A stretch of 64,000 bases of DNA from Escherichia phage phiSUSP1. A program made the translations under genes and the position numbers. The stretch lies in sequence record KT454805. One strand, written 5' to 3'. Shown piece by piece: positions 1 through 64,000 of this stretch; position 1 is the first letter of the stretch, and each line of letters begins with the position of its first letter. The notes beneath the pieces were generated by a model. That model saw only the letters and a program-made list of their open reading frames with translations, searched no databases and was not told where the DNA came from.

Positions 1-21
1 TTCTATTTGCGGAGGCGCTTA

Positions 22-1623
22 ATGGATTTGAATGCTGTTAAGCAGAAGCGAGTGGAAGATGTAAGGAAAGTCCTAGCTGGAGAGTTGGGGCTTTCTGACG
101 AAGTTAAAGATATTATCAAGTCATTTGGTAAAGACCCCTCTAAATTCCTTCCTACTCAGATTCTGACTTTATTAAGATACACTCCAGACCAAGTAAGACT
201 TATCTTCAAACTTATGACTGATAAGAACTATGTAGCTCCACAACCCGGCTCTCAGGAAGTGTTTCTTAACACAAATGCTGACTTAGTTCTGTATGGTGGT
301 GCGGCTGGTGCTGGTAAGACTGCTGCTTTGCTGATGGATTCACTCAGATTTATCGAAGACCCTAACTACAACGCTGTATACTTCCGTCGAAACACGACAC
401 AGTTACAAGGTGGTTTATGGCCTGCTGCGAAGAAGCTTTTTGGTAAGTTCGGTGGTGTTCCACATGAACAGAAGATGACTATTGTATTCCCTTCTGGGGC
501 TACTATCAAGTTTACCTACTTAGAACTTGAAAAACACGCTGAAGGTCATCAGGGTATTGAATACTCAGCAATTTACTTTGACGAAGGTACACACTTCTCT
601 GCGTCACAGATTTCATACCTGCAAACTCGTTTGCGTTCTGGTGCTGAAGGTGACTCTTACATGAAGATTTCCATGAACCCAGACAGAGACCACTTCATTT
701 ATGATTGGGTAGAACCATTCTTAGACGAAGAAGGTTATCCAGACCCTGAGAAATGTGGTCGTATTCGTTGGTATGTGATGAATGATGGTGTGATGGTATC
801 TGATTGGGATAGAGACAAGATTCTTGAAATGTTCCCTCTGGAGATTCCTCAGACGTATACCTTTATCTCTGGTACGATTGATGATAACCCAATTCTTGAC
901 TTCTTGGAACCGAAGTATCGTGGTAAGCTGGAAAACAACACTCCAGTAAACGTTGCACGTTTGAGATTTGGTAACTGGAAAGCTCGTGCAGAAGGTTCTA
1001 ACTATTGGCAAAGGCAATGGTGTGAGATTGTTGACTCAGTTCCACCTGACGTATTTGACGTTAGAGCATGGGACTTAGCGGCTACTTTACCTTCTGAAGT
1101 TAACCCTAACCCTGACTGGACAGCAGGTGTTAGAATGGCTAAATCTAAAAAAGATGGTTGCTATTATGTCATGAACGTAGTAAGATTTAGAGATAGACCT
1201 TCTGGAGTCGAGACACAAATTAACTTGACTGCTGAAAGCGACGGCAAACGTACTGGTATCTTTATTCCTCAAGACCCAGGCGCTGCTGGTAAATCCTACG
1301 CAACATCTCTTATCAGAAAACTTGCCGAGAAAGGTTATCGTGCAAGAGCCAAACCAACCAATAAAGATAAAGTTACCCGTTTTGCAGGTTTCTCTGCTGC
1401 TTCTGAAGCAGGATTGGTAAAAATCGTTAGAGGTAGCTGGAACGAAGCCTATTTCCAAGAACTGGAAGGTTTTTGTGGAGATGGGAAAACCAAGGATGAC
1501 CAAGTGGATGCCACAAGCGATGCTTTCAACAGTCTCAACGAAGTAAAACTATTCAAGCCACCTTCTATGGGTACTCACACTGACTTAGTGAGGAGCAATC
1601 CTTATGAGGGGCTTAGACGTTAA
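22..1623 (+). CDS. terminase large subunit (ATPase + nuclease); ORF is open to the window edge so the start may lie upstream, ATG at 22 has a GGAGG RBS
   Basis: P-loop/Walker A LYGGAAGAGKTAALL about 95 aa in; about 535 aa; immediately upstream of portal gene. Confidence 0.85.
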   Translation: MDLNAVKQKRVEDVRKVLAGELGLSDEVKDIIKSFGKDPSKFLPTQILTLLRYTPDQVRLIFKLMTDKNYVAPQPGSQEVFLNTNADLVLYGGAAGAGKTAALLMDSLRFIEDPNYNAVYFRRNTTQLQGGLWPAAKKLFGKFGGVPHEQKMTIVFPSGATIKFTYLELEKHAEGHQGIEYSAIYFDEGTHFSASQISYLQTRLRSGAEGDSYMKISMNPDRDHFIYDWVEPFLDEEGYPDPEKCGRIRWYVMNDGVMVSDWDRDKILEMFPLEIPQTYTFISGTIDDNPILDFLEPKYRGKLENNTPVNVARLRFGNWKARAEGSNYWQRQWCEIVDSVPPDVFDVRAWDLAATLPSEVNPNPDWTAGVRMAKSKKDGCYYVMNVVRFRDRPSGVETQINLTAESDGKRTGIFIPQDPGAAGKSYATSLIRKLAEKGYRARAKPTNKDKVTRFAGFSAASEAGLVKIVRGSWNEAYFQELEGFCGDGKTKDDQVDATSDAFNSLNEVKLFKPPSMGTHTDLVRSNPYEGLRR

Positions 1624-1640
1624 CAATTCAGGTGAGAAGA

Positions 1641-3107
1641 ATGGCAGAAATTACAGAAACACAAGAAAGCCTACCTCCATTCAGAATGGGTGAGGTTGGG
1701 AGCCTTGGTTTAAAGGTTCGTGGTGGAAGAATCTACGAAGAACCTAGACAAGCTTTAAGATTCCCAGAAAGTATTAAGACTTTCCAACTGATGATGCGTG
1801 ACCCTGCTGTAGCGGCATCTGTAAACATTATTAAGATGTTTGTTAGAAAAGTCAACTGGAGATTTGTTCCTCCGAAGGGAAAAGAACAAGACCCTAAGAT
1901 GATTGAACGAGCAGACTTCTTTAACTCTCTGATGGATGACATGGAGCATGATTGGGCTGACTTTATTAACTCTGTAATGTCATTCTGTACTTACGGATTC
2001 TGCGTGAATGAGAAAGTTTACAAGAAGCGTCAGGGTAATAAAGGGAAATACCCTTCAAGATATAATGATGGTTTAATTGGTTGGGCTAAACTCCCTATCA
2101 GAAACCAGTCAACTCTTGATAAATGGTATTTTGATTCAGATTATCGAAAAGTAACAGGTGTTAGACAGAATCTGAGAAACGTTTCACACATTGCTGGAGC
2201 TATTAATCTGGCTGAACAGCCACTGACAAGAAAACTTCCAAGAAGTAAATTCTTGCTGTTCAAATATGATGATGAATACGGTAACCCAGAAGGTCGTTCA
2301 CCATTGCTTAATGCTTATGTACCTTGGAAATATAAAGTCCAAATTGAAGAGTACGAAGCAGTTGGTGTTTCCAGAGACTTAGTAGGTATGCCAAAGATTG
2401 GTTTACCACCTGATTATCTGGATGAGAATGCTGAACCTGAAAAGAAAGCTTTCGTAGAATACTGCAAATCTGTAGTTAATGATATGATTGCAAATGACCG
2501 AGCAGGTTTAATCTGGCCTAGATTCATCGACCCAGAAACTAAAGAGGATATCTTTGAGTTCTCATTAGTGTCTAGACAGGGTGCAAAGGCTTATGATACC
2601 GGAGCTATTATTGACCGTTATTCTAAGCAGATTATGATGGCGTTTATGTCAGATGTTCTTGCAATGGGTCAGTCAAAATATGGTTCATTCTCTTTAGCAG
2701 ATTCTAAGACAAGTTTACTTGCAATGTCTGTAGACATTCTTCTGAAACAAATCAGAAACGTAATTAACCGTGACCTAGTAGCACAGACTTACGCTCTGAA
2801 TATGTGGGATGATGAAGAACACGTTCAAATCGTTTATGACGACATTGAAACTCCAGACCTTGAAGCTATCGGTGCTTATATTCAGAAGACCGTCGCAGTT
2901 GGTGCTATGGAAGTTGATAAGGAACTGTCTAACAAGCTTAGAGAACACATTGGCTTACCACCTGCTGATGAGTCTCAACCTGTGTCTGAAGAATTATCTC
3001 CTAACACTCAAAGTCGTTCAGGAGATGGTTATAAGACTGCCGGAGAGGGAACTGCGAAGACCCCTTCAGCAAAAGACCCAAGTACAGCGAATAAGGCAAA
3101 TAAATAA
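1641..3107 (+). CDS. portal protein
   Basis: about 490 aa ORF directly after terminase and before prohead protease; ORF track start 1632 is GTG, ATG at 1641 more likely. Confidence 0.7.
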   Translation: MAEITETQESLPPFRMGEVGSLGLKVRGGRIYEEPRQALRFPESIKTFQLMMRDPAVAASVNIIKMFVRKVNWRFVPPKGKEQDPKMIERADFFNSLMDDMEHDWADFINSVMSFCTYGFCVNEKVYKKRQGNKGKYPSRYNDGLIGWAKLPIRNQSTLDKWYFDSDYRKVTGVRQNLRNVSHIAGAINLAEQPLTRKLPRSKFLLFKYDDEYGNPEGRSPLLNAYVPWKYKVQIEEYEAVGVSRDLVGMPKIGLPPDYLDENAEPEKKAFVEYCKSVVNDMIANDRAGLIWPRFIDPETKEDIFEFSLVSRQGAKAYDTGAIIDRYSKQIMMAFMSDVLAMGQSKYGSFSLADSKTSLLAMSVDILLKQIRNVINRDLVAQTYALNMWDDEEHVQIVYDDIETPDLEAIGAYIQKTVAVGAMEVDKELSNKLREHIGLPPADESQPVSEELSPNTQSRSGDGYKTAGEGTAKTPSAKDPSTANKANK

Positions 3108-3607
3108 TGGCTGAAGTTATCTCTATTTCAAATGCTACACGAGTGCATTCGTATAGAGGTGTTCTGGTTATTACTGATACGTTATCTGTAGAGGCTGGCT
3201 CAAGGGTCAGCCTTTCAGGTTATGTAAGTGATGGTGGAACCTCTAACGTTTTCACTATTTGTAGGTTACTTGATGCTCCAATGAACGGAAATTCGTTTAT
3301 TTCAAACAATTGTAGCGAAATTGTTAAAATTCCATTTGACAGTTCATGCCTTTTGGGTGTAAAGTTATATAACTGTGAAAATAAACGTATAAACGTTAAT
3401 AGCGTTGAAGCTGCGTTCATTACCATTGACACAGCATTTCAATCCCCAATGACAGTAAACAAAGAGTCTAACAGACTTGAGTACATTTTTTCACAAAATG
3501 ATTACAAAGTACTTGTCAAAGGTAAAGTATATGATATGATTGTAAATGTGGTGGATGAATCTGGTAACCATTCAACAGTCCTTAAACAGAAAGTAAGGTT
3601 CAATTAA
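3107..3607 (+). CDS. hypothetical protein (166 aa) between portal and protease
   Basis: ORF track; start overlaps portal stop; no recognisable motif. Confidence 0.4.
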   Translation: MAEVISISNATRVHSYRGVLVITDTLSVEAGSRVSLSGYVSDGGTSNVFTICRLLDAPMNGNSFISNNCSEIVKIPFDSSCLLGVKLYNCENKRINVNSVEAAFITIDTAFQSPMTVNKESNRLEYIFSQNDYKVLVKGKVYDMIVNVVDESGNHSTVLKQKVRFN

Positions 3608-3939
3608 TGGGAACATTAACTATTGATGGTAAGAATAAAATCCTCGCCACGCTAACCCCAACGACTATTGTTTTACACAATGTAGACCCAACGGCAGACC
3701 CTACAGCAAATAAGGTTACTCAGCCAGTGGCTATTTATTTCTCTGAACCGAACAACGGCTTAATTGCCTCAGAAGATACAGTCAATATTACTGTACCAGC
3801 TTCTGCAACGGTCTCACACTATAGCCTATGGGATGCCAACGATAAATGCGTGGCAACAGGTGCTCTTAGCAGCCCTCAATTCTTTGCTGAAGAAGGTATC
3901 TATGTTATCGCTTCAGTATCGGTGGATTTAAACAAATAG
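3607..3939 (+). CDS. hypothetical protein (110 aa)
   Basis: ORF track; start codon coupled to the preceding stop. Confidence 0.4.
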   Translation: MGTLTIDGKNKILATLTPTTIVLHNVDPTADPTANKVTQPVAIYFSEPNNGLIASEDTVNITVPASATVSHYSLWDANDKCVATGALSSPQFFAEEGIYVIASVSVDLNK

Positions 3940-3949
3940 GGTGAGTAAA

Positions 3950-5296
3950 ATGAGTTCGAATATCTTCAGACTTGCTGATAGATTATTCAACCAACCTTTA
4001 CTAGCCACTGAATCTCTAGCTCACTCAGCAGCGACTTATGTAAATAATCGCTTGTTAGGTGAAGTTCAAGCAGCAGTCAATTTCGACAAACCTAAAGGTG
4101 AGGCAAGAAGTCTTTTAAAAGTTAAAGACGACATTGCTATTATCCCTATTATGGGTGGCCTAACACATCGTATGACCTTTATGGATGCAATGTGTACTGG
4201 TGGTCTGAGTTCTTATGAAGGTTTACGCAGAGGCTTTGATGAAGCTTTAGCAGATGAATCTATTAAGACAATTGTACTGCATGTTGATTCTGGTGGTGGT
4301 GAAGCTTCAGGTTGTTTTGAATTAGCACGTCACATCGTAGCCTCCAGAGGCAAAAAGAAAATTGTAGCATATGTTGATGAGTTCGCATGTTCCGCTGCGT
4401 ATGCACTTGCATGTTCTGCTGATGAAGTAATTGCATCACCAGATGCAGATGTTGGTTCAATCGGTGTAATTATGGTTCACCAAGAATTAACTAAAGCATT
4501 TGAAAAGAATGGCGTTACGATTAACGTTATTAAAGCTGGTGAATTTAAAGGTTTGGGTTCTCCATTCCAAGCACTCTCAGAAGAAAGCAAAACAAGACTT
4601 CAGCAGAGAATTAATGACACCTATAACACCTTCACAGGTTTTGTAGCTGATGCACGTAATATCTCTGAAGAAGCTGTAAAGAATACTGAGGCGAATGTTT
4701 ATTCTGCTCAGGAAGCTCTTGAACTTGGTTTAATTAATTCAATCATGTCTCAAGATGATTTCTTAAATTACTTACAAGGTTCTGATGAAGCTCCTGTAAG
4801 TTTAAACGTTAACAATTCAGGTGAAGAAATGACTGAACAAGAAAAGCAAGAACTAGAGGCTCTACGCGCTCAGGTTGCTCAGATGAAAGCAAAAGAACAG
4901 GAAAAAACTATGTCTGAACTGACTGGTAAGATTTCTGCTTCTGCTGAAGCTTTCGGATTTGACGCAACAGAAGCTGCTCAGGCTATCTTAGGCGCTGGTC
5001 TTGACAACCCTCTGAGTGTTCTCTTTATGAATGCTATGGAAGGTGCTAACCAGAAACTAAATGAAACTATCGCGTCTCATGCTTCTGCAATGTCAGAGAA
5101 AGACACAGAAATCACTAAGCTGAAAGAAACTGCTGGTGCTGTTCTGGAACACTCTAACGCAATGGAAGAAATGGGTAATGACGGTGAAGCAGAACTGGTT
5201 GATGAAGAAAAACCTTCTGAAAACGCATCTGATGACACCGCAGAACAACGCAAACTGGCTCTCCAGAATGCTTTGCAATCTCTTCTTAATAAATAA
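3950..5296 (+). CDS. prohead protease (S49/SppA-ClpP-like) fused to coiled-coil scaffold-like C-terminal region
   Basis: N-terminal peptidase-like region (IIPIMGGL, VDSGGGEASGCFELA, acyl-enzyme Ser region FACSAAYALAC); C-terminal Q/E/K-rich helical region; between portal and capsid. Confidence 0.7.
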   Translation: MSSNIFRLADRLFNQPLLATESLAHSAATYVNNRLLGEVQAAVNFDKPKGEARSLLKVKDDIAIIPIMGGLTHRMTFMDAMCTGGLSSYEGLRRGFDEALADESIKTIVLHVDSGGGEASGCFELARHIVASRGKKKIVAYVDEFACSAAYALACSADEVIASPDADVGSIGVIMVHQELTKAFEKNGVTINVIKAGEFKGLGSPFQALSEESKTRLQQRINDTYNTFTGFVADARNISEEAVKNTEANVYSAQEALELGLINSIMSQDDFLNYLQGSDEAPVSLNVNNSGEEMTEQEKQELEALRAQVAQMKAKEQEKTMSELTGKISASAEAFGFDATEAAQAILGAGLDNPLSVLFMNAMEGANQKLNETIASHASAMSEKDTEITKLKETAGAVLEHSNAMEEMGNDGEAELVDEEKPSENASDDTAEQRKLALQNALQSLLNK

Positions 5297-5308
5297 GGAA
5301 CACAAATA

Positions 5309-5686
5309 ATGGCATATGAAGGTTTTACTCACTTAGGTAACAGAGAACCACTGAATGATATCATTCTTTGGGAACAGATTACACCAACAGGTCACTCTCG
5401 TAAAGAGTACGCTCCAGTCGCTGCTACAGAATACCGTGTAGGTGAAGTTCTGAAAGCCGATGGAACCAAAGTTGCAACTGGTGAAGAAGCTCAGGCTGAT
5501 TCTGTTTGCATCGTTAACTTCTACGCAGACCTGCAACTGTCTTACCACGGTCAGTTGAAAGTTGTTGGTATCTACCGTGATGCTGAACTGAAAGACCTCT
5601 TAACTCTGGCTGAAGATGTTGATGCCGACGCAGTTAAGGCGGCTCTGAAAGCAAAAGGCATTGATTTCGTACCAACTGGCCTGTAA
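5309..5686 (+). CDS. head protein (decoration/scaffold-like), function uncertain
   Basis: 125 aa ORF between protease and major capsid gene. Confidence 0.4.
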   Translation: MAYEGFTHLGNREPLNDIILWEQITPTGHSRKEYAPVAATEYRVGEVLKADGTKVATGEEAQADSVCIVNFYADLQLSYHGQLKVVGIYRDAELKDLLTLAEDVDADAVKAALKAKGIDFVPTGL

Positions 5687-5716
5687 TAACAATAAGACAT
5701 TCTGGAGAATTTTATA

Positions 5717-6826
5717 ATGGCATTAACTAATTCTGAAAAAAGCAGATTTTTCCTTGCTGACCTGACTGGTGAAGTCCAGTCTATCCCAAATACTTATGGT
5801 TATATTTCCGGTTTGGGTCTTTTCCGTTCTGCCCCAATTACTCAGACCACTTTCCTGATGGATTTAACTGAGTCTGACATTAGCTTACTGGATGCAGTAG
5901 ACCGTACCAGCCGTAAAGCTGAGACGAGTGCTCCAGAGAGAGTTAAGCAGATTAGCTTCCCAATGATGTACTTCAAGGAAGTGGAAAGCATTACTCCTGA
6001 TGAAATTCAGGGTGTACGTCAGCCAGGCACTGCAAACGAACTGACTACTGAAGCTATCGTTCGTGCTCGTAAGCTGATGAAGATTCGTACCAAGTTCGAT
6101 ATTACTCGTGAGTTCTTGTTCATGCAAGCTCTGAAGGGTAAAGTAATCGACGCTAACGGTGTTCTGTACGCTGACCTGTTCAAGCAGTTCGACGTTGAGA
6201 AGAAGACTGTTTACTTCGACCTTGACAATCCAAACGCTGATATCGACGCTGCTATCGAAGAACTTCGTATGCACATGGAAGATGAAGCTAAAGTTGGTAC
6301 TGTAATCAACGGTGAAGAAATTCACATCGTTGTTGACCGTCTGTTCTTCAGCAAGCTTATCAAGCATCCGAAGATTCGTGACGCATACCTTGCACAACAG
6401 ACTCCGCTGGCTTGGCAGCAGATTACTGGCTCTCTGAGAACTGGTGGTACTGATGGCGTTCAGGCGCACATGAACACATTCTACTACGGTGGTGTGAAGT
6501 TCGTTCAGTACAACGGTAAGTTCCAAGATAAGCGTGGTAAGACTCACGTTCTGGTAAGCATCGACGGCGTAGCAAACACTGTAGGTGTTGGTCATGCGTT
6601 CCCTAACGTTTCTATGTTGGGTGAAGCTAACAACATCTTCGAAGTTGCATATGGCCCATGTCCTAAGATGGGTTATGCAAATACTCTTGGTCAGGAACTG
6701 TACGTATTCGAATACGAAAAAGACCGTGACGAAGGTATTGACTTCGAAGCTCACTCTTACATGCTGCCATACTGCACACGTCCTCAGTTGCTGGTAGACG
6801 TTCGTTCTGACGCTAAACCAGACTAA
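5717..6826 (+). CDS. major capsid protein
   Basis: 369 aa ORF in canonical position after protease/scaffold; strong RBS GGAGAAT; high-expression codon look. Confidence 0.7.
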   Translation: MALTNSEKSRFFLADLTGEVQSIPNTYGYISGLGLFRSAPITQTTFLMDLTESDISLLDAVDRTSRKAETSAPERVKQISFPMMYFKEVESITPDEIQGVRQPGTANELTTEAIVRARKLMKIRTKFDITREFLFMQALKGKVIDANGVLYADLFKQFDVEKKTVYFDLDNPNADIDAAIEELRMHMEDEAKVGTVINGEEIHIVVDRLFFSKLIKHPKIRDAYLAQQTPLAWQQITGSLRTGGTDGVQAHMNTFYYGGVKFVQYNGKFQDKRGKTHVLVSIDGVANTVGVGHAFPNVSMLGEANNIFEVAYGPCPKMGYANTLGQELYVFEYEKDRDEGIDFEAHSYMLPYCTRPQLLVDVRSDAKPD

Positions 6827-6847
6827 TACTTGAAAGGAGGGTTATAA

Positions 6848-7300
6848 ATGTGTTATACAGGCGACCCAGCCAATAACCCTCTTGATAGAGTAAGAATCCT
6901 CTGCACCGACACCAATAACGATGAACTTCTTATTGAACAGTCGGTGCTAGAGTGGTTCTATGTGGAATCTGGTAAAGACGAAAAGAAAGCAGCCATCAAA
7001 GCTCTTAAATATTTACTCTTTCAAGTAGCCAAGATGGGAGATGAGAAAGTTGGTGGTGTTTACTTACGTAACTCTTCCAGATTCAAGTCTCTAAAAGCTG
7101 TCTACGACGACCTGATTAAAAGTTCAGTGTCTGGTCTACCTTATGCGGGTGGGATTAGTCAGTGTGATATTGATATCAGGCGTCAACAGAATCCTTGCTC
7201 TGTCAAGAAATATACTGAATATGGCGATGCTGCTAGATATCATGGTAGAGACTTCTGCCCTAATGTCAATGGCGTATTTATTATCGAGCGAGATGAATAA
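6848..7300 (+). CDS. head-tail connector / head completion protein (putative)
   Basis: position between capsid and tail genes; RBS AAGGAGG. Confidence 0.4.
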   Translation: MCYTGDPANNPLDRVRILCTDTNNDELLIEQSVLEWFYVESGKDEKKAAIKALKYLLFQVAKMGDEKVGGVYLRNSSRFKSLKAVYDDLIKSSVSGLPYAGGISQCDIDIRRQQNPCSVKKYTEYGDAARYHGRDFCPNVNGVFIIERDE

Positions 7301-7782
7301 TGGTTAAAAGGGTTATTCACCCCGCGAGAGCTAAATTAGTCGGGGCTATGAAGAACTTGCATACGGCTAATGCTCAAGTTGGGTATTTTCAAGAACAAGG
7401 TCAACATAGCTCTGGTTTTTCTTATCCTGCTTTAATGTACTTACACGAAGTTATTGGGGTTCCCTCAGCTTCTGGTAAAGTATATCGTAGGTTGTTTGAA
7501 ATCACTATGATGCTAAACAGACAGACCTTGTTAGAGCAGACTAAGAAGAATCTCTATAAGCAACTTAACAGTCTTAACGTAGACCCTACAAATACTTTGG
7601 AAGCCTTTGCAAAGAGTGCTCAGAAGTCAATTAAAAGAGGTTTCGGTAATACTGCTATCCTTCCTCCTAACGCACCTTCCACAGTCAAGAAAAAAGGTTT
7701 TAACGCACCTCTTGTTGAGACGGGTGATTTAAGAGACCAACTTGCTTATAAAATTTCTACTAAAAAGGGTATTAAGAAATGA
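7300..7782 (+). CDS. head-tail joining protein (putative)
   Basis: ORF track; start overlaps the preceding stop. Confidence 0.4.
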   Translation: MVKRVIHPARAKLVGAMKNLHTANAQVGYFQEQGQHSSGFSYPALMYLHEVIGVPSASGKVYRRLFEITMMLNRQTLLEQTKKNLYKQLNSLNVDPTNTLEAFAKSAQKSIKRGFGNTAILPPNAPSTVKKKGFNAPLVETGDLRDQLAYKISTKKGIKK

Positions 7783-8180
7783 GACTCTTAAACAGACACC
7801 GCTTTGTAGTTAAGCGTAAAGTATCTGAGGATGGTTATTACAATAACGATGGTGATTGGGTAGCTTCAGAAGATATTGTAGAGATTAACTGCAAAGGTAA
7901 TATCCAGCCATATATTAAGGGTTCTGTGAAGAATGGTACACAGATTGTTTTACCTGAAGGTATTCGACTGACTGATACCAGAATCCTTTATACTGTAGCT
8001 AAGTTGAGAACATCTGATGATGTTGATTGGACTGAATCTGATATTGTGGTGATTGATGGTCACGAGTATGAAGTATTTATGACAATGGATTGGTCAAATC
8101 AATTAGCTTACACATCCCATTATGAATATATCATTATTAGAAGGGATAAAATGAATGCAGTTAGAAACAGCAGAACTTGA
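7779..8180 (+). CDS. neck/tail completion protein (putative)
   Basis: ORF track; overlapping start/stop. Confidence 0.4.
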   Translation: MRLLNRHRFVVKRKVSEDGYYNNDGDWVASEDIVEINCKGNIQPYIKGSVKNGTQIVLPEGIRLTDTRILYTVAKLRTSDDVDWTESDIVVIDGHEYEVFMTMDWSNQLAYTSHYEYIIIRRDKMNAVRNSRT

Positions 8181-8754
8181 GAAAGGGATTGTTAGAACTT
8201 TGGTAGATGTTATTGGTCACCGATTAGCTCGTGATAAGAATAACAGACCAAACGTTATTAGGGCTTATCCCTCTGACAACTCTAACGATAAAGGTTTAAA
8301 ACCTGACCAGCCATTCATTACAGTATACTGCCAAGATGCTACAACACCTTATGGTTGGGTACTTGATAAATTCGTGGAAGATGACGTAGTTTGTTATCGA
8401 ATTGCTTTTCAGATTCCCGTACTAATTACTGTAAATGGTAAAGGTGCTCACAGTATTATGCTGGAGCTAAAACAAAGGTTAGAGATGAGTTCCACAAGGG
8501 ATTTATTGCTTGAACAAACAGGTGCTACGGTACTTGATACTGGAGCTATCCCGAATGATTACACTTATCTTAACACAGATTTCGAAAATTCTGCACCTCT
8601 TGTTGTAACCCTTGTAATGAACTCAGTCTTGAAAGATGAACGTGGTGGTATTATTGAGCGCGTTATCGTTGATGGTGAGTTGGTTTATGAGGAAGGACAG
8701 GAGCCACCAGAATATATTATCCATCTAGATGTAGACTCCAAAGGGGTAAAATAA
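8155..8754 (+). CDS. tail completion / sheath terminator-like protein (putative)
   Basis: ORF track; immediately precedes putative sheath gene. Confidence 0.35.
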   Translation: MQLETAELEKGIVRTLVDVIGHRLARDKNNRPNVIRAYPSDNSNDKGLKPDQPFITVYCQDATTPYGWVLDKFVEDDVVCYRIAFQIPVLITVNGKGAHSIMLELKQRLEMSSTRDLLLEQTGATVLDTGAIPNDYTYLNTDFENSAPLVVTLVMNSVLKDERGGIIERVIVDGELVYEEGQEPPEYIIHLDVDSKGVK

Positions 8755-10107
8755 ATGTGGAATCCAATTGTTAATGTAGATATTACATTGAACACCGCAG
8801 GAACTACGAGAGAAGGTTTTGGTCTACCATTATTCTTAGCGTCAACAGACAACTTTGAAGAAAGGGTTCGTGGCTATACTTCTCTGACTGAAGTTGCTGA
8901 AGATTTCGGTGAAGATACTGCTGCTTATAAAGCTGCAAAACAGCTATGGAGTCAGACTCCAAAGGTAACTCAGCTATATATTGGTAGACGTGCTATGCAG
9001 TATACAGTCTCAATTCCTGACGAAGTAACTGAAAGCACAGATTACTCTCTGACGGTTGCTGTAGGTGGTGGGGTTTCTCAGCCATACCAATACACCGCTC
9101 AAGCTGAGGACACTGCTCTGATTGTCCTGACGCAGTTTAAAGACCAGATTGAAGCTGACCCAACAATCAAAGATGATGTTACCATCAACGTAACAGGTAC
9201 TGGTAGCTCTGCAACCATGATTGTTACAAAAGCTGGTGACAATGACTTCGTAAAAGTTACCTCAACAACTAACACTGTGTCAATCGCTGGTACAACTGCT
9301 GATACTGCTGCAACTGCTCTTGCTGCAATTGAAACGTACTCAACTGACTGGTACTTCATCTCTGCTGAAGACAGAACTGCACAGTTTGTCTTGGCAATGG
9401 CTTCAGAGATTCAGGCTCGTAAGAAGATTTTCTTCACAGCTAACTCTGATGTAGCTGCACTGCAAGGGACTGAACTTGCATCGGCTTCTGATGTTCCTGC
9501 ACAACTTGCTAAGAGCATGTACACTCGTACAGTTTGTTTGTGGCATCACACTGCTAGCTACGACTACCCAGAAATGGCTTATGTCGCTTACGGTGCTCCG
9601 TATGATGCAGGTTCAATTGCTTGGGGTAACGCTCAGTTGACTGGTGTTGAAGCATCTCTTCAGCCAGCTAACCAGAGACCTCTGACAAGCATTCAGAAAT
9701 CCGCTTTGGATGTACGTCACTGCAACTTCATCGACCTTGATGGCGGTGTTCCAGTTGTACGTAGAGGTATCACGTCTGGTGGTGAATGGATTGATATCAT
9801 CCGTGGTGTTGACTGGTTAGAATCTGACTTGAAAACTTCTCTGAGAGACTTGCTAATTAATCAGAAGGGTGGTAAGATTACTTATGATGATACTGGTATT
9901 ACCCGTATTCGTCAGGTCATTGAAACCTCTCTGCAAAGAGCAGTTAACAGAAACTTCCTGTCATCTTACACAGTTAATGTTCCTAAAGCCTCTCAAGTTG
10001 CTTTGGCAGACAAGAAAGCTCGTATCCTGAAAGACGTTACCTTCGCAGGTATCTTAGCGGGTGCTATCTTGGATGTTGACTTGAAAGGTACAGTGGCTTA
10101 CGAATAA
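8755..10107 (+). CDS. tail sheath protein (putative)
   Basis: 450 aa ORF followed by a small tube-sized ORF, a chaperone pair and the tape measure, which is the contractile-tail gene order. Confidence 0.45.
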   Translation: MWNPIVNVDITLNTAGTTREGFGLPLFLASTDNFEERVRGYTSLTEVAEDFGEDTAAYKAAKQLWSQTPKVTQLYIGRRAMQYTVSIPDEVTESTDYSLTVAVGGGVSQPYQYTAQAEDTALIVLTQFKDQIEADPTIKDDVTINVTGTGSSATMIVTKAGDNDFVKVTSTTNTVSIAGTTADTAATALAAIETYSTDWYFISAEDRTAQFVLAMASEIQARKKIFFTANSDVAALQGTELASASDVPAQLAKSMYTRTVCLWHHTASYDYPEMAYVAYGAPYDAGSIAWGNAQLTGVEASLQPANQRPLTSIQKSALDVRHCNFIDLDGGVPVVRRGITSGGEWIDIIRGVDWLESDLKTSLRDLLINQKGGKITYDDTGITRIRQVIETSLQRAVNRNFLSSYTVNVPKASQVALADKKARILKDVTFAGILAGAILDVDLKGTVAYE

Positions 10108-10122
10108 TAGAGGTAAATTGGA

Positions 10123-10569
10123 ATGGCTATGTATCAGCAATATTCCCCTAAAGACGTTGTATGTAGCTGGAATGGTATTGCCATCGAAGGCTTTGCTCCA
10201 GATTCATTCTTACGTCTTCAGAGAACTTCTCCACTTGTTACACCAGTTGTTGGTGCAGGTGGTCAGGTAGCTCTGACAAGAAACGCAGACAAGACAGGTA
10301 CTATTGAGATTGAGCTAATGCAGACTTCACTCTCTAACCAGATGCTTTCTGCGATTCAAGCTAAACAAGATGATATGGAACTTGAAGAAGATATCTCTTC
10401 TAACTTCGTAATCTACGACCCATCTGGCTCTGTTCTGGCAACTGGTATTAACGCATGGTTGCAGGAACTGCCACAGATTGAACTTGGTCGTGACCAGAAC
10501 TCTAAAACTTGGATTTTTGGTTGTGAGAAGTTAGACTACACTTCTACGATTCCTGCGTCAAGTGTTTAA
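10123..10569 (+). CDS. tail tube protein (putative)
   Basis: 148 aa ORF after the sheath candidate, followed by a terminator. Confidence 0.45.
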   Translation: MAMYQQYSPKDVVCSWNGIAIEGFAPDSFLRLQRTSPLVTPVVGAGGQVALTRNADKTGTIEIELMQTSLSNQMLSAIQAKQDDMELEEDISSNFVIYDPSGSVLATGINAWLQELPQIELGRDQNSKTWIFGCEKLDYTSTIPASSV

Positions 10570-10582
10570 GAACATCCTAATA

Positions 10583-10616
10583 AGGGGGAGACTGTAAAAG
10601 GTCTTCCCTTTTTTCG
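10583..10616 (+). terminator. intrinsic terminator after tube gene
   Basis: imperfect hairpin GGGGGAGAC-tgtaaaa-GGTCTTCCC followed by TTTTTT. Confidence 0.55.
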
Positions 10617-10648
10617 TTTATAGAACCTAAGAAATTTAAGGAATCACA

Positions 10649-11059
10649 ATGAAGACAGAATCTAAAATTATTAATGGTAAGAAAGTGAATATTGTCCTAC
10701 TAGGTGCAAGAGATGGTATTAAAATGTCGATGAAACTTGGTAAAGTTGTTGTACCGACAATTGCTCAGATGTTTTCAAGTTTATCTGGGAAAGAGCAGAA
10801 AGAAGGTGAAGAAAGCGTAACAGCAGTACCTTTCAAAGAATTAGTTGAAGCTTGCTTTGACCGTATTGATGAACTCGATATTGATTCAATGGCTGCTCTG
10901 TTATTCCAAGGTGCGACTGTAGATGACTTCCCTCTAAACGTAGATAAATACTTCCAAGCAAACTACGGTGAATTTATTGACTTCTTGGCATTTGCTCTGG
11001 AGGCTAATTTCGGAAGTTTTTTCGAAGCAAGCATTTTCAAAAGCCTAACTTCTCAGTAA
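10649..11059 (+). CDS. tail assembly chaperone (G-like)
   Basis: 136 aa acidic ORF directly upstream of tape measure; contains slippery heptamer near the 3' end. Confidence 0.55.
   Translation: MKTESKIINGKKVNIVLLGARDGIKMSMKLGKVVVPTIAQMFSSLSGKEQKEGEESVTAVPFKELVEACFDRIDELDIDSMAALLFQGATVDDFPLNVDKYFQANYGEFIDFLAFALEANFGSFFEASIFKSLTSQ
11017..11023 (+). other. putative -1 programmed ribosomal frameshift slippery site T_TTT_TTC
   Basis: heptamer in X_XXY_YYZ register of ORF 10649..11059; the -1 frame is open from 11020 into ORF 11062..11301. Confidence 0.5.
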
Positions 11060-11301
11060 GCATGAGTAGTGCTATGCAGACCCCATTGACTGATGGGGCT
11101 GTAGAAGTAACTTATGAAGAAGCAGATGAGATGAAATTTGTGCTTGCTATTTACGGTATGGAAGGGTGTAAAGAAACACTCGACCAACTCTTCTCAATGA
11201 CTTTCTCCGATTTATTATCTCTGCGACAATATTTAGAAATCCAGAGGTCATACAAAGAAGAAATTGCTTATAACGAACTTAGAAGGGCAGGTAAAATTTA
11301 A
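11020..11301 (+). CDS. tail assembly chaperone frameshift extension (GT-like), annotated ORF 11062..11301
   Basis: -1 frame has no stop between the slippery site and ORF 11062..11301; ends at the tape measure start. Confidence 0.45.
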   Translation, partial: FRSKHFQKPNFSVSMSSAMQTPLTDGAVEVTYEEADEMKFVLAIYGMEGCKETLDQLFSMTFSDLLSLRQYLEIQRSYKEEIAYNELRRAGKI

Positions 11302-13540
11302 TGGCACAATATACAGTTGATAGCTTTATTGTGGAGTTGGGTTTCAGTGAAAAGGTTGTTAAAGGTTTGCAGAGAGTTGAAAGGATGGCTATGCAGTCTG
11401 CTCAACGAATCGAACGTAATATTAACAAAGCCTTTGACGTGAAACCTAATAAGTCTTCACAGGAAGCATTAAACAGAATTGTAAAAAACGCTCAGACTGC
11501 TTCGGGCAGAATCAATAAAGCACTCAACAACTCCCTTAACCTTGATTCACAAGGTGTTAAATCTCTTAAAAGACTGGAAACTCAAGGTAGAAAAACTGCC
11601 AAGGAAATTAACAAGGCTTTAAGAGACGCTATGAAAGTTGATGGAAAAGTCACTGTTCGTGGTGGTAGAAAAGGTGGTACTGGTTTCCCTCCTACTGGTG
11701 GAAGTGGTAACCCAAGACCTCCAAGACCTGATATTGCTCAGAGACAGATGGAAAGAATGTTTAACAACAACTTCTACTCTGGTCTGACACGTCGCCTTGA
11801 AACTATTGGTGGACAAGGTAACCAAATGGCAGCTTCCTTCAGAGGAAACCTGCAAGGTCTTTATAACAAATATAAGGGAACTGGTAAAGTCGGTGAATAT
11901 GAGATGGAAGTCAAAAAGCTCATTGACGTTACCAAGCGTTGGGTTATTGCAGAAAATGCTAGACTCAAGTCAGTCAGAGAATCAGCTTGGCTTCAGGAAA
12001 GAGCTAACTCATCTCTACGTCAGATGATTGGTGGTTTTGTTTCAGCTTATGCAGCCTTAGAATTGGCTCAGAAGACTATTGATGCAGGTGTTAAAAGACA
12101 GTCTGCACAGTTAGCCTCAACAGCTATCTTTGGAGCAGATACACAGCAAGCTAGAATGTTCGCTGCATCGTTTGCTCATCAGATTGGACAGAACTACACA
12201 GACACCATGAAGCAATACTCAAACTTTGCTGCTGGTGCTCAACCTGCTCTTGGATTCCAAGGGACTCAGGAGTTCTATAAGAATGCTGCGATGTTCTCCC
12301 GTATCAGGGGTGCAACAGACGAAGACCTGAAAGGTATCATGGTTGCTTTCCAACAGATGGCTTCTAAGGGTAAGATTCAGGCTGAAGAACTTCGTGGTCA
12401 GTTAGGTGACCGTTTGGCAGGTGCTGTACAGTTATTTGCTGATGCTATCGGTAAGACACCACAAGAACTTGATAAGATGATGAAGGACGGTAAACTCCTT
12501 GCTGAAGATGTACTTCCAAAGGTATCTGAAAAGATGGCTGAGTTGGTACAGGCAGCAGGTGGTATGAATGCCGTATCTAAGCAGACAGCTACCTCAATGG
12601 GTCAAGCGAAGTCTATGTGGGATAACATGTTAGTTGCATTGTTTAATAACTCTAGCGACGGTATTTCACAGCTTTCACAATCCATTGCAATGTTCTTACA
12701 AGGTTCTATGGGTACTGCTGAAGCACTTGGCACAGTGATTGGTTACCTGTTAAAAGGTGCTGGTAACTTACTTGACTTCGTAACAGATATCATGTATAGA
12801 ACATCTTCACTGTATTACTCTGCAATGGCATGGTACAAGGATTTGGATGCAAGTCAACAGAAACTTATCAAGGATTCTGCTGAACTAGTTTCAACCTTTG
12901 CTATGATTGGTGTTGCAATTGCTGCTATTACGAAGGTTGCAAAAATCTTTGGCGGTACTGTAGCATTCGTTAAGAGTATCTTTGAAGAAGGTATCTTTGC
13001 AAAAATTATGCAGAAGTTTGGTTTAGGTGGAGCAGCAGCAGCCTCTGAAGCAGCAGGTGTTGCAGGTGTATCAGCAACTAGGATGGCTCTCGGTACAGTT
13101 GGTTCATCACTGATGTTGTCCGGTTCTACAGACAGAAAGAACAATGGTAGATTCAGTGAAGTTGACCTTCCAAAACCTTTTGAAGACGCTGTATCAAGCA
13201 TCACCAACCCTAAACGTCCAATGTTCTTTGACCAGAATGGACAGCTACAGTTTGCACAATATTCTGTAGATGCTCAAGGTAATCGTAGCTTTGTTGATAA
13301 TGGAATGTCCAATTGGGATATTATCATGAACAACTTGTCAGAGTCTTTAAACAACTTTGCAACTAAGTTCAACCAAACCCCAATGATGATGACGCCTTCT
13401 GGTTTCCCTATGCAGACTAGACAGACTCTGAATGTTTCATTCAATCTGGATGGTAAGCAGATTGCTACTAAGACGGTTGATATCATGGACAAGAACCAAG
13501 AAGATATCCTTCTTAACTCAAGTTACCCAGAGGAAGAATA

Positions 13541-13541
<1 letters not shown>
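11301..13541 (+). CDS. tail tape measure protein
   Basis: 746 aa, helical/coiled-coil composition, Gly/Ala-rich hydrophobic segments, position after the chaperone pair. Confidence 0.8.
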
Positions 13542-16697
<3,156 letters not shown>

Positions 16698-16698
<1 letters not shown>

Positions 16699-18167
16699 TG
16701 GCTGGATTAACCGCAACAGGATTACAAACACTGAGGTATCAAGAAATCTTTGATAATATCAAAGCAAGACTTTTAAGAGATATCTCCCCAAACCTTGACG
16801 TATCTGAGGACAGCCAATTAGGTCTGTTCTTAGCATCAGTAGCAAGAGCCTTGGCAGATACCCATGAAGTTCTGTCTGAAATTTATGATGGTAACACCAT
16901 TGACAAAGCTGAAGGATTCAACCTAGATGATATCACAGCCTTAAACGCAATCTACAGATATGTTGCTCAGGCTACAAGAGGACAGGCTGAATTTACTGGT
17001 ACAACTGGTGCTTCAATTCCTGCAACCACAAGACTGAGAAGTACTGCTGGTAATATTTTCTATCCAGTTTCTACGTTCACGCTAACACCATCTTATTGTG
17101 TTGAAGCGGTTCTAGAAGTTAACTCTTTACGTACTGATGCAAACTATGTTATTATTATTGATAACGTTGTTTTCTCTTATCAACCTACATCTTCAGACAC
17201 TATTACGACTCTACTAAATGAACTTGCAGATGCGATTAATGGTGGTATTGTTGCGAAAGCTGAGGTTATTAATGGTGGCTCATCTCTAAGAATCTACAAA
17301 GATGAAGGGGATATTATTGCAAGAACAAACCCTATGGTTGTTACTGCAACGACATTCTTAAGCTTTACGAAGATTACTACAATTCATGATGTAGTTGCTG
17401 AAGAGGTTGGTGCTATGCCAGCTTTGGCAGGAACTCTGATTGAGATTGAAACGACTGTAGATGGTCTTGACAGTGTATTTAACAGATACGACCTGACAAC
17501 AGGACGTGATGAAGAAAATGATACAGAACTTCGCCAGCGTTACCTAGAGTCTTTAACCGTTACTGGTGTAGGTACTTTAGATGCTATTGTTGCTGCTGTC
17601 AAGAGAGTTCAGGGTGTGTCAGACGCTTCAGGTGTAGAGAACGACACTGAGACAACAACTTCTGACGGTATTCCTCCGAAATCTTTCAAGATTGTTGTTG
17701 TAGGTGGTCAGAACGATAACGTTGCTCAAGCTATCTGGGATACTAAACCTGCTGGTATCAGGGCTTATGGTTCTATCTTCGGAACTGCATATGACCTTGG
17801 AGGATTGGCTCATAATGTTTACTTCAGCAGACCAACGCCTAAGTATGTCTTTGTGAAGGTGACTTACGAGTTGTACGATGAAGAAAGCTTGACAATCCCT
17901 GAAGAAGATATTCATGACAGCATTGTACAGGGTATTAACGATTATGGCAGAACCCTGAAAGTTGGTAATGACGTGATTCCTAACAGAATCTATGGATACA
18001 TCTATGATGTTATTCAGGGGATTGAAATCAACGAAATTAAAGTTGCCCTTTCAAATAACCAAGCAGTTCCACCAACAGATGACCAGTACACTACTTCGAG
18101 AATCACAGTTGATGGTGACCAGTATACGGTATGGGAAAGCAGCCAGTACACTATCACTAAGGAGTAA
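16698..18167 (+). CDS. baseplate J-like protein (putative)
   Basis: 489 aa; position. Confidence 0.45.
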
Positions 18168-18169
18168 CA

Positions 18170-19027
18170 ATGTTTGAAAAGATTGAAGACGTCTATTACA
18201 AAACATTGGATGAAAGAACTGTAACTCAATTCAAAGAAAAGTTTATTTACACTAGTCTATTGAAATCTATTACAGATGAGTTACAATTGTTAGAGGATAT
18301 TACTTGGCAGATGCACACAGAACGTAATATCCGTACAGCTATTGGTCAGCAATTAGATAATATTGGGGCTTTGATTAAAGTCCCTAGACCTCTTGGTGCT
18401 GATGACGACACATATCGTGCAATGCTGTATATCCAAATTTTCCTAAGACGTTCTGACACAACTCCAGCGTTTCTTCAAAATGCCGTAATGACACTTTACA
18501 ACGCTACCTTTTCACAGGTGTTTGAGCATATCACGCCTATGACGGCTGGTATTGTTATCCGTGTTAATACGAGAAATAACGTTCTAGATACAGCATACAC
18601 ACTTTCAAAGATTGCTGCAACAACAATTGGTTCAGCAGTCATCTTAAGAGATGTAACTTTGAATGGTACTGCTTGGACACCTGTAGAAGTTGCTGACTCA
18701 GCTTTAGCCATCGTTGACGACAAAGACAACTGGTTTGTAACAGATAATAACAGAGGTCTTGTAACGAATAACACAGGTGGTTCTCTTGAGGCTAACTTGT
18801 TGGGTAGTTTAGCAGATGCAGGTGTAAGAGACGGATATTTCAGAATTGATAGAACTGCTGGAAGCACTTCAAAAGATTATATGAATGTGAGCAGAACGAA
18901 TAACAGTAACGACAACTTTATTGTCGGTAAAGAAACGGTTGCAGGTGGTGAATATGGTGTAATGGCTGAAGTTGCACAAATCATCAAAGGCAGAAAAGAT
19001 AAATCTCAACAGGAAGGAAGTTCATAA
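18170..19027 (+). CDS. baseplate/tail fiber attachment protein (gpI-like, putative)
   Basis: 285 aa; position. Confidence 0.35.
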
Positions 19028-19341
19028 TGGCAGATGCAGTAAGATGGGCTACAGATGATGTAGACGCTGATGGTAACCAGTTAAAAGTGTTACCACCTCC
19101 TGAGATTCAGGCAACAGGGTTACTTCGTGGCGAACCAATGGGTCGTCAGTGGTATAACTATATTTTAAACTATTTGCTGGAAAGAGCAAATGGGACAACA
19201 GCTATTGTTGGTGAAGTCAGAAGCTTTGCTACCGAGCAACCCGATTTAGTATCGGCTGGATGGAACCTTATTAATACCGTGACAGGTACTGCTCCAACAA
19301 GCACAACTAATCAGTACACTTATGAATTTATCGGAGGCTAA
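19027..19341 (+). CDS. hypothetical tail protein (104 aa)
   Basis: ORF track; coupled to neighbours. Confidence 0.35.
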
Positions 19342-19343
19342 TA

Positions 19344-20471
19344 ATGGCAGTAGGTGAAATTCAAATTAGTGCCTTGCCTCAAGCGTCGTTACCAATTGAG
19401 TTAAGTGATATCTTCCACCTTAAACAAGGTATTGAGGATAAGAGATGTACACTTGAGCAATTACTTGACCCCCACGCATCCCTGAGAAATAACCCTCACG
19501 GTGTCACAAAGGTTCAGGTTGAATTGGGTAACGTATTAAACGCTTTACAGCTTGTCGCTGCAAATAACTTATCAGATATTGTTGACGTAGCCGAAGCAAG
19601 AGCAAACTTGCAGATTATGTCTTCTGATGAAGTTAATCAACTTATTCAGGCTCACATCAATGATAAGAACAACCCTCACAACACAACTAAATCACAAGTT
19701 GGTTTGGGTAATGTTCAGAACTGGTTAGCCTCTAACGCATATAACGAAGATGCTGATAAGTATGCTACAGCAAGAGCTGTTAATAGTCTATATCCAGTTG
19801 GTACTATCCACTTGTCTATGAATGCTGCTAACCCATCTACTTACCTGATTTGTGGAGGTACTTGGGAGCTAGTTTCAAGAGGTAGAGCACTTGTGGGTTA
19901 TGATAGTGCTTCCAGACCAGCAGGTTCGACGTTTGGTTCACAGACTGCTGCACTGACTGCTAATAACATCCCTGCTCACACTCACTCAGTGTACGTTACA
20001 GGTGGTGGTCACACTCACGGTGCAACTGTCTCTATTAATGCTTTTGACTATGGTACGAAGGGAACTACAACGTTTGACTATGGAACCAAAACAGTAAGTA
20101 CATTTAACTACGGCAACAAGACAACAAGTTCTGCTGGCTTCACACAGACCACGCTTATCAATCGTGGGTATGATAATGGTAGCTTACCGGGACTATCAGT
20201 TGTAGGTGCAGATTATGACCCAAGAGCAACACTGACAACGGCTAATAACCATACTCACTCTGTAGCAATCGGTGCGCATAACCACACAGTTGCAATTGGT
20301 GCTCACAGCCATTCTGTAGCGATTGGTTCTCACAACCACTCAGCAACAGCAACAGTAACTGGAGCAGGTGAGCACTCCCACTCTGGTACAACTGGTTCAA
20401 CTGGTTCTGGTCAAGCGTTCAATATTGAACAGCCATCATTCGTACTTTATGTATGGCAAAGAACTGCTTAA
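19344..20471 (+). CDS. tail fiber protein with C-terminal tail-collar-like domain and HxH repeats
   Basis: duplicated NNPH..TK.QV.LGNV fiber motifs; C-terminal region PVGTIHLS...GGTWELVSRG and HTHSV/HNHTV/HSHSV repeats; ends VWQRTA. Confidence 0.7.
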   Translation: MAVGEIQISALPQASLPIELSDIFHLKQGIEDKRCTLEQLLDPHASLRNNPHGVTKVQVELGNVLNALQLVAANNLSDIVDVAEARANLQIMSSDEVNQLIQAHINDKNNPHNTTKSQVGLGNVQNWLASNAYNEDADKYATARAVNSLYPVGTIHLSMNAANPSTYLICGGTWELVSRGRALVGYDSASRPAGSTFGSQTAALTANNIPAHTHSVYVTGGGHTHGATVSINAFDYGTKGTTTFDYGTKTVSTFNYGNKTTSSAGFTQTTLINRGYDNGSLPGLSVVGADYDPRATLTTANNHTHSVAIGAHNHTVAIGAHSHSVAIGSHNHSATATVTGAGEHSHSGTTGSTGSGQAFNIEQPSFVLYVWQRTA

Positions 20472-20478
20472 TTATTAC

Positions 20479-20499
20479 AGGGGCTTTTTAGCCCCTTTT
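20479..20499 (+). terminator. terminator-like hairpin between the two fiber genes
   Basis: AGGGGC-ttttta-GCCCCT followed by TTT. Confidence 0.45.
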
Positions 20500-20513
20500 A
20501 AGAGGATTGTATA

Positions 20514-22862
20514 ATGGCAGAATTTAAATTGAGTGAACTAAACTCGATTAACGAAATTCGTTCTGATGACCTATTGCATGTCAGAGTTAAGAAAAGAACT
20601 GAGATGTTAGGTGATGAAGACCGTAGAATGACTTATGCAGATTTTCTTGCATCATTTAGACTGGAAAGATTTCTGCAATTAGTTGGTGGAACCATGACAG
20701 GTAATTTAGGGATTGTGAAGCTTACCTATGGAGGAAAAGATTTACTTGACCCAACAGGTAGCTCTGAAATTGTCTTCGGTGATACTGCAAAAACTTTCAA
20801 GCTTAATGCAAATGGTCTTAAACTGACTATTGCAGATGCTTCAAGAAGTGCAACTGTTTACCACACTCTGAACAAACCATCCCCTAATGAACTTGGGATG
20901 AGAACTAATGATGAGAACGATGCAAGATTTGCTATCAAGGGAACTCAAAATACCTTCACAGCAAGTCAGATTTTCCAGACAGATAATGCTGGTTTGACTC
21001 TGAAGAACACTGCTGCGGCTGCATTGTATTATGAAGGTCGTGATACAGCAAACGTTGTAAGATTCACAATTGGTAACCTGAGTTCTGGTTCTGACGTTAC
21101 TATTGCAAACACCAGACAGAATACTAACATTGTTCTTGGCACTGGTTCTGTAGGTATTAACAAGCAGCTTCAAGTAACTGGACAGGTTGTTCCTTCAGAC
21201 TTTGCAAACTTTGATGCAAGATTCTATACTCGTGATGCAGCAGACCAAAGATTTGTTCAGTTGGCAGCAGCTAACACGATTACTGGAAACAACACCTTCA
21301 GAGGGACTACAACGTTACTTGGTGACGGTGCAAGATTAACTCTGAAGAACTTGACAAGTGGTAAAGCACTTTACATTGAAGGTCAGAACACAGATGCTTC
21401 TATGAAGTGGGCTGTAGGTAACTATGCAGATGGTAGCAACTCAGTTGTATTGACAAACATCTCAAATGATACCTATGTATTGCTTGATAACATGGTCAGA
21501 GTTAACAAGAGTCTTGCAATCACTGGACAGGTTCAACCATCAGACTGGACTAACATTGACTCCCGTTATGTTCTTATCGGTTCATACGCAAATCTTGCTA
21601 AGAAGAATGAAGCTAACACATTCACCCTACAGCAGAATATTCAGTCTGATGGTGAAGCACTTAGAGTCTATAGTAAGGCTCAGAACAATGCTTCCTACAT
21701 TGTTGGTAAGAACACTGATAACACTAATAAGTGGTATATTGGTTGTGGTACAAACGGTTCTGGTATTGCATCTTTCCATAACTACTTAACTGGTGCAAGA
21801 ATTGATTTGTCTGATGAAGTTCTTCTGTCAAAATCTTTACAGATTACTGGACAGGTAAAACCTTCTGATTGGGGTAACTTGGATGCAAGATACTTCACAC
21901 AGACAGCAGCTAACTCTAGATTTATGCTTGCTGGCTCATCAGGCAATGCCACTGAACAGAATGGTGGAGATGGCGTAGCGTGGAATGCCAAGACAGGTTT
22001 GTACAATGTTACATTTTCAACTGGTGGCTCAACACAACTGGTCTACCATATGTATCAGGGTGCATCATCAACACCGTCTGCTCAGTTGAAATTCAACTAT
22101 AAAAATGGTGGGATGTGGTACAGGTCGGCTAGGGATAGCTATGGTTTTGAAGCTGCTTGGTCTAAAGTGTATACAGAAGCACAGAAACCAACACCTTCAG
22201 AACTTGGTGCGTATACTAAAGCAGAAACTGACCAAAAAATTGCTGCTGCTGTTACATCTTCAACAGACCTTAAGAAAGTCTATCCAGTTGGGATTGTAAC
22301 ATGGTTCGCCACTAACCAAAACCCTAACACGACTCTTGCAGGTATGACTTGGACGTATCTGAATGAAGGTGTTGGAAGAACAGTTAGGATTGGTGCAGCA
22401 AACGGTTCAGATGTTAAATCAGTTGGTGGTGCGGATACTGTGACGTTATCTGTAGGGCATATCCCTTCACACACTCACAGCTTCTCAGCTACAACATCAA
22501 GCTTTGACTACGGTACTAAAACGTCTAACACAACGGGTGCTCATACTCACTCTGTGAGTGGTTCTGCTGCATCTGCTGGTAGCCATAACCATGCAATCTC
22601 GTGGATTGGTCAGAACTCTACACACTATTCTGGTGGTGGTGGTGGTAAGATTGGTACAGGGCCAGGTTATACTGATGCAGGTGGTGCTCACACCCACACA
22701 ATCTCTGGTACTGCTACCTCTGCTGGTAACCATGCCCACACAGTAGGTATCGGTGCTCACACCCACACAGTTAGTGGTAACACTGGTGGTACAGGTTCTG
22801 GTTCAGCATTCAGTGTTGTAAACCTGTTTATTAGATTGATGGCATGGGTTAGAACGGCGTAA
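20514..22862 (+). CDS. long tail fiber protein with three internal repeats and the same C-terminal collar/HxH module
   Basis: 782 aa; three copies of L(Q/A)(V/I)TGQV.PSD..N.D.R(F/Y) repeat; C-terminal HTHSF, AHTHSV, SHNHAI, AHTHTI, NHAHTV, AHTHTV; ends AWVRTA. Confidence 0.75.
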   Translation: MAEFKLSELNSINEIRSDDLLHVRVKKRTEMLGDEDRRMTYADFLASFRLERFLQLVGGTMTGNLGIVKLTYGGKDLLDPTGSSEIVFGDTAKTFKLNANGLKLTIADASRSATVYHTLNKPSPNELGMRTNDENDARFAIKGTQNTFTASQIFQTDNAGLTLKNTAAAALYYEGRDTANVVRFTIGNLSSGSDVTIANTRQNTNIVLGTGSVGINKQLQVTGQVVPSDFANFDARFYTRDAADQRFVQLAAANTITGNNTFRGTTTLLGDGARLTLKNLTSGKALYIEGQNTDASMKWAVGNYADGSNSVVLTNISNDTYVLLDNMVRVNKSLAITGQVQPSDWTNIDSRYVLIGSYANLAKKNEANTFTLQQNIQSDGEALRVYSKAQNNASYIVGKNTDNTNKWYIGCGTNGSGIASFHNYLTGARIDLSDEVLLSKSLQITGQVKPSDWGNLDARYFTQTAANSRFMLAGSSGNATEQNGGDGVAWNAKTGLYNVTFSTGGSTQLVYHMYQGASSTPSAQLKFNYKNGGMWYRSARDSYGFEAAWSKVYTEAQKPTPSELGAYTKAETDQKIAAAVTSSTDLKKVYPVGIVTWFATNQNPNTTLAGMTWTYLNEGVGRTVRIGAANGSDVKSVGGADTVTLSVGHIPSHTHSFSATTSSFDYGTKTSNTTGAHTHSVSGSAASAGSHNHAISWIGQNSTHYSGGGGGKIGTGPGYTDAGGAHTHTISGTATSAGNHAHTVGIGAHTHTVSGNTGGTGSGSAFSVVNLFIRLMAWVRTA

Positions 22863-22871
22863 TCAATTTGT

Positions 22872-22900
22872 TGACTAATTGTTAAGATGGTGTTAATATT
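22872..22900 (+). promoter_or_regulatory. sigma70-like promoter (TTGACT, 17-nt spacer, TG-n-TAATAT)
   Basis: hexamers and spacing read directly; upstream of ORF 22942. Confidence 0.45.
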
Positions 22901-22941
22901 TTCATAGGTATTCTCACCATCTTGGCTGATGAGGTGACATA

Positions 22942-23139
22942 ATGCCGACTATCCTAGCAATCCTCTTAAAAAACTTGGGTAGCTTCTTCTGGAAACTTCT
23001 ACTTTCCCTTCTGAGTGAATACATGATTGAGAAAGCCTTCTTCAGACTTGCAAGATACCTTGCGAGTAAGACAGATACGCCTATTGATGATGAATTTGTT
23101 AACAACTTGGAAAAAGCCTTTAAAGGGGAGAAAGAATGA
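22942..23139 (+). CDS. small hydrophobic protein (65 aa)
   Basis: ORF track; hydrophobic N-terminus ILAILLKNLGSFFWKLLLSLL. Confidence 0.35.
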   Translation: MPTILAILLKNLGSFFWKLLLSLLSEYMIEKAFFRLARYLASKTDTPIDDEFVNNLEKAFKGEKE

Positions 23140-23510
23140 AGTGGTTAGAGGATGCTTTCAAAAATAACATTGGTGCAATTGTTGTGGGTATCTTCAGTGT
23201 AATTGGTATGTACACTACAATGCAGGTGTCTAGTGGGAAGCAGGAAGTTTCCGTCTCAACAAAGTTACAACAGCTAGATAGTTACAACAAAAGCAACTAT
23301 TCAGCTATTCGTGATTTACAGTCTGACATGAAACTCCTGCAATTAGGCATGGAGAACCAGAAGGTTCAGCTAGAGAACGTAAAGGGTGAAAACGCCAAGT
23401 TGACAAAAACCCTTGATAAATTCTCTGACAGTGTTAATAACCTAGCACAGTCTGTATCAGCTTTGCAAGCAATCACTGAACAGAACACACAAAATGCTAA
23501 GAAGAAATAA
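23136..23510 (+). CDS. membrane-anchored coiled-coil protein (124 aa)
   Basis: N-terminal TM segment IGAIVVGIFSVIGMY then Q/L/K-rich helical region. Confidence 0.4.
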   Translation: MKWLEDAFKNNIGAIVVGIFSVIGMYTTMQVSSGKQEVSVSTKLQQLDSYNKSNYSAIRDLQSDMKLLQLGMENQKVQLENVKGENAKLTKTLDKFSDSVNNLAQSVSALQAITEQNTQNAKKK

Positions 23511-23514
23511 GTTT

Positions 23515-23543
23515 AAGGCTCCCGTAAAAAGGAGCCTTTTTTG
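23515..23543 (+). terminator. intrinsic terminator between convergent gene blocks
   Basis: AAGGCTCC-cgtaaaa-GGAGCCTT followed by TTTTTT. Confidence 0.7.
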
Positions 23544-23549
23544 TATCTA

Positions 23550-24446
23550 TCAACCTACTGACAAGGGAGCTTCAATCTTCCCTGCATGTCGATAGTCTTT
23601 GAAACCACCGATAAAGTCACTTGCCGTCATATGTTTGAGGTCATCCAGACATTTTAAATCTTGAACAATCTCAAACTTCGGTGCAGGAAACTCTTCATTC
23701 CCTAAAAGCTGGAATACCTGATTCATATGGTTCTGATAAATCTGAGTATCACCAAAAGTACCAATCAGATAACGAGGTGTATATCCAGTCATCTTACAAA
23801 GCACTTCCAAGATAAAACCATAAGACGCAATGTTAAATGGTAAACCTAAGAAGCTGTCTACAGAACGTTGATACCATTTTAAATCCACTTCACCAGTATT
23901 CGAGATGTAAATCTGGAAAAGCACATGACAAGGTGGTAAAGCCATTGCATTAGCTGAGATATCAGCAGCATTCCAAGCATTAACCAGCATGTAACGGTCT
24001 GTAGGAGACTTTTTCATCTTGGTAATCAGATTGTCTAGCTGGTCAACTGTAACGCCACCATGACCTTCTGAGGCTCTCCACTGGACACCATAGATACGTC
24101 CACCTGCATCATCCAACCAATCTTGCTCACTTGCATACGTTGTTTTAAGCCAACGTTCAAAGTCATTTGTCCAGATTGTCCAACGTTCCCCATCGTTTTC
24201 TCCCCAAGTACGATAGCGAAGATGACCAAGTTTATTCTCACCATTCAAGAACCATAAAGCTTCACCAATAACTTGTCTGGTCAGAACCTGTTTAGAGGTT
24301 AGTAAAGGAAAACCAGTACGCATATCAAAACGAAACTCTGGTGGTGAGAACGTTGAAATTACAGAACCAGTTCGGGTTTTACGCTGCTCACCAACTGTTA
24401 AAACATGGTTCAGAATATTTTTGTAACTTACATCTGCCTGTGACAT
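23550..24446 (-). CDS. thyA: thymidylate synthase
   Basis: catalytic-Cys motif ALPPCH; WYQRSVDSFLGLPFNIASY matches the T4 td/ThyA block from memory; DHFR immediately downstream. Confidence 0.9.
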   Translation of the reverse strand: MSQADVSYKNILNHVLTVGEQRKTRTGSVISTFSPPEFRFDMRTGFPLLTSKQVLTRQVIGEALWFLNGENKLGHLRYRTWGENDGERWTIWTNDFERWLKTTYASEQDWLDDAGGRIYGVQWRASEGHGGVTVDQLDNLITKMKKSPTDRYMLVNAWNAADISANAMALPPCHVLFQIYISNTGEVDLKWYQRSVDSFLGLPFNIASYGFILEVLCKMTGYTPRYLIGTFGDTQIYQNHMNQVFQLLGNEEFPAPKFEIVQDLKCLDDLKHMTASDFIGGFKDYRHAGKIEAPLSVG

Positions 24447-24447
24447 A

Positions 24448-24993
24448 TCAGAAACGTCCTCTTACTTGTGGAACATAGAAATTGACCACCCCAGATTTAT
24501 CATCCAGAGGTTTAGCCTGTATTCTAGCAAATAGTTCAGGTTCGTGTAAATACTCAAAGAATCCCTCTTCAGGAAGATACACAGTTGGCTCTTTAGTAAT
24601 TTCATAGATAACTGTGTGGTAAACCTCATCAGCAAACGGTAAAGCGGATTTTAAGATGTTTGCACCACCAATCACACAGACATTTTCATCAATCTGGCTG
24701 TCAATCTTCTTCAAGAATGCACCGAAAGAGTCTGGGTCAACCTTCGCAATAACAAAACCATCATTGTCAAAGTCTATCCCATAATATGGAAGGTTGTTTG
24801 ACAGAATCATGTTCTCACGATTTGGTAAAGGTTTACGTCCAAGAGTCTTGAAAGTCTCGTTACCCATGATTACAAGCTGGTTTTGAGTCAGCTTTTTAAA
24901 CTCTTTCATGTCTTCACGGTTACGCTCCCAAGGCATCCCATCAGGAGTACCAAACTCACCTTTACGACCACTTGCAAATACTAAACGAATCAT
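24448..24993 (-). CDS. folA: dihydrofolate reductase
   Basis: 181 aa; N-terminal MPWE motif and LVIMG..TF..LGRKPLP..N.ILS pattern typical of DHFR. Confidence 0.8.
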   Translation of the reverse strand: MIRLVFASGRKGEFGTPDGMPWERNREDMKEFKKLTQNQLVIMGNETFKTLGRKPLPNRENMILSNNLPYYGIDFDNDGFVIAKVDPDSFGAFLKKIDSQIDENVCVIGGANILKSALPFADEVYHTVIYEITKEPTVYLPEEGFFEYLHEPELFARIQAKPLDDKSGVVNFYVPQVRGRF

Positions 24994-25259
24994 TTGAAAA
25001 ACCCCTTAATGATAAACCAGTTGATGACGTTCTTAATAACTTTAACTGGATGGTAAATAATATGTGGATGTGGCTCATAACTTCCATAAGCCCAAAAAGA
25101 AACAACCTTCATACAACCACGGCAACGAGTGTACTCTGCTGCTACATGACCAGATACAATATCACTTACCTCACCTTGGAAGTCTGTACCACCACAATGA
25201 GGACAACGTATTGGTTCGCCACTCTGCATGTAACAGTGTTCAACTTTAAAGATTTTCAT
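24990..25259 (-). CDS. small zinc-ribbon protein (89 aa)
   Basis: CPHCGG ... CRGC cysteine pairs. Confidence 0.4.
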   Translation of the reverse strand: MKIFKVEHCYMQSGEPIRCPHCGGTDFQGEVSDIVSGHVAAEYTRCRGCMKVVSFWAYGSYEPHPHIIYHPVKVIKNVINWFIIKGFFK

Positions 25260-25774
25260 TTCTTATTCACCTTATATTCTTGTTCCAGTTTTACAATGAA
25301 ATCAAGGTCATCACCACACGATGAAAGGAAGTCTTCAAAGTGTTTTGGGATGAAATCTAAGAAGTTCATCGTTGCAAGATTGCCAGCAAGAGTTATGTAG
25401 CTGTTATTCTGACATTCAGCAGTGATTACATACTCACCAGCTTCTGGCCTTACCAAATCCACAATATCATCTAAAAAGATGTTAAGTAAAGCTTTGAAGC
25501 TACGTGGATACTGCATACCTTCATACAACTCAATGCTTGGAACCAGCTTCACAGAGATTGATTTAGAATCTCGAAACTCAGTAGTGAAGAGGTGAGTTGG
25601 TAAAAGGCAAAGTGCATCACCAGTATCTTCATCAAGAAACTCAATCGTTCCAGCTTCGTAGTTTGTCTCAATCAGGATTGTGCCCTCTTGGAGCCTACGA
25701 TTTTTCAGGTGTTCTTTGATAACACCCTTAAGCAGAATTGCTTCTGGTTCTGTTAAGCTGTTTCCAATCTTCAT
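25256..25774 (-). CDS. hypothetical protein (172 aa)
   Basis: ORF track; overlapping start/stop with neighbours. Confidence 0.4.
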   Translation of the reverse strand: MKIGNSLTEPEAILLKGVIKEHLKNRRLQEGTILIETNYEAGTIEFLDEDTGDALCLLPTHLFTTEFRDSKSISVKLVPSIELYEGMQYPRSFKALLNIFLDDIVDLVRPEAGEYVITAECQNNSYITLAGNLATMNFLDFIPKHFEDFLSSCGDDLDFIVKLEQEYKVNKK

Positions 25775-25775
25775 A

Positions 25776-26276
25776 TTAAACCTCTACAAAAGTTTGTTTG
25801 TCATTATCGTATGCGAAGAATTGTATAACCTTTTGAGTGTTCCAGTCAATCTTTTCATCATAAGAAAGACCTTTATCAACACGCTTTGCAACAGTCTGAT
25901 AGATTATCTCACGTAACTTCTCAAACTCTGTTCCACTACTGAACGGTTGCATAGTGACTTTCTTGTAACCCTCAACAGCTTTCTTGTTCCACTCTTGAGC
26001 AGTTGGAGAGGTTACTTTGTACAGCCGTGGGAACAGTTCATAACCCATCTTATTTTCTTCGTTAGCCATACGAAGTTGATGGAAGTACTCATTTACTCGA
26101 CCATCTTCTTCAAGCCATTTGTAAATCGTCTGCAAACGACCTAAATCGTTATTGTAATGTGCAGCACGTTTCACAGCACCTTTCTCAGTACGATACGGAG
26201 ACTTAGGAAGACTTAGCATACGTCCTGTCATCAGGTTGTATCCGAAGAACAAATCAATTTTTACGGGAAGAGACAT
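25776..26276 (-). CDS. hypothetical protein (166 aa)
   Basis: ORF track. Confidence 0.4.
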   Translation of the reverse strand: MSLPVKIDLFFGYNLMTGRMLSLPKSPYRTEKGAVKRAAHYNNDLGRLQTIYKWLEEDGRVNEYFHQLRMANEENKMGYELFPRLYKVTSPTAQEWNKKAVEGYKKVTMQPFSSGTEFEKLREIIYQTVAKRVDKGLSYDEKIDWNTQKVIQFFAYDNDKQTFVEV

Positions 26277-26620
26277 TTGATATCCTCATTTTTGAATACG
26301 AAAGTGGTATACTTAGTACCATCAACATCAAGCCAAGCACACATTACATCGACACCTTCAAGGTTGCTGTGAAGGTCACGAATAAAATGGTCTCGTACTT
26401 CTTTTGCACAGGTTGTCTCCAGTTTAATATTGGAGATTGCTGAACCAACAGCCATATAACCTTTTACACGATTCTTCTCAGAATGCTTAATCATTCCTTC
26501 CTGAACATAATCAGTTAGGTCATCAAGAATGTATTTCCCATACTGCTTCTCAGTTTCAGTAGGTTTCCCGTAGAAGCCAATTGCAAAGTTACCTTTGAAG
26601 ATTGCATTTTCACGTTTCAT
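26261..26620 (-). CDS. hypothetical protein (119 aa)
   Basis: ORF track. Confidence 0.4.
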   Translation of the reverse strand: MKRENAIFKGNFAIGFYGKPTETEKQYGKYILDDLTDYVQEGMIKHSEKNRVKGYMAVGSAISNIKLETTCAKEVRDHFIRDLHSNLEGVDVMCAWLDVDGTKYTTFVFKNEDIKCLFP

Positions 26621-26621
26621 A

Positions 26622-26951
26622 TTAATCTGACAGCCTTAAGTTAAAGTTAACACCAAGTTTTTCACAAGCTTTCAACATGTATTCAAGGGTAATCTTTCCA
26701 GTACCGTTGACAATGTTGGAAACACGACTTTGAGAGATATCACAAATCTTTGCGACTTGTGCCTGAGAAAGTTTTCTTTTCTCAATTTCTTTTTCAAAAC
26801 GGAATGCAACGAACTCTCTCATTTCGTCTACATCCATTGGACAGATATAACTTGCCATCTCATACTCTCTATCAGCTTCCCACTTATCTTGTGGAGCATA
26901 AGGGTCAAAGACTTCATTCATCTTTCTTCCTCCGTTTTCTGGAAGTGTCAA
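26622..26951 (-). CDS. HTH (XRE-like) DNA-binding protein
   Basis: helix-turn-helix-like segment LSQAQVAKICDISQSRVSNIVNG. Confidence 0.5.
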   Translation of the reverse strand: MTLPENGGRKMNEVFDPYAPQDKWEADREYEMASYICPMDVDEMREFVAFRFEKEIEKRKLSQAQVAKICDISQSRVSNIVNGTGKITLEYMLKACEKLGVNFNLRLSD

Positions 26952-27117
26952 TCAATGAATCTATGTTTGTTGCTCTGACGTTTTCACGAGTACCATTGAT
27001 ATGGTCATCCAGTGCTTTATCTACCTCAGAGTCATCTGCACAGTAAACTCGGAAGATAGCATAACCTTCATCGTCAAGCACTTCTCCATAGTTCTTCCTG
27101 CAATGATTCTTCTTCAT
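26914..27117 (-). CDS. small hypothetical protein (67 aa)
   Basis: ORF track; overlaps neighbour by about 38 nt, so the start is uncertain. Confidence 0.3.
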   Translation of the reverse strand: MKKNHCRKNYGEVLDDEGYAIFRVYCADDSEVDKALDDHINGTRENVRATNIDSLIDTSRKRRKKDE

Positions 27118-27118
27118 A

Positions 27119-27499
27119 TCATAGACCTACGCAGGTACGCTTTTCAACAAAATAGTGAACACCTTTGAAAGTTTCATCCATCATTTCACTTTCAGTATCA
27201 CTGACCTTCTCAATGCTCTTGGAATCAAGCAAGTCAACATCCTGAGTGACCATAGCATCAGAAACAGCTTCGTAGTAGTCTGCCATCACACGATATTTGT
27301 AATCAGTAATACGGTCAGACATTTCTATGACAGTTGGAGAAGATAACGGCTTAGTTAACTCCCCAGCATCTGTTACGACTTTACGAACAATCTGACAAGC
27401 CTCCATAGAGACCTTGCTAAAGTCTGCTTCAGGCATCTTCATAGCTGATGCACCAAAACTCAGAGTTGCCAGAATGACACCTACCATAAGCTTTTTCAT
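27119..27499 (-). CDS. secreted/periplasmic protein with cleavable signal peptide (126 aa)
   Basis: N-terminus MKKLMVGVILATLSFGASA with AxA cleavage site; two Cys; GAGGTGA RBS; first gene after the repeat-rich promoter region. Confidence 0.5.
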   Translation of the reverse strand: MKKLMVGVILATLSFGASAMKMPEADFSKVSMEACQIVRKVVTDAGELTKPLSSPTVIEMSDRITDYKYRVMADYYEAVSDAMVTQDVDLLDSKSIEKVSDTESEMMDETFKGVHYFVEKRTCVGL

Positions 27500-27543
27500 A
27501 ACTCACCTCATATAAAATTTTGTATACATTCAAGTATAAAAAT

Positions 27544-27582
27544 AAGCTATAACACCTGACTTGTCAACAGATTTTATAGCTT
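27544..27582 (-). promoter_or_regulatory. minus-strand promoter region with -35 TTGACA flanked by a 9-bp inverted repeat
   Basis: TTGACA on minus strand at 27563..27568; AAGCTATAA (27544..27552) and TTATAGCTT (27574..27582) are perfect reverse complements; -10 is not clean. Confidence 0.35.
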
Positions 27583-27602
27583 ATTTGGCAGATTTTTTAT
27601 AA

Positions 27603-27753
27603 GGCTACTGCCATCCTTCCATACCTCACCACACAAGACCAGACCATGCCGTACTCCACTTCACAGGACCAAGCATCACTTAAAAACCCTCTTAGAAGAC
27701 TCTTAAGTGGTGTAAGTCTCATTTTAATGTAGCTGAGACTAACTACCCATACC
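27603..27753. repeat. regulatory repeat module copy 1: CA-rich tract + 36-bp element A + 42-bp hairpin element B
   Basis: element A 27674..27709 is identical to 29230..29265; element B 27712..27753 repeats at 27855..27896 with 1 mismatch; plus strand almost lacks G across the CA-rich tract. Confidence 0.75.
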
Positions 27754-27816
27754 GAACCTTACTAAACCACACTTTACCTGACTGAACCCTACCAAACATC
27801 ACCATGCCAGACCAAA

Positions 27817-28003
27817 CCTTATTAAAAGACCCTCTTCAAAGACCTTTTAAAAAGGTGAGTCTCATTTTAATGTAGCTGAGACTAACTACCCATACCAAAC
27901 CAGACCGCACCAGACAAAACCACGCCAAACCGCACCTTACCCAACCTTAACACACCAGACCCAACCTTATTAAAAGACCCTGTTTAAAGACCTTTTAAAA
28001 AGG
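27817..28003. repeat. tandem duplication of about 148 bp (element C, CA-rich tract, element B)
   Basis: 39-bp element C at 27817..27855 and 27965..28003 (2 mismatches); B copy 2 at 27855..27896. Confidence 0.7.
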
Positions 28004-28022
28004 AGCCTCCGAAGAGGCTACC
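27993..28022 (-). terminator. intrinsic terminator for minus-strand gene 28031..28471
   Basis: on minus strand, hairpin AGCCTC-ttcg-GAGGCT followed by TTTTT. Confidence 0.6.
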
Positions 28023-28030
28023 TAGTCAAC

Positions 28031-28471
28031 TTAGAAAGGCTTTCTACGTTGCTTGTTAATGTTAGCTTTCATAGCAGCTAAATGGTTTTGCTGTTCAATC
28101 AGTCGTGAACGTTCTTGATGACTAAGTGCCATAGTGTTCACATTCTCAATTGCTTGGGTGGCTTGCTTTAAAGCTCGACCAATCTTACCAGACATTTTAC
28201 GTTTTGCAATAGTTGCTTGATGTTTTGGTTCAACTACACGATAACCCACACCCATTGAAGCAACCAGATAAATCTTTTCTTCTTTAAGAAGCTTTTCGAT
28301 AAACTTCTCAAGTCGGTTTAATCGTGTCAGAGAATAAGCCTTCATCTCATCTTCGTACTTAACAATATCACCCTGATAAGTTGGCTTCACAATACCTAAG
28401 AAGGTATCCATTTCAGAGTGTGATACAGTATCACCGTAACTAAACTTTGCTGCTAATGCTTTTGTATTCAT
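28031..28471 (-). CDS. hypothetical protein (146 aa), cassette gene 2
   Basis: ORF track; basic C-terminus; no recognisable motif. Confidence 0.45.
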   Translation of the reverse strand: MNTKALAAKFSYGDTVSHSEMDTFLGIVKPTYQGDIVKYEDEMKAYSLTRLNRLEKFIEKLLKEEKIYLVASMGVGYRVVEPKHQATIAKRKMSGKIGRALKQATQAIENVNTMALSHQERSRLIEQQNHLAAMKANINKQRRKPF

Positions 28472-28473
28472 AA

Positions 28474-29079
<606 letters not shown>

Positions 29080-29149
29080 TTAGTTGATTGTTAAGTTGTT
29101 TGTAAAGAACCCTCAACAGAAGACTCTTTAGAAACTTGGTAGATTTTTA

Positions 29150-29310
29150 ACGTGGCTACTACCATCCACCCACACCAGACCAAACCTAGCCTTACCCCAC
29201 CGCACCTTACCGAACCACACCTTACCATACATCACTTAAAAACCCTCTTAGAAGACTCTTAAGTGATGCTGGTGAGTACCCGTTGGTTTATGCTGCTCAG
29301 TATACTCACC
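29150..29310. repeat. regulatory repeat module copy 2: CA-rich tract + element A + B-like hairpin
   Basis: element A 29230..29265 is a perfect 36-bp copy; 8-bp stem hairpin GGTGAGTA...TACTCACC at 29271..29310; CA-rich tract 29150..29229 shares blocks with 27603..27673. Confidence 0.7.
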
Positions 29311-29322
29311 AAATTTTCTATG

Positions 29323-29511
29323 TCAACAACTTTCTAATAAAGTTTTATAAAGATTTTGCTTAACGACTCGCCTCACATGCCTATGCTCTTTCTTAATAAA
29401 GAGTGACCTCTTCTTGATAGAGCGCCTATTCTTGTAAGTGTTGCTAGGGTACTTATCGTGACCCGGACAACAACTGCCAGGATTTGTAAACTTGATAATC
29501 TCTCTTTTCAC
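29323..29511 (-). CDS. small basic ORF (62 aa), doubtful
   Basis: GTG start overlapping ligase stop by 1 nt; lysine/arginine-rich; may be non-coding leader. Confidence 0.2.
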   Translation of the reverse strand: MKREIIKFTNPGSCCPGHDKYPSNTYKNRRSIKKRSLFIKKEHRHVRRVVKQNLYKTLLESC

Positions 29512-30611
29512 TATTCATAATCCCTAATAACGAGACCAACAGGGAACTGTAAAGACCCCTTACGAGTCATCTTCTGGAACTGAACTGTCAAAGGTTTCCC
29601 GATAAACTCTTCAGGATGTTCAGCAAGATACTGTTTCTTCTCGTGTGTAGTCTTCCATGAAACATCTACAAAGACGTTAGGAAGAGTCTCTACAACGAAC
29701 TTACCATGACCACGCTTATCGGTCTTCACACCAGTAATTTTAAACTCTTCAGTGTGCATCTTCTTGTGCTTAATCAAGAAGTATGAACGGTGACCACACT
29801 CGTAGAAAGATTCTTCAGAGATTGAACGGTACATTGCACCTTCAAACTTAGCTTCAACCCACTTATCATGAGCTTCATCAAACTCTTCCCAAGAATTTAC
29901 ATGGATAGTCTGTACAGGAACAACTCTACAGGTATCCCCAAGCTGAACGAGAGGTGAACTGTCAATAACTTCACGACGCTCAGGCCAAGATTTTGAATTG
30001 TCACAGATATCATACCAGTAGAATTTAAGAAGGTGACGGTCTGGATTGTCAGCATTCTTAATCATAGAGACAATATCTTCTAAGTCCCAACCATGAGCAT
30101 AAATCTCACCATCAAAGTCTTCAACTTGTGGATGTAATTTAAGCAACAAAAGCAAATCTGGGATTAGTTCTGTTGGAACGTTGTAAACAGTATTCTCACG
30201 AGAATAAGCCGTGAAACTAACTGAATCAGCATTCTTTGAAATCCTACAACGGACACCATCAAGTTTTGGTTGAGCATCAGCAGGGAACTTCAGATACTTT
30301 GCATGGCTAACCTTTGCAGCATCATGAGCAAGCTGTACACCAACCTTCTCAACACACTCTGCTTCAGATTTTGTGTAAGCGTAACCTTTACGGTCAACCT
30401 GTTTCTTGTACTTAGCAGCAACTTCAAAGAGAGCTTGCTGTTCAGCATTACGCTCATTCTTTTTACCGATGTTTTTCGGTTCTGCTGTGTACTCTTCAAA
30501 CATCATCTTGCCATTTTCTTTACCGTAAGTTGTGACAACTTTATCACCTACGGCAACACATGACCAGACGTTGAAAGAACCATCTTTATTTTGTTTGTAC
30601 AGGATTGTCAT
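29511..30611 (-). CDS. ATP-dependent DNA ligase
   Basis: adenylation motif KLDGVRC; 366 aa, similar in size to T7 ligase. Confidence 0.8.
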   Translation of the reverse strand: MTILYKQNKDGSFNVWSCVAVGDKVVTTYGKENGKMMFEEYTAEPKNIGKKNERNAEQQALFEVAAKYKKQVDRKGYAYTKSEAECVEKVGVQLAHDAAKVSHAKYLKFPADAQPKLDGVRCRISKNADSVSFTAYSRENTVYNVPTELIPDLLLLLKLHPQVEDFDGEIYAHGWDLEDIVSMIKNADNPDRHLLKFYWYDICDNSKSWPERREVIDSSPLVQLGDTCRVVPVQTIHVNSWEEFDEAHDKWVEAKFEGAMYRSISEESFYECGHRSYFLIKHKKMHTEEFKITGVKTDKRGHGKFVVETLPNVFVDVSWKTTHEKKQYLAEHPEEFIGKPLTVQFQKMTRKGSLQFPVGLVIRDYE

Positions 30612-30796
30612 TACATCTCCTTGCTCTTATCTAAGAATCTTGCACCGCAGCTATTACATTCATATAAACCTAATTTTGTGTTGTCAGGTTTATGAAAGCA
30701 ATTACACCCACATTTGCAAGAGAACTCACCACCAGCTACTGTGATTATGAACGTCTCAATGTTTCCGTCTTCAGTTCTTACAGGTTCTGTTTTCAT
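30611..30796 (-). CDS. small Cys-rich zinc-binding protein (61 aa)
   Basis: CKCGCNC ... CNSC. Confidence 0.35.
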   Translation of the reverse strand: MKTEPVRTEDGNIETFIITVAGGEFSCKCGCNCFHKPDNTKLGLYECNSCGARFLDKSKEM

Positions 30797-30999
30797 TTTC
30801 TCTTACCACCAATTTCTACATCAATAACCTGAACATCACCAGCAACATCAAACTTGTGAATGACATTTTCTACAGTGTAAGTCCAACCTTCAATATGAAC
30901 CCATTCACCTTCTCGTGGTACGATTGGATTACGTTGAGCCACCGTTGTAGTAGAATGAACAACATCATAACGGTAGATATAGTTTACTAAAACTTGCAT
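30793..30999 (-). CDS. hypothetical protein (68 aa)
   Basis: ORF track; overlapping start/stop. Confidence 0.35.
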   Translation of the reverse strand: MQVLVNYIYRYDVVHSTTTVAQRNPIVPREGEWVHIEGWTYTVENVIHKFDVAGDVQVIDVEIGGKRK

Positions 31000-31007
31000 A
31001 ATTTTCC

Positions 31008-31235
31008 TTAAAAGAATAAGTCAGAGGCTTTTGGAGAATCTTGCACAAGACCCCACTCAGATTTCTGCCAATCAAGGCCACGATACCATGAAGCCATCGG
31101 GTAACCCATTTCACAGACAATCTTTCCATCTTTCATTTCAAAGAACTCATCAGATGTGAAGTTCTCATTACGTACTTTCTTACCTTGCTTCATTGCTTCA
31201 ACAGCTTCTTCAAAAGTCATTTTTGGTTTCTCCAA
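31008..31235 (-). CDS. DUF2829-like small protein (possible Tad2-like Thoeris signal sponge)
   Basis: N-terminal motif MTFEEAVEAMKQGKKVR and C-terminal W-rich region recalled as DUF2829 family hallmarks; 70-75 aa. Confidence 0.4.
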   Translation of the reverse strand: MEKPKMTFEEAVEAMKQGKKVRNENFTSDEFFEMKDGKIVCEMGYPMASWYRGLDWQKSEWGLVQDSPKASDLFF

Positions 31236-31238
31236 TAC

Positions 31239-31451
31239 TTAAAAGTTAATGTCGATGCGTTCACCCTTAAGGACTCCAGTGCGGTCTCTTGCAATCTTAC
31301 CGTCAACAATAAGGATATGTGCAGCCCTTAAAGAGTCACGATTAAAACCTTTTACGAACTTACTAGGCATCACTACAATGAGCATCTCCTGAATCAACTC
31401 TGGAGTGTAGCAGTTGTCGTGAAGTTGTTGGATAACGTCTGAAAGTGTCAT
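31239..31451 (-). CDS. hypothetical protein (70 aa)
   Basis: ORF track. Confidence 0.35.
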   Translation of the reverse strand: MTLSDVIQQLHDNCYTPELIQEMLIVVMPSKFVKGFNRDSLRAAHILIVDGKIARDRTGVLKGERIDINF

Positions 31452-31502
31452 AAACCCTCCTATACAAGATACAGTATAAGGTACTCTTCCATGAGCACCT
31501 TG

Positions 31503-32030
31503 TCAACTTAGTTTTGCAAACTCTCCGTGAAGTTTCATAGAAGCTTCACAGTAAGCTTTATGGGCTTCTTCAGGGGTGTCATAGTAGCCTAATGACATCT
31601 TTTTACCTTTATAGCTTATTTGCGCAACCCACCTACCAGACTTCTTCTTCAGGCTTACACCCTTATAGCCTGATTTATTGGTGGATAGTTTGCTTTTATT
31701 CCAAGCACTTTGGCAGTCGTCTGCTTCTCTTAAGTTTACAATCCTGTTATCAAGGGAGTCCCCATTACTATGGTCAATAACACCTTTAGGTAACCTACCA
31801 TACACGTACAGCCATGCGAGTCTGTGCGCTTTATGTGCTTTCTTGTCAAAATAGATAGTAATCTGCTTATGACCAGTTGAGTCAATCTGGAGGCTTCCCG
31901 CTACCTGTCCTGCGTACTGGCTATTAAAAACTTTAACAGCCTTTGAGTCGCCCTCTCTACGAAGCCAAGTAAAGACCCCTATTTCGGGGTCATAGTGTAG
32001 TAGTTCCTTTAAACGTTCTTGTGTAATCAT
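31503..32030 (-). CDS. HNH homing endonuclease with AP2 DNA-binding domain
   Basis: HNH region IDHSNGDSLDNRIVNLREA; AP2-like GYKGVS...GRWVAQISYKGKKMSLGYYDTPEEAHKAY; paralogous to ORF 54234..54725. Confidence 0.8.
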   Translation of the reverse strand: MITQERLKELLHYDPEIGVFTWLRREGDSKAVKVFNSQYAGQVAGSLQIDSTGHKQITIYFDKKAHKAHRLAWLYVYGRLPKGVIDHSNGDSLDNRIVNLREADDCQSAWNKSKLSTNKSGYKGVSLKKKSGRWVAQISYKGKKMSLGYYDTPEEAHKAYCEASMKLHGEFAKLS

Positions 32031-32040
32031 TTTGTCACCA

Positions 32041-34740
32041 TTAATGCACTTCCAACCACGATTTACCGACCTTACCAGTACCAGTTACCAGTGTTTTACT
32101 CTTTAGTCCTAAGTTCTTAGAGGCTTGCCCGTAATACCAATCAGTGACAGCCTTCACCTCTGCCGTCATACTTTCTGGACATTCCCAACTTGTCTCATCG
32201 TGATAGGAGCACAATAAACGAGCACCTATAGCTGGTTTACGACCGTTCAACTTCATCAAACCTTCGTCAATCATACGACGGCAAGCAAGGTTAATTGCCT
32301 CGTTCTGAATCTGGCTTTCCGAACCCATGAGCAAGTAGTTCAACAGTTTGTGTGGAGACTTACACCACAACCATGCTCCAGCAACCTTGACAAAACCACC
32401 TTTAGCAATTGCAGCAGTCTTACCAAATACCTCTTCAAGTGCTTTCTTAGTTGCTTTAAAGTCAGCTTCCAAGTCATCTAACAGTTTCTTAATCTTCGGC
32501 AAACGCACAAAGTAAGTCTGTTTAGTCAATGCACCTTCCTGAGTAGTCGCAGCTTTAATCGTCTTAGCAAACTTCTCATCACCAGCACCAAACAGCAACG
32601 CATAGATGCCATTCTTAGCTTTCTTACGACCTTTACTAATTTCGTGAAGAAGATTTTCATCCTGAGTCATACGACAAGTCAAGATGTCTTGTTCTTCGTT
32701 CAAACTGAAGTAGATACTGTTCAGTGTATGAGCATCAGTGCCTGAGTAAACTACGTACAAATCGTTTTCAGAGTCATAACGCAGATACTTATCAACTTCT
32801 GGATTCAGGTATTCGTCAAAGTGTTTGCAGTAATATCTGCCATCTTCCTGACGGATAAACTCAATCTCTTCTTTACCTTGAGTTACCGCTTTGGTGAACT
32901 CTTTGTCACCCATAAAGTTACACAGCAAAACAAGCTGTGCAGAGTTCATGTCAACGGAAACTACGTTGGTTCCTTCTTCACAAATCCAGACTGCCCTCAT
33001 TGGTTCACCGTAAACAGCAGCCCCAGAAGGTACGTTCACAATCCCGTATTGTGTCATACGTCCAGTTGAAGTACCAAACACCATTGCACCAGCACTCAAA
33101 CGACCATCTGGACGAATCTGGTTTAACCAACCCTTTTCATCATCCTTTGAGTTCTCAATAGTCCTGCGTCGGTGCATCAAAGTGTAGTACTTCGCAATCT
33201 TCTGTCCAAGTTCACCTTCAATCGTATCATAAGATGATTCAGTCAGTTTCGGTGAAGTACGAATCAAGCAAGGCTCAAGCAAATCTGTGTACTTCTTCAC
33301 AGACCAGTTGTGTTCGATGTACTGTACACCTTCATGCTCAACATAGTTCAACCCGCAACGGTCTACCATCTCTTGCCATTTCGGATGTTTACGAATCATC
33401 TTCTTGTTGTCTTTGAAGCGACAAACCTTCACCGGACGACCATCAGAATCTTTCTTGTAGTTCCAGTCATCAGGAATCCAGCCAAGAGTTTTCAGATAAT
33501 CCTTCACAACCGCAACCTGAGTCATGCGTGAAACTTCAAACTCAATTGGTGTATAAGGTGCATCAATCAAACCTGTGTAACGACTTGACTCAAGTTCGAA
33601 GTGGTTTACTACGTGATTGTTGTAGTACTTCACAGTCTTCACAGTCTTAACTGGTTTCCAGTCTTTGCACTTCTTATCAATCGCAGCATTCAACTCGTTA
33701 CAAACTGCACGAGCATCTTTCATTGCCACGAAACCTTCTTTGTACTCTTCTCCAGTAACCGTGTTAGTTGGAGTGTAGCAGTTACGCTTCTCAATGTTGA
33801 AAATCTTGGTAGTTGGTTTACCAAAAGGTTTGATAGCGTAAGTCTGCATCTCACCATTACGAACCTGCTGACGGAACTTAGTTTTTGGATACTTAGTGAT
33901 GCGCTTCAGACCATCTGCTTCACCAAATGTCTCAACGTACTCGTTCCAAGCTTTTGCAAACTCTTCACCAGTGACTTTACCTTTCGTCTTAATAGTCGGT
34001 GGCAGATGAGGCTCAACTTCAGCAGCTAATTCATCAGTCATTCTGTCAAGTTCTTTGACATGGAACTGCATAAGTTCAATATCAGCTTTCCAACCGTTGA
34101 TAGCTTGCTGACTCATCCAGAAAGATGTTTCTTTAGCTCGCATGTAGGTTTCGTAAGTGTCTACACCACACTTCTTCAACTTCAGGTATTCATTATCAAG
34201 AGCACGTTTAGCTTTGGCGTTGATTCGAATATCCTCAACAACACGGTTCAGAATGTCAGCATTCCAGACACCCCACTCTTCAATCTCTGGCTTACGAACA
34301 CCAACACGAGCACCCCATGCAGCCAAACCATGAGCACCTTTGTAACCTTTCGGTGTAGGTCTATCCATCCACTGAACACGAGACTGGATAAGAGAATCCT
34401 GAAAGAAGTCTCCCCAAGGTTTACACTTCGGATTATCAAAGTTCCATAAGTCTGGTGCAATGTGGTTAAACACCCACCAGTCATAGCCAAGACCGTTATG
34501 AATGCAGAGACGTTTTGCCTTAAGAGCAAACTCCACACCTTCACGAAGACCACCTTTGATGTACTTAGTACACTTGTGACCAAGGATAGGTTCATCGGTG
34601 AAGACCCACACAGCAGGTTCGTCACTGTCATCTTTGTAATCTGCAAATGCCATTACGTGTGCTTTTGTGAACTCAAGGAGTAACCCATCAGTTTCGGTAT
34701 CACCTACCAAGTGCAAGTTTTCAAAATCTACGTTTTCCAT
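32041..34740 (-). CDS. DNA polymerase, family A (T7 gp5-like) with 3'-5' exonuclease domain
   Basis: Exo I motif VGDTETDGL at N-terminus; 899 aa. Confidence 0.85.
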   Translation of the reverse strand: MENVDFENLHLVGDTETDGLLLEFTKAHVMAFADYKDDSDEPAVWVFTDEPILGHKCTKYIKGGLREGVEFALKAKRLCIHNGLGYDWWVFNHIAPDLWNFDNPKCKPWGDFFQDSLIQSRVQWMDRPTPKGYKGAHGLAAWGARVGVRKPEIEEWGVWNADILNRVVEDIRINAKAKRALDNEYLKLKKCGVDTYETYMRAKETSFWMSQQAINGWKADIELMQFHVKELDRMTDELAAEVEPHLPPTIKTKGKVTGEEFAKAWNEYVETFGEADGLKRITKYPKTKFRQQVRNGEMQTYAIKPFGKPTTKIFNIEKRNCYTPTNTVTGEEYKEGFVAMKDARAVCNELNAAIDKKCKDWKPVKTVKTVKYYNNHVVNHFELESSRYTGLIDAPYTPIEFEVSRMTQVAVVKDYLKTLGWIPDDWNYKKDSDGRPVKVCRFKDNKKMIRKHPKWQEMVDRCGLNYVEHEGVQYIEHNWSVKKYTDLLEPCLIRTSPKLTESSYDTIEGELGQKIAKYYTLMHRRRTIENSKDDEKGWLNQIRPDGRLSAGAMVFGTSTGRMTQYGIVNVPSGAAVYGEPMRAVWICEEGTNVVSVDMNSAQLVLLCNFMGDKEFTKAVTQGKEEIEFIRQEDGRYYCKHFDEYLNPEVDKYLRYDSENDLYVVYSGTDAHTLNSIYFSLNEEQDILTCRMTQDENLLHEISKGRKKAKNGIYALLFGAGDEKFAKTIKAATTQEGALTKQTYFVRLPKIKKLLDDLEADFKATKKALEEVFGKTAAIAKGGFVKVAGAWLWCKSPHKLLNYLLMGSESQIQNEAINLACRRMIDEGLMKLNGRKPAIGARLLCSYHDETSWECPESMTAEVKAVTDWYYGQASKNLGLKSKTLVTGTGKVGKSWLEVH

Positions 34741-34997
34741 TTTTACTCCCTCTCAAAATCATTGACTCAATACATTACTGCAAAAAGTTTCAAAAAGCAA
34801 GTTGACAATTCACTTGACAAGGTGTTAATCTTTGCGAAGTGGGTTTTAACTTAAAAGACTCCCTTTACAGATTAACTATACAGTTTCTTTAAAACCCTTA
34901 AAAGATTTTTAATAGCTTTTAAGAAGCTTTAAAGTTATACGTATAGAATACGTAAAGAAAACAGATTAAGTTTAATAGGTACTTAAAAGAGGGCATT
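34741..34997. promoter_or_regulatory. divergent promoter region between DNA polymerase and plus-strand replication block
   Basis: two TTGACA hexamers (34802, 34815), TATAGAAT at 34943, and TTAAAAGAC/AAAACCCTTAAAAGA motifs related to the intergenic repeats at 27.7 kb. Confidence 0.4.
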
Positions 34998-35420
34998 ATG
35001 CAGAGAATGTTTGTTCACCCAGACATAGCTGACTTCATGAGAGCTTTAAAAAAGTTGGAAGAACTTGACATTGCTGCTCAAAAGGAATACGCTTACCATC
35101 ATCGTCGAATGGTTGATGTTCAACATGAGATTGAACTCTCCGAAGGCTACGATGAAAGAATGAAATGTTCAGTCTTTGAGCATATGAAGGAGATATCGGC
35201 TGAGAGGCGTAAAGCAAAAGATACACTCTTCTTGATAGATTCTTTAAAAAAGAAGTTGCAAAACGGAACAGACTTAGATAACCTAGCAACACTGATTAGC
35301 GATGTAGAAAGTTCATGGGATAGACATTACTTCCCAAGGTCTGAAAAAGTTCTTGACTTTTCCTCTACAGAGAGCTTAAAGTTATCACGACAAACACTTA
35401 ACAAAATGAGAGAGAATTAA
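34998..35420 (+). CDS. hypothetical protein (140 aa)
   Basis: ORF track. Confidence 0.4.
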   Translation: MQRMFVHPDIADFMRALKKLEELDIAAQKEYAYHHRRMVDVQHEIELSEGYDERMKCSVFEHMKEISAERRKAKDTLFLIDSLKKKLQNGTDLDNLATLISDVESSWDRHYFPRSEKVLDFSSTESLKLSRQTLNKMREN

Positions 35421-35421
35421 T

Positions 35422-36225
35422 ATGACTACTGTAAATGAAATGCTGGCCTCTAAAGGTATCGATAGCAACTTTATGCTGAACACTATTGAAAGCCTTGCTA
35501 TCGTTATGCGTAGCAACACCTTCAGTTCACAAGTAATTCCTGAATCTTATCAGGTTAACGCAGAGATTTCTGATGAGTCAGCATTTCGCTCACAGGTTGA
35601 ACTGCTTCTGAATAACCGTCAACTGGCTCTGGCTTCAGTGGCTGTTGGTGTAGATGCCTTGGCTGGTTATGTCTTTGACAAGATGCAAACTGGCGACTAC
35701 AAAGTTCTCTCTGAAGAAGAGAAAGAAGCACTGCTTGAGTTCACTGAAGACGACACCTTCAACCTGATTATCAACTCAATTGCAAGCGTGATGGCTGTAC
35801 TTGAGAAACGTGTTACAGAAAAACTCCCACACTATGAAAAACTTGATTGGGGTTTTGCAGATATCTTTGAGCGTTCACAGGAAATGGTGAAGCTGACTAA
35901 AGAGCAACTTCAAGAGGTTGTTGACAATGAAGCTGAACGTGGAATTGATGAGATTCAGGTCAAACTGACCGCTCTGGTTCCTTCAATCATCACAGTGATG
36001 AGTATTCACGCTCTGTTCGAAGTTGCAGGTATGATTGATGCACCTATTGAGTTTGTGGAGCAGATTGCTGGTAATGTAAGTGGTGAAGCACTGCGTGAAG
36101 TGATTATGCAAACTGGTGCGGCAGTTCTTCAAGACAAGATTGCCATCCACTTCGGTGATGAATTTGTAGCAACTATTCAGGCTCTGTCTGAAAAAGAAAA
36201 GCTTGATTCTACACAAATTCACTAA
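35422..36225 (+). CDS. hypothetical acidic helical protein (267 aa)
   Basis: ORF track. Confidence 0.4.
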   Translation: MTTVNEMLASKGIDSNFMLNTIESLAIVMRSNTFSSQVIPESYQVNAEISDESAFRSQVELLLNNRQLALASVAVGVDALAGYVFDKMQTGDYKVLSEEEKEALLEFTEDDTFNLIINSIASVMAVLEKRVTEKLPHYEKLDWGFADIFERSQEMVKLTKEQLQEVVDNEAERGIDEIQVKLTALVPSIITVMSIHALFEVAGMIDAPIEFVEQIAGNVSGEALREVIMQTGAAVLQDKIAIHFGDEFVATIQALSEKEKLDSTQIH

Positions 36226-36240
36226 TAGAATTGTTTTCCC

Positions 36241-36266
36241 AAAGCCTCCTTAATTGGGGGCTTTTT
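36241..36266 (+). terminator. intrinsic terminator
   Basis: AAGCCTCC-ttaatt-GGGGGCTT followed by TTTTT. Confidence 0.55.
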
Positions 36267-36285
36267 CGTATGGAGATAAAGGTAT

Positions 36286-37029
36286 ATGAAAAGTATTATT
36301 GCATTTACTGGAAAGGCTCGTTCTGGTAAGGACACTTCCTGCATGTTGACAAAGAACTTTCTTCAAGAAGAAGAAGGTTACAACGTTCACATCTTTGCTT
36401 TTGCAGACAGTTTAAAAGAATCTGCTGCATACATCTTTGGGCTTGACTGGAATGATTTGTATGGCGAAACTAAAGAGACACCTCAAAAGTTCAACTTGAG
36501 ATTCTCTGACTTGTACTTTGCAGTTCAATGTTCACTTGAACAAGTATTCCCACACAAAAACTTACACCTTGACGTTAAGCTATGTGGTGAACTAACTGGA
36601 CGATTAATCATGGAACTGAAGAAGGTTGCTAAACCGACTATCTTAACCAGAATGGGGCTTAGTAAAACTTATAAGTTCTCTTCACGTCAGATTCAACAAA
36701 TCTGGGGGACTGAAGTTGTCAGGAAGGTTCTTGGAGAGAAGTTCTGGATTCGTGACCTTGCTGAAAGGATGGAAAGATTCTTTGAGTCGTGCTCAAGAAA
36801 TAACCAGTATGGCATCGCATTGATTAGTGACTTGCGATTTGACCATGAAGCAGAGTTCTTAAAGTCTTTTGACAGCCAAATCATTGAGGTAAAAAGAGAC
36901 AATCAGGTTAAGGTTTCATCACATAAATCAGAAAATGGAATTTCTACCAAATTTGAACGTGACATTATTCAAAACAATGGTAGTCTTGAAGACCTCGAAA
37001 ATAAGTTGAAAGCTATTATCATTAAATAA
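36286..37029 (+). CDS. deoxynucleoside monophosphate kinase (T4 gp1-like)
   Basis: P-loop AFTGKARSGKDT and C-terminal IQNNGSLEDLENKLK match T4 gp1 blocks from memory. Confidence 0.7.
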   Translation: MKSIIAFTGKARSGKDTSCMLTKNFLQEEEGYNVHIFAFADSLKESAAYIFGLDWNDLYGETKETPQKFNLRFSDLYFAVQCSLEQVFPHKNLHLDVKLCGELTGRLIMELKKVAKPTILTRMGLSKTYKFSSRQIQQIWGTEVVRKVLGEKFWIRDLAERMERFFESCSRNNQYGIALISDLRFDHEAEFLKSFDSQIIEVKRDNQVKVSSHKSENGISTKFERDIIQNNGSLEDLENKLKAIIIK

Positions 37030-37034
37030 GAGAG

Positions 37035-37232
37035 ATGAAGATGAGAGTGAATAATTTAGAAGTTGTTGACCATCGTTCGGTGGAACTCTCATCTCTTTCC
37101 AAGGAAGTTATGATGGAGCGGCTTGAAAGGGTCGCTTCAAGACGGAAAGAGATTGCAGAAGAGATTCACGAGCTAGACAAGATTGAAAATGGCTTGAAAG
37201 CAGAACTAAAACGCAGAGGTGCTAATGTCTAA
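37035..37232 (+). CDS. small hypothetical protein (65 aa)
   Basis: ORF track. Confidence 0.3.
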   Translation: MKMRVNNLEVVDHRSVELSSLSKEVMMERLERVASRRKEIAEEIHELDKIENGLKAELKRRGANV

Positions 37233-39216
37233 AGGTCGTAAATTGAAGGAAGCTGGTAATTTTGTTGGTCATTGTGCTTGCCCTAGATGTGGTTCATCAG
37301 ATGCTGGTTCAATCTATCATCACGACGATGATTCTTATTCGATGACTTGCTTTAGTTGCAACAAAGGTTTTCCAGAGTGGGATTTTGATAAAGGGCAAAT
37401 TGTGAGTACTTATTCTACTGGTTCAGACAATAAAAATCGTACTTTCCGTGGTATGGATTTAGATGATGTAAAAGACAACCTTGAAGCAATGGATTTAAAA
37501 GACCGTAAGATTCCTGCAAAGGTTCTTGACCGTCTTGGTATCAAGGTTGATGTAGATGGTGAAGGTGAGATTGATGCACACTTTTACCCAACTTACAAGA
37601 AAGATGAAAACGGAAAGCTTGAGCATGTGGGTTATCGTGTTCGTCACCGTTATCCAGAAGACCATCCGAAAGAGCATCTTCGTGGTAAGTTGAAAGACTT
37701 CTCCGGTGGCGTAGGGGATATCAAAGGTGAACTGGCAATGTTCGGTTCGTGGATTGCTCCAGAAGGTGGTAACCGTCTATTCATCTGGGAAGGTGAGATG
37801 GAATGCGCTACAGCAATCTACATGACTTCTCTGGCAATTAAAGATAAGTCTCGTCGTAAGAATTACTGCCACGTATCTGTTCCATCAGGTGCAAACATCA
37901 AGTCTATCAAAGACAACTATCAGTACATCACGTCATTTGATGAGATTTACCTGTGCTTTGATAACGATGAAGCAGGTGCAAAAGCCACTAAAGAGGCTGC
38001 TGGTATCCTTCCGATTGAGAAGGTTCGCTTATTCCAGTATCCAGAAGGTGTCAAAGACCTTAACGAATGGTGGACTAAGTTTTATAAAGAGAAAGATACA
38101 GTACTGGAAGGATTTAAACAGCGTATCTATAATGCACCTCGTTACTGCCCTGCTGGTATCAAGAACTTCGCAGATGGTTTTGAGGCAATGAAGAATCGTG
38201 GTCAGATTCCACTGATTCCATTCCCAGAATCTTTCGGAGACTTGAACAGGCTGACTTATGGCGGTTATGGTCTAGGTGAGATTACAACTCTGGCAGCACC
38301 ATCTTCAGTAGGTAAATCAGCTTACACTCGTGAAATGATTTATACTGCTTGGAAGGAAACTGATTACAATATCGGTGTGATTCCTGTAGAAGATACTTAT
38401 GAAGAGTTAATGGAGATGCTTTGTGCGATTCACCTTAGCAAGCAGATTTCAGAGATTCCTTACGATGAACGTAATTGGGATGAAATCAAGGTTGCACATG
38501 CTGAGTTGTCTGCTGGTCGTCGTATTCACATCGTTGACCACCAAGGGGCAATCGACCAAGATAACCTGTTAGAGTTTGTTGACTATCTGGTTAACAGCTT
38601 AGACTGTAAGATTATTATTCTTGACCCTATCACACTGGCTCTGTCACGTTCTGATACGGATGAAGAAGAAGTCTTATCTGAACTGCTGCGTCGTTGCAAG
38701 CGTTACCAATATGCACAGGTAAACGTCTGTCACGTTCGTAAGAGTGCAGGTGGTCAGAAAGCTAACTCTGAAGGTGGTGATATTTCTGAAGAGGATATCA
38801 AGGGTTCTGGAGCATACTTCCAGATTTCCATGAACAACATTCTGTTAATGCGTAACAAGGTTGACCCAGACCCTGTGAAGAAAAACTTGACCAAAATCAA
38901 GTTAACTAAATGTCGTCGTCATGGTAAGTCAACTGGTATTGCTGGTCACACTTGGTATAATCCAGATACAGGCCGTCTTATCAAGGCTGCTGGTAGTGGT
39001 GTTGATATTGATGGTGCAGCAGAGAATATTCGTCAGCAGTTTGGTATTGGTGAAGCTGATGACCACTATGATGATTCTATGCCGCATTATGATGATGAAG
39101 TCTTTGACCGTGAGACTGGAGAGGTTTACACTCAAGAGCAACGTCAAAGTTCTACTATTCCACCAGTATTAAACGAAGACGGAGAAGATGATGACTGCCC
39201 GTTTGAAACTGACTGA
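37225..39216 (+). CDS. bifunctional primase-helicase (T7 gp4-like)
   Basis: N-terminal zinc ribbon CPRCGS...CFSCNKG, central TOPRIM-like region, Walker A GEITTLAAPSSVGKSAY; ORF track start 37219 is GTG, ATG at 37225 more likely. Confidence 0.85.
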   Translation: MSKGRKLKEAGNFVGHCACPRCGSSDAGSIYHHDDDSYSMTCFSCNKGFPEWDFDKGQIVSTYSTGSDNKNRTFRGMDLDDVKDNLEAMDLKDRKIPAKVLDRLGIKVDVDGEGEIDAHFYPTYKKDENGKLEHVGYRVRHRYPEDHPKEHLRGKLKDFSGGVGDIKGELAMFGSWIAPEGGNRLFIWEGEMECATAIYMTSLAIKDKSRRKNYCHVSVPSGANIKSIKDNYQYITSFDEIYLCFDNDEAGAKATKEAAGILPIEKVRLFQYPEGVKDLNEWWTKFYKEKDTVLEGFKQRIYNAPRYCPAGIKNFADGFEAMKNRGQIPLIPFPESFGDLNRLTYGGYGLGEITTLAAPSSVGKSAYTREMIYTAWKETDYNIGVIPVEDTYEELMEMLCAIHLSKQISEIPYDERNWDEIKVAHAELSAGRRIHIVDHQGAIDQDNLLEFVDYLVNSLDCKIIILDPITLALSRSDTDEEEVLSELLRRCKRYQYAQVNVCHVRKSAGGQKANSEGGDISEEDIKGSGAYFQISMNNILLMRNKVDPDPVKKNLTKIKLTKCRRHGKSTGIAGHTWYNPDTGRLIKAAGSGVDIDGAAENIRQQFGIGEADDHYDDSMPHYDDEVFDRETGEVYTQEQRQSSTIPPVLNEDGEDDDCPFETD

Positions 39217-39469
39217 TGCGTATCTTAAGGAGGGCTTTACGCCCTTCTATGAAGAAACAAATTCAGTAAAATTTAAAAAAGAGTGCTTGACTCGTATAGA
39301 CGATTTCTGTAAAGTACTCATCAACGAAGGACATACGGTTGAGTTAGAGCACAGAGAACTTGAGATTGGCCTTGATGGAATCTTAGTTTCTGTTGACAAT
39401 GATACTGGATATATGTTTAAGTTGACTGACAAAACATTTGAATACGAAATTTATCGGAGAGTTGTATGA
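39188..39469 (+). CDS. hypothetical protein (93 aa)
   Basis: ORF track. Confidence 0.35.
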   Translation: MMTARLKLTDAYLKEGFTPFYEETNSVKFKKECLTRIDDFCKVLINEGHTVELEHRELEIGLDGILVSVDNDTGYMFKLTDKTFEYEIYRRVV

Positions 39470-39603
39470 AACATTCTAAAGCGTTTGAAAAAGTATTTGG
39501 CGATTCACTGAAAGCAACTGCTGGTAAATCTGCTGCACACTACGAAGCAAAACGTGTTCGCACTGGTAAGACAGCACGTAAAGCAGCTAAAAAATCTGCT
39601 TAA
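39466..39603 (+). CDS. small lysine/alanine-rich basic protein (45 aa), not in ORF track
   Basis: ATGA start/stop overlap with upstream ORF; GGAGAG RBS; translation MKHSKAFEKVFGDSLKATAGKSAAHYEAKRVRTGKTARKAAKKSA. Confidence 0.3.
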   Translation: MKHSKAFEKVFGDSLKATAGKSAAHYEAKRVRTGKTARKAAKKSA

Positions 39604-39609
39604 AAGTGT

Positions 39610-39638
39610 TTGACAAGGGAGTATGAAGTCTGTAAGAT
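39610..39638 (+). promoter_or_regulatory. sigma70-like promoter (TTGACA, 17-nt spacer, TAAGAT) overlapping an inverted repeat
   Basis: hexamers read directly; GGAGTA...TACTCC inverted repeat spans the spacer and -10. Confidence 0.5.
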
Positions 39639-39688
39639 TGTACTCCTTCAAGTTTGAAAGAAATAATTTTGAGAAAGAGGATTTAAGA

Positions 39689-40540
39689 ATGTCTAAAGTT
39701 GTTAAAATGAAATCTCCGGTAGAAAAATACAATGGTACTGAACGTCAGACTCTGCGTTACTTGCTGAAAGATGTTTGGTTCTACTACCTGAACACTATTC
39801 CACGTCCGGGAAAAGGCAAGTCAGTTGATAAGAAATTCCCAGGCAAAGATTGTAACTACAGCGTTTCGATTCTGGCAAAAGACGGTAACAAACTCTTCAA
39901 AGAGTTCACCAAGTCTAAAAAGAATCCTGATGGTTGGGATAAAGTTACAACTGAAGCAGTTGATGCAGATGACTTCGAAGAGAAGTTTGGTTGCAAACCA
40001 CCATTTGAAGCAGACACTTATCACATTCTGAAAGTAAGTCGTGCTGCTGCTTATAAAGATGGTGCAGTCTGGACAGCGAAACAGTCATTCCCTGTTATGC
40101 TGATTGAAGAAGTTAACGGTAAGCGTGTTGCAGTTAAACAGCCGATGAAGAAAATCAAGGCTCAACATTCTGACAAACACGATGACGACAAAACTTATGA
40201 TGTTATTCACCCAGATATCGCAGTCGGCAACGGTTCATTTGGTAGTGTGATTCTTGCAACTCACTTCTACACTTTTGAAAGCAACGTTCTGACGAAGCCG
40301 ATTCAGGAACAGTTTATCATTGATACTCTGGTTCCGTACACTGGTGGTACAGGTGGTAACGGTGAGCCTGAACTGGATGAAGATGAACTGGCTCTGCTTG
40401 GTCTGGATGGCGTTGAAGATAACGGTGAAATCACCGAAGAAGATGCGAAGGATTCTGAAGATACTAACTCTGACGATGACGACGATGATATGCCAGACCC
40501 AGATGACGACGACGAAGAAGATTTCGATACTGAAGATTAA
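39689..40540 (+). CDS. ssDNA-binding protein-like (acidic C-terminal tail)
   Basis: C-terminus DDDDDDMPDPDDDDEEDFDTED resembles T7 gp2.5-type acidic tail; sits between helicase and exonuclease; start at ATG 39689 with GAGAAAGAGG RBS. Confidence 0.4.
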   Translation: MSKVVKMKSPVEKYNGTERQTLRYLLKDVWFYYLNTIPRPGKGKSVDKKFPGKDCNYSVSILAKDGNKLFKEFTKSKKNPDGWDKVTTEAVDADDFEEKFGCKPPFEADTYHILKVSRAAAYKDGAVWTAKQSFPVMLIEEVNGKRVAVKQPMKKIKAQHSDKHDDDKTYDVIHPDIAVGNGSFGSVILATHFYTFESNVLTKPIQEQFIIDTLVPYTGGTGGNGEPELDEDELALLGLDGVEDNGEITEEDAKDSEDTNSDDDDDDMPDPDDDDEEDFDTED

Positions 40541-40557
40541 TTCTCAGTAGTTACTAC

Positions 40558-40586
40558 AAAGCCCTGTACTTAGTATGGGGCTTTTT
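40558..40586 (+). terminator. terminator-like hairpin
   Basis: AAGCCC-tgtacttagtat-GGGGCTT followed by TTTTT. Confidence 0.45.
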
Positions 40587-40590
40587 CGTA

Positions 40591-41643
40591 TTGGAGATAC
40601 AAATGGAAAAGTACACGTTAACAAAACTCCCAGATACTGTGACACATGTCTTTATTGACTCTGACAGTATTGCTTACAAGGGAGCCTGTGTCGTTGAGAA
40701 AGCAAAGTACAAGTATGTGAATAAACTCACTGCTGAAGAGTCTGATGCCTTTGAAAGTGCTAAAGATGCTAATCAATGGCTATCTGACCAGAGAGTTCTG
40801 ACAGAGGAACTTGGTCTTGCATTCGATGAAGATGAATGGGAAAGACAATCTTGGAAAGAAGCTAAGAGTGAAAAAGAAGCTATTATGGCAACTCAACAAG
40901 TTCTTCAGGAATGGTTGAAGGTTGTCGGGAAAGAGCGAACTTGGATGGGCTACCTTACTGAAAAAGGTGTTCACAAGCATAAAGATATCAAAGGTCTTGA
41001 ACATCAGTATCAAGGTAATCGTAAAGACGCAGTAACACCTACGCATTTAGTTGCTTGTCGTGAGTATCTTCTGTCACGACCTGAGTTTAAGCTCTTACTT
41101 AATGGGTTTGAAGCTGACTCCATTGTTATTGCAAAAGCTGAGAAGATGGGTAAGAAGGCTGCTCTTATGAGTATTGATAAAGACCTTCGCCAAGCGGAAG
41201 GAACTTACTGTATTGATATGACTTACGAGAAAGCCCCTCTGATTTTCATTGCAGATGGTAACGTAGGTGATATTTGGGATTGTCCTATCAAGTCTAAGCC
41301 GAAAGCTAAAAAGACTGTTGGTGTAGGCTTCAAATTCCTCTGCTATCAAGCTGTAGCAGGAGATAACGCAGATAACTACTTTGGCCTTAAGGGTGCAGGG
41401 AAAGTTGCTGTAATGAACGCTCTGGAAGGTAAAGAGACCTATAAAGAGTGTCTTGACGCTATCTATGAACTCTACGCTAAGAAAGAGTCATATACTTATG
41501 AATCGTGGGATGGTCAGGTGATTACAAAAACACCTCTTGAATTAATGCACCAGCACTTCTGGATTGCCTATCAAGAACGTAACCCTAAAGACGATTTCAC
41601 CTTTGCTAAATATGGTTGGGAGCCTGTTATGAATGAAGATTAA
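40591..41643 (+). CDS. 5'-3' exonuclease / flap endonuclease (FEN family)
   Basis: H3TH-like motif AVAGDNADNYFGLKGAGKVA; acidic clusters FIDSDSIA and IDKD. Confidence 0.65.
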   Translation: MEIQMEKYTLTKLPDTVTHVFIDSDSIAYKGACVVEKAKYKYVNKLTAEESDAFESAKDANQWLSDQRVLTEELGLAFDEDEWERQSWKEAKSEKEAIMATQQVLQEWLKVVGKERTWMGYLTEKGVHKHKDIKGLEHQYQGNRKDAVTPTHLVACREYLLSRPEFKLLLNGFEADSIVIAKAEKMGKKAALMSIDKDLRQAEGTYCIDMTYEKAPLIFIADGNVGDIWDCPIKSKPKAKKTVGVGFKFLCYQAVAGDNADNYFGLKGAGKVAVMNALEGKETYKECLDAIYELYAKKESYTYESWDGQVITKTPLELMHQHFWIAYQERNPKDDFTFAKYGWEPVMNED

Positions 41644-42133
41644 AGGTTTTGGCAATTGCCCTGAATATGGACATTGGATTTCACTGTGCGGGGAGATTGA
41701 CCCCGCTAAGTATTTTGGTTTCGTTTACTTAGTGTACTGCAAAAAGACTGGACAGTATTACATCGGTAAGAAGCAGTTTAACAATGTCACCAAGAAGAAA
41801 GTAGCTGGAAAGACCAGACGTAAGATTGTGACAAAAGAGAGTGACTGGATGGTTTACCAGACCTCTTCTGAGTACATTAAGAAAGATATTGAAACTTTCG
41901 GTGAAAAAGAGTTTGACTTCTATATTGTGCAAACTTATTATACGCGAGGTGGGTTGGTCTACGGAGAAGCTAACCTTCAACATAAGTTTGACGTCATGAC
42001 AAAAAGGATTGACTCCAAGCTTCGACTCTTCTACAATGCAAACATTGCAGCAATCAAGTTTCTTACTAAAGAGACTTATGAAGATGCTGAGAAGAGAATC
42101 CATAAAATCATGAAACTTAATGAGAGAGAATAA
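41633..42133 (+). CDS. GIY-YIG nuclease domain protein
   Basis: GFVYLVYCKKTGQYYIGKK matches the GIY..YIG signature; 166 aa. Confidence 0.45.
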   Translation: MKIKGFGNCPEYGHWISLCGEIDPAKYFGFVYLVYCKKTGQYYIGKKQFNNVTKKKVAGKTRRKIVTKESDWMVYQTSSEYIKKDIETFGEKEFDFYIVQTYYTRGGLVYGEANLQHKFDVMTKRIDSKLRLFYNANIAAIKFLTKETYEDAEKRIHKIMKLNERE

Positions 42134-42347
42134 GATTATGTTTAACAAACTGAAGAATGACCACGTAGCTAAAATTGACAGCCACATTGCAGCACTGAAA
42201 GATGCAATCATCAAAGCTAAAGAAGCTACGGAGTCCGAAATGGAGGCTCTTGAGTCCCAGATTCAGCACCTGATTAACAAGCGTGTTGAACTGAAAGGCC
42301 GACTGGATTATATTGAGTCTCAGCAGAAACTGTTTCAGGAGGTTTAA
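42120..42347 (+). CDS. small coiled-coil protein (75 aa)
   Basis: ORF track; heptad-like helical sequence. Confidence 0.35.
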   Translation: MRENKIMFNKLKNDHVAKIDSHIAALKDAIIKAKEATESEMEALESQIQHLINKRVELKGRLDYIESQQKLFQEV

Positions 42348-43102
42348 TGTTTAATTCCAGAGAATCCGTTTTAACTTGGAACCAGCGTTGTGGTAAAACC
42401 CCGTTGACTCCGTATACACCTGAGTACTGGTCTTCGATGCGTAGTCAAGCACTTTGCATGTTAGAAGAAGCCAAAGAGCTTTTGAAAGCTGTTGATGAAA
42501 AAGACCCTATCGAGGCTCTTGATGCTCAGGCAGACTTACAGTATGTTCTTGATGGACTGATTTACCTTTCACAGCATGACCATGACGGAGCTATGAAAGC
42601 AGTCTGTGAGAATAACAACCTGAAGTATACCGATAACTACGAAGAAGCTTTGAAGCGTCTTGCAGATATCGAGAAACGTACTGGTGATGAATGTCGTGTA
42701 CGTGCTTCAATGATTGACGGCAAAGAGTGGTACGCCATTATCCGTGAGTCTGATAAGAAGGTTATGAAGCAATCTAATCTTCCTAAAGTACAGCTTGCAG
42801 AGTTCATCGCGGAACTTGAAAGCAGAGAATTGTTCGTGGTAACATCTGACACATGCGTTATCTGTAAAGGTCTTGTAGGAAGTTTGAAAGACCTTGGATT
42901 GAGTGACTTCACAGAAGTTCGACCAATCAGTTCGAAAGCAGACAAAGACTTCTGCCGAGAAAACGGATTATGGCTTGCAGATATTGTTTACTATGACGGT
43001 GAGAAGTTCCATGTGACCTCATACCCGAAACTGAACTATGATGCAAATAACCTTAAGAATTGGTTAAAAGGGGTTGGTTATAATGGATTCACAGAACATT
43101 AA
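42347..43102 (+). CDS. MazG-like NTP pyrophosphohydrolase domain protein with C-terminal CxxC region
   Basis: N-terminal EExxEL-type helical region (LEEAKELLKAV, EALDAQADLQYVLDGL); C-terminal CVIC motif. Confidence 0.4.
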   Translation: MFNSRESVLTWNQRCGKTPLTPYTPEYWSSMRSQALCMLEEAKELLKAVDEKDPIEALDAQADLQYVLDGLIYLSQHDHDGAMKAVCENNNLKYTDNYEEALKRLADIEKRTGDECRVRASMIDGKEWYAIIRESDKKVMKQSNLPKVQLAEFIAELESRELFVVTSDTCVICKGLVGSLKDLGLSDFTEVRPISSKADKDFCRENGLWLADIVYYDGEKFHVTSYPKLNYDANNLKNWLKGVGYNGFTEH

Positions 43103-43406
43103 TACTGAAGAGGTGGCTCCAAAGAGCCATTTCTCAAACTATAATCTCTCTATGACAGTGTTTATGAATGATTCACTGTTAGTAAAATACGGAGAGACAC
43201 CAGAAACTTTACTGGATAATGAACAGGTCTTGAAAGCAGTGCTTTTCAAATATGGCCTGAACATTGAGAAAACGTATTCTTATGAGATTTGTCAACATCG
43301 CAATACGTTTGGAAAGGTTGTAACGGCTCCACTATTCATGGGTGTTGAACGCACTGATGATGGGTGGCTTTACCTAAAACGAAACTTGGATAAATATCAT
43401 GTCTAA
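43074..43406 (+). CDS. hypothetical protein (110 aa)
   Basis: ORF track. Confidence 0.35.
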   Translation: MVIMDSQNINTEEVAPKSHFSNYNLSMTVFMNDSLLVKYGETPETLLDNEQVLKAVLFKYGLNIEKTYSYEICQHRNTFGKVVTAPLFMGVERTDDGWLYLKRNLDKYHV

Positions 43407-43734
43407 AGCAAACAAGCTTACAATTGAAGATGTAAAAGCTGGCGTTGAACTTGGAGTAGATAAGTTTGACAACCCTTTACGATTCGGTGACATAGTGATG
43501 TACACAGAAGATTGTAAAGGGCGAAGTGATATCAAGTTTGGTCGTGTTTCTGGTAAGCATCGTGGTAATTTTGTTATATCACGCATGGAAGATGACCCTT
43601 ACGAAAACCTTGCAAAACTTTTTGATGAGACTAAGAGTTATTGGTATCACAACGCAATGTCAAAAGGTTCACTGACCAAGGTTTCTCACAAGTTTTATGA
43701 ACTTTGGCAAAATAAACAAATCTTTAGCATTTAA
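43399..43734 (+). CDS. hypothetical protein (111 aa)
   Basis: ORF track. Confidence 0.35.
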   Translation: MSKANKLTIEDVKAGVELGVDKFDNPLRFGDIVMYTEDCKGRSDIKFGRVSGKHRGNFVISRMEDDPYENLAKLFDETKSYWYHNAMSKGSLTKVSHKFYELWQNKQIFSI

Positions 43735-43740
43735 TCTCTA

Positions 43741-43766
43741 AGGGGTCTCTTCGGAGACCCTTTTTC
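43741..43766 (+). terminator. intrinsic terminator (UUCG tetraloop)
   Basis: GGGGTCTC-ttcg-GAGACCC followed by TTTTT. Confidence 0.75.
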
Positions 43767-43786
43767 ACCTGTAGGACTCTAAAATA

Positions 43787-46021
43787 ATGATTAAGACCAT
43801 TCGCAAATCTGACGGTACAATCGTACCATTCGAACCAGAACGTTTAAACAAATGGGCTTCATGGGCTGACAAACGAGGAATCATTTGGTCAGAGGTAACT
43901 ATGGAAGCTATGAAGCGTGTCTATGAAGGTTGCTCTACCAAAGAGATGCACCAAGCTATGATTGACGTTTGTATTGATAAGCAGACTCAAGAATACTCTG
44001 ATATGGCTGGTCGATTACTTCTTGGTATCATCTACAAAGAAGCCTTTGGTGGTTTCACAAAAGTTCCTCAACTGTTTAACTTCGTTATGAAGATGGAGCA
44101 AATGGGATTGTGGGAACACATGGATTACACTGAACAAGAGATTGACTATTTACAAGGTCACATTGTTCACTCAAAAGATATCTCTTACGGCTATGCAGTA
44201 CTGAAACAGTTCCGTGACAAATACGGTATCCGAGATATCAAGTCAGGTCGTCTGTTTGAGTCTCCACAGTTTATGTTTATGGGTATGGCTATGAAAGCCT
44301 TTGAGAGACAACCTAAGCACCGTAGACTGGAAGATGTTATCAAGCTGTACACTTACCTGTCTGACCTGAAGATTAACGCCCCTACGCCTTATCTGAATGG
44401 TTTACGTGCTACTAAGTCAGGTTATGCGTCATGCTGCTTAATCAAGGCTAATGACACTGCTGAGTCTCTTGGCATTGCTACTAAGGTAGCTTATGATATG
44501 ACCACGAAGCAAGCTGGTATTGGTATGCTGATGGAGACCCGTACAATTGGTGACGGTATCCGACAAAACACTATTGAGCATATGGGAAAACTCCCTTATT
44601 ACAAGCTTGTACGTGCTGCTGTAGAAGCTAATAAGCAGAAGAGTCGTGGTGGTTCAGCTAACAACTTCTTTACTGCATTAGACCCACAGATAGAAGATTT
44701 GCTACGCTTAAAGCACCCTACAACGGTTCCTGCAAAGCGTATTAATGAGATGGACTACTCATTTGGTGCAAACGACTATTTCTGGCAGTGTGTACAGTAC
44801 GATACAGATTGGTTATTGTTCTCTTACAAGGACGCACCAAGGTTGTATGATATGTTCTACACGGCTAGTGCTGATGAGTTTGCTATGGCAGTCGGTCACG
44901 CAGTACATACAGGTGTTAAACATAAACGTGTAAAAGCTCGTGAAGTCGCTAAACTGTTTATCCAGCAACGTTATGCTACAGGACGTGTTTACCCGTTCTT
45001 TACTAACAATGCAAACTACCATACACCTTTCAAAGAGCCTTTGAAAATGTCTAACCTGTGTATGGAAATTGTATTGCCAGTACATGGTTTTGAAGATGAA
45101 CGAGACCTATACAGCTACACAGCCAAGAAAGAAGATGGTGAAGTTGCTCTTTGCTTCCTAGCTAGTTTGGTTGCAGGGAGAATCTCAGAAGATGAATACG
45201 CTGACGTTGCTTATTATGCTCTGGCAATGGTTGACTCCGTTATTGACCTTATGGATTATCCGTATCCGTCGATGCGTAACCATGTTCAGAAGCGTCGTTC
45301 TGTTGGTATTGGCCTTACTAATGTGGCTCATTACCTTGCGAAGAACTATGTGAACTATTCTTCAAGAGCAGGTAAAACTAAGCTTCATGAGTTGGCTGAG
45401 ATGCACTCTTACTTCTTGCATGAGGCATCTTTAAGACTTGCAAAAGAACGTGGTGTACCAGAGTACATGCAGTTTACCAAGTACCCTGATGGTTGGGTTC
45501 CACCTAAGACTGCTAACAAGAAGATTGATGAGAAACACGATGCAAAACTTCGTTATGATTGGGATGACCTGTCACATCGAATTAAAGAAAATGGCGGTAT
45601 CCGTAACTCTGTGTTAGAGGCTTACATGCCTAATGAGAGTTCTTCTCTGGCAACTAACACGACAAACGGTTTATACCCTATTCGTGACTTTATCTTAACC
45701 AAGAAGTCTGCAACTGGTAACGTGCTGTTTATTGTACCTGACTATGAAGAATTGAAGTACGTCTATGAAATTGCTTGGGATATTGACACTTTTGATATGA
45801 TTGATTGTTATGCAATTGTTCAAAAATTCACTGGTCAAGCTATCTCTTCAGATTTCTATGTTGACTACTCAAAGTCTAAGAAGGTATCATTAGAACTAGC
45901 TTTGAAATACATGATTTATGCAAACCTTGTTGGTTTGAAAACTATGTACTACCTGAACAGTCGTATTGGTGTTGGTAAATCAGCACTGCAAGATGCCTAC
46001 TGTGAGGGTTGTGGTGTTTAG
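43787..46021 (+). CDS. nrdA: ribonucleotide reductase class Ia large subunit
   Basis: 744 aa; N-terminal ATP-cone-like start MIKTIRKSDGTIVPFEPERL; C-terminal Cys pair CEGCGV. Confidence 0.85.
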   Translation: MIKTIRKSDGTIVPFEPERLNKWASWADKRGIIWSEVTMEAMKRVYEGCSTKEMHQAMIDVCIDKQTQEYSDMAGRLLLGIIYKEAFGGFTKVPQLFNFVMKMEQMGLWEHMDYTEQEIDYLQGHIVHSKDISYGYAVLKQFRDKYGIRDIKSGRLFESPQFMFMGMAMKAFERQPKHRRLEDVIKLYTYLSDLKINAPTPYLNGLRATKSGYASCCLIKANDTAESLGIATKVAYDMTTKQAGIGMLMETRTIGDGIRQNTIEHMGKLPYYKLVRAAVEANKQKSRGGSANNFFTALDPQIEDLLRLKHPTTVPAKRINEMDYSFGANDYFWQCVQYDTDWLLFSYKDAPRLYDMFYTASADEFAMAVGHAVHTGVKHKRVKAREVAKLFIQQRYATGRVYPFFTNNANYHTPFKEPLKMSNLCMEIVLPVHGFEDERDLYSYTAKKEDGEVALCFLASLVAGRISEDEYADVAYYALAMVDSVIDLMDYPYPSMRNHVQKRRSVGIGLTNVAHYLAKNYVNYSSRAGKTKLHELAEMHSYFLHEASLRLAKERGVPEYMQFTKYPDGWVPPKTANKKIDEKHDAKLRYDWDDLSHRIKENGGIRNSVLEAYMPNESSSLATNTTNGLYPIRDFILTKKSATGNVLFIVPDYEELKYVYEIAWDIDTFDMIDCYAIVQKFTGQAISSDFYVDYSKSKKVSLELALKYMIYANLVGLKTMYYLNSRIGVGKSALQDAYCEGCGV

Positions 46022-46076
46022 TTTTAATAACTATGAGGGTCGTAAAAGACCCTCTAAAATTAACTTGGAGAAAGAT

Positions 46077-46352
46077 ATGCTAGATTTAATTCGTAATGCA
46101 AGAGTACGTAGCAAAGATAGCTCACTATACTTATTCTATATCCCAAGACGGTCTTTGTATTATATTGCAGATTTGGACTTAAAAGTTAAGATGCCAGATG
46201 ATTCTTGGAAAGAGCATATACGTTATGTGGATTGCTTTAATCCAAAGCAAACATATGCAAGGCCACTAGATATGTTCAATAAGAACAATTGGGTTGTTTT
46301 GACGACAACCGAAGCCAGAAACTTTTTAGATACAGGAATCTTACCGGAATGA
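46077..46352 (+). CDS. small hypothetical protein between nrdA and nrdB (91 aa)
   Basis: in-frame ATG at 46077 with GGAG RBS; ATGA overlap with nrdB start. Confidence 0.3.
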   Translation: MLDLIRNARVRSKDSSLYLFYIPRRSLYYIADLDLKVKMPDDSWKEHIRYVDCFNPKQTYARPLDMFNKNNWVVLTTTEARNFLDTGILPE

Positions 46353-47422
46353 TTAATCCACATCCAATTTTCTTAGGTGGTGAACGAAAGACTTTCGATT
46401 CACTAAATAAACACTATCCAAAAATCTTTGAACTGTATAAGCAGCAGAAAGCACAAGACTGGTCTGAAGATGAGTTCCCGTTTGAACAGTCACGACTAGA
46501 TTTTGAAAGCGTTCCACAGTCAATGTCTGGTGTAATGCTTGAAATTCTTAAGTGGCAATGGGAAGCAGATACACAGGTTGCTAAAAGTTTAGCTTTTGCA
46601 TTTGCACCATTCATCTCTGATGATATCTATGCAACTGCTATTATGAAGCAATCAGAAATTGAGAACCTTCATGCACTAACTTATTCAGAGATTGTACGTC
46701 AGTGTATTAAGAACCCTGAAACAATCCTTGATGAAATTAACCAGAACGCTGCTGTTCAGGACAGACTGAAAACTGTTAACAGAGCATTGGCAGAACTGCT
46801 TGACGAAGGTATTAACTATCGTCTAAACTACGTTCGACAAGAATTGATTGAGAAAGACCCTTTACATTTCCATAAGGTAATTTTGAAAGGTCTTTTCGCA
46901 GTGACAGCACTTGAAGGAATTTCTTTCATGGCATCCTTTGCATGTACCTTTGCACTTGATGCTCAAGATAAATTCCAAGGTATTGCTCAAGCAGTACAGA
47001 AAATTATGCTTGATGAAATCATTCACACAAAGATTGATATCGAAGCATTAAAAGAAACTTTGAAAGACGAAGAGTGGCAAGAAGCGTTCCGTCAAGTACT
47101 CCCAGAAATTAAAGTAATTCTGGATGAAGTAGTTGAAAGTGAAGAGAAATGGTCTTATTATATTTTCTCTGAAGGACGCGCTGTTGTAGGGTTAAATACA
47201 AAACTTCTTCACGAATGGGTTTACTACAACGCTGCTCCATTGTATGATATGTTTGGTATTCCAAGAGACTTTGTAGCTCCTAAAGAACCACCTTTGAAAT
47301 ATATGATTAAGAAGATGGAAATTGATAAAGAGCAAAACGCTAACCAAGAACAACAAAATGGTGCGTATCTTTTGAATACTGTTGTTGATGATTTAAATTC
47401 AGGATTTTTAGAGGTTCCTTAA
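46349..47422 (+). CDS. nrdB: ribonucleotide reductase class Ia small subunit
   Basis: about 357 aa directly after nrdA; glutaredoxin-like gene follows. Confidence 0.8.
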   Translation: MINPHPIFLGGERKTFDSLNKHYPKIFELYKQQKAQDWSEDEFPFEQSRLDFESVPQSMSGVMLEILKWQWEADTQVAKSLAFAFAPFISDDIYATAIMKQSEIENLHALTYSEIVRQCIKNPETILDEINQNAAVQDRLKTVNRALAELLDEGINYRLNYVRQELIEKDPLHFHKVILKGLFAVTALEGISFMASFACTFALDAQDKFQGIAQAVQKIMLDEIIHTKIDIEALKETLKDEEWQEAFRQVLPEIKVILDEVVESEEKWSYYIFSEGRAVVGLNTKLLHEWVYYNAAPLYDMFGIPRDFVAPKEPPLKYMIKKMEIDKEQNANQEQQNGAYLLNTVVDDLNSGFLEVP

Positions 47423-47664
47423 TGACTTATGTAATTTACTCAAAAGATGGATGCCCACAATGTGTGACTGCTAAAAACTTTGCTCAGGCTCGTGGCCTAG
47501 ACCACGTTGTAAGAATGCTTGGCAAAGATTATGAGCTAAGTGACCTTATGGATATTTCAAAAGTTCCTGTTCGTCAGATGCCTTTCATTATGAAGGTTGA
47601 AGATAATGAAATGAAACCAGTTGGAACACTACAAAACTTTATGGCAGAGGTGAATAATGCTTAA
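47422..47664 (+). CDS. glutaredoxin/NrdH-like redoxin
   Basis: 80 aa with CPQC active-site motif near N-terminus; adjacent to nrdB. Confidence 0.7.
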   Translation: MTYVIYSKDGCPQCVTAKNFAQARGLDHVVRMLGKDYELSDLMDISKVPVRQMPFIMKVEDNEMKPVGTLQNFMAEVNNA

Positions 47665-47857
47665 ACGTTTATGGGATGGTTTTGTTGAAGATGCACCGAT
47701 GATTGCTCTTGCATTCATGGTTATCAGTATGTTTACTGATTTAAAACAAGGTGTCCTCTTCGGAGCTATGCTAGTATGGGTTATCTTTGAGATACTGGAT
47801 ATTCAGCATGACTTAAGCGGAAAACTTAAAAAGCTTATTGAAAAGTTTTCTAAGTAG
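47657..47857 (+). CDS. small membrane protein (66 aa)
   Basis: two hydrophobic segments (MIALAFMVISMF, FGAMLVWVIFEIL). Confidence 0.3.
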   Translation: MLKRLWDGFVEDAPMIALAFMVISMFTDLKQGVLFGAMLVWVIFEILDIQHDLSGKLKKLIEKFSK

Positions 47858-47866
47858 ATTTAATAT

Positions 47867-47892
47867 AAGGGTCTCTTCGGAGACCTTTTTTG
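47867..47892 (+). terminator. intrinsic terminator (UUCG tetraloop)
   Basis: AAGGGTCTC-ttcg-GAGACCTT followed by TTTTTT. Confidence 0.75.
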
Positions 47893-47906
47893 CATTAGGA
47901 GTTAGA

Positions 47907-50048
47907 ATGGTTAAAGTACAAGTTATTAAGAAAGATGGTTCACTAGAAAAACCAAATGTAAATAAAATCGTTGAAGCAGTCACCAAGTCAGCTAATAGAG
48001 TTGGGTACAAAGAACTACCAATAGAAGTTATCCATGCTCTTGAGTCAGCTTTTAACAGACTGCTTGCCAGAGCAACTAATCAGAATGCAATGCTAATCTC
48101 TGTAGATGACATTCATAGCATCGTTGAAGGGACTCTGGCAGAGGTGAACCATGAAATCTATGAGTCATATTCAACATACAGAAACTACCGTAAAGAGGTG
48201 GCTCAGAATTGGGATGAACTATATCAGAAGACTAAAGACACACTCTTCTTAGGTGACCGTGAGAATGCTAACTTTGACAGTAGCTTAATCTCCACAAAAG
48301 GCTCAATCATCCGTGGTTACCTGACAAAAGAAATCTTTAAGCAGTACCACTTAACACCAGAAGAAACAAGTGCTATTGAAGATGGATTCATTTATATCCA
48401 TGACTTAAGAGATTTAATCTTCGGTGGTATTAACTGCTGCTTGTTTGACATTGGAAGTGTCCTGAAAGGTGGCTTTGAAATGTCCGGCATCGAATACTGT
48501 GAACCTAAGTCTGTGCTATCAGCTTTACAGGTTATCGGTGATGTTGTACTCTCAGCAACTGCACAGCAGTTTGGAGGGTTCACTATTCCAGAGATTGATA
48601 AGGTTCTTGTGCCATATGCTAAGAAGTCTTTTGAGTATCATCTGGAAAAAGCAAAGCAATATAATATCCCAGGCAAGGGAGCATACTACTACGCTAAAGA
48701 GCAACTCCAGATTGAACTAACTCAGGGATTCCAATCACTGGAAATGAAGCTGAACACTGTTCCTTGTAGCCGTGGGGACTTTGCATTCACAACATTAACA
48801 TTTGGTTTACTTGAACCAGATATGGCTAGTGAAGATAACCGTTTGCAATTTATGATTGCTAAGACTATCCTAGATGTTAGGATGAATGGTCAAGGTAAAT
48901 CTAAGAAGCCTGTTGTGTTTCCTAAGCTGGTTTATATCTATGATGAAACAAGACATATACTAGACCCTTGGCAGGGGCAGCTTTATGATAAAGCTATTGA
49001 GTGTTGTTCTAAAGCTATGTATCCAGACTTCTTAAGCGTGTCTGGTAGTGGTTCTGTTGCAGAGGCTTTTGAACGTTCAGGTGCAGTCATCTCTCCAATG
49101 GGTTGCAGGGCTTTCTTATCTCCTTATTACGATGATGAAGGTAAAGAGTTCTATACAGGTCGAGCAAACATTGGTGCAGTATCTCTTAATCTGCCGATGA
49201 TTTACAAGTATTCTGAAGAGAATGACTTAGACTTTTGGAAAGAACTTGACAAGTATCTTGAGATGATTAGAAGCTTCCACAAGAAGCGCTATGAGATGAT
49301 TGCTAATATGCCAGCAAGTTCTAACCCTCTTGCATTCACTCAAGGTGGATTGTATAAAGGTCATAAGAAGCCAACTGATAAGATTGGTTGGGATACTGTG
49401 AAATCTTTTACAGCATCTTTTGGTGTAACTGCATTAGATGAGTTAACAGTGCTTGCCCAAGGTAAAAGGTTGCATGAATCTGATGGTGATATTGCAAGTA
49501 AGGTTTTAAGCTACCTGAATAGCAAGCTGGAGCAGTTTAAGCAGGAAGATGGTTTCTTGTATGCCCTCTATGGTACACCTGCTGAGAGCCTTTGTGGTAC
49601 GCAATTGAAGCAGTTCAGAAATATGTTCGGAGTTGTTAAAGGTGTTTCTGATAAAGAATACTTTACAAATAGTTTTCACATGAATGTTGGTGCAGATATC
49701 ACACCGTTTGAAAAGCAAGACTTAGAAGAACCTTTCTTCCATTCTTGTAATGGAGGCCATATCCAGTATGTTCGTATCGCTAACCCAGAGAACCACAAAG
49801 CCATTAGAGCTTGTGTAACAAGGGGTATGGGTAAAGGTTTCTATCAAGGTGTTAACTTTGATTTAGCAATCTGTGAAAATTGTGGTCACCGTCCAAGTGC
49901 AGATGTTGAATTATGTCCTAAGTGCAACTCACACGATATCTCTGTGATTAATAGGGTGTGTGGTTATCTTTCGTTCACTAAGATTAAAGGACAGTCTCGA
50001 ATGAACGATGCAAAAATTGCCGAGATTAAGGATAGAAAGTCTATGTAA
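47907..50048 (+). CDS. nrdD: anaerobic ribonucleotide reductase (class III)
   Basis: C-terminal zinc ribbon CENCGH...CPKC and glycyl-radical motif RVCGYL; ORF track start 47838 overlaps the terminator, ATG at 47907 with AGGAG RBS more likely. Confidence 0.85.
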   Translation: MVKVQVIKKDGSLEKPNVNKIVEAVTKSANRVGYKELPIEVIHALESAFNRLLARATNQNAMLISVDDIHSIVEGTLAEVNHEIYESYSTYRNYRKEVAQNWDELYQKTKDTLFLGDRENANFDSSLISTKGSIIRGYLTKEIFKQYHLTPEETSAIEDGFIYIHDLRDLIFGGINCCLFDIGSVLKGGFEMSGIEYCEPKSVLSALQVIGDVVLSATAQQFGGFTIPEIDKVLVPYAKKSFEYHLEKAKQYNIPGKGAYYYAKEQLQIELTQGFQSLEMKLNTVPCSRGDFAFTTLTFGLLEPDMASEDNRLQFMIAKTILDVRMNGQGKSKKPVVFPKLVYIYDETRHILDPWQGQLYDKAIECCSKAMYPDFLSVSGSGSVAEAFERSGAVISPMGCRAFLSPYYDDEGKEFYTGRANIGAVSLNLPMIYKYSEENDLDFWKELDKYLEMIRSFHKKRYEMIANMPASSNPLAFTQGGLYKGHKKPTDKIGWDTVKSFTASFGVTALDELTVLAQGKRLHESDGDIASKVLSYLNSKLEQFKQEDGFLYALYGTPAESLCGTQLKQFRNMFGVVKGVSDKEYFTNSFHMNVGADITPFEKQDLEEPFFHSCNGGHIQYVRIANPENHKAIRACVTRGMGKGFYQGVNFDLAICENCGHRPSADVELCPKCNSHDISVINRVCGYLSFTKIKGQSRMNDAKIAEIKDRKSM

Positions 50049-50056
50049 GGTGGTGA

Positions 50057-50620
50057 ATGAACTATGAACTAATCTATGACAAGTTAATGAAGAAAGCACA
50101 CTCTGAGAGGGGTGTGCCTTTAACATTTTACAAATGCCAAGGCTTAGGTTATGAGAGACACCATATCAAACCACTGTGTCTCGGAGGGGATAGATTTGAC
50201 GGTAGCAATATAGCCTTATTAACACCAAGGGAACATTATATTGCACACAAGCTTTTGGTTAAGATGCATCCTGAAAAGTACAAACTCTGGATTGCTTGGC
50301 AAAGGCTGTCTACAGATGGACTAAATAGAAAGGTTTCATCAAGAGACCATGAACACGTCAAACGTTTAAACTCAAAAGCTATGTCTATAATCAATAAAGG
50401 TAGATTGTTTACAGATGAGCATAGGTTTAGATTGAGTCAATCCCAGATTGGTAATACCAAGCCCAAAGGGTGTAAGAGGTCTTTAGAAACAAGGCAACGA
50501 ATGTCAGAATCTGCAAAGAAACCACAGGCGAAAAAGACGTGCCCATACTGCGGCATGACAGGTGGTGCAAGCAACATGACACGTTACCATTTTGAGAATT
50601 GTAAAAGTAAATCTATGTAA
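50057..50620 (+). CDS. HNH homing endonuclease inserted between nrdD and nrdG
   Basis: HNH motif ERHHIKPLCLGGDRFDGSNIALLTPREHYIAH; C-terminal Cys cluster. Confidence 0.75.
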   Translation: MNYELIYDKLMKKAHSERGVPLTFYKCQGLGYERHHIKPLCLGGDRFDGSNIALLTPREHYIAHKLLVKMHPEKYKLWIAWQRLSTDGLNRKVSSRDHEHVKRLNSKAMSIINKGRLFTDEHRFRLSQSQIGNTKPKGCKRSLETRQRMSESAKKPQAKKTCPYCGMTGGASNMTRYHFENCKSKSM

Positions 50621-50629
50621 GTAGTTGAC

Positions 50630-50670
50630 AAGGTGGTGTAGGTCTTGATAGGCTTACATCACCTTTTTTT
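50630..50670 (+). terminator. intrinsic terminator with 13-bp stem (two G-U wobbles)
   Basis: AAGGTGGTGTAGG...CTTACATCACCTT followed by TTTTTTT; a TTGACA hexamer sits immediately 5' at 50625. Confidence 0.6.
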
Positions 50671-50685
50671 ATTAGGAATCACAAC

Positions 50686-50787
50686 ATGATTAAGACATTC
50701 TTGTTAGTCACCTTAGTAGGCTCTGTTTTACTAGGTTTCTTGTTAGGGCTTTTATACAACACATTGAAAGGAAAGAAAGATGACTAA
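50686..50787 (+). CDS. small single-pass membrane peptide (33 aa), not in ORF track
   Basis: ATG at 50686 with AGGAA RBS; translation MIKTFLLVTLVGSVLLGFLLGLLYNTLKGKKDD; overlaps next gene start by 8 nt. Confidence 0.25.
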   Translation: MIKTFLLVTLVGSVLLGFLLGLLYNTLKGKKDD

Positions 50788-51172
50788 GTTAAATAAAAAT
50801 CAAATAAATTGGCTTAAAGACTATGCTTTAGAGTGTGGCTCTTGTAAGAAAACTCACAGAAAATACTCAGAGTTTTACATCACTTGCACATTGATGATAG
50901 ATGAAGAGGTTATTGGTGAATCTGAGGAAGAAGGTATTAGTATCCCTCCATCACTATGTGGTAAAGTTTTGGTAGCAACTGGTACATGGTCAGACTCATA
51001 TGGCACAGAGATTGGTGACCTATCCTTCTACAGCATTGAACAAACGATGAATCCAAAATATGTTACTCTTATGACTCGTGCTCAGGAAGATGAACTCCTT
51101 CAGGAATTTATTAAAGAACACTGTGAAGAGTACGTCACAAAACATGTAAGGTTTGAAGTTGAGGTGATTTAA
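50780..51172 (+). CDS. hypothetical protein (130 aa)
   Basis: ORF track; CGSC motif near N-terminus. Confidence 0.4.
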   Translation: MTKLNKNQINWLKDYALECGSCKKTHRKYSEFYITCTLMIDEEVIGESEEEGISIPPSLCGKVLVATGTWSDSYGTEIGDLSFYSIEQTMNPKYVTLMTRAQEDELLQEFIKEHCEEYVTKHVRFEVEVI

Positions 51173-51657
51173 TGAATTACATGGAAATACGAAAATTCGA
51201 TACAGCAAACGGTGAAGGTGCTCGTGTTAGTCTTTTTGTAGCTGGCTGCAAACACCACTGTGAAGGATGCTTTAACAGGGAGTCTTGGAAGTTTAATGCT
51301 GGCAAGGAGTTTACTTATGCAAACCTTTATGGCATTATGCAACTAATGAACGATGATGCTATCAGTGGATTCTCTATATTAGGTGGAGAACCTCTTGATG
51401 ACCGAAACGTACAGGAAGTGACAAATATCTGTAAGCGGATTAAGACTGTCTATCCAGATAAAACTATATGGTTGTGGACAGGTTACCAGCTACATGAAAA
51501 AATTCACTTAGAAGTGATGAAATATGTTGACGTGGTAGTAGATGGTAAGTATGATGCTTCTAAACCGACACACAAACCATATCGTGGGTCTGATAATCAA
51601 ATACTTTGGAGAAAAGAATATGGCTGGCAAGGTGACTGTCAATGGAGAGCAGAGTAG
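51172..51657 (+). CDS. nrdG: anaerobic ribonucleotide reductase activating protein (radical SAM)
   Basis: CX3CX2C motif CKHHCEGC; 161 aa; follows nrdD. Confidence 0.8.
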   Translation: MNYMEIRKFDTANGEGARVSLFVAGCKHHCEGCFNRESWKFNAGKEFTYANLYGIMQLMNDDAISGFSILGGEPLDDRNVQEVTNICKRIKTVYPDKTIWLWTGYQLHEKIHLEVMKYVDVVVDGKYDASKPTHKPYRGSDNQILWRKEYGWQGDCQWRAE

Positions 51658-51898
51658 CTACTCTGGTAAGTGGATTTATAACATCAACAAGCTTGATGCT
51701 TGGATGGTTTATACTCAAGAAAAATTTGGTGAGAGTGGTTTAACGGCTTTAGCTGCACTTGTTAAGCAGGTAACATTCACAGTTGAAGAAAAATCAACAC
51801 TTGGGGATGGACTAATGCTTTTCACTGATGTAAGATACGGAAACATACAAGTCTGTATTGAAAAAGAAGAACTAGACCAGTTCTGTATTAAACTTTAA
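51620..51898 (+). CDS. hypothetical protein (about 92 aa)
   Basis: in-frame ATG at 51620 with GGAGAAAAG RBS within ORF 51542..51898. Confidence 0.35.
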   Translation: MAGKVTVNGEQSSYSGKWIYNINKLDAWMVYTQEKFGESGLTALAALVKQVTFTVEEKSTLGDGLMLFTDVRYGNIQVCIEKEELDQFCIKL

Positions 51899-51913
51899 AA
51901 GAGAGATATTAAA

Positions 51914-52171
51914 ATGGGTATTTTTTCAAACATGAAAGCAGGTTTATTAGCAGCTCTGGCAAAAGCAGCAGCTATCGTTTCAATGACTGGTAAGCAGGTT
52001 GGAGTAGATGCTTCAGCAGTTGCACAGGTTTTTGCAAGCCAGATTGGACAGCAACCTTACATCCATGTTGGACGTGGTAAAGGTGGTAAGAAACAAGCTC
52101 ATCGCCAAACTGGTGCAGCAGCAATTAAACGTGCAGCTAAAAAAGCTCGCAACCGTAAACGTAGCAAGTAA
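51914..52171 (+). CDS. small basic protein (85 aa)
   Basis: C-terminus KRAAKKARNRKRSK. Confidence 0.35.
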   Translation: MGIFSNMKAGLLAALAKAAAIVSMTGKQVGVDASAVAQVFASQIGQQPYIHVGRGKGGKKQAHRQTGAAAIKRAAKKARNRKRSK

Positions 52172-52182
52172 GGATTACTAAA

Positions 52183-52494
52183 ATGGAAAAGATTTATAAC
52201 ACCCGTAAAATTCAGATTGCAATTCTGTGCCAATTCATGGCTGATAAACATGATTCACACTATTGCGGTACAGGTTTTCTTACTCTAGGTGGTGGGTATG
52301 TCAGCTTCAAAGAGGCTGTGAAGATGTACAATGAACATCCTGAAGATGATAAAGAGTTGAAGCAACTGAAGCTTACCTATGATAAGAAACGTAAGAAAAT
52401 TATATGCTTGAACAACCTTATCAAGCCAACTGAAAACGTTCATGATTCAATTGGCGAAGAAGGTTTCTTCAAAGTCTTGAAATTGGCTCAGTAA
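52183..52494 (+). CDS. hypothetical protein (103 aa)
   Basis: ORF track. Confidence 0.35.
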   Translation: MEKIYNTRKIQIAILCQFMADKHDSHYCGTGFLTLGGGYVSFKEAVKMYNEHPEDDKELKQLKLTYDKKRKKIICLNNLIKPTENVHDSIGEEGFFKVLKLAQ

Positions 52495-52506
52495 GAGTAT
52501 ATGATT

Positions 52507-52531
52507 AGGGAACTGTAAAAGGTTCCCTTTT
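52507..52531 (+). terminator. intrinsic terminator
   Basis: GGGAAC-tgtaaaa-GGTTCCC followed by TTTTT. Confidence 0.7.
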
Positions 52532-52546
52532 TATTTTGGAGAAATC

Positions 52547-53062
52547 ATGTACTATTCAAATCTAAAACATGCTGCTGCAATGTCTGTTCTTCGTCTTGAT
52601 TTCGATGAGCGTCAAGAGTTCATTGAATCCCACAAGTATAATCCTTCAAATTCTAATCACATGGTACTTTGGAACCGTGGTAAGTTCCGTGACAGTACCC
52701 TGTTTCAATACTATCCCCACTATACCATTGATAACCTCTATGAATATTGTGTTGTCAAGAACACTATAGCAACTCTTAACAAGCTTTGTAGATACTCTGG
52801 GAAGAAAGCTTTCACATTAGGCCACCATAAGCCTGTGACAAAAGGTGGAGAACATCATTGCTCAAACTGGTTTATTCAGACACAAGAAGATAATCAGAAG
52901 CAAGGTGAGAAGCTTCCTGAGACTCCTAAGATGACTTGGGAAGAACAAAAAGCATATCTCAGAAATAATATGCCACCAATGCTTGACAAGGACTATTCAA
53001 TTCTGGCAATATCTCTCTTGTTGAAGCTTGAGACAGTTTATGAGGCAACTTATCATGGCTAG
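52547..53062 (+). CDS. hypothetical protein with HNH-like motif (171 aa)
   Basis: LGHHKPVTKGGEHHCSNWFIQTQEDNQKQG resembles an HNH core. Confidence 0.35.
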   Translation: MYYSNLKHAAAMSVLRLDFDERQEFIESHKYNPSNSNHMVLWNRGKFRDSTLFQYYPHYTIDNLYEYCVVKNTIATLNKLCRYSGKKAFTLGHHKPVTKGGEHHCSNWFIQTQEDNQKQGEKLPETPKMTWEEQKAYLRNNMPPMLDKDYSILAISLLLKLETVYEATYHG

Positions 53063-53333
53063 AGAACAATGGGAAATCAAAGAACTCATTAGTGAAGCTG
53101 GAAATGGTAGTGAGATGTATATGATACGTGGTCACGTCCCAGATGCACTTGCTATTGAAATGATTGACCACTACTCCAACGGATTCTATAAAGAATTTGG
53201 AGAGCCAAATATTGAACGTACTTGGACAAAACCAGTACCAGATGGAACAGGGAACTGTTCAGTTATCTATCACATTGTAGACCCAAAGAAATGTAAGTCA
53301 GCTATGGCTGTAACATTTGTAACTTTTGACTGA
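53055..53333 (+). CDS. hypothetical protein (about 92 aa)
   Basis: in-frame ATG at 53055 within ORF 53028..53333. Confidence 0.3.
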   Translation: MAREQWEIKELISEAGNGSEMYMIRGHVPDALAIEMIDHYSNGFYKEFGEPNIERTWTKPVPDGTGNCSVIYHIVDPKKCKSAMAVTFVTFD

Positions 53334-53343
53334 GAGAAATATT

Positions 53344-54225
53344 ATGAAAACTATTATTCAAGTCCTGATTAATTCAAACTCTAAAGGCACTCACCAAGAG
53401 AACTTCAACATTATCCAGTTCCCTTCAGGAGAAATTGGTGGTAACTTCTCAGAAGATTTGGTAGACTTTGTTGAACATGCTGCTGGTAAGATTGATAACG
53501 TAATCTTCACGGTACAAGGCTATGATAAAGATACACTCTTTGCATTAGCTCTGGCTAAAGAAGCAATTGACCGTATGATTCCTCAGAAAGCAGCTATGAA
53601 GACTGTTGTCTTTGGTTTCTTACCAAATGCTAGATATGACCGTCACATGTTTAAAGGTGATGCAGCAGCACTTAAAGCATTTGCAAATCTTGTAAACGCT
53701 ATGGAGTTTGATGCAATTTGTGCTCTGGATGCTCATAGTAACGTGGCAGAGAATCTATTTAAGTGCTTCTACAACCTACCTCAAAAAGAGGCAGCAGTAC
53801 ACTTTGCAAGTGACCCACGAATTGATTACTTAGTGGCTCCAGATGCAGGTGCAGCTAAGAAGACTGAAGAAGCTGCTAAGGATGTTGAGAAGCCTTATAT
53901 CACAATGGCTAAGGTGCGTAACCTGAAAACTGGTGAAATCACTGGTATGCGAATCCTTGATGACGTAGATTTAACAGGCAAGACTGTCATGATTCTGGAT
54001 GATATCTGTGACGGTGGTCGTACCTTCATTGAGGCTGCAAAGTATCTTCGTGAAGCTGGTGCAGAACGTGTAGAACTGTATGTCACTCATGGGATTTTCT
54101 CTAAAGGTGTTGAAAATCTTCTTGACAACGGTATTGACCATATCTACACTACAAACTCACTAGGCGATGTAGAAGACCGTGGACTTTCACACTTCTCACA
54201 AGTGACTGTAGCAAACATTGAATAG
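53344..54225 (+). CDS. ribose-phosphate pyrophosphokinase family protein (Prs-like; possible ADPR-PP synthetase)
   Basis: Prs blocks ALDAHS, YLVAPDAGAAKK and PRTase loop VMILDDICDGGRT...YVTHGIFS; ORF track start 53326 is TTG, ATG at 53344 more likely. Confidence 0.65.
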   Translation: MKTIIQVLINSNSKGTHQENFNIIQFPSGEIGGNFSEDLVDFVEHAAGKIDNVIFTVQGYDKDTLFALALAKEAIDRMIPQKAAMKTVVFGFLPNARYDRHMFKGDAAALKAFANLVNAMEFDAICALDAHSNVAENLFKCFYNLPQKEAAVHFASDPRIDYLVAPDAGAAKKTEEAAKDVEKPYITMAKVRNLKTGEITGMRILDDVDLTGKTVMILDDICDGGRTFIEAAKYLREAGAERVELYVTHGIFSKGVENLLDNGIDHIYTTNSLGDVEDRGLSHFSQVTVANIE

Positions 54226-54233
54226 GTAACAAG

Positions 54234-54725
54234 ATGGATAAGGGTTACTTTGAAAAATACCTAAGATACGAACCAGAGACAGGTTTGTTAATTTGGAAAG
54301 TAACCCTTTGTAGCACCGCTATTGCTGGTAATGTGGCTGGCACAAGGTCTAAGAAGGGTTATATCCAAGTTCAGATAAACAAGAAGAGGTACTATGCACA
54401 CAATATCGCATGGATTCTATCTGGAGGTGAGATACCAAGTGGATATGAGATAGACCACATAGACCTTGACAAGACAAATAATAAGTTGGAAAACTTAAGA
54501 CTGAGTACAAAGTCACAAAACCAAAGAAATAGAGGTATACAAAAGAACAACAAAACTGGCGTGAAGGGTGTAAGTGTATGTACACAGACAGGTCTTTATA
54601 AAGCAAGAGTGATGCTTTATCATAAAGAATACTTTTGCGGAAGATTTAAAACGCTAGAAGAAGCGAAAGAAGCTGTAATTAAAAAACGATTAGAACTTCA
54701 TGGTAAGTTTGCAAGACATAACTAA
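54234..54725 (+). CDS. HNH homing endonuclease with AP2 domain
   Basis: HNH region IDHIDLDKTNNKLENLRLS; AP2-like GVKGVS...GLYKARVMLYHKEYFCGRFKTLEEAKEA; paralog of 31503..32030. Confidence 0.8.
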   Translation: MDKGYFEKYLRYEPETGLLIWKVTLCSTAIAGNVAGTRSKKGYIQVQINKKRYYAHNIAWILSGGEIPSGYEIDHIDLDKTNNKLENLRLSTKSQNQRNRGIQKNNKTGVKGVSVCTQTGLYKARVMLYHKEYFCGRFKTLEEAKEAVIKKRLELHGKFARHN

Positions 54726-54741
54726 TAGAGAGATATAAAAT

Positions 54742-56559
54742 ATGAGTAAATCACTTTACGCAGTACCAGCAGGTCTTAATGCAGATGCTTACAAGTCATC
54801 ACACATCTACCAGTATCCAGATGCTACTCAGTATCTTATGCTGAATTTAACGCCTCGTGGAGACAAATGGTTTAACTCTCCATTAGAAATTGATGGTGTT
54901 GTAGCATTTGGTATTCAGCGTTTTGTAAAAGACTATCTGGTAGACCACTGGAATGCAACGTTCTTTGAACGTGATAAGAAAGAAGCCATTGACGAAATCT
55001 TGGAAATCATGAATGGTGTACTTGGTGCAGATGCCATTGGTCGTCAACATTGGGAAGAACTTCATGACTTAGGTTATCTGCCTGTTGAAGTCTACTCTGT
55101 AGAGGAAGGTACAATTGTCCCTATGCGTGTCCCGATGATTATATTCAAAAACACTGTAGAGGGCTTCCATTGGGTAGCTGGTTATCTCGAAGATGCTTTC
55201 TCTGCTGAAATCTGGAAAGCTTGTACAATTGCAACTATTGCACTACATTACAAACGTATTTGTAAGAAGTGGTCAGATTTGACCTGTGATAACGACTTCC
55301 ATCTTCCTTGGCAGTGTCATGACTTTGCAATGCGTGGTATGTCTGGATTCACAGATGATGCGTTTAACGCAGTAGGTCACCTGACAAGTTTTAAAGGTAC
55401 TGACAGCTTCCCTGCTGTATACACAGCTAAACGTGCATATGGTCAGTTTATGACTGTAAGTGATATCGGGAACTCTGTACCAGCAACTGAACACTCTGTG
55501 ATGTGTGCAAACATCTCATGGAATAGTTGTGCCAAAGAAGTAAGTGATTGGCATCTGCTACAGTCTGACAACTTGTTAGATGCAATGCGTTGGCGTGGTG
55601 AGGTAGAAACTTTCCAACGTCTTCTGACAGAAGTCTACCCAACTGGTATTGCAAGTGTTGTATCAGATACTTACAACTTCTGGAGAACTGTTACACAGAT
55701 TTTACCAGAGCTACGTAATGTGATTCTGAATCGTGATGGTAAGTTGGTAATCCGTCCAGACTCTGGAGACCCTGTTCACATTGTCACTGGTTACAAAGTC
55801 ATTGAATGGGAAACTGCTAAGTCAATGTTCTATAAGCACATGAAAGGTCTTGCACCAGATAACACCCACCTGCATGATGCAATCTTGAATTGTGAAATGG
55901 CTGATATTGGCTTTGGATTATCTGCTTGGCTAATCTCTGAAGGTTATGAGATGGTTGTTGAAAATGAAGATTTTGATTATATTGATACAATCAACCTGAT
56001 TACTGCTCAGAAAACTGGACAGTTTACTGTGAAGCGTATGTTAACAGCAGAAATTGATGGAGCTATCCACACGCTGTATAACATCTTTGGTGGTACTGTT
56101 AACTCCAAAGGGTACAAAGTACTGGATGAGCACATTGGACTAATCTACGGTGATTCTATCACTTTGGAAAGGGCTAATGAGATTCTATCACGTCTTGCTG
56201 ATAAAGGTTTTGCAAGTTCTAACGTAGTGTTTGGTGTAGGTTCATACACCTATCAGTACCTGACTCGTGATACCTTTGCATTTGCTGTTAAAGCAACTCT
56301 TGCACAGATGGACGGTCAAGAAATCATGCTGGCTAAAGACCCTAAAACAGATAGTGGTCTGAAGAAATCTGCTTTTGGTGGAGTCATCCCTATGTGGGAC
56401 GGTGATAAGCTGGAAGCTGTAGATGGTTTTGGTTTTGCAGAGTTTGAAGGTGCAATTGAGAATTGTCAGAGCGCTTTGAAACTGGTATTTAGCAACTCAC
56501 AACCTTATGGTTATGTTAATCTACGTGATGTACGAAATACTATTGACAAGCAACTTTAA
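54742..56559 (+). CDS. nicotinamide phosphoribosyltransferase family protein (Nampt/NadV-like)
   Basis: blocks match Nampt from memory: DAYKSSHIYQYP, HDFAMRGMSGFTDDAFNAVGHLTSFKGTDS, VPATEHS, VVSDTYNFW, LVIRPDSGDPV. Confidence 0.8.
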   Translation: MSKSLYAVPAGLNADAYKSSHIYQYPDATQYLMLNLTPRGDKWFNSPLEIDGVVAFGIQRFVKDYLVDHWNATFFERDKKEAIDEILEIMNGVLGADAIGRQHWEELHDLGYLPVEVYSVEEGTIVPMRVPMIIFKNTVEGFHWVAGYLEDAFSAEIWKACTIATIALHYKRICKKWSDLTCDNDFHLPWQCHDFAMRGMSGFTDDAFNAVGHLTSFKGTDSFPAVYTAKRAYGQFMTVSDIGNSVPATEHSVMCANISWNSCAKEVSDWHLLQSDNLLDAMRWRGEVETFQRLLTEVYPTGIASVVSDTYNFWRTVTQILPELRNVILNRDGKLVIRPDSGDPVHIVTGYKVIEWETAKSMFYKHMKGLAPDNTHLHDAILNCEMADIGFGLSAWLISEGYEMVVENEDFDYIDTINLITAQKTGQFTVKRMLTAEIDGAIHTLYNIFGGTVNSKGYKVLDEHIGLIYGDSITLERANEILSRLADKGFASSNVVFGVGSYTYQYLTRDTFAFAVKATLAQMDGQEIMLAKDPKTDSGLKKSAFGGVIPMWDGDKLEAVDGFGFAEFEGAIENCQSALKLVFSNSQPYGYVNLRDVRNTIDKQL

Positions 56560-56571
56560 AACAGTATGATA

Positions 56572-56596
56572 AGAGGCTCCTACGGGAGCCTTTTTA
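56572..56596 (+). terminator. intrinsic terminator
   Basis: GAGGCTCC-tacg-GGAGCCT followed by TTTTT; identical to the hairpin at 62766. Confidence 0.75.
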
Positions 56597-56612
56597 ATTT
56601 GTGGAGAATGTT

Positions 56613-56828
56613 ATGAGATTTAACACTGATTTATTTTATACAGATAGTACTGGATTCTTTGGTGGATACTGTGTAGCATCTTGGCAGTTATGGTTCTCAG
56701 AAGACTACAGAGATGATATGCAGGTTTTTGTAGATGATTACAAGTTCCCTACAAAACCCACTAAACGTCAGATTAGAAAGCTTCGCAGAGAGTTTCGTAA
56801 AACTTGCAAAGGGATTAATAGACTATGA
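56613..56828 (+). CDS. hypothetical protein (about 71 aa)
   Basis: in-frame ATG at 56613 within ORF 56601..56828. Confidence 0.3.
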   Translation: MRFNTDLFYTDSTGFFGGYCVASWQLWFSEDYRDDMQVFVDDYKFPTKPTKRQIRKLRREFRKTCKGINRL

Positions 56829-57160
56829 AAATTAAACAGATGAATGTCAATGTAATCATTGAAGAACGTTGGGAAAATATTCAGCGACCTGAAGATGGTC
56901 ACAAGTTTATCAACGAACTGTTTCAAGCAGCACAGTCAGAGTTAGCTTCTGAGATTTATACAACGGTCACTTTGAAGGTTTACATCAAAGGTCTGCCACA
57001 AAATCACCAAGAGGCACTTGATTTGTTCCAAAAAGGATTCTACAATCCAAATAAAGATATACTTGAGAACAGTTTTGCAGTATCTTCGAGTATTGTTCAT
57101 GACAGAAGTTTTGTCCTATTCAGAACTGTAGGAGATAAGGTATGCAAAGTTATTGGTTAG
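56825..57160 (+). CDS. hypothetical protein (111 aa)
   Basis: ORF track; coupled start. Confidence 0.35.
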   Translation: MKIKQMNVNVIIEERWENIQRPEDGHKFINELFQAAQSELASEIYTTVTLKVYIKGLPQNHQEALDLFQKGFYNPNKDILENSFAVSSSIVHDRSFVLFRTVGDKVCKVIG

Positions 57161-57321
57161 AACTTGTACTGTCACTCGGTTGCATTGTTGCTATTGCAGT
57201 GATACTATGCAGATACTTCTCAGAGACAGAACCTTGTGATGAGTGTGAAGGCTCTGATATAGCTGGTATGGGGCATTGTTGCCCTTACTGTAACGGAACT
57301 GGAAAGAAATTTAAAAAGTAA
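57142..57321 (+). CDS. small membrane protein with C-terminal Cys cluster (59 aa), not in ORF track
   Basis: ATG at 57142 after GGAGATAAGG; translation MQSYWLELVLSLGCIVAIAVILCRYFSETEPCDECEGSDIAGMGHCCPYCNGTGKKFKK. Confidence 0.3.
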   Translation: MQSYWLELVLSLGCIVAIAVILCRYFSETEPCDECEGSDIAGMGHCCPYCNGTGKKFKK

Positions 57322-57322
57322 C

Positions 57323-57359
57323 TTGACAGTGGCATCTATAAAATTATATAGTTTGCCAC
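57323..57359 (+). promoter_or_regulatory. sigma70-like promoter (TTGACA, about 16-17-nt spacer, TATATA) inside a GTGGCA...TGCCAC palindrome
   Basis: hexamers read directly; 6-bp inverted repeat at 57329..57334 and 57354..57359; upstream of rIIA-like gene. Confidence 0.5.
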
Positions 57360-57383
57360 ATCAACCACTAAGGAGATATTCTT

Positions 57384-59756
57384 ATGCGCATGGTAAATGA
57401 CCACGCAACTGTAATTAAAAGCTCAAGTACACTGGAAACCTCTCAGGCTCAGATTAAGATGACACCTGAAATGTTCAGTCTCCTAAGCTCAGGTGTTTAC
57501 ACATACAAAGAACGTGCTGTTATTCGTGAGTTATCATGTAACGCAGTAGATGCTCACATTGATTCTGGTAATGTTGATAAACCTTTCTTGGTTCACTTAC
57601 CAACTCGTTTTGAACCTTTCTTTGAAGTTCGTGATTTTGGTACAGGTCTGACTCATGATAAAGTTATGAAGCTTTACATGACCTATGGAGAATCTACAAA
57701 GAATGATTCGAACGACTACATCGGTGCTATGGGTATCGGCTCAAAGTCACCATTTGCAATTGCTCAGTCATTTACTGTGTCAAGCTATGTTGATGGTGTA
57801 GTTAATAAATACTCAGTTTATCTTGAGAATGGTATTCCTCAAGTGACTAAGTTGACTACTAACCCAACTACCGAACCAAATGGTTTAGCTGTTCGCGTAG
57901 CAGTATCTGACAACCGTATTAATAAGTTCCATGAAGAAGCAAGTAATGTTTACTCATACTTCAAAGTGAAACCAGAATGCAACGTTGAGTACTACGACAT
58001 TCTTGAAGCGATGACTTCCATCTCTCGTGAAGATGGTATCTATGATGCAATGAAGTACAAAGAAAACTGGCGTTCAAATAGTAACAGTGTACATTTCAAT
58101 GTAATCATGGGTAATATTGCTTATCCTGTTGAAATGGGTGAACTGCTTGGTTCAGAGTTTACAAGTATTCTGCCTCAGTTCTTCCGTAGTGCTGTAGACC
58201 TTGTTAATATCTACATGCCAATCGGTTCAGTGGCTATCGCTGCATCTCGTGAAGCATTGCAGATGAATGAGACCACTAAGACAAAGATTGTTGAAGCTGT
58301 GAAGAAAATCACTAAGACAATAGTTGAAGATGTGGTAAAAGAGATTGCTAATAAGCCAACTCTGATTGATGCTGCACAAGCTTATGACACCATGAGGAAA
58401 GAGGCTCGTGAAATCTTTAATCACGTCCAAGATTCTCTGGAGTGGCAAGGTCAGAACTTGAAAAAGCTTGAACAAAAGCTGTTGGGTATTCGTCGTGGTC
58501 AGTTAACTGAAGCAGATGGTTCTCCATCATTCTTGAAAGATGATGCAGGTAACTTAAGGCTTGACAAAGACGGTAATCCAGTTCCTAATATTGGTAATCT
58601 GTATGAACCTGTAGCGTATTACAAGTACAGCAGTCTGGAGAATCGTATTCGAGCAACTTCAGCAACATATTCACAAGATGCTGCAATGTTCAGTATCTTT
58701 GGTGCAATGAGTAAAGATAAGTTGAGCAACTACTTGTTCCTTATCAATGACCGTCGAAACAAGAACGGGTCTGAAAAGACGACTGGTAAAAATCAGATTA
58801 TCCGTGGAGCTTGCCGTGACCGTGAACAGGAAGATTCTAACTTCCGTCGCTATAATGGTATTGCTTTCTTGTTCAGCAGTCAGCAGCAATTTGATGAGTT
58901 TGTAGCTTTGCATATGCTTGACAAGAATCTGTTAAGTGTGCATACAATGTCAGCTAAAGAGCACCACTATGAGAAACGTACCATTGTACGTGGTGTAGTG
59001 AAACTGTACAAAGCATACTTCAGCCCTGCAACTGGAAGGGTTCTTTATACGGAAGTTAAAGAAAACTTTGATGAGATTGAAGAACCACAACTATATATCA
59101 AAGCACAGAGTGATGAAGTTCTGGGTGGTATCTTCTCATGCTCACCAGAACGTGCTGCAACGTTGATGACAGAACTAACTGGACAACCAGTTTATGTCTT
59201 CCGTAAAGCAAACTGGAAAAAGATTCCTGAAGATTGGGCTGAAGTCAATGCACAGGTGATGAAAGATTTTATTGAGAATACTCACTGGATTGAGTATCAT
59301 CGATACTTGACGTATCAGTATATGACTGATAAGCATGATATTACAGACTGTAATGTTGTTGCTCGTAACTTCAACTTTGCTGGTAAGAAGAAGTCAAGAG
59401 GTCATGTATATAACAAAGACTTTGATTCAACAATCCTGTTAGAAGGGAACGAAGACGCTGTAGAAGCAATGTTTGGTCGCTTGGCATACACTGCTGCACC
59501 GATTGCTTATAAAGAAGTCTACAGCACTCTTGACACTCTTCGCAGGAATATGAGAGGCTCTTGTAAGCCAAGAAAGATTCTGGACAATGCTAAGAAGCGT
59601 CTTGAAAGCAAGTTCAAAGATTACTTTGAGAAACGCCGTAAAGAAAACTTCTTGCTTTCTAATCTGGATTGGAATAAAGTGTCACCTGTTGAAGTTGGTA
59701 GGTTCTTAGGATTTGACGTTAGAGGTCTTCCAGAAGATACCAACTGTTGGGAATAA
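57384..59756 (+). CDS. rIIA: rIIA-like protein with N-terminal GHKL ATPase domain
   Basis: Bergerat-fold motifs ELSCNAVDA (N box), DFGTGL (G1), GAMGIGSKS (G2); 790 aa; followed by rIIB-sized gene. Confidence 0.5.
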   Translation: MRMVNDHATVIKSSSTLETSQAQIKMTPEMFSLLSSGVYTYKERAVIRELSCNAVDAHIDSGNVDKPFLVHLPTRFEPFFEVRDFGTGLTHDKVMKLYMTYGESTKNDSNDYIGAMGIGSKSPFAIAQSFTVSSYVDGVVNKYSVYLENGIPQVTKLTTNPTTEPNGLAVRVAVSDNRINKFHEEASNVYSYFKVKPECNVEYYDILEAMTSISREDGIYDAMKYKENWRSNSNSVHFNVIMGNIAYPVEMGELLGSEFTSILPQFFRSAVDLVNIYMPIGSVAIAASREALQMNETTKTKIVEAVKKITKTIVEDVVKEIANKPTLIDAAQAYDTMRKEAREIFNHVQDSLEWQGQNLKKLEQKLLGIRRGQLTEADGSPSFLKDDAGNLRLDKDGNPVPNIGNLYEPVAYYKYSSLENRIRATSATYSQDAAMFSIFGAMSKDKLSNYLFLINDRRNKNGSEKTTGKNQIIRGACRDREQEDSNFRRYNGIAFLFSSQQQFDEFVALHMLDKNLLSVHTMSAKEHHYEKRTIVRGVVKLYKAYFSPATGRVLYTEVKENFDEIEEPQLYIKAQSDEVLGGIFSCSPERAATLMTELTGQPVYVFRKANWKKIPEDWAEVNAQVMKDFIENTHWIEYHRYLTYQYMTDKHDITDCNVVARNFNFAGKKKSRGHVYNKDFDSTILLEGNEDAVEAMFGRLAYTAAPIAYKEVYSTLDTLRRNMRGSCKPRKILDNAKKRLESKFKDYFEKRRKENFLLSNLDWNKVSPVEVGRFLGFDVRGLPEDTNCWE

Positions 59757-59762
59757 AATAGT

Positions 59763-59791
59763 TTGACAGGGGCTGAAAAGCCCCTTAGAAT
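59763..59791 (+). promoter_or_regulatory. sigma70-like promoter (TTGACA, 17-nt spacer, TAGAAT) with GAAA-loop hairpin in the spacer
   Basis: spacer is GGGGCT-gaaa-AGCCCC. Confidence 0.5.
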
Positions 59792-59834
59792 ACGAACCAC
59801 TAAGTAACTTTAAACAACAAAGAGAGATATTAAG

Positions 59835-60956
59835 ATGACTACTAAGACTAAAGCACAAATCGACGCAGAAATCTACGCACTGGTTAAAGAAGGTAAACTG
59901 ACCAAAACTGCAATTGCTCTGAAGTACAATACTTCAACTCGTTCTGTAGGTCGTGCTGTAGAGCGTCATGAAGCAACTCTGCTGACAGGGAAAACCAAAG
60001 CAAAACCTGCAAAGACCCTGAAAGATATTGCAAAGGGTGCTAAGAAAGCTAAAGCAACTAAAAAGGTAGCTACCCAGAAACCTATTGCAAAAGCTGTTAA
60101 AGAGGCAGCCAAAGCAGAACCTGTAAATGCTCTGCACGAAGCGATGCAGAATAACAGCCAGATTGAGTACATGATTACTGGTGACTCGGTTATCATGACT
60201 TTCGGTGCAGAGTCAGAGATTGTTGAGTCAACTCACCCTAACTACACTGAAATTGTTATGGCTGTTGTATCAGGTGAGTACAAGAAAGCCTTTGAACTGA
60301 TGAACATTCGCAAATCCATTGAGAACTTCACTCAGGGTGCTGTGACCATTAAAGGTGATAACCTGTACTACGGTGCTGTTCAAATGCGTTCAACTCTGGT
60401 AGACCGTATTCTGGACATGATGAAGAAAGGCGATGAAGGCTTTACCCGTCTTATTGCATTCTTCGAAAAACTGATGGAAAACCCATCAAAAGATTCTGTA
60501 GAACAACTTTGGGGCTTTGTGTCACACCTCGATGTTGAAATTGATGAAGAAGGTTATATCATCGGTTGGAAGAAAGTCACAACTCGTAGTGGTAAACTGT
60601 TTGACTCTCGTACCTGCAAAGTGCCAAACGATTTGGGTAACATTGTTGAAATGCCACGTTGGATGGTTGATAATAACCGCCATGTAACATGCTCTCAAGG
60701 TCTACATGTTGGTGCTTGGGATTACGTAACTAGCTTCTCTGGTGACACTATCCTGAAAGTTCGTGTTCACCCTCGTGATGTTGTTTCAGTACCAACTGAC
60801 TACAACGATATGAAGATGCGAGCCTCTCGTTATGAAGTTGCAGCGATTGTAAATAGTCGCCGTGAAGTCATCAAAGAGTGGGATGGTTCAGAAGCACTCC
60901 ACGTAGTTGTAGGAACTGCTGGTGAACTGATTTCTCAGCGTAAACGTGAAGTCTAA
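59835..60956 (+). CDS. rIIB: rIIB-like protein (putative)
   Basis: 373 aa ORF directly downstream of the rIIA-like gene; no independent motif. Confidence 0.35.
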   Translation: MTTKTKAQIDAEIYALVKEGKLTKTAIALKYNTSTRSVGRAVERHEATLLTGKTKAKPAKTLKDIAKGAKKAKATKKVATQKPIAKAVKEAAKAEPVNALHEAMQNNSQIEYMITGDSVIMTFGAESEIVESTHPNYTEIVMAVVSGEYKKAFELMNIRKSIENFTQGAVTIKGDNLYYGAVQMRSTLVDRILDMMKKGDEGFTRLIAFFEKLMENPSKDSVEQLWGFVSHLDVEIDEEGYIIGWKKVTTRSGKLFDSRTCKVPNDLGNIVEMPRWMVDNNRHVTCSQGLHVGAWDYVTSFSGDTILKVRVHPRDVVSVPTDYNDMKMRASRYEVAAIVNSRREVIKEWDGSEALHVVVGTAGELISQRKREV

Positions 60957-60972
60957 TAAGTAAATTCCTAAA

Positions 60973-60997
60973 TGGGCTGCTTCGGCAGCCTTTTTTA
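60973..60997 (+). terminator. intrinsic terminator (UUCG tetraloop)
   Basis: GGCTGC-ttcg-GCAGCC followed by TTTTTT. Confidence 0.75.
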
Positions 60998-60998
60998 T

Positions 60999-61026
60999 TT
61001 GAAAAATGTGCAGGATGATGTATAAT
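60999..61026 (+). promoter_or_regulatory. strong sigma70-like promoter (TTGAAA, 16-nt spacer, TATAAT)
   Basis: hexamers read directly; sits between the terminator and the transglycosylase gene. Confidence 0.6.
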
Positions 61027-61057
61027 TGTCTGCATGTTTAACAAAATAGGAGTGCAA

Positions 61058-61606
61058 ATGAAGAAATTTGTTTTAGGTTTGTGCTTATTCTTTACAGCAC
61101 ATTTAGCTACAGCATCTGACTGTCCAGAACTTACAATCAGCCAGAAAGTAAATATGTTAAAAGCATATAACTATGGCGAAGGACAGATGGGAAAAGGTTG
61201 GGGAATCCCTTTAGCAGCTATAGCCTTACAAGAGTCACAATTAGGTGTCATGTTAGAAAATAAAAGGACTCATGATTATGGTGTTTTCCAGAATCACTTG
61301 AAGACTGTTGTAAAGCGTAACAAAGTATCTCCAAAGGTTGCTAAGAAGAAGTTGGTAAGTGACTTCCATTACTCAGCAAAAGAGGCTCATAAAGAGTTGC
61401 TATTCTGGACAAAGGTTCACGGTAACCCAGATGGAAAGTACTCTATGAAGCGTGTCCTAGCTTCTTATAATGCTGGTTACAAATATAAGATTCCAAAGGC
61501 TAGACAATACTCTCAAGATGTGTACAATAACATGAAACTGCTTGCTCAATGTGAGTTTGCAACAAACATTAAAAAGGTAAAATATGAGCGAATCAAAACA
61601 ATTTGA
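61058..61606 (+). CDS. secreted lytic transglycosylase (SLT-domain, signal peptide)
   Basis: signal peptide MKKFVLGLCLFFTAHLATA; SLT-like motifs AIALQESQLG, GVFQ, ASYNAG; AGGAG RBS. Confidence 0.55.
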   Translation: MKKFVLGLCLFFTAHLATASDCPELTISQKVNMLKAYNYGEGQMGKGWGIPLAAIALQESQLGVMLENKRTHDYGVFQNHLKTVVKRNKVSPKVAKKKLVSDFHYSAKEAHKELLFWTKVHGNPDGKYSMKRVLASYNAGYKYKIPKARQYSQDVYNNMKLLAQCEFATNIKKVKYERIKTI

Positions 61607-62279
61607 TACGGTTCTGTGTCATGCTTATGATATCAAACCACTTGATTTAGATATCAGTTCTGCAAGCTGGTCAGACGTTGCTAAAGCTGACTTTGCAGAT
61701 ACAGCAAGATATGTTGCGTGTAGCTTTGAAGACTTTCATTCAACAAAGACACAGATTCCTTGTCAAGATTTGCTAACAGGTAAAACTGTGTATGTAGGTC
61801 GCAATAGTCTTATCTTGGTTGCAAAGAACTTGGAAGAAAAACGTAAGATGGTCTTAGCAGATATTGACGGTGTTCTTACAAGCTTTGATAAGAAACTTAA
61901 CGCAACCTTGTTAGATGATGGTACTTACTCACAGTACACTAACTTGGTAGACTCTCGCAGAGCTAAACCAACTTATGTTTTTAACATTCTGTGTGGTATA
62001 TCACAAAATGCTGATATAGGATTCTTAACTGCTCGTGGTGAATCTCAAAGAGTGGTCACTCACCTCTTCCTGAATGAAAATGTAGACAGTAACTTCTTAC
62101 TGTTTATGCGTGGATTTGGTGACAATGAAATTAGTGCAGAAAGTTTGAAAGTTCGTATGCTTCAGTCTTGCATTCTACCTTACTATGATGTAGTATGCTT
62201 TATAGAAGATACAGTAAAGAACGTGGCAAAGGTTGAAAGAATCTTACCACACATCAAAACAATGCTTGTTAAAAACTGA
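61584..62279 (+). CDS. HAD-like hydrolase domain protein (putative)
   Basis: motif-I-like LADIDGVLT; 231 aa. Confidence 0.35.
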   Translation: MSESKQFDTVLCHAYDIKPLDLDISSASWSDVAKADFADTARYVACSFEDFHSTKTQIPCQDLLTGKTVYVGRNSLILVAKNLEEKRKMVLADIDGVLTSFDKKLNATLLDDGTYSQYTNLVDSRRAKPTYVFNILCGISQNADIGFLTARGESQRVVTHLFLNENVDSNFLLFMRGFGDNEISAESLKVRMLQSCILPYYDVVCFIEDTVKNVAKVERILPHIKTMLVKN

Positions 62280-62290
62280 GAGAGTAAATC

Positions 62291-62755
62291 ATGCAAAACA
62301 TTATTACAGTAGCTATCGATGCTTCCGGTAACAAATCACAGGTAGTTCGTGAGATTATCAAGAATAACTTCGATGGTAAAATCTTTCGTGCAGTAAACGT
62401 GAAAGCTGATGGTAACATTCGTGAGTATCGTGCAATGTTGAATGTAACAAAACACGTTAAAGGTGTTGGCTCAACAACTGCACATAAAGAAAATCTGATG
62501 ACTATCTATGATATGGGTATGGCTTCAGAGTTAGGTGCAAAAGGTATTATACAATCCGGTGCTCCTTACCGTTCTTTCAATCTGGAAACTGCTCTTATGC
62601 TTTCCTTTACAAGTGGTTCTCAAACTACCACTTACCTCTTCACAGACTCTGCAACGGTGTCTGCGATTAAGGATAATACCATTAAGGCTGGCGTAGCTGC
62701 TGCTTCAAAAGCCTCAACAATGGCAGCAAATGTCCTTGCGAAAGTTCTTGGTTAA
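62291..62755 (+). CDS. hypothetical protein (154 aa)
   Basis: ORF track; good RBS. Confidence 0.4.
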   Translation: MQNIITVAIDASGNKSQVVREIIKNNFDGKIFRAVNVKADGNIREYRAMLNVTKHVKGVGSTTAHKENLMTIYDMGMASELGAKGIIQSGAPYRSFNLETALMLSFTSGSQTTTYLFTDSATVSAIKDNTIKAGVAAASKASTMAANVLAKVLG

Positions 62756-62765
62756 AGTTATTATA

Positions 62766-62790
62766 GAGGCTCCTACGGGAGCCTTTTTCA
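62766..62790 (+). terminator. intrinsic terminator
   Basis: GAGGCTCC-tacg-GGAGCCT followed by TTTTT. Confidence 0.75.
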
Positions 62791-62807
62791 TTTTTAGGAG
62801 AAGTTAA

Positions 62808-63155
62808 ATGACATTTAAAGAATTTTGTCAAGCAGCTTTTGTAATCATTTTCTTAATAGGTGTTGGTGCTTGGGGAGGTTACACTTACAAGACCAGCCAA
62901 GTTAATGAAAAGGAGTTAACTAACCAGAGACTTGTAAGTGTTGCTAAAGATGCTTATCAAGAAGGTTTATCAAATCTTAGCTCCAATTACAAAAATGATT
63001 TGAAAGATGTGCTTGCTAAAAACAAACACACAAAAGAGGTATTGAATTATGAAAAAACTAAGACAGTCTTTATTAATGATTGTGCTACTGAGCCTTATGT
63101 CAGGGTGTTCAACGAACAAAGTGAACAGTACCTTCAAAAACTCCCAAGTAAGTGA
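62808..63155 (+). CDS. i-spanin (Rz-like)
   Basis: N-terminal TM segment FVIIFLIGVGAWGGY then charged helical periplasmic region; o-spanin gene embedded at its 3' end. Confidence 0.5.
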   Translation: MTFKEFCQAAFVIIFLIGVGAWGGYTYKTSQVNEKELTNQRLVSVAKDAYQEGLSNLSSNYKNDLKDVLAKNKHTKEVLNYEKTKTVFINDCATEPYVRVFNEQSEQYLQKLPSK

Positions 63156-63318
63156 GAGTGACAAGTATACTCAAGAGGAAGCACGATATGAAGTCAAAAG
63201 CACTAAAGGTAAAGATATTGCAAGTGCTCTTGAGTTTTATCGTGACGGCTACTATGAGTGTACTATCAAGGCAAACAACTTGATTGATATGATTTTGTTA
63301 GGGAATAAGCAGCAATGA
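63049..63318 (+). CDS. o-spanin (Rz1-like outer-membrane lipoprotein)
   Basis: lipoprotein signal MKKLRQSLLMIVLLSLMSGC (lipobox LMSGC); starts inside the i-spanin gene in another frame and extends past its stop. Confidence 0.55.
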   Translation: MKKLRQSLLMIVLLSLMSGCSTNKVNSTFKNSQVSESDKYTQEEARYEVKSTKGKDIASALEFYRDGYYECTIKANNLIDMILLGNKQQ

Positions 63319-63584
63319 CAGAAAAGAATGAAACTTTTTTCGTGGAAGGTTACCTTCTGTTACCAAGACCAAATAACACCTACATGAGATTTGACATTAT
63401 GCCAACGGTTATGGATGATGTAACCTGTCACATCTTTATGCAAGGTGTTTCTGCACAACTTAAACATGTTGGAAGAGATTGCAAAATACGTGTTGACAAC
63501 CACCCTGAAATCAACGAGAATCACTACACATGGTTCGGGGAAGATTCTAAAGAAATCTACGCAGTTCTTAAAACGAGGAAATAA
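63315..63584 (+). CDS. hypothetical protein (89 aa)
   Basis: ORF track. Confidence 0.35.
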   Translation: MTEKNETFFVEGYLLLPRPNNTYMRFDIMPTVMDDVTCHIFMQGVSAQLKHVGRDCKIRVDNHPEINENHYTWFGEDSKEIYAVLKTRK

Positions 63585-63585
63585 C

Positions 63586-63747
63586 ATGGATAAGCAAGAG
63601 TTGCTTAAACTGATTGAAGAGTATGGTGATTCCCGTTACAATGAAGCTGGAGAAAGCTGTGTAGGTTCTATAGAGGCATTAACACTCTGGGAAGAATCCT
63701 CAGCAGCTTTACTTCAGCAGATTAAAGAGGTTATTGCAAATGGGTGA
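63586..63747 (+). CDS. small hypothetical protein (about 53 aa)
   Basis: in-frame ATG at 63586 with AGGAA RBS within ORF 63445..63747. Confidence 0.25.
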   Translation: MDKQELLKLIEEYGDSRYNEAGESCVGSIEALTLWEESSAALLQQIKEVIANG

Positions 63748-64000
63748 CTGTGCAGATGATGCAGACCGTTGGGCTGAACTCCAAGATTTAAGAGCAGAGT
63801 TTAGAGACCTCTTAGTGAGGTCTTCTAAAACAAATGTAGAGTATACACAAAAGGATTTTCCAAAGGCTCCTTTGTATGTTATACATCAAAACAATCTAAT
63901 GAACTCTGGATTAAGTTTGCAACAAAGGATGGACATTTGCCTAGCAAGGTATTACATTAATGTTGATGCCAAAGTTGGTGACTTGATTAAGTGTCCATGT
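63740..64000 (+). CDS. hypothetical protein, 3'-truncated at window edge
   Basis: ATG at 63740 overlapping the previous stop; frame open to end of window. Confidence 0.25.
   Translation, partial: MGDCADDADRWAELQDLRAEFRDLLVRSSKTNVEYTQKDFPKAPLYVIHQNNLMNSGLSLQQRMDICLARYYINVDAKVGDLIKCPC

Follow-up and report, generated by a model that had tools for sequence, protein, structure and literature searches.

The 64,000-nucleotide stretch analysed here, called the window below, comprises bases 1..64000 of Escherichia phage phiSUSP1 (SUSP1; sequence record KT454805, gene table NC_028808), a Felix O1-like myophage of the Ounavirinae; the SUSP1 gene table, given in the supplement of the CRISPRi-ART study, agrees exactly with the ORF coordinates of the window. 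Our subject is agp083, a gene that lies between rIIB and a polynucleotide kinase (PNK) gene in the following arrangement.

57384..59756: rIIA, upstream of rIIB
59835..60956: rIIB, directly upstream of the agp083 unit
60974..60991, + strand: intrinsic terminator of the rIIB transcript, GGGCTGC-TTCG-GCAGCCT and then TTTTTTATTT
60999..61026, + strand: sigma70-type promoter, TTGAAA-16-TATAAT, with 11/12 matches
61047..61051, + strand: Shine-Dalgarno sequence AGGAG, 6 nt before the agp083 ATG; Michonne has a ribosome-binding site (RBS) annotated at the corresponding position
61058..61606, + strand: AVU07_agp083, 182 aa, Vs.1-family coding sequence for a predicted exported SLT-fold peptidoglycan glycosidase
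61058..61114, + strand: predicted Sec signal peptide, residues 1-19 (MKKFVLGLCLFFTAHLATA / SD), from a sequence reading and the family pattern
61115..61603, + strand: mature catalytic domain, with Cys22, Cys165, E59-S60, D73-Y-G-V-F-Q78, W117, Y137-N-A-G140 and Y151
61584..62279, + strand: PNK gene, pseT-like (phrog_3970, E=6e-126)
62291..62755, + strand: phrog_2267 gene (profile match), last of the agp083 unit
62765..62786, + strand: terminator closing the agp083-PNK-phrog_2267 unit, also annotated in Michonne
62808..63155, + strand: i-spanin gene (phrog_1152, Rz-like spanin), in a separate transcription unit
63049..63318, + strand: o-spanin gene with lipobox LMSGC; it overlaps the i-spanin gene

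The agp083 ORF extends over 182 codons from the ATG at 61058 to the TGA at 61604-61606, and the opposite strand holds only trivial ORFs of 30-38 aa. A longer ORF from the ATG at 61034 was rejected: it has no RBS, and its start is implausible because only 8 nt separate it from the -10 box. Orthologs of agp083 are p003 in Felix O1 and vs.1 in T4. With Citrobacter phage vB_CbrM_HP1 the region shares 97.7% identity, and the structural part matches Escherichia phage SUSP2 with 97% identity, the coordinates being the same.

The rIIB terminator has a 7-bp stem with 5 GC pairs and a T-run, is annotated as such in Michonne and is kept in relatives. Directly after it starts the agp083 promoter, so that the preliminary description was right to place a near-consensus TTGAAA-16-TATAAT element immediately behind a terminator. 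Promoter sites with at least 11/12 matches number five on both strands of the 64 kb, compared to 1.75 +/- 1.27 in simulated (Markov-1) sequence, and four of the five cluster on the + strand at 56.5-61.0 kb, where they precede a small-ORF unit, rIIA, rIIB and agp083. Across relatives from Mooglevirus, Suspvirus and Felixounavirus, the hairpin, the -35 TTG and the perfect TATAAT are kept, while the spacer and the tail of the -35 element drift. As the phage uses the host polymerase throughout, expression from a sigma70-like promoter need not be confined to the early phase.

The PNK gene overlaps the 3' end of agp083 by 23 nt. Since the terminator at 62765..62786 stands ahead of the spanin genes, the transcription unit consists of agp083, the PNK gene and the phrog_2267 gene, with the spanins outside it. 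The spanin pair begins 1.2 kb past agp083, and the two genes between them, as well as the lack of any holin gene adjacent to agp083, had been read correctly from the sequence at the outset. In T4, the PNK gene (pseT) adjoins the spanin genes pseT.2 and pseT.3, with vs.1 located 72 kb away. Thus, the short distance between agp083 and the spanins reflects a linkage of PNK and spanins, which T4 keeps without vs.1, and not a lysis cassette.

The N-terminus of the agp083 protein, MKK / FVLGLCLFFTAHL / ATA-SD, follows the n-, h- and c-region pattern of a signal peptide with an A-x-A site. Conservation was counted in 39 diverse family representatives, and all 39 have a signal-peptide-like N-terminus, in which an n-region rich in K/R precedes a hydrophobic h-region; in this three-part pattern the Sec signal peptide claimed in the preliminary description is borne out, the call for agp083 itself being a heuristic reading of sequence pattern. 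Across the representatives the catalytic Glu is found at residue 52-75, with a single domain of ~150 aa after the export signal, and in the AlphaFold model of the agp083 protein the signal segment has low pLDDT and forms a detached helix. From these patterns, export of the protein is strongly predicted, and Ala19 is probably the last residue that signal peptidase I removes. Two other types of N-terminus were considered and rejected. In a lipoprotein, the signal peptide closes with a lipobox of the form [LVI][ASTVI][GAS]C. The agp083 protein has none, its Cys9 lying inside the h-region after L-G-L, with Leu at -1, and a lipoprotein was therefore rejected. A signal-arrest-release (SAR) anchor was rejected as well, the h-region FVLGLCLFFTAHL being Leu/Phe-rich (Kyte-Doolittle 2.5 over 10 residues) and followed by A-T-A/S. 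Two further cysteines, Cys22 and Cys165, are both present in 19 representatives, both absent from 15 and mixed in 5 (Fisher p=3.5e-6). Their co-occurrence suggests a periplasmic disulfide, which probably stabilises the protein in that compartment.

The model of the agp083 protein has an overall pLDDT of 78.7, with 88-95 over most core blocks and a basic, low-confidence tail at residues 166-182, and it shows the alpha-helical fold of goose-type lysozymes and SLT enzymes. Its fold relatives are MltF (13.3), Slt/Slt70 (12.3/11.7), MltC (11.9), goose-type lysozyme (11.6), EtgA (11.0) and MltE (10.9), and Foldseek agrees on these families. Searching the PDB, Foldseek finds only lytic transglycosylases among its best matches, but with weak E-values (0.14 and worse); searching the BFVD, it finds phage proteins named 'Transglycosylase SLT domain' at a TM of about 0.7. 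The Pfam SLT profile PF01464 matches the agp083 protein with E=0.0019 and 18.2 bits, below the gathering cut-off of 21.3, and matches 26 of the 39 representatives individually at E<=0.01 (best 3e-9); a precomputed PF01464 match is present in two homologs. No NCBIfam match was found for the agp083 protein, T4 Vs.1 or six relatives.

The sequence motifs agree with this fold. The agp083 protein contains E59-S60, G75-V-F-Q78 and S136-Y-N-A-G140, corresponding to ES, G-hydrophobic-hydrophobic-Q and AYNxG, the motifs of family-1 lytic transglycosylases. The ES, GVFQ and AYNAG-like motifs had been pointed out before, and they prove to be invariant or nearly so in the family: E59, G63, Y137 and Y151 are invariant in the 39 representatives, and S60, G75, W117, N138 and G140 are conserved in at least 90%. 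When family profiles were compared with PDB sequences, the best solved relative was EtgA (E=6.6e-5), followed by C-type lysozymes matched through 'ES...DYGxFQ', both reached solely by the broader of two profiles. The matches that the single sequence and the narrower profile gave in PDB sequences, an ankyrin design and PRP4 kinase, were dismissed as chance.

By motif, E59, D73, Q78, Y137-N138-x-G140 and Y151 of the agp083 protein correspond to E42, D60, Q65, Y116-N117-x-G119 and Y133 of EtgA, so that the two share an active-site set that includes an Asp at the position of D52 in hen lysozyme, the equivalent of EtgA D60 (PMC10880428). The authors of that work call EtgA a muramidase/lytic transglycosylase 'hybrid' whose chemistry could be of either kind (PMC10880428). 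Position 73 is Asp in 21 of the 39 relatives and Ser in 14, and in T4 Vs.1 it is His. Given Asp73 at this site, hydrolytic (muramidase) and lytic transglycosylase-like chemistry are equally possible for the agp083 protein, and 'lytic transglycosylase' is here a fold assignment, not demonstrated chemistry.

The agp083 protein belongs to a large family. It matches phrog_600 with E=3.9e-57 (residues 1-170 on positions 1-176 of the 178 in the profile), T4 Vs.1 matches it end to end with E=2.1e-68, and the supplement of the CRISPRi-ART study places both T4p112 and SUSP1 agp083 in phrog_600. Between the two proteins, BLASTP finds 31% identity over residues 1-155 (E=4e-14), which we regard as a full-length alignment. 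By sequence, agp083 is an ortholog of T4 vs.1 within the SLT-lysozyme superfamily, and its family (T4 Vs.1 / PHROG 600) had been predicted before. Homologs were found by tblastn in 1,868 phage records, including T4-like phages, T4-like phages of Aeromonas and Vibrio, Ounavirinae and other genomes of ~130-260 kb; in T4-type genomes the match is the ORF between regB and vs, that is, vs.1. Among the organism names listed, all hosts are Gram-negative. A profile search against 1.8 billion cluster representatives matched 624 clusters, and among the 150 of them listed, most proteins are 160-210 aa long and a few reach 300, with alignments starting from near the N-termini.

T4 Vs.1 (T4p112, UniProt P13311) is the closest known system to compare. 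It has 181 aa to the 182 of the agp083 protein, a signal-peptide-like N-terminus and the same ES, GxFQ, W and SYNxG motifs, and both genes lie in early regions. In contrast to the agp083 protein, it carries His in place of Asp73 and has neither the basic tail at the C-terminus nor the cysteine pair Cys22/Cys165, and its gene is flanked by regB and vs instead of rIIB and PNK. Family-1 lytic transglycosylases such as Slt70, MltC, MltE and MltF (PF01464) share their motifs with the agp083 protein, which, however, has no lipid anchor or accessory domains, and Slt70 has Ala at the position of Asp73 (PMC10880428). Specialised glycosidases of the EtgA/IagB/IpgF/P19 type have the same overall build, with ~150-180 aa, a single SLT-like domain, a Sec signal peptide and a disulfide. 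Unlike these secretion-system-linked enzymes, the agp083 protein is phage-encoded and has neither a link to a secretion apparatus nor a known EscI-like partner. Moreover, its predicted disulfide joins C22 and C165, compared to C20 and C89 in EtgA, and the similarity between the two proteins is at the superfamily level only.

The lysis genes of the phage lie elsewhere in the genome, one of them outside the window.

22942..23139, + strand: agp027, small membrane protein of 65 aa, fitness-critical in SUSP1
23136..23510, + strand: agp028, last in the tail-fibre operon and published as a 'putative (class III) holin' (PMC4591319)
79585..80049: agp124, soluble GH24 endolysin (phrog_7), 15.6 kb beyond the end of the window

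No GH24 lysozyme gene is present within the 64-kb window. A canonical soluble GH24 endolysin is encoded by every relative as well, homologs of agp124 being HP1_14, Michonne gp96 and SUSP2 gp120. In the genome announcements of Moogle and Michonne, the lysis genes are described as 'scattered around the genome' and comprise those for a soluble lysozyme, the two spanins and a putative class III holin, the last being the homolog of agp028 (PMC4591319). The apparent 'endolysin without holin' is therefore a product of the window boundary and of the scattering of lysis genes in Felix O1-like phages. The putative holin agp028 is 38 kb from agp083. Of the places in which a holin had been suspected, 22942..23510 was a reasonable guess, as it covers both the published putative holin and the fitness-critical agp027, which is possibly the real holin; 47657..47857 (agp065) has nothing to recommend it beyond being a small gene without an assigned function. 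We conclude that the job of lysis endolysin probably belongs to soluble GH24 agp124, together with holin and spanins.

Timing and fitness data come mainly from T4 and from CRISPRi-ART. T4 vs.1 is classed as 'early RNA / middle protein' (PMC9697503 supplement), a timing in keeping with the sigma70-type promoter of agp083 and its place in an operon with PNK. The combination of late expression with holin or spanin linkage in one unit is not found for agp083. In CRISPRi-ART, SUSP1 agp083 has a fitness of 1.02 (KS p=0.28, Not Fit), T4 vs.1 has 0.81 (KS p=0.099, Semi-Fit) and the SUSP1 endolysin gene agp124 has 0.82 (KS p=0.14, Not Fit); the list of Fit genes does not include T4 e. Because the assay also misses T4 e and agp124, 'Not Fit' is uninformative for lysis enzymes, and the data do not separate agp083 from the canonical endolysin gene, so that the two muralytic enzymes may be partly redundant. 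The authors of that study list T4 vs.1 among five Semi-Fit genes of unknown function whose phenotypes may reflect inhibition of host defence.

Taken together, we favour as the probable explanation that agp083 encodes a predicted Sec-exported periplasmic peptidoglycan glycosidase of the Vs.1 family, with an accessory role before lysis and not that of the lysis endolysin. Host RNA polymerase would read agp083 early from its strong sigma70-type promoter, ahead of the two other genes in the unit, and the Sec system would export the product, to be processed by signal peptidase I after Ala19. In the periplasm, the protein with its predicted Cys22-Cys165 disulfide would cut the MurNAc-GlcNAc backbone with Glu59 as the general acid. 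Its activity would have to be limited, so that the cell survives until holin, GH24 endolysin and spanins fire; by analogy, it probably works in the manner of EtgA, making restricted and non-lethal cuts in the wall while located in the periplasm. Our guess is that the sacculus is thereby remodelled or weakened ahead of lysis, at a modest and condition-dependent fitness benefit, and the enzyme may possibly assist phage complexes that span the envelope, or contribute to when lysis occurs.

Two readings had been offered in the preliminary description, and the evidence favours the one in which the enzyme stays in the periplasm and has a task other than lysis, or an accessory one. The other, a Sec-secreted endolysin that lyses the cell without a canonical holin or is fully redundant with the GH24 lysozyme, is in our view rather improbable, even though it starts from the same muralytic fold, which is predicted to be exported and whose active site is intact. 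It would account for neither agp083 nor agp124 being individually 'Fit', as redundancy predicts, but this result is uninformative for an assay that also misses T4 e. Some GenBank homologs bear the name 'putative lysin', beside others called 'SLT domain-containing protein' or 'lysozyme-like domain', and Nolan et al. (2006) described T4 vs.1 as SLT-like and suggested 'some role in cell lysis'. Against this, the same genome also encodes a canonical soluble endolysin, spanins and a putative holin, agp083 sits in an early-type sigma70/PNK operon that a terminator separates from the spanins and not in a late or lysis unit, and its T4 ortholog is transcribed early. Classical genetics adds that T4 e mutants fail to lyse despite an intact vs.1, which argues against a holin-independent secreted endolysin, and we infer that early production of a highly active, unregulated periplasmic endolysin would be fatal to the host before new virions could assemble. 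Exported muralytic enzymes of phages are exemplified by fOg44 Lys44, P1 Lyz and phage 21 R21, to which the agp083 protein is similar in being phage-encoded and, by prediction, exported. Genes for such signal-peptide or SAR endolysins are late and stand with a holin or pinholin gene in a lysis cassette. Unlike them, agp083 is of early type, belongs to a PNK operon and exists beside a soluble endolysin, and the N-terminus of its product is a Leu/Phe-rich signal of the cleavable type instead of a Gly/Ala-rich SAR segment.

Somewhat less unlikely, though still well behind the accessory enzyme, is that agp083 serves mainly in superinfection, competition or defence and not in lysis of its own host cell. 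Examples would be blocking the tail lysozyme or DNA injection of an incoming phage, protection against lysis from without, or action against a host defence based in the envelope. Imm and Sp of T4 are the comparison for early, periplasmic proteins, and the early expression and periplasmic location expected for the agp083 protein recall them. Moreover, agp083 adjoins rIIA/rIIB and PNK, which are counter-defence genes; it is dispensable for SUSP1 in a laboratory strain, with T4 vs.1 only Semi-Fit, and vs.1 is one of the possible inhibitors of host defence named by the CRISPRi-ART authors. However, such a role would be a conjecture, the neighbourhood differs between phages (regB-vs.1-vs in T4, rIIB-gene-PNK in Ounavirinae), and the strict conservation of the catalytic site marks an enzyme without pointing to exclusion. 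That the protein is instead an inactive peptidoglycan-binding protein or decoy with a lysozyme-like fold is very improbable. Its score below the Pfam gathering threshold and a single-sequence PDB search without a genuine match would fit such a decoy, but the catalytic Glu is invariant in 39/39 representatives, and the Tyr, Asn, Gly and Gln positions that bind substrate in EtgA and Slt70 are all kept. We give the least credence to a virion-associated wall-piercing enzyme like T7 gp16, PRD1 P7 or phiKZ gp144. SLT-fold enzymes are common in phage tails, and T4 Vs.1 weakly matches the 'lytic tail protein' phrog_2013 (E=1e-5), but the Sec signal found in 39/39 members implies that Vs.1 proteins leave the cytoplasm, where virions assemble. 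Furthermore, agp083 has its place in the early region, a long way from the structural module, and the part of the VpaE1 gene table covered here lists the homolog ORF03 as 'hypothetical', with the 'structural' ORF51 and ORF55 in the structural region.

Beyond the accessory role itself, we tentatively raise the idea, which we regard as possible but doubtful, that the Vs.1 family is the phage counterpart of EtgA-type specialised glycosidases: exported early, equipped with a hybrid active site and making controlled gaps in the sacculus. Such gaps might serve to thread spanin or other envelope complexes, to set the timing of lysis or to exclude rival phages. If true, this would explain why ~1,870 large virulent phages of Gram-negative hosts keep a vs.1 homolog beside a normal endolysin, as well as the Semi-Fit knockdown of T4 vs.1. 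Predicted to be SLT-like since 2006, Vs.1 / PHROG 600 is among the most widespread unexplained families of large virulent phages, and solving its periplasmic role would fill a gap in the infection cycles of T4 and Felix O1 and might reveal a step of cell-wall remodelling before lysis. The 'enzybiotic' lysin reported in Sci Rep 2022 is the GH24 endolysin and not the agp083 protein; the latter, if active, would be of minor interest for such use, with a natural action from the periplasmic side.

Mapping sigma70 consensus matches across the 64-kb window, we found that four of the five best (11/12) lie on the plus strand within 56543..61026, each just 5' of a gene or unit: the small ORFs, rIIA, rIIB and the SLT-like gene. 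Upstream, a terminator accompanies several of these four. From sequence, this stretch looks like a series of strong early transcription units, each terminated independently.

The protein encoded by the SLT-like gene ends in a lysine-rich extension, which is limited to its closest Ounavirinae relatives:
61553..61603, plus strand, C-terminal tail, residues 166-182, EFATNIKKVKYERIKTI
The tail directly follows Cys165 and is modeled with low confidence, and its last codons overlap the start of the polynucleotide kinase (PNK) gene. It could be membrane- or LPS-binding, or a mere by-product of the gene overlap.

Beyond this overlap, the spanin genes are linked to PNK, followed by a small ORF just 3' of the spanins:
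61584..63318, plus strand, PNK, an unknown gene, i-spanin and o-spanin, in that order
63586..63747, plus strand, agp089, a 53-aa ORF
The order of the first four genes mirrors the T4 linkage pseT.3-pseT.2-pseT.1-pseT, although in T4 the spanins lie on the opposite side of PNK compared with SUSP1. PNK-spanin linkage is common to two distant myophage groups. In the published SUSP1 knockdown screen, agp089 was graded Fit (1.89, p=0.016), and complementation by the screen's authors confirmed that it is critical for SUSP1 infection.

In HP1 and SUSP2, both Ounavirinae relatives, a macro-domain protein (ADP-ribose-binding or phosphatase) is encoded a few genes 3' of the Vs.1-type gene. T4 likewise encodes one downstream of vs.1, just after vs, and by its coordinates it is tk.4:
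10970..11764, HP1 locus (L001)
63176..63958, SUSP2
3877..4344, T4 locus (L043)
This position may be a leftover of early-region synteny common to the Ounavirinae relatives and T4.

Two adjoining genes bear on the holin question:
22942..23139, plus strand, agp027, 65 aa, phrog_402
23136..23510, plus strand, agp028, annotated as a putative holin
The agp028 product has a single TMD and a coiled-coil-like C-terminus, and in the same screen the gene scored 0.20, Not Fit. agp027 scored strongly Fit (2.27, p=0.0007); its product, hydrophobic at the N-terminus and highly charged at the C-terminus, may be either the true holin or a different essential membrane protein. Homologs of agp027, every one annotated as hypothetical, are present in 375 phage records, some of them from T4-like phages.

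Judged by sequence identity, the SUSP1 genome is a mosaic: Mooglevirus phages (HP1) match its rII/PNK/spanin region at 96-98%, whereas the structural module shares 97% identity with SUSP2 and only about 84% with HP1, and the tail-fibre region (about 20.3-22.2 kb) diverges from HP1 far more.

Follow-up and report, generated by a model that had tools for sequence, protein, structure and literature searches.

The locus and its two genes

We analyzed two overlapping genes in a 64,000-nt stretch of phage DNA (hereafter, the window): one for a candidate inner spanin (i-spanin) and one for a candidate outer spanin (o-spanin). The features of the pair, all on the plus strand, were as follows:

62765..62786, plus strand: intrinsic-terminator hairpin, AGAGGCTCC-TACG-GGAGCCTTT, followed by a T run
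62796..62800, plus strand: Shine–Dalgarno sequence AGGAG of the i-spanin gene, 7 nt before the ATG
62808..63155, plus strand: candidate i-spanin gene, 348 nt, 115 aa
62823..62879, plus strand: N-terminal membrane span of i-spanin by hydropathy, residues ~6–24
Residues ~28–115 of i-spanin, plus strand: predicted periplasmic domain, ~88 residues
63035..63039, plus strand: Shine–Dalgarno-like sequence AGAGG of the o-spanin gene, within the i-spanin coding sequence, 9 nt before the ATG
63049..63318, plus strand: candidate o-spanin gene, 270 nt, 89 aa
63049..63155, plus strand: dual-coding overlap of 107 nt, i-spanin codons 81–115 (frame 0) and o-spanin codons 1–36 (+1 frame)
63049..63105, plus strand: o-spanin signal peptide, residues 1–19, N-terminus MKKLRQ-SLLMIVLLSLMSG-C
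63106..63108, plus strand: codon of the lipobox Cys20 (L-M-S-G-C), predicted acylation site

Both open reading frames were present exactly where the preliminary description had placed them. The i-spanin gene was recognized by its ORF, its hydropathy profile, and a match to PHROG 1152, "Rz-like spanin" (E-value of 4.2e-38). Its AGGAG, read from the sequence, is conserved in relatives, and a ribosome-binding site is annotated at the equivalent position in Citrobacter phage Michonne. Residues 6–24 (FCQAAFVIIFLIGVGAWGG) formed the best 19-residue window, with a Kyte–Doolittle value of 1.89; 11-residue windows reached 3.14, and no second hydrophobic stretch was detected in the protein by the Kyte–Doolittle scan. 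i-Spanin is small, with a single transmembrane domain (TMD) at the N-terminus, where one had been claimed earlier, and the remainder of the protein is predicted to be extracytoplasmic. This remainder ends in a conserved C-terminal motif, E82..F88-x-N90-x-C92..Y97..F101-N102..L112, in which Cys92 is invariant. The periplasmic domain had also been described as helical. An AlphaFold2 model built from a shallow alignment (mean pLDDT of 53.9, low confidence) agrees in placing helices at residues 39–56, 65–79, 82–92, and 95–111; this is a weak check and not proof, and the models of both proteins were taken as secondary-structure hints only.

The o-spanin gene was recognized by a lipoprotein signal and a match to phrog_4180 (E-value of 1.2e-47). 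The N-terminus of the protein comprises a basic n-region (MKKLRQ), a hydrophobic core, and the lipobox MIVLLSLMSGC; it fits the PROSITE-type lipoprotein pattern, with Cys20 followed by Ser and not Asp at position +2, and this bears out the lipoprotein with lipobox LMSGC proposed initially. Asp at +2 retains lipoproteins in the inner membrane under the Lol rule. A lipoprotein signal was found in only one of the 697 ORF candidates of the window (ATG-started, at least 40 aa, all six frames), namely that of o-spanin. The mature protein is hydrophilic and 70 residues long; it lacks proline altogether, and its only cysteine besides Cys20 is Cys71. Its AlphaFold2 model, also from a shallow alignment and of low to moderate confidence (mean pLDDT of 58.8), consists of the signal-peptide helix, a disordered linker at residues 19–40, and a long helix at 54–85 bearing Cys71. 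The highest 11-residue hydropathy near the C-terminus was 1.2; an 89-aa lipoprotein lacking a C-terminal hydrophobic span does not belong to the unimolecular spanins of the T1 gp11 type.

The motif AAAGAGG, which includes the o-spanin Shine–Dalgarno-like sequence, was invariant in 29 of 29 sequences compared (the window and loci L009–L036). By its sequence, o-spanin is translated in the +1 frame from a ribosome-binding site of its own, inside the last third of the i-spanin gene.

Scans of both proteins against Pfam and NCBIfam gave nothing above threshold: even with the limit set at E ≤ 1, i-spanin matched no Pfam family, and o-spanin had weak lipoprotein-signal matches and one sub-threshold unrelated Pfam match. 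Solved structures searched with profiles of both family alignments yielded no meaningful match.

The genes and signals around the pair, together with the holin candidate, were as follows:

23136..23510: putative holin gene, just after the tail fibre gene, 39 kb upstream of the pair
59835..60956: rIIB, upstream of the pair
Between rIIB and the gene at 61058..61606: a terminator and a promoter-like site
61058..61606: gene for a secreted lysozyme/SLT-like protein, 1.2 kb upstream of the pair
61584..62279: HAD-type polynucleotide-kinase-like gene, upstream of the pair
62291..62755: gene for a 154-aa protein without known function, upstream of the pair
63315..63584: next gene downstream, its ATG overlapping the o-spanin stop codon (ATGA, 63315..63318)

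The hairpin at 62765..62786, found by a terminator scan, lies directly upstream of the i-spanin ribosome-binding site, 10 nt before it. The hairpin is retained by 28 of 30 Moogle/Felix-type sequences and is an annotated terminator in Michonne. The same scan revealed no terminator between 63318 and 64000. The sole result of a promoter scan was a weak sigma-70-like site (62736..62764, 9/12) that overlaps the preceding gene at its end; since Felix O1-type sequences do not clearly conserve it, it was set aside as a promoter.

Relatives, conservation, and a probable spanin assignment

The 3.1 kb around the pair were 94–98% identical to genomes of Mooglevirus (Ounavirinae), which included Citrobacter phages vB_CbrM_HP1, Michonne, Mordin, and Maleficent and Shigella phages Sf13, Sf14, Sf17, KPS64, and ESh19. 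The same region was 60–80% identical to about 200 Felix O1-like genomes. By this similarity, the window can be assigned to a Mooglevirus-like member of Ounavirinae, a Felix O1-like virulent myophage of enterobacteria. The hosts named in the records of its relatives are mainly Citrobacter, Shigella, Escherichia, Salmonella, and Erwinia, all of them Gram-negative, which by inference supports the Gram-negative host proposed at the outset.

In the genome of Michonne (KT001916), the equivalents of the two genes were annotated by the Center for Phage Technology as i-spanin (AKU44088, 348 nt) and o-spanin (AKU44087, 270 nt), each with a ribosome-binding site and with a terminator just upstream. Michonne and Felix O1 both share with our pair the gene lengths of 348 and 270 nt, the 107-nt overlap in the +1 frame, and the terminator upstream. 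i-Spanin was 99.1% identical to that of Michonne and 76.5% identical to ORF20 of Felix O1; for residues 19–89 of o-spanin, the respective values were 94.4% and 84.5% (ORF21). Apart from a few amino acid substitutions, we found no difference of substance from the JH2 pair of Felix O1 and Moogle.

Homologues of i-spanin and o-spanin were found by tblastn in 319 and 298 phage records, respectively. Many of these are labelled as spanins, and Michonne, Sf14, and HP1 are among the phages in which the names i-spanin and o-spanin are used. In their spanin census, Kongari et al. (2018) place Felix01, Moogle, Mushroom, WV8, and others in the "JH2" i-spanin and o-spanin families, and Felix01, FO1a, and UAB_phi87 in the overlapped class (PMC6139136). 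The similarity of our pair to PHROG 1152, phrog_4180, and Felix O1 ORF20/ORF21 is significant and places it in the JH2 families. Inner and outer spanin genes are also named in the genome papers of Michonne and Moogle (PMC4319497 for the latter). Since the pair is annotated in Michonne, listed in the census, and named in genome papers, its finding here is the rediscovery of a catalogued feature, correct but ordinary.

The family extends well beyond these phages. A scan of IMG/VR combining the pattern with tblastn of the i-spanin alignment gave 80 loci. Felix/Moogle-type sequences accounted for 28 of them; the rest, at 25–49% identity, came from ~76-kb Kuravirus-type podophage genomes, other contigs of ~85–90 kb, and many contigs of mostly ~30 kb. 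The record of a relative of the ~30-kb contigs, Yersinia phage vB_YenM_324 (29 kb), annotates an I-spanin and an O-spanin. A lipoprotein ORF overlapping in the +1 frame accompanied the i-spanin relative in all 80 loci: 69 were found by an automatic filter, and the other 11, which the filter had missed only because lipobox position –4 is Asn or the start codon is not ATG, were confirmed when the frames were read. The overlaps ranged from 107 to 191 nt and were +1 in every case. The same architecture was read directly in Felix O1, Erwinia phage vEam_W_25, Yersinia phage P778, and Kuravirus XT18, and it also occurs in Kolesnikvirus.

Residues G24, L65, E82, F88, N90, C92, Y97, F101, N102, and L112 were invariant among 61 unique relatives of i-spanin, most of them in the C-terminal third, i.e., in the overlapped part. 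Among 55 unique relatives of o-spanin, the invariant residues were C20, S21, G54, C71, N76, and L78. In the overlap, the most conserved part of i-spanin thus shares its DNA with the mutation-tolerant part of o-spanin, namely its signal peptide and flexible linker. Both periplasmic cysteines, Cys92 of i-spanin and Cys71 of o-spanin, are among the invariant residues; at least one periplasmic cysteine occurs in 507 of 528 catalogued spanin systems (PMC6139136). o-Spanins of the Felix/Moogle branch contain no proline and a single periplasmic cysteine, and the distant members of the family contain 3–9 prolines and two cysteines. This is a small oddity, accommodated by the general remarks of the census on spanin diversity (PMC6139136).

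Measured against the criteria for two-component spanins of Summer et al. (2007) and Kongari et al. (2018), the pair bears every hallmark of the overlapped type that can be read at the sequence level. Very probably, the products of the two genes form a two-component spanin, overlapped in its gene architecture, of a Felix O1-like (Mooglevirus-type) phage. The points against this reading are the lack of homology to the prototypes, the proline-free o-spanin, the absence of an adjoining holin or endolysin, the terminator directly before the pair, the lack of a clear promoter, and the low confidence of the structure models.

Some of these points would suit an inner-membrane protein and a lipoprotein with a function in the envelope other than outer-membrane disruption, such as superinfection exclusion or receptor masking (as with the phage lipoproteins T5 Llp or Cor). 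The location, next to rIIB, a polynucleotide-kinase-like gene, and small unknowns, is unlike a lysis cassette; phrog_4180 carries no functional label, and the proteins have no homology to tested spanins. We found no published functional test of the Felix O1/Moogle spanin family in the literature, and a comparative paper calls for further studies (PMC8300805). However, the TMD protein and its +1 lipoprotein were strictly coupled at 80 of 80 loci, in myophages, podophages, and ~30-kb contigs. Such coupling is the signature of spanins and, to our knowledge, does not occur with exclusion lipoproteins. Moreover, there is no other spanin candidate: the lipoprotein signal of o-spanin is the only one of the window, and the examined stretches of the Michonne and Sf14 records name no other spanin. 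As to location, T4 has genuine spanins away from its holin and endolysin and beside its polynucleotide kinase gene, and in Yersinia phage P778 the pair follows immediately after the endolysin gene. We consider another envelope function improbable.

Lysis context and coding overlap

The preliminary description took the pair to mark the end of the lysis module; the gene map contradicts this. No holin or canonical endolysin adjoins the pair, and the pair ends no unit. A single putative holin occurs in the window, at 23136..23510, and PHROG gives it no function. No match within the window was obtained for the GH24 lysozyme of the relatives, which the Sf14 record labels as lysin. According to the Moogle genome paper, Felix O1-like phages have their lysis genes dispersed, with no cassette (PMC4319497).

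The pair could still be thought to close a contiguous cassette in which the product of the gene at 61058..61606 is the endolysin: this secreted protein, encoded 1.2 kb upstream, matches Pfam SLT with an E-value of 0.0023 and is called a "putative lysin" in HP1, and rIIA and rIIB are called "lysis inhibitor" in some records. But the SLT match is below the Pfam threshold (17.9 vs. 21.3 bits), and the PHROG of the protein is without assigned function. Two unrelated genes and a terminator separate its gene from the spanins, and neither a holin nor an endolysin is encoded immediately upstream of the pair. The recognized endolysin of the group is the GH24 lysozyme, encoded elsewhere; the putative holin lies 39 kb away; and the literature on the group describes scattered lysis genes (PMC4319497). 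Finally, the o-spanin gene is translationally abutted to a further gene; hence, nothing ends here. A cassette of this kind is very improbable.

The overlapped architecture itself was found as initially described. The o-spanin ORF begins within the 3' part of the i-spanin gene, in the +1 frame relative to it, shares 107 nt with it, and extends 163 nt beyond its stop codon. We analyzed nucleotide diversity by codon position in 28 unique 511-nt locus sequences of Moogle/Felix O1-type phages. In the part encoding i-spanin only, diversity at position 3 was 0.226 vs. 0.080 and 0.056 at positions 1 and 2; in the part encoding o-spanin only, read in the o-spanin frame, it was 0.322 vs. 0.083 and 0.052. 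Within the overlap, diversity was low and flat (0.059, 0.044, and 0.061 by phase, with a mean of 0.054), with no wobble peak. Such a pattern is the signature expected of two proteins encoded by one DNA; selection acts on both frames.

The +1 frame was open in all 28 unique sequences. This openness means little alone because 78% of synonymous recodings of i-spanin, simulated with the codon usage of the window, kept the +1 frame open across the overlap, and we dropped it as stand-alone evidence. Only 0.46% of the recodings also bore a lipobox-like pentapeptide. Decisive instead are conservation and the dual-coding constraint taken together. A chance open frame at +1, with the 115-aa protein as the only product, would fit the frequent openness of recodings and the frequent omission or truncation of the o-spanin ORF by gene callers, but it is already refuted at the level of comparative evidence and retains practically no probability, given the move of the wobble to the +1 frame past the i-spanin stop, the suppression of diversity at all three phases within the overlap, the lipobox Cys and Ser +2 invariant in 55 unique sequences, the conserved internal ribosome-binding site AAAGAGG, and the lipoprotein ORF in 80 of 80 loci.

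Proposed function and comparison with known spanins

If the pair is a two-component spanin, i-spanin would be anchored in the inner membrane in the N-in/C-out orientation, by analogy with the lambda Rz/Rz1 model (PMC6139136). o-Spanin would be acylated at Cys20 and sorted by the Lol system to the inner leaflet of the outer membrane. Binding of the C-terminal regions of the two proteins would give a complex that spans the periplasm, threaded through the peptidoglycan mesh; the ~88 periplasmic residues of i-spanin and the 70 of o-spanin should be ample to bridge ~25 nm of periplasm. Once the peptidoglycan has been destroyed by holin-triggered action of the endolysin, both proteins having their genes elsewhere in this genome, the freed complexes would collapse and fuse the inner and outer membranes, removing the last barrier to release. 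Cys92 of i-spanin and Cys71 of o-spanin are probably engaged in intermolecular disulfides that depend on Dsb; spanin function in lambda and T4 requires such intermolecular bonds (PMC6139136).

A variant of this mechanism can be considered for the JH2 branch. Compared with the distant members of the family, its o-spanin has lost all prolines and one of two cysteines, and it is predicted to consist of a flexible tether and a long C-terminal helix. Since the Felix/Moogle o-spanin is proline-free, with this predicted tether and helix, fusion by a helix–helix bundle is possible: the C-terminal motif of i-spanin might bundle with the o-spanin helix, which would replace the proline-rich fusion segment, and a heterotypic Cys92–Cys71 disulfide would possibly act as the lock of the bundle. 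Separately, the conserved terminator before the i-spanin ribosome-binding site might gate the dosage or timing of the spanins via read-through. We regard the helix-bundle variant and the terminator gating as tentative and rather unlikely.

The pair matters mainly for annotation. It confirms a phage of a Gram-negative host, places the outer-membrane step of lysis in the genome, and offers a clean worked example of a dual-coding region of the kind still mishandled by gene callers. In the HP1 record, the o-spanin start is placed after the lipobox; many metagenomic calls start o-spanin at Met17, and in some records one partner is missing. The pair delimits no lysis cassette and therefore cannot be used to infer the function of neighboring genes.

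We compared the two proteins with lambda Rz/Rz1, P2 LysB/LysC, and T4 PseT.3/PseT.2 using hhalign and blastp; the blastp E-values came from a six-sequence database and are not meaningful. No convincing homology to these prototypes was found by hhalign: the probabilities were 0.2% and 1.6% for lambda Rz and Rz1, 0.5% and 8.9% for T4 PseT.3 and PseT.2, and 1.5% and 16% for P2 LysB and LysC, the last being the best. With these values for Rz and Rz1 and Pfam matches below the cut-off, the pair does not belong to the lambda Rz/Rz1 sequence family.

The P2 genes LysB/LysC are also overlapped, and LysC has a faint profile similarity to the o-spanin family over 56 columns, though at a probability of 16% homology is not established. 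Unlike our pair, the P2 genes follow the holin, endolysin, and lysA in a cassette.

T4 resembles our phage in its gene map. The PseT.3/PseT.2 genes are far from the holin (t) and endolysin (e) genes and lie no more than two genes away from one for polynucleotide kinase (pseT in T4, the kinase-like gene at 61584..62279 here), and the proteins are of similar size (recorded as 117 and 99 aa). As in our pair, the o-spanin of T4 is without a proline-rich region, and a helix is predicted at its C-terminus (PMC6139136). However, the T4 spanin genes are of the separated class and lie upstream of pseT, whereas those described here are overlapped and downstream of the kinase-like gene. The T4 i-spanin has no periplasmic cysteine and the o-spanin has two (PMC6139136), in contrast to one per subunit here.

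With lambda, our pair shares the general plan: an inner-membrane protein whose TMD is N-terminal and whose periplasmic part is predicted to be helical, an outer-membrane lipoprotein encoded in the +1 frame from within its gene, and periplasmic cysteines in both subunits. The differences concern the arrangement and the o-spanin. Rz1 is fully embedded in Rz, whereas here the genes are overlapped and o-spanin runs 163 nt past the i-spanin stop; the lambda pair ends the S-R-Rz cassette, and the pair here is in no cassette. Mature Rz1 has 40 residues, 10 of them prolines, with no structure, and its proline-rich region is the mutationally sensitive element (PMC6139136); in contrast, the mature o-spanin described here has 70 residues, no proline, and a predicted C-terminal helix. 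By inference, the pair would work like lambda Rz/Rz1 without being its detectable sequence relative.

Transcription and translation of the spanin pair

The i-spanin gene is preceded, and the o-spanin gene followed, by the following features:

62765..62786, + strand, intrinsic-terminator hairpin, ending about 10 nt 5' of the i-spanin ribosome-binding site
63315..63584, + strand, 89-aa gene assigned to phrog_4391 (E 2e-58), starting on the o-spanin stop codon (ATGA)

The hairpin was conserved in 28 of the 30 Moogle/Felix-type sequences, including L035, a locus with a different upstream gene. No convincing promoter was found between this terminator and the i-spanin ATG; the pair may therefore be transcribed by read-through of the terminator. 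The ATGA overlap of the o-spanin stop codon with the start of 63315..63584 suggests that this gene is translationally coupled to the pair.

Similarity of the window to Michonne, HP1, and Sf14-type genomes ended at about 63728-63734, and only Shigella phage ESh19 aligned through to 64000. Judging from these alignments, about 63730..64000 looks like a mosaic junction amid small genes without assigned function.

Annotation of the pair in public records

The o-spanin start was frequently mis-called in public annotation (HP1, Kuravirus XT18, and metagenomic proteins P0020-P0037). In the record of Citrobacter phage HP1 (L002, 5221..5418), it was placed 3' of the lipobox; many metagenomic calls began at Met17 ('MSGC...', 73 aa) or further in (68 aa), and the o-spanin of Kuravirus XT18 (L008, 2796..2969) was called as 57 aa only. 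In Yersinia phage P778 (L006, 2209..2574), no i-spanin CDS was annotated. These start errors and the missing CDS are the gene-calling bias against overlapping genes set out in the spanin census (Kongari et al. 2018, PMC6139136).

Other possibly lysis-related genes

Three further genes of the window were analyzed:

61058..61606, + strand (another possible ATG start lies further 5', at 61034), secreted protein weakly matching lysozyme/SLT-like sequences
22942..23139, + strand, 65-aa membrane ORF preceding the putative holin gene, its stop region overlapping the holin start
23136..23510, + strand, putative holin with a single TMD, sharing 92.8% identity with the protein that Michonne and Sf14 annotate as 'putative holin'

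The secreted protein, with the signal peptide MKKFVLGLCLFFTAHLATA, was encoded between rIIB and a polynucleotide-kinase-like gene. Its match to Pfam SLT was sub-threshold (17.9 bits; cut-off 21.3), it fell into PHROG 600, which has no assigned function, and a PDB sequence search gave no match. Its counterparts were labelled 'putative lysin' in HP1 and 'lysozyme-like domain' in Michonne; the Felix O1 record compares its counterpart to a 20.7-kDa protein encoded in the vs-regB region of T4. This product was rejected as the endolysin of the group, which is a different protein (GH24).

The putative holin gene comes after the tail-fibre gene. PHROGs give no function to either its product or the preceding membrane ORF, so the holin label is only putative.

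Distant relatives and comparison with T4

Distant relatives of the pair (IMG/VR loci L037-L088), with i-spanin identities of 25–49%, were located on many contigs, mostly of about 30 kb, to which the 29-kb Yersinia phage vB_YenM_324 is related; they were also present in Kuravirus podophages. The distant o-spanins have 3–9 prolines and two periplasmic cysteines; those of the Felix/Moogle branch have no prolines and one cysteine. LysC of P2 showed faint profile similarity to the o-spanin family (hhalign 16%).

In both T4 (L091, 134002..135781) and the window (61584..63318), the spanin genes lie no more than two genes from a polynucleotide kinase/phosphatase gene and distant from holin and endolysin. 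The order differs: spanins, pseT.1, and pseT in T4, whereas in the window the polynucleotide-kinase-like gene and one unassigned gene precede the spanins.
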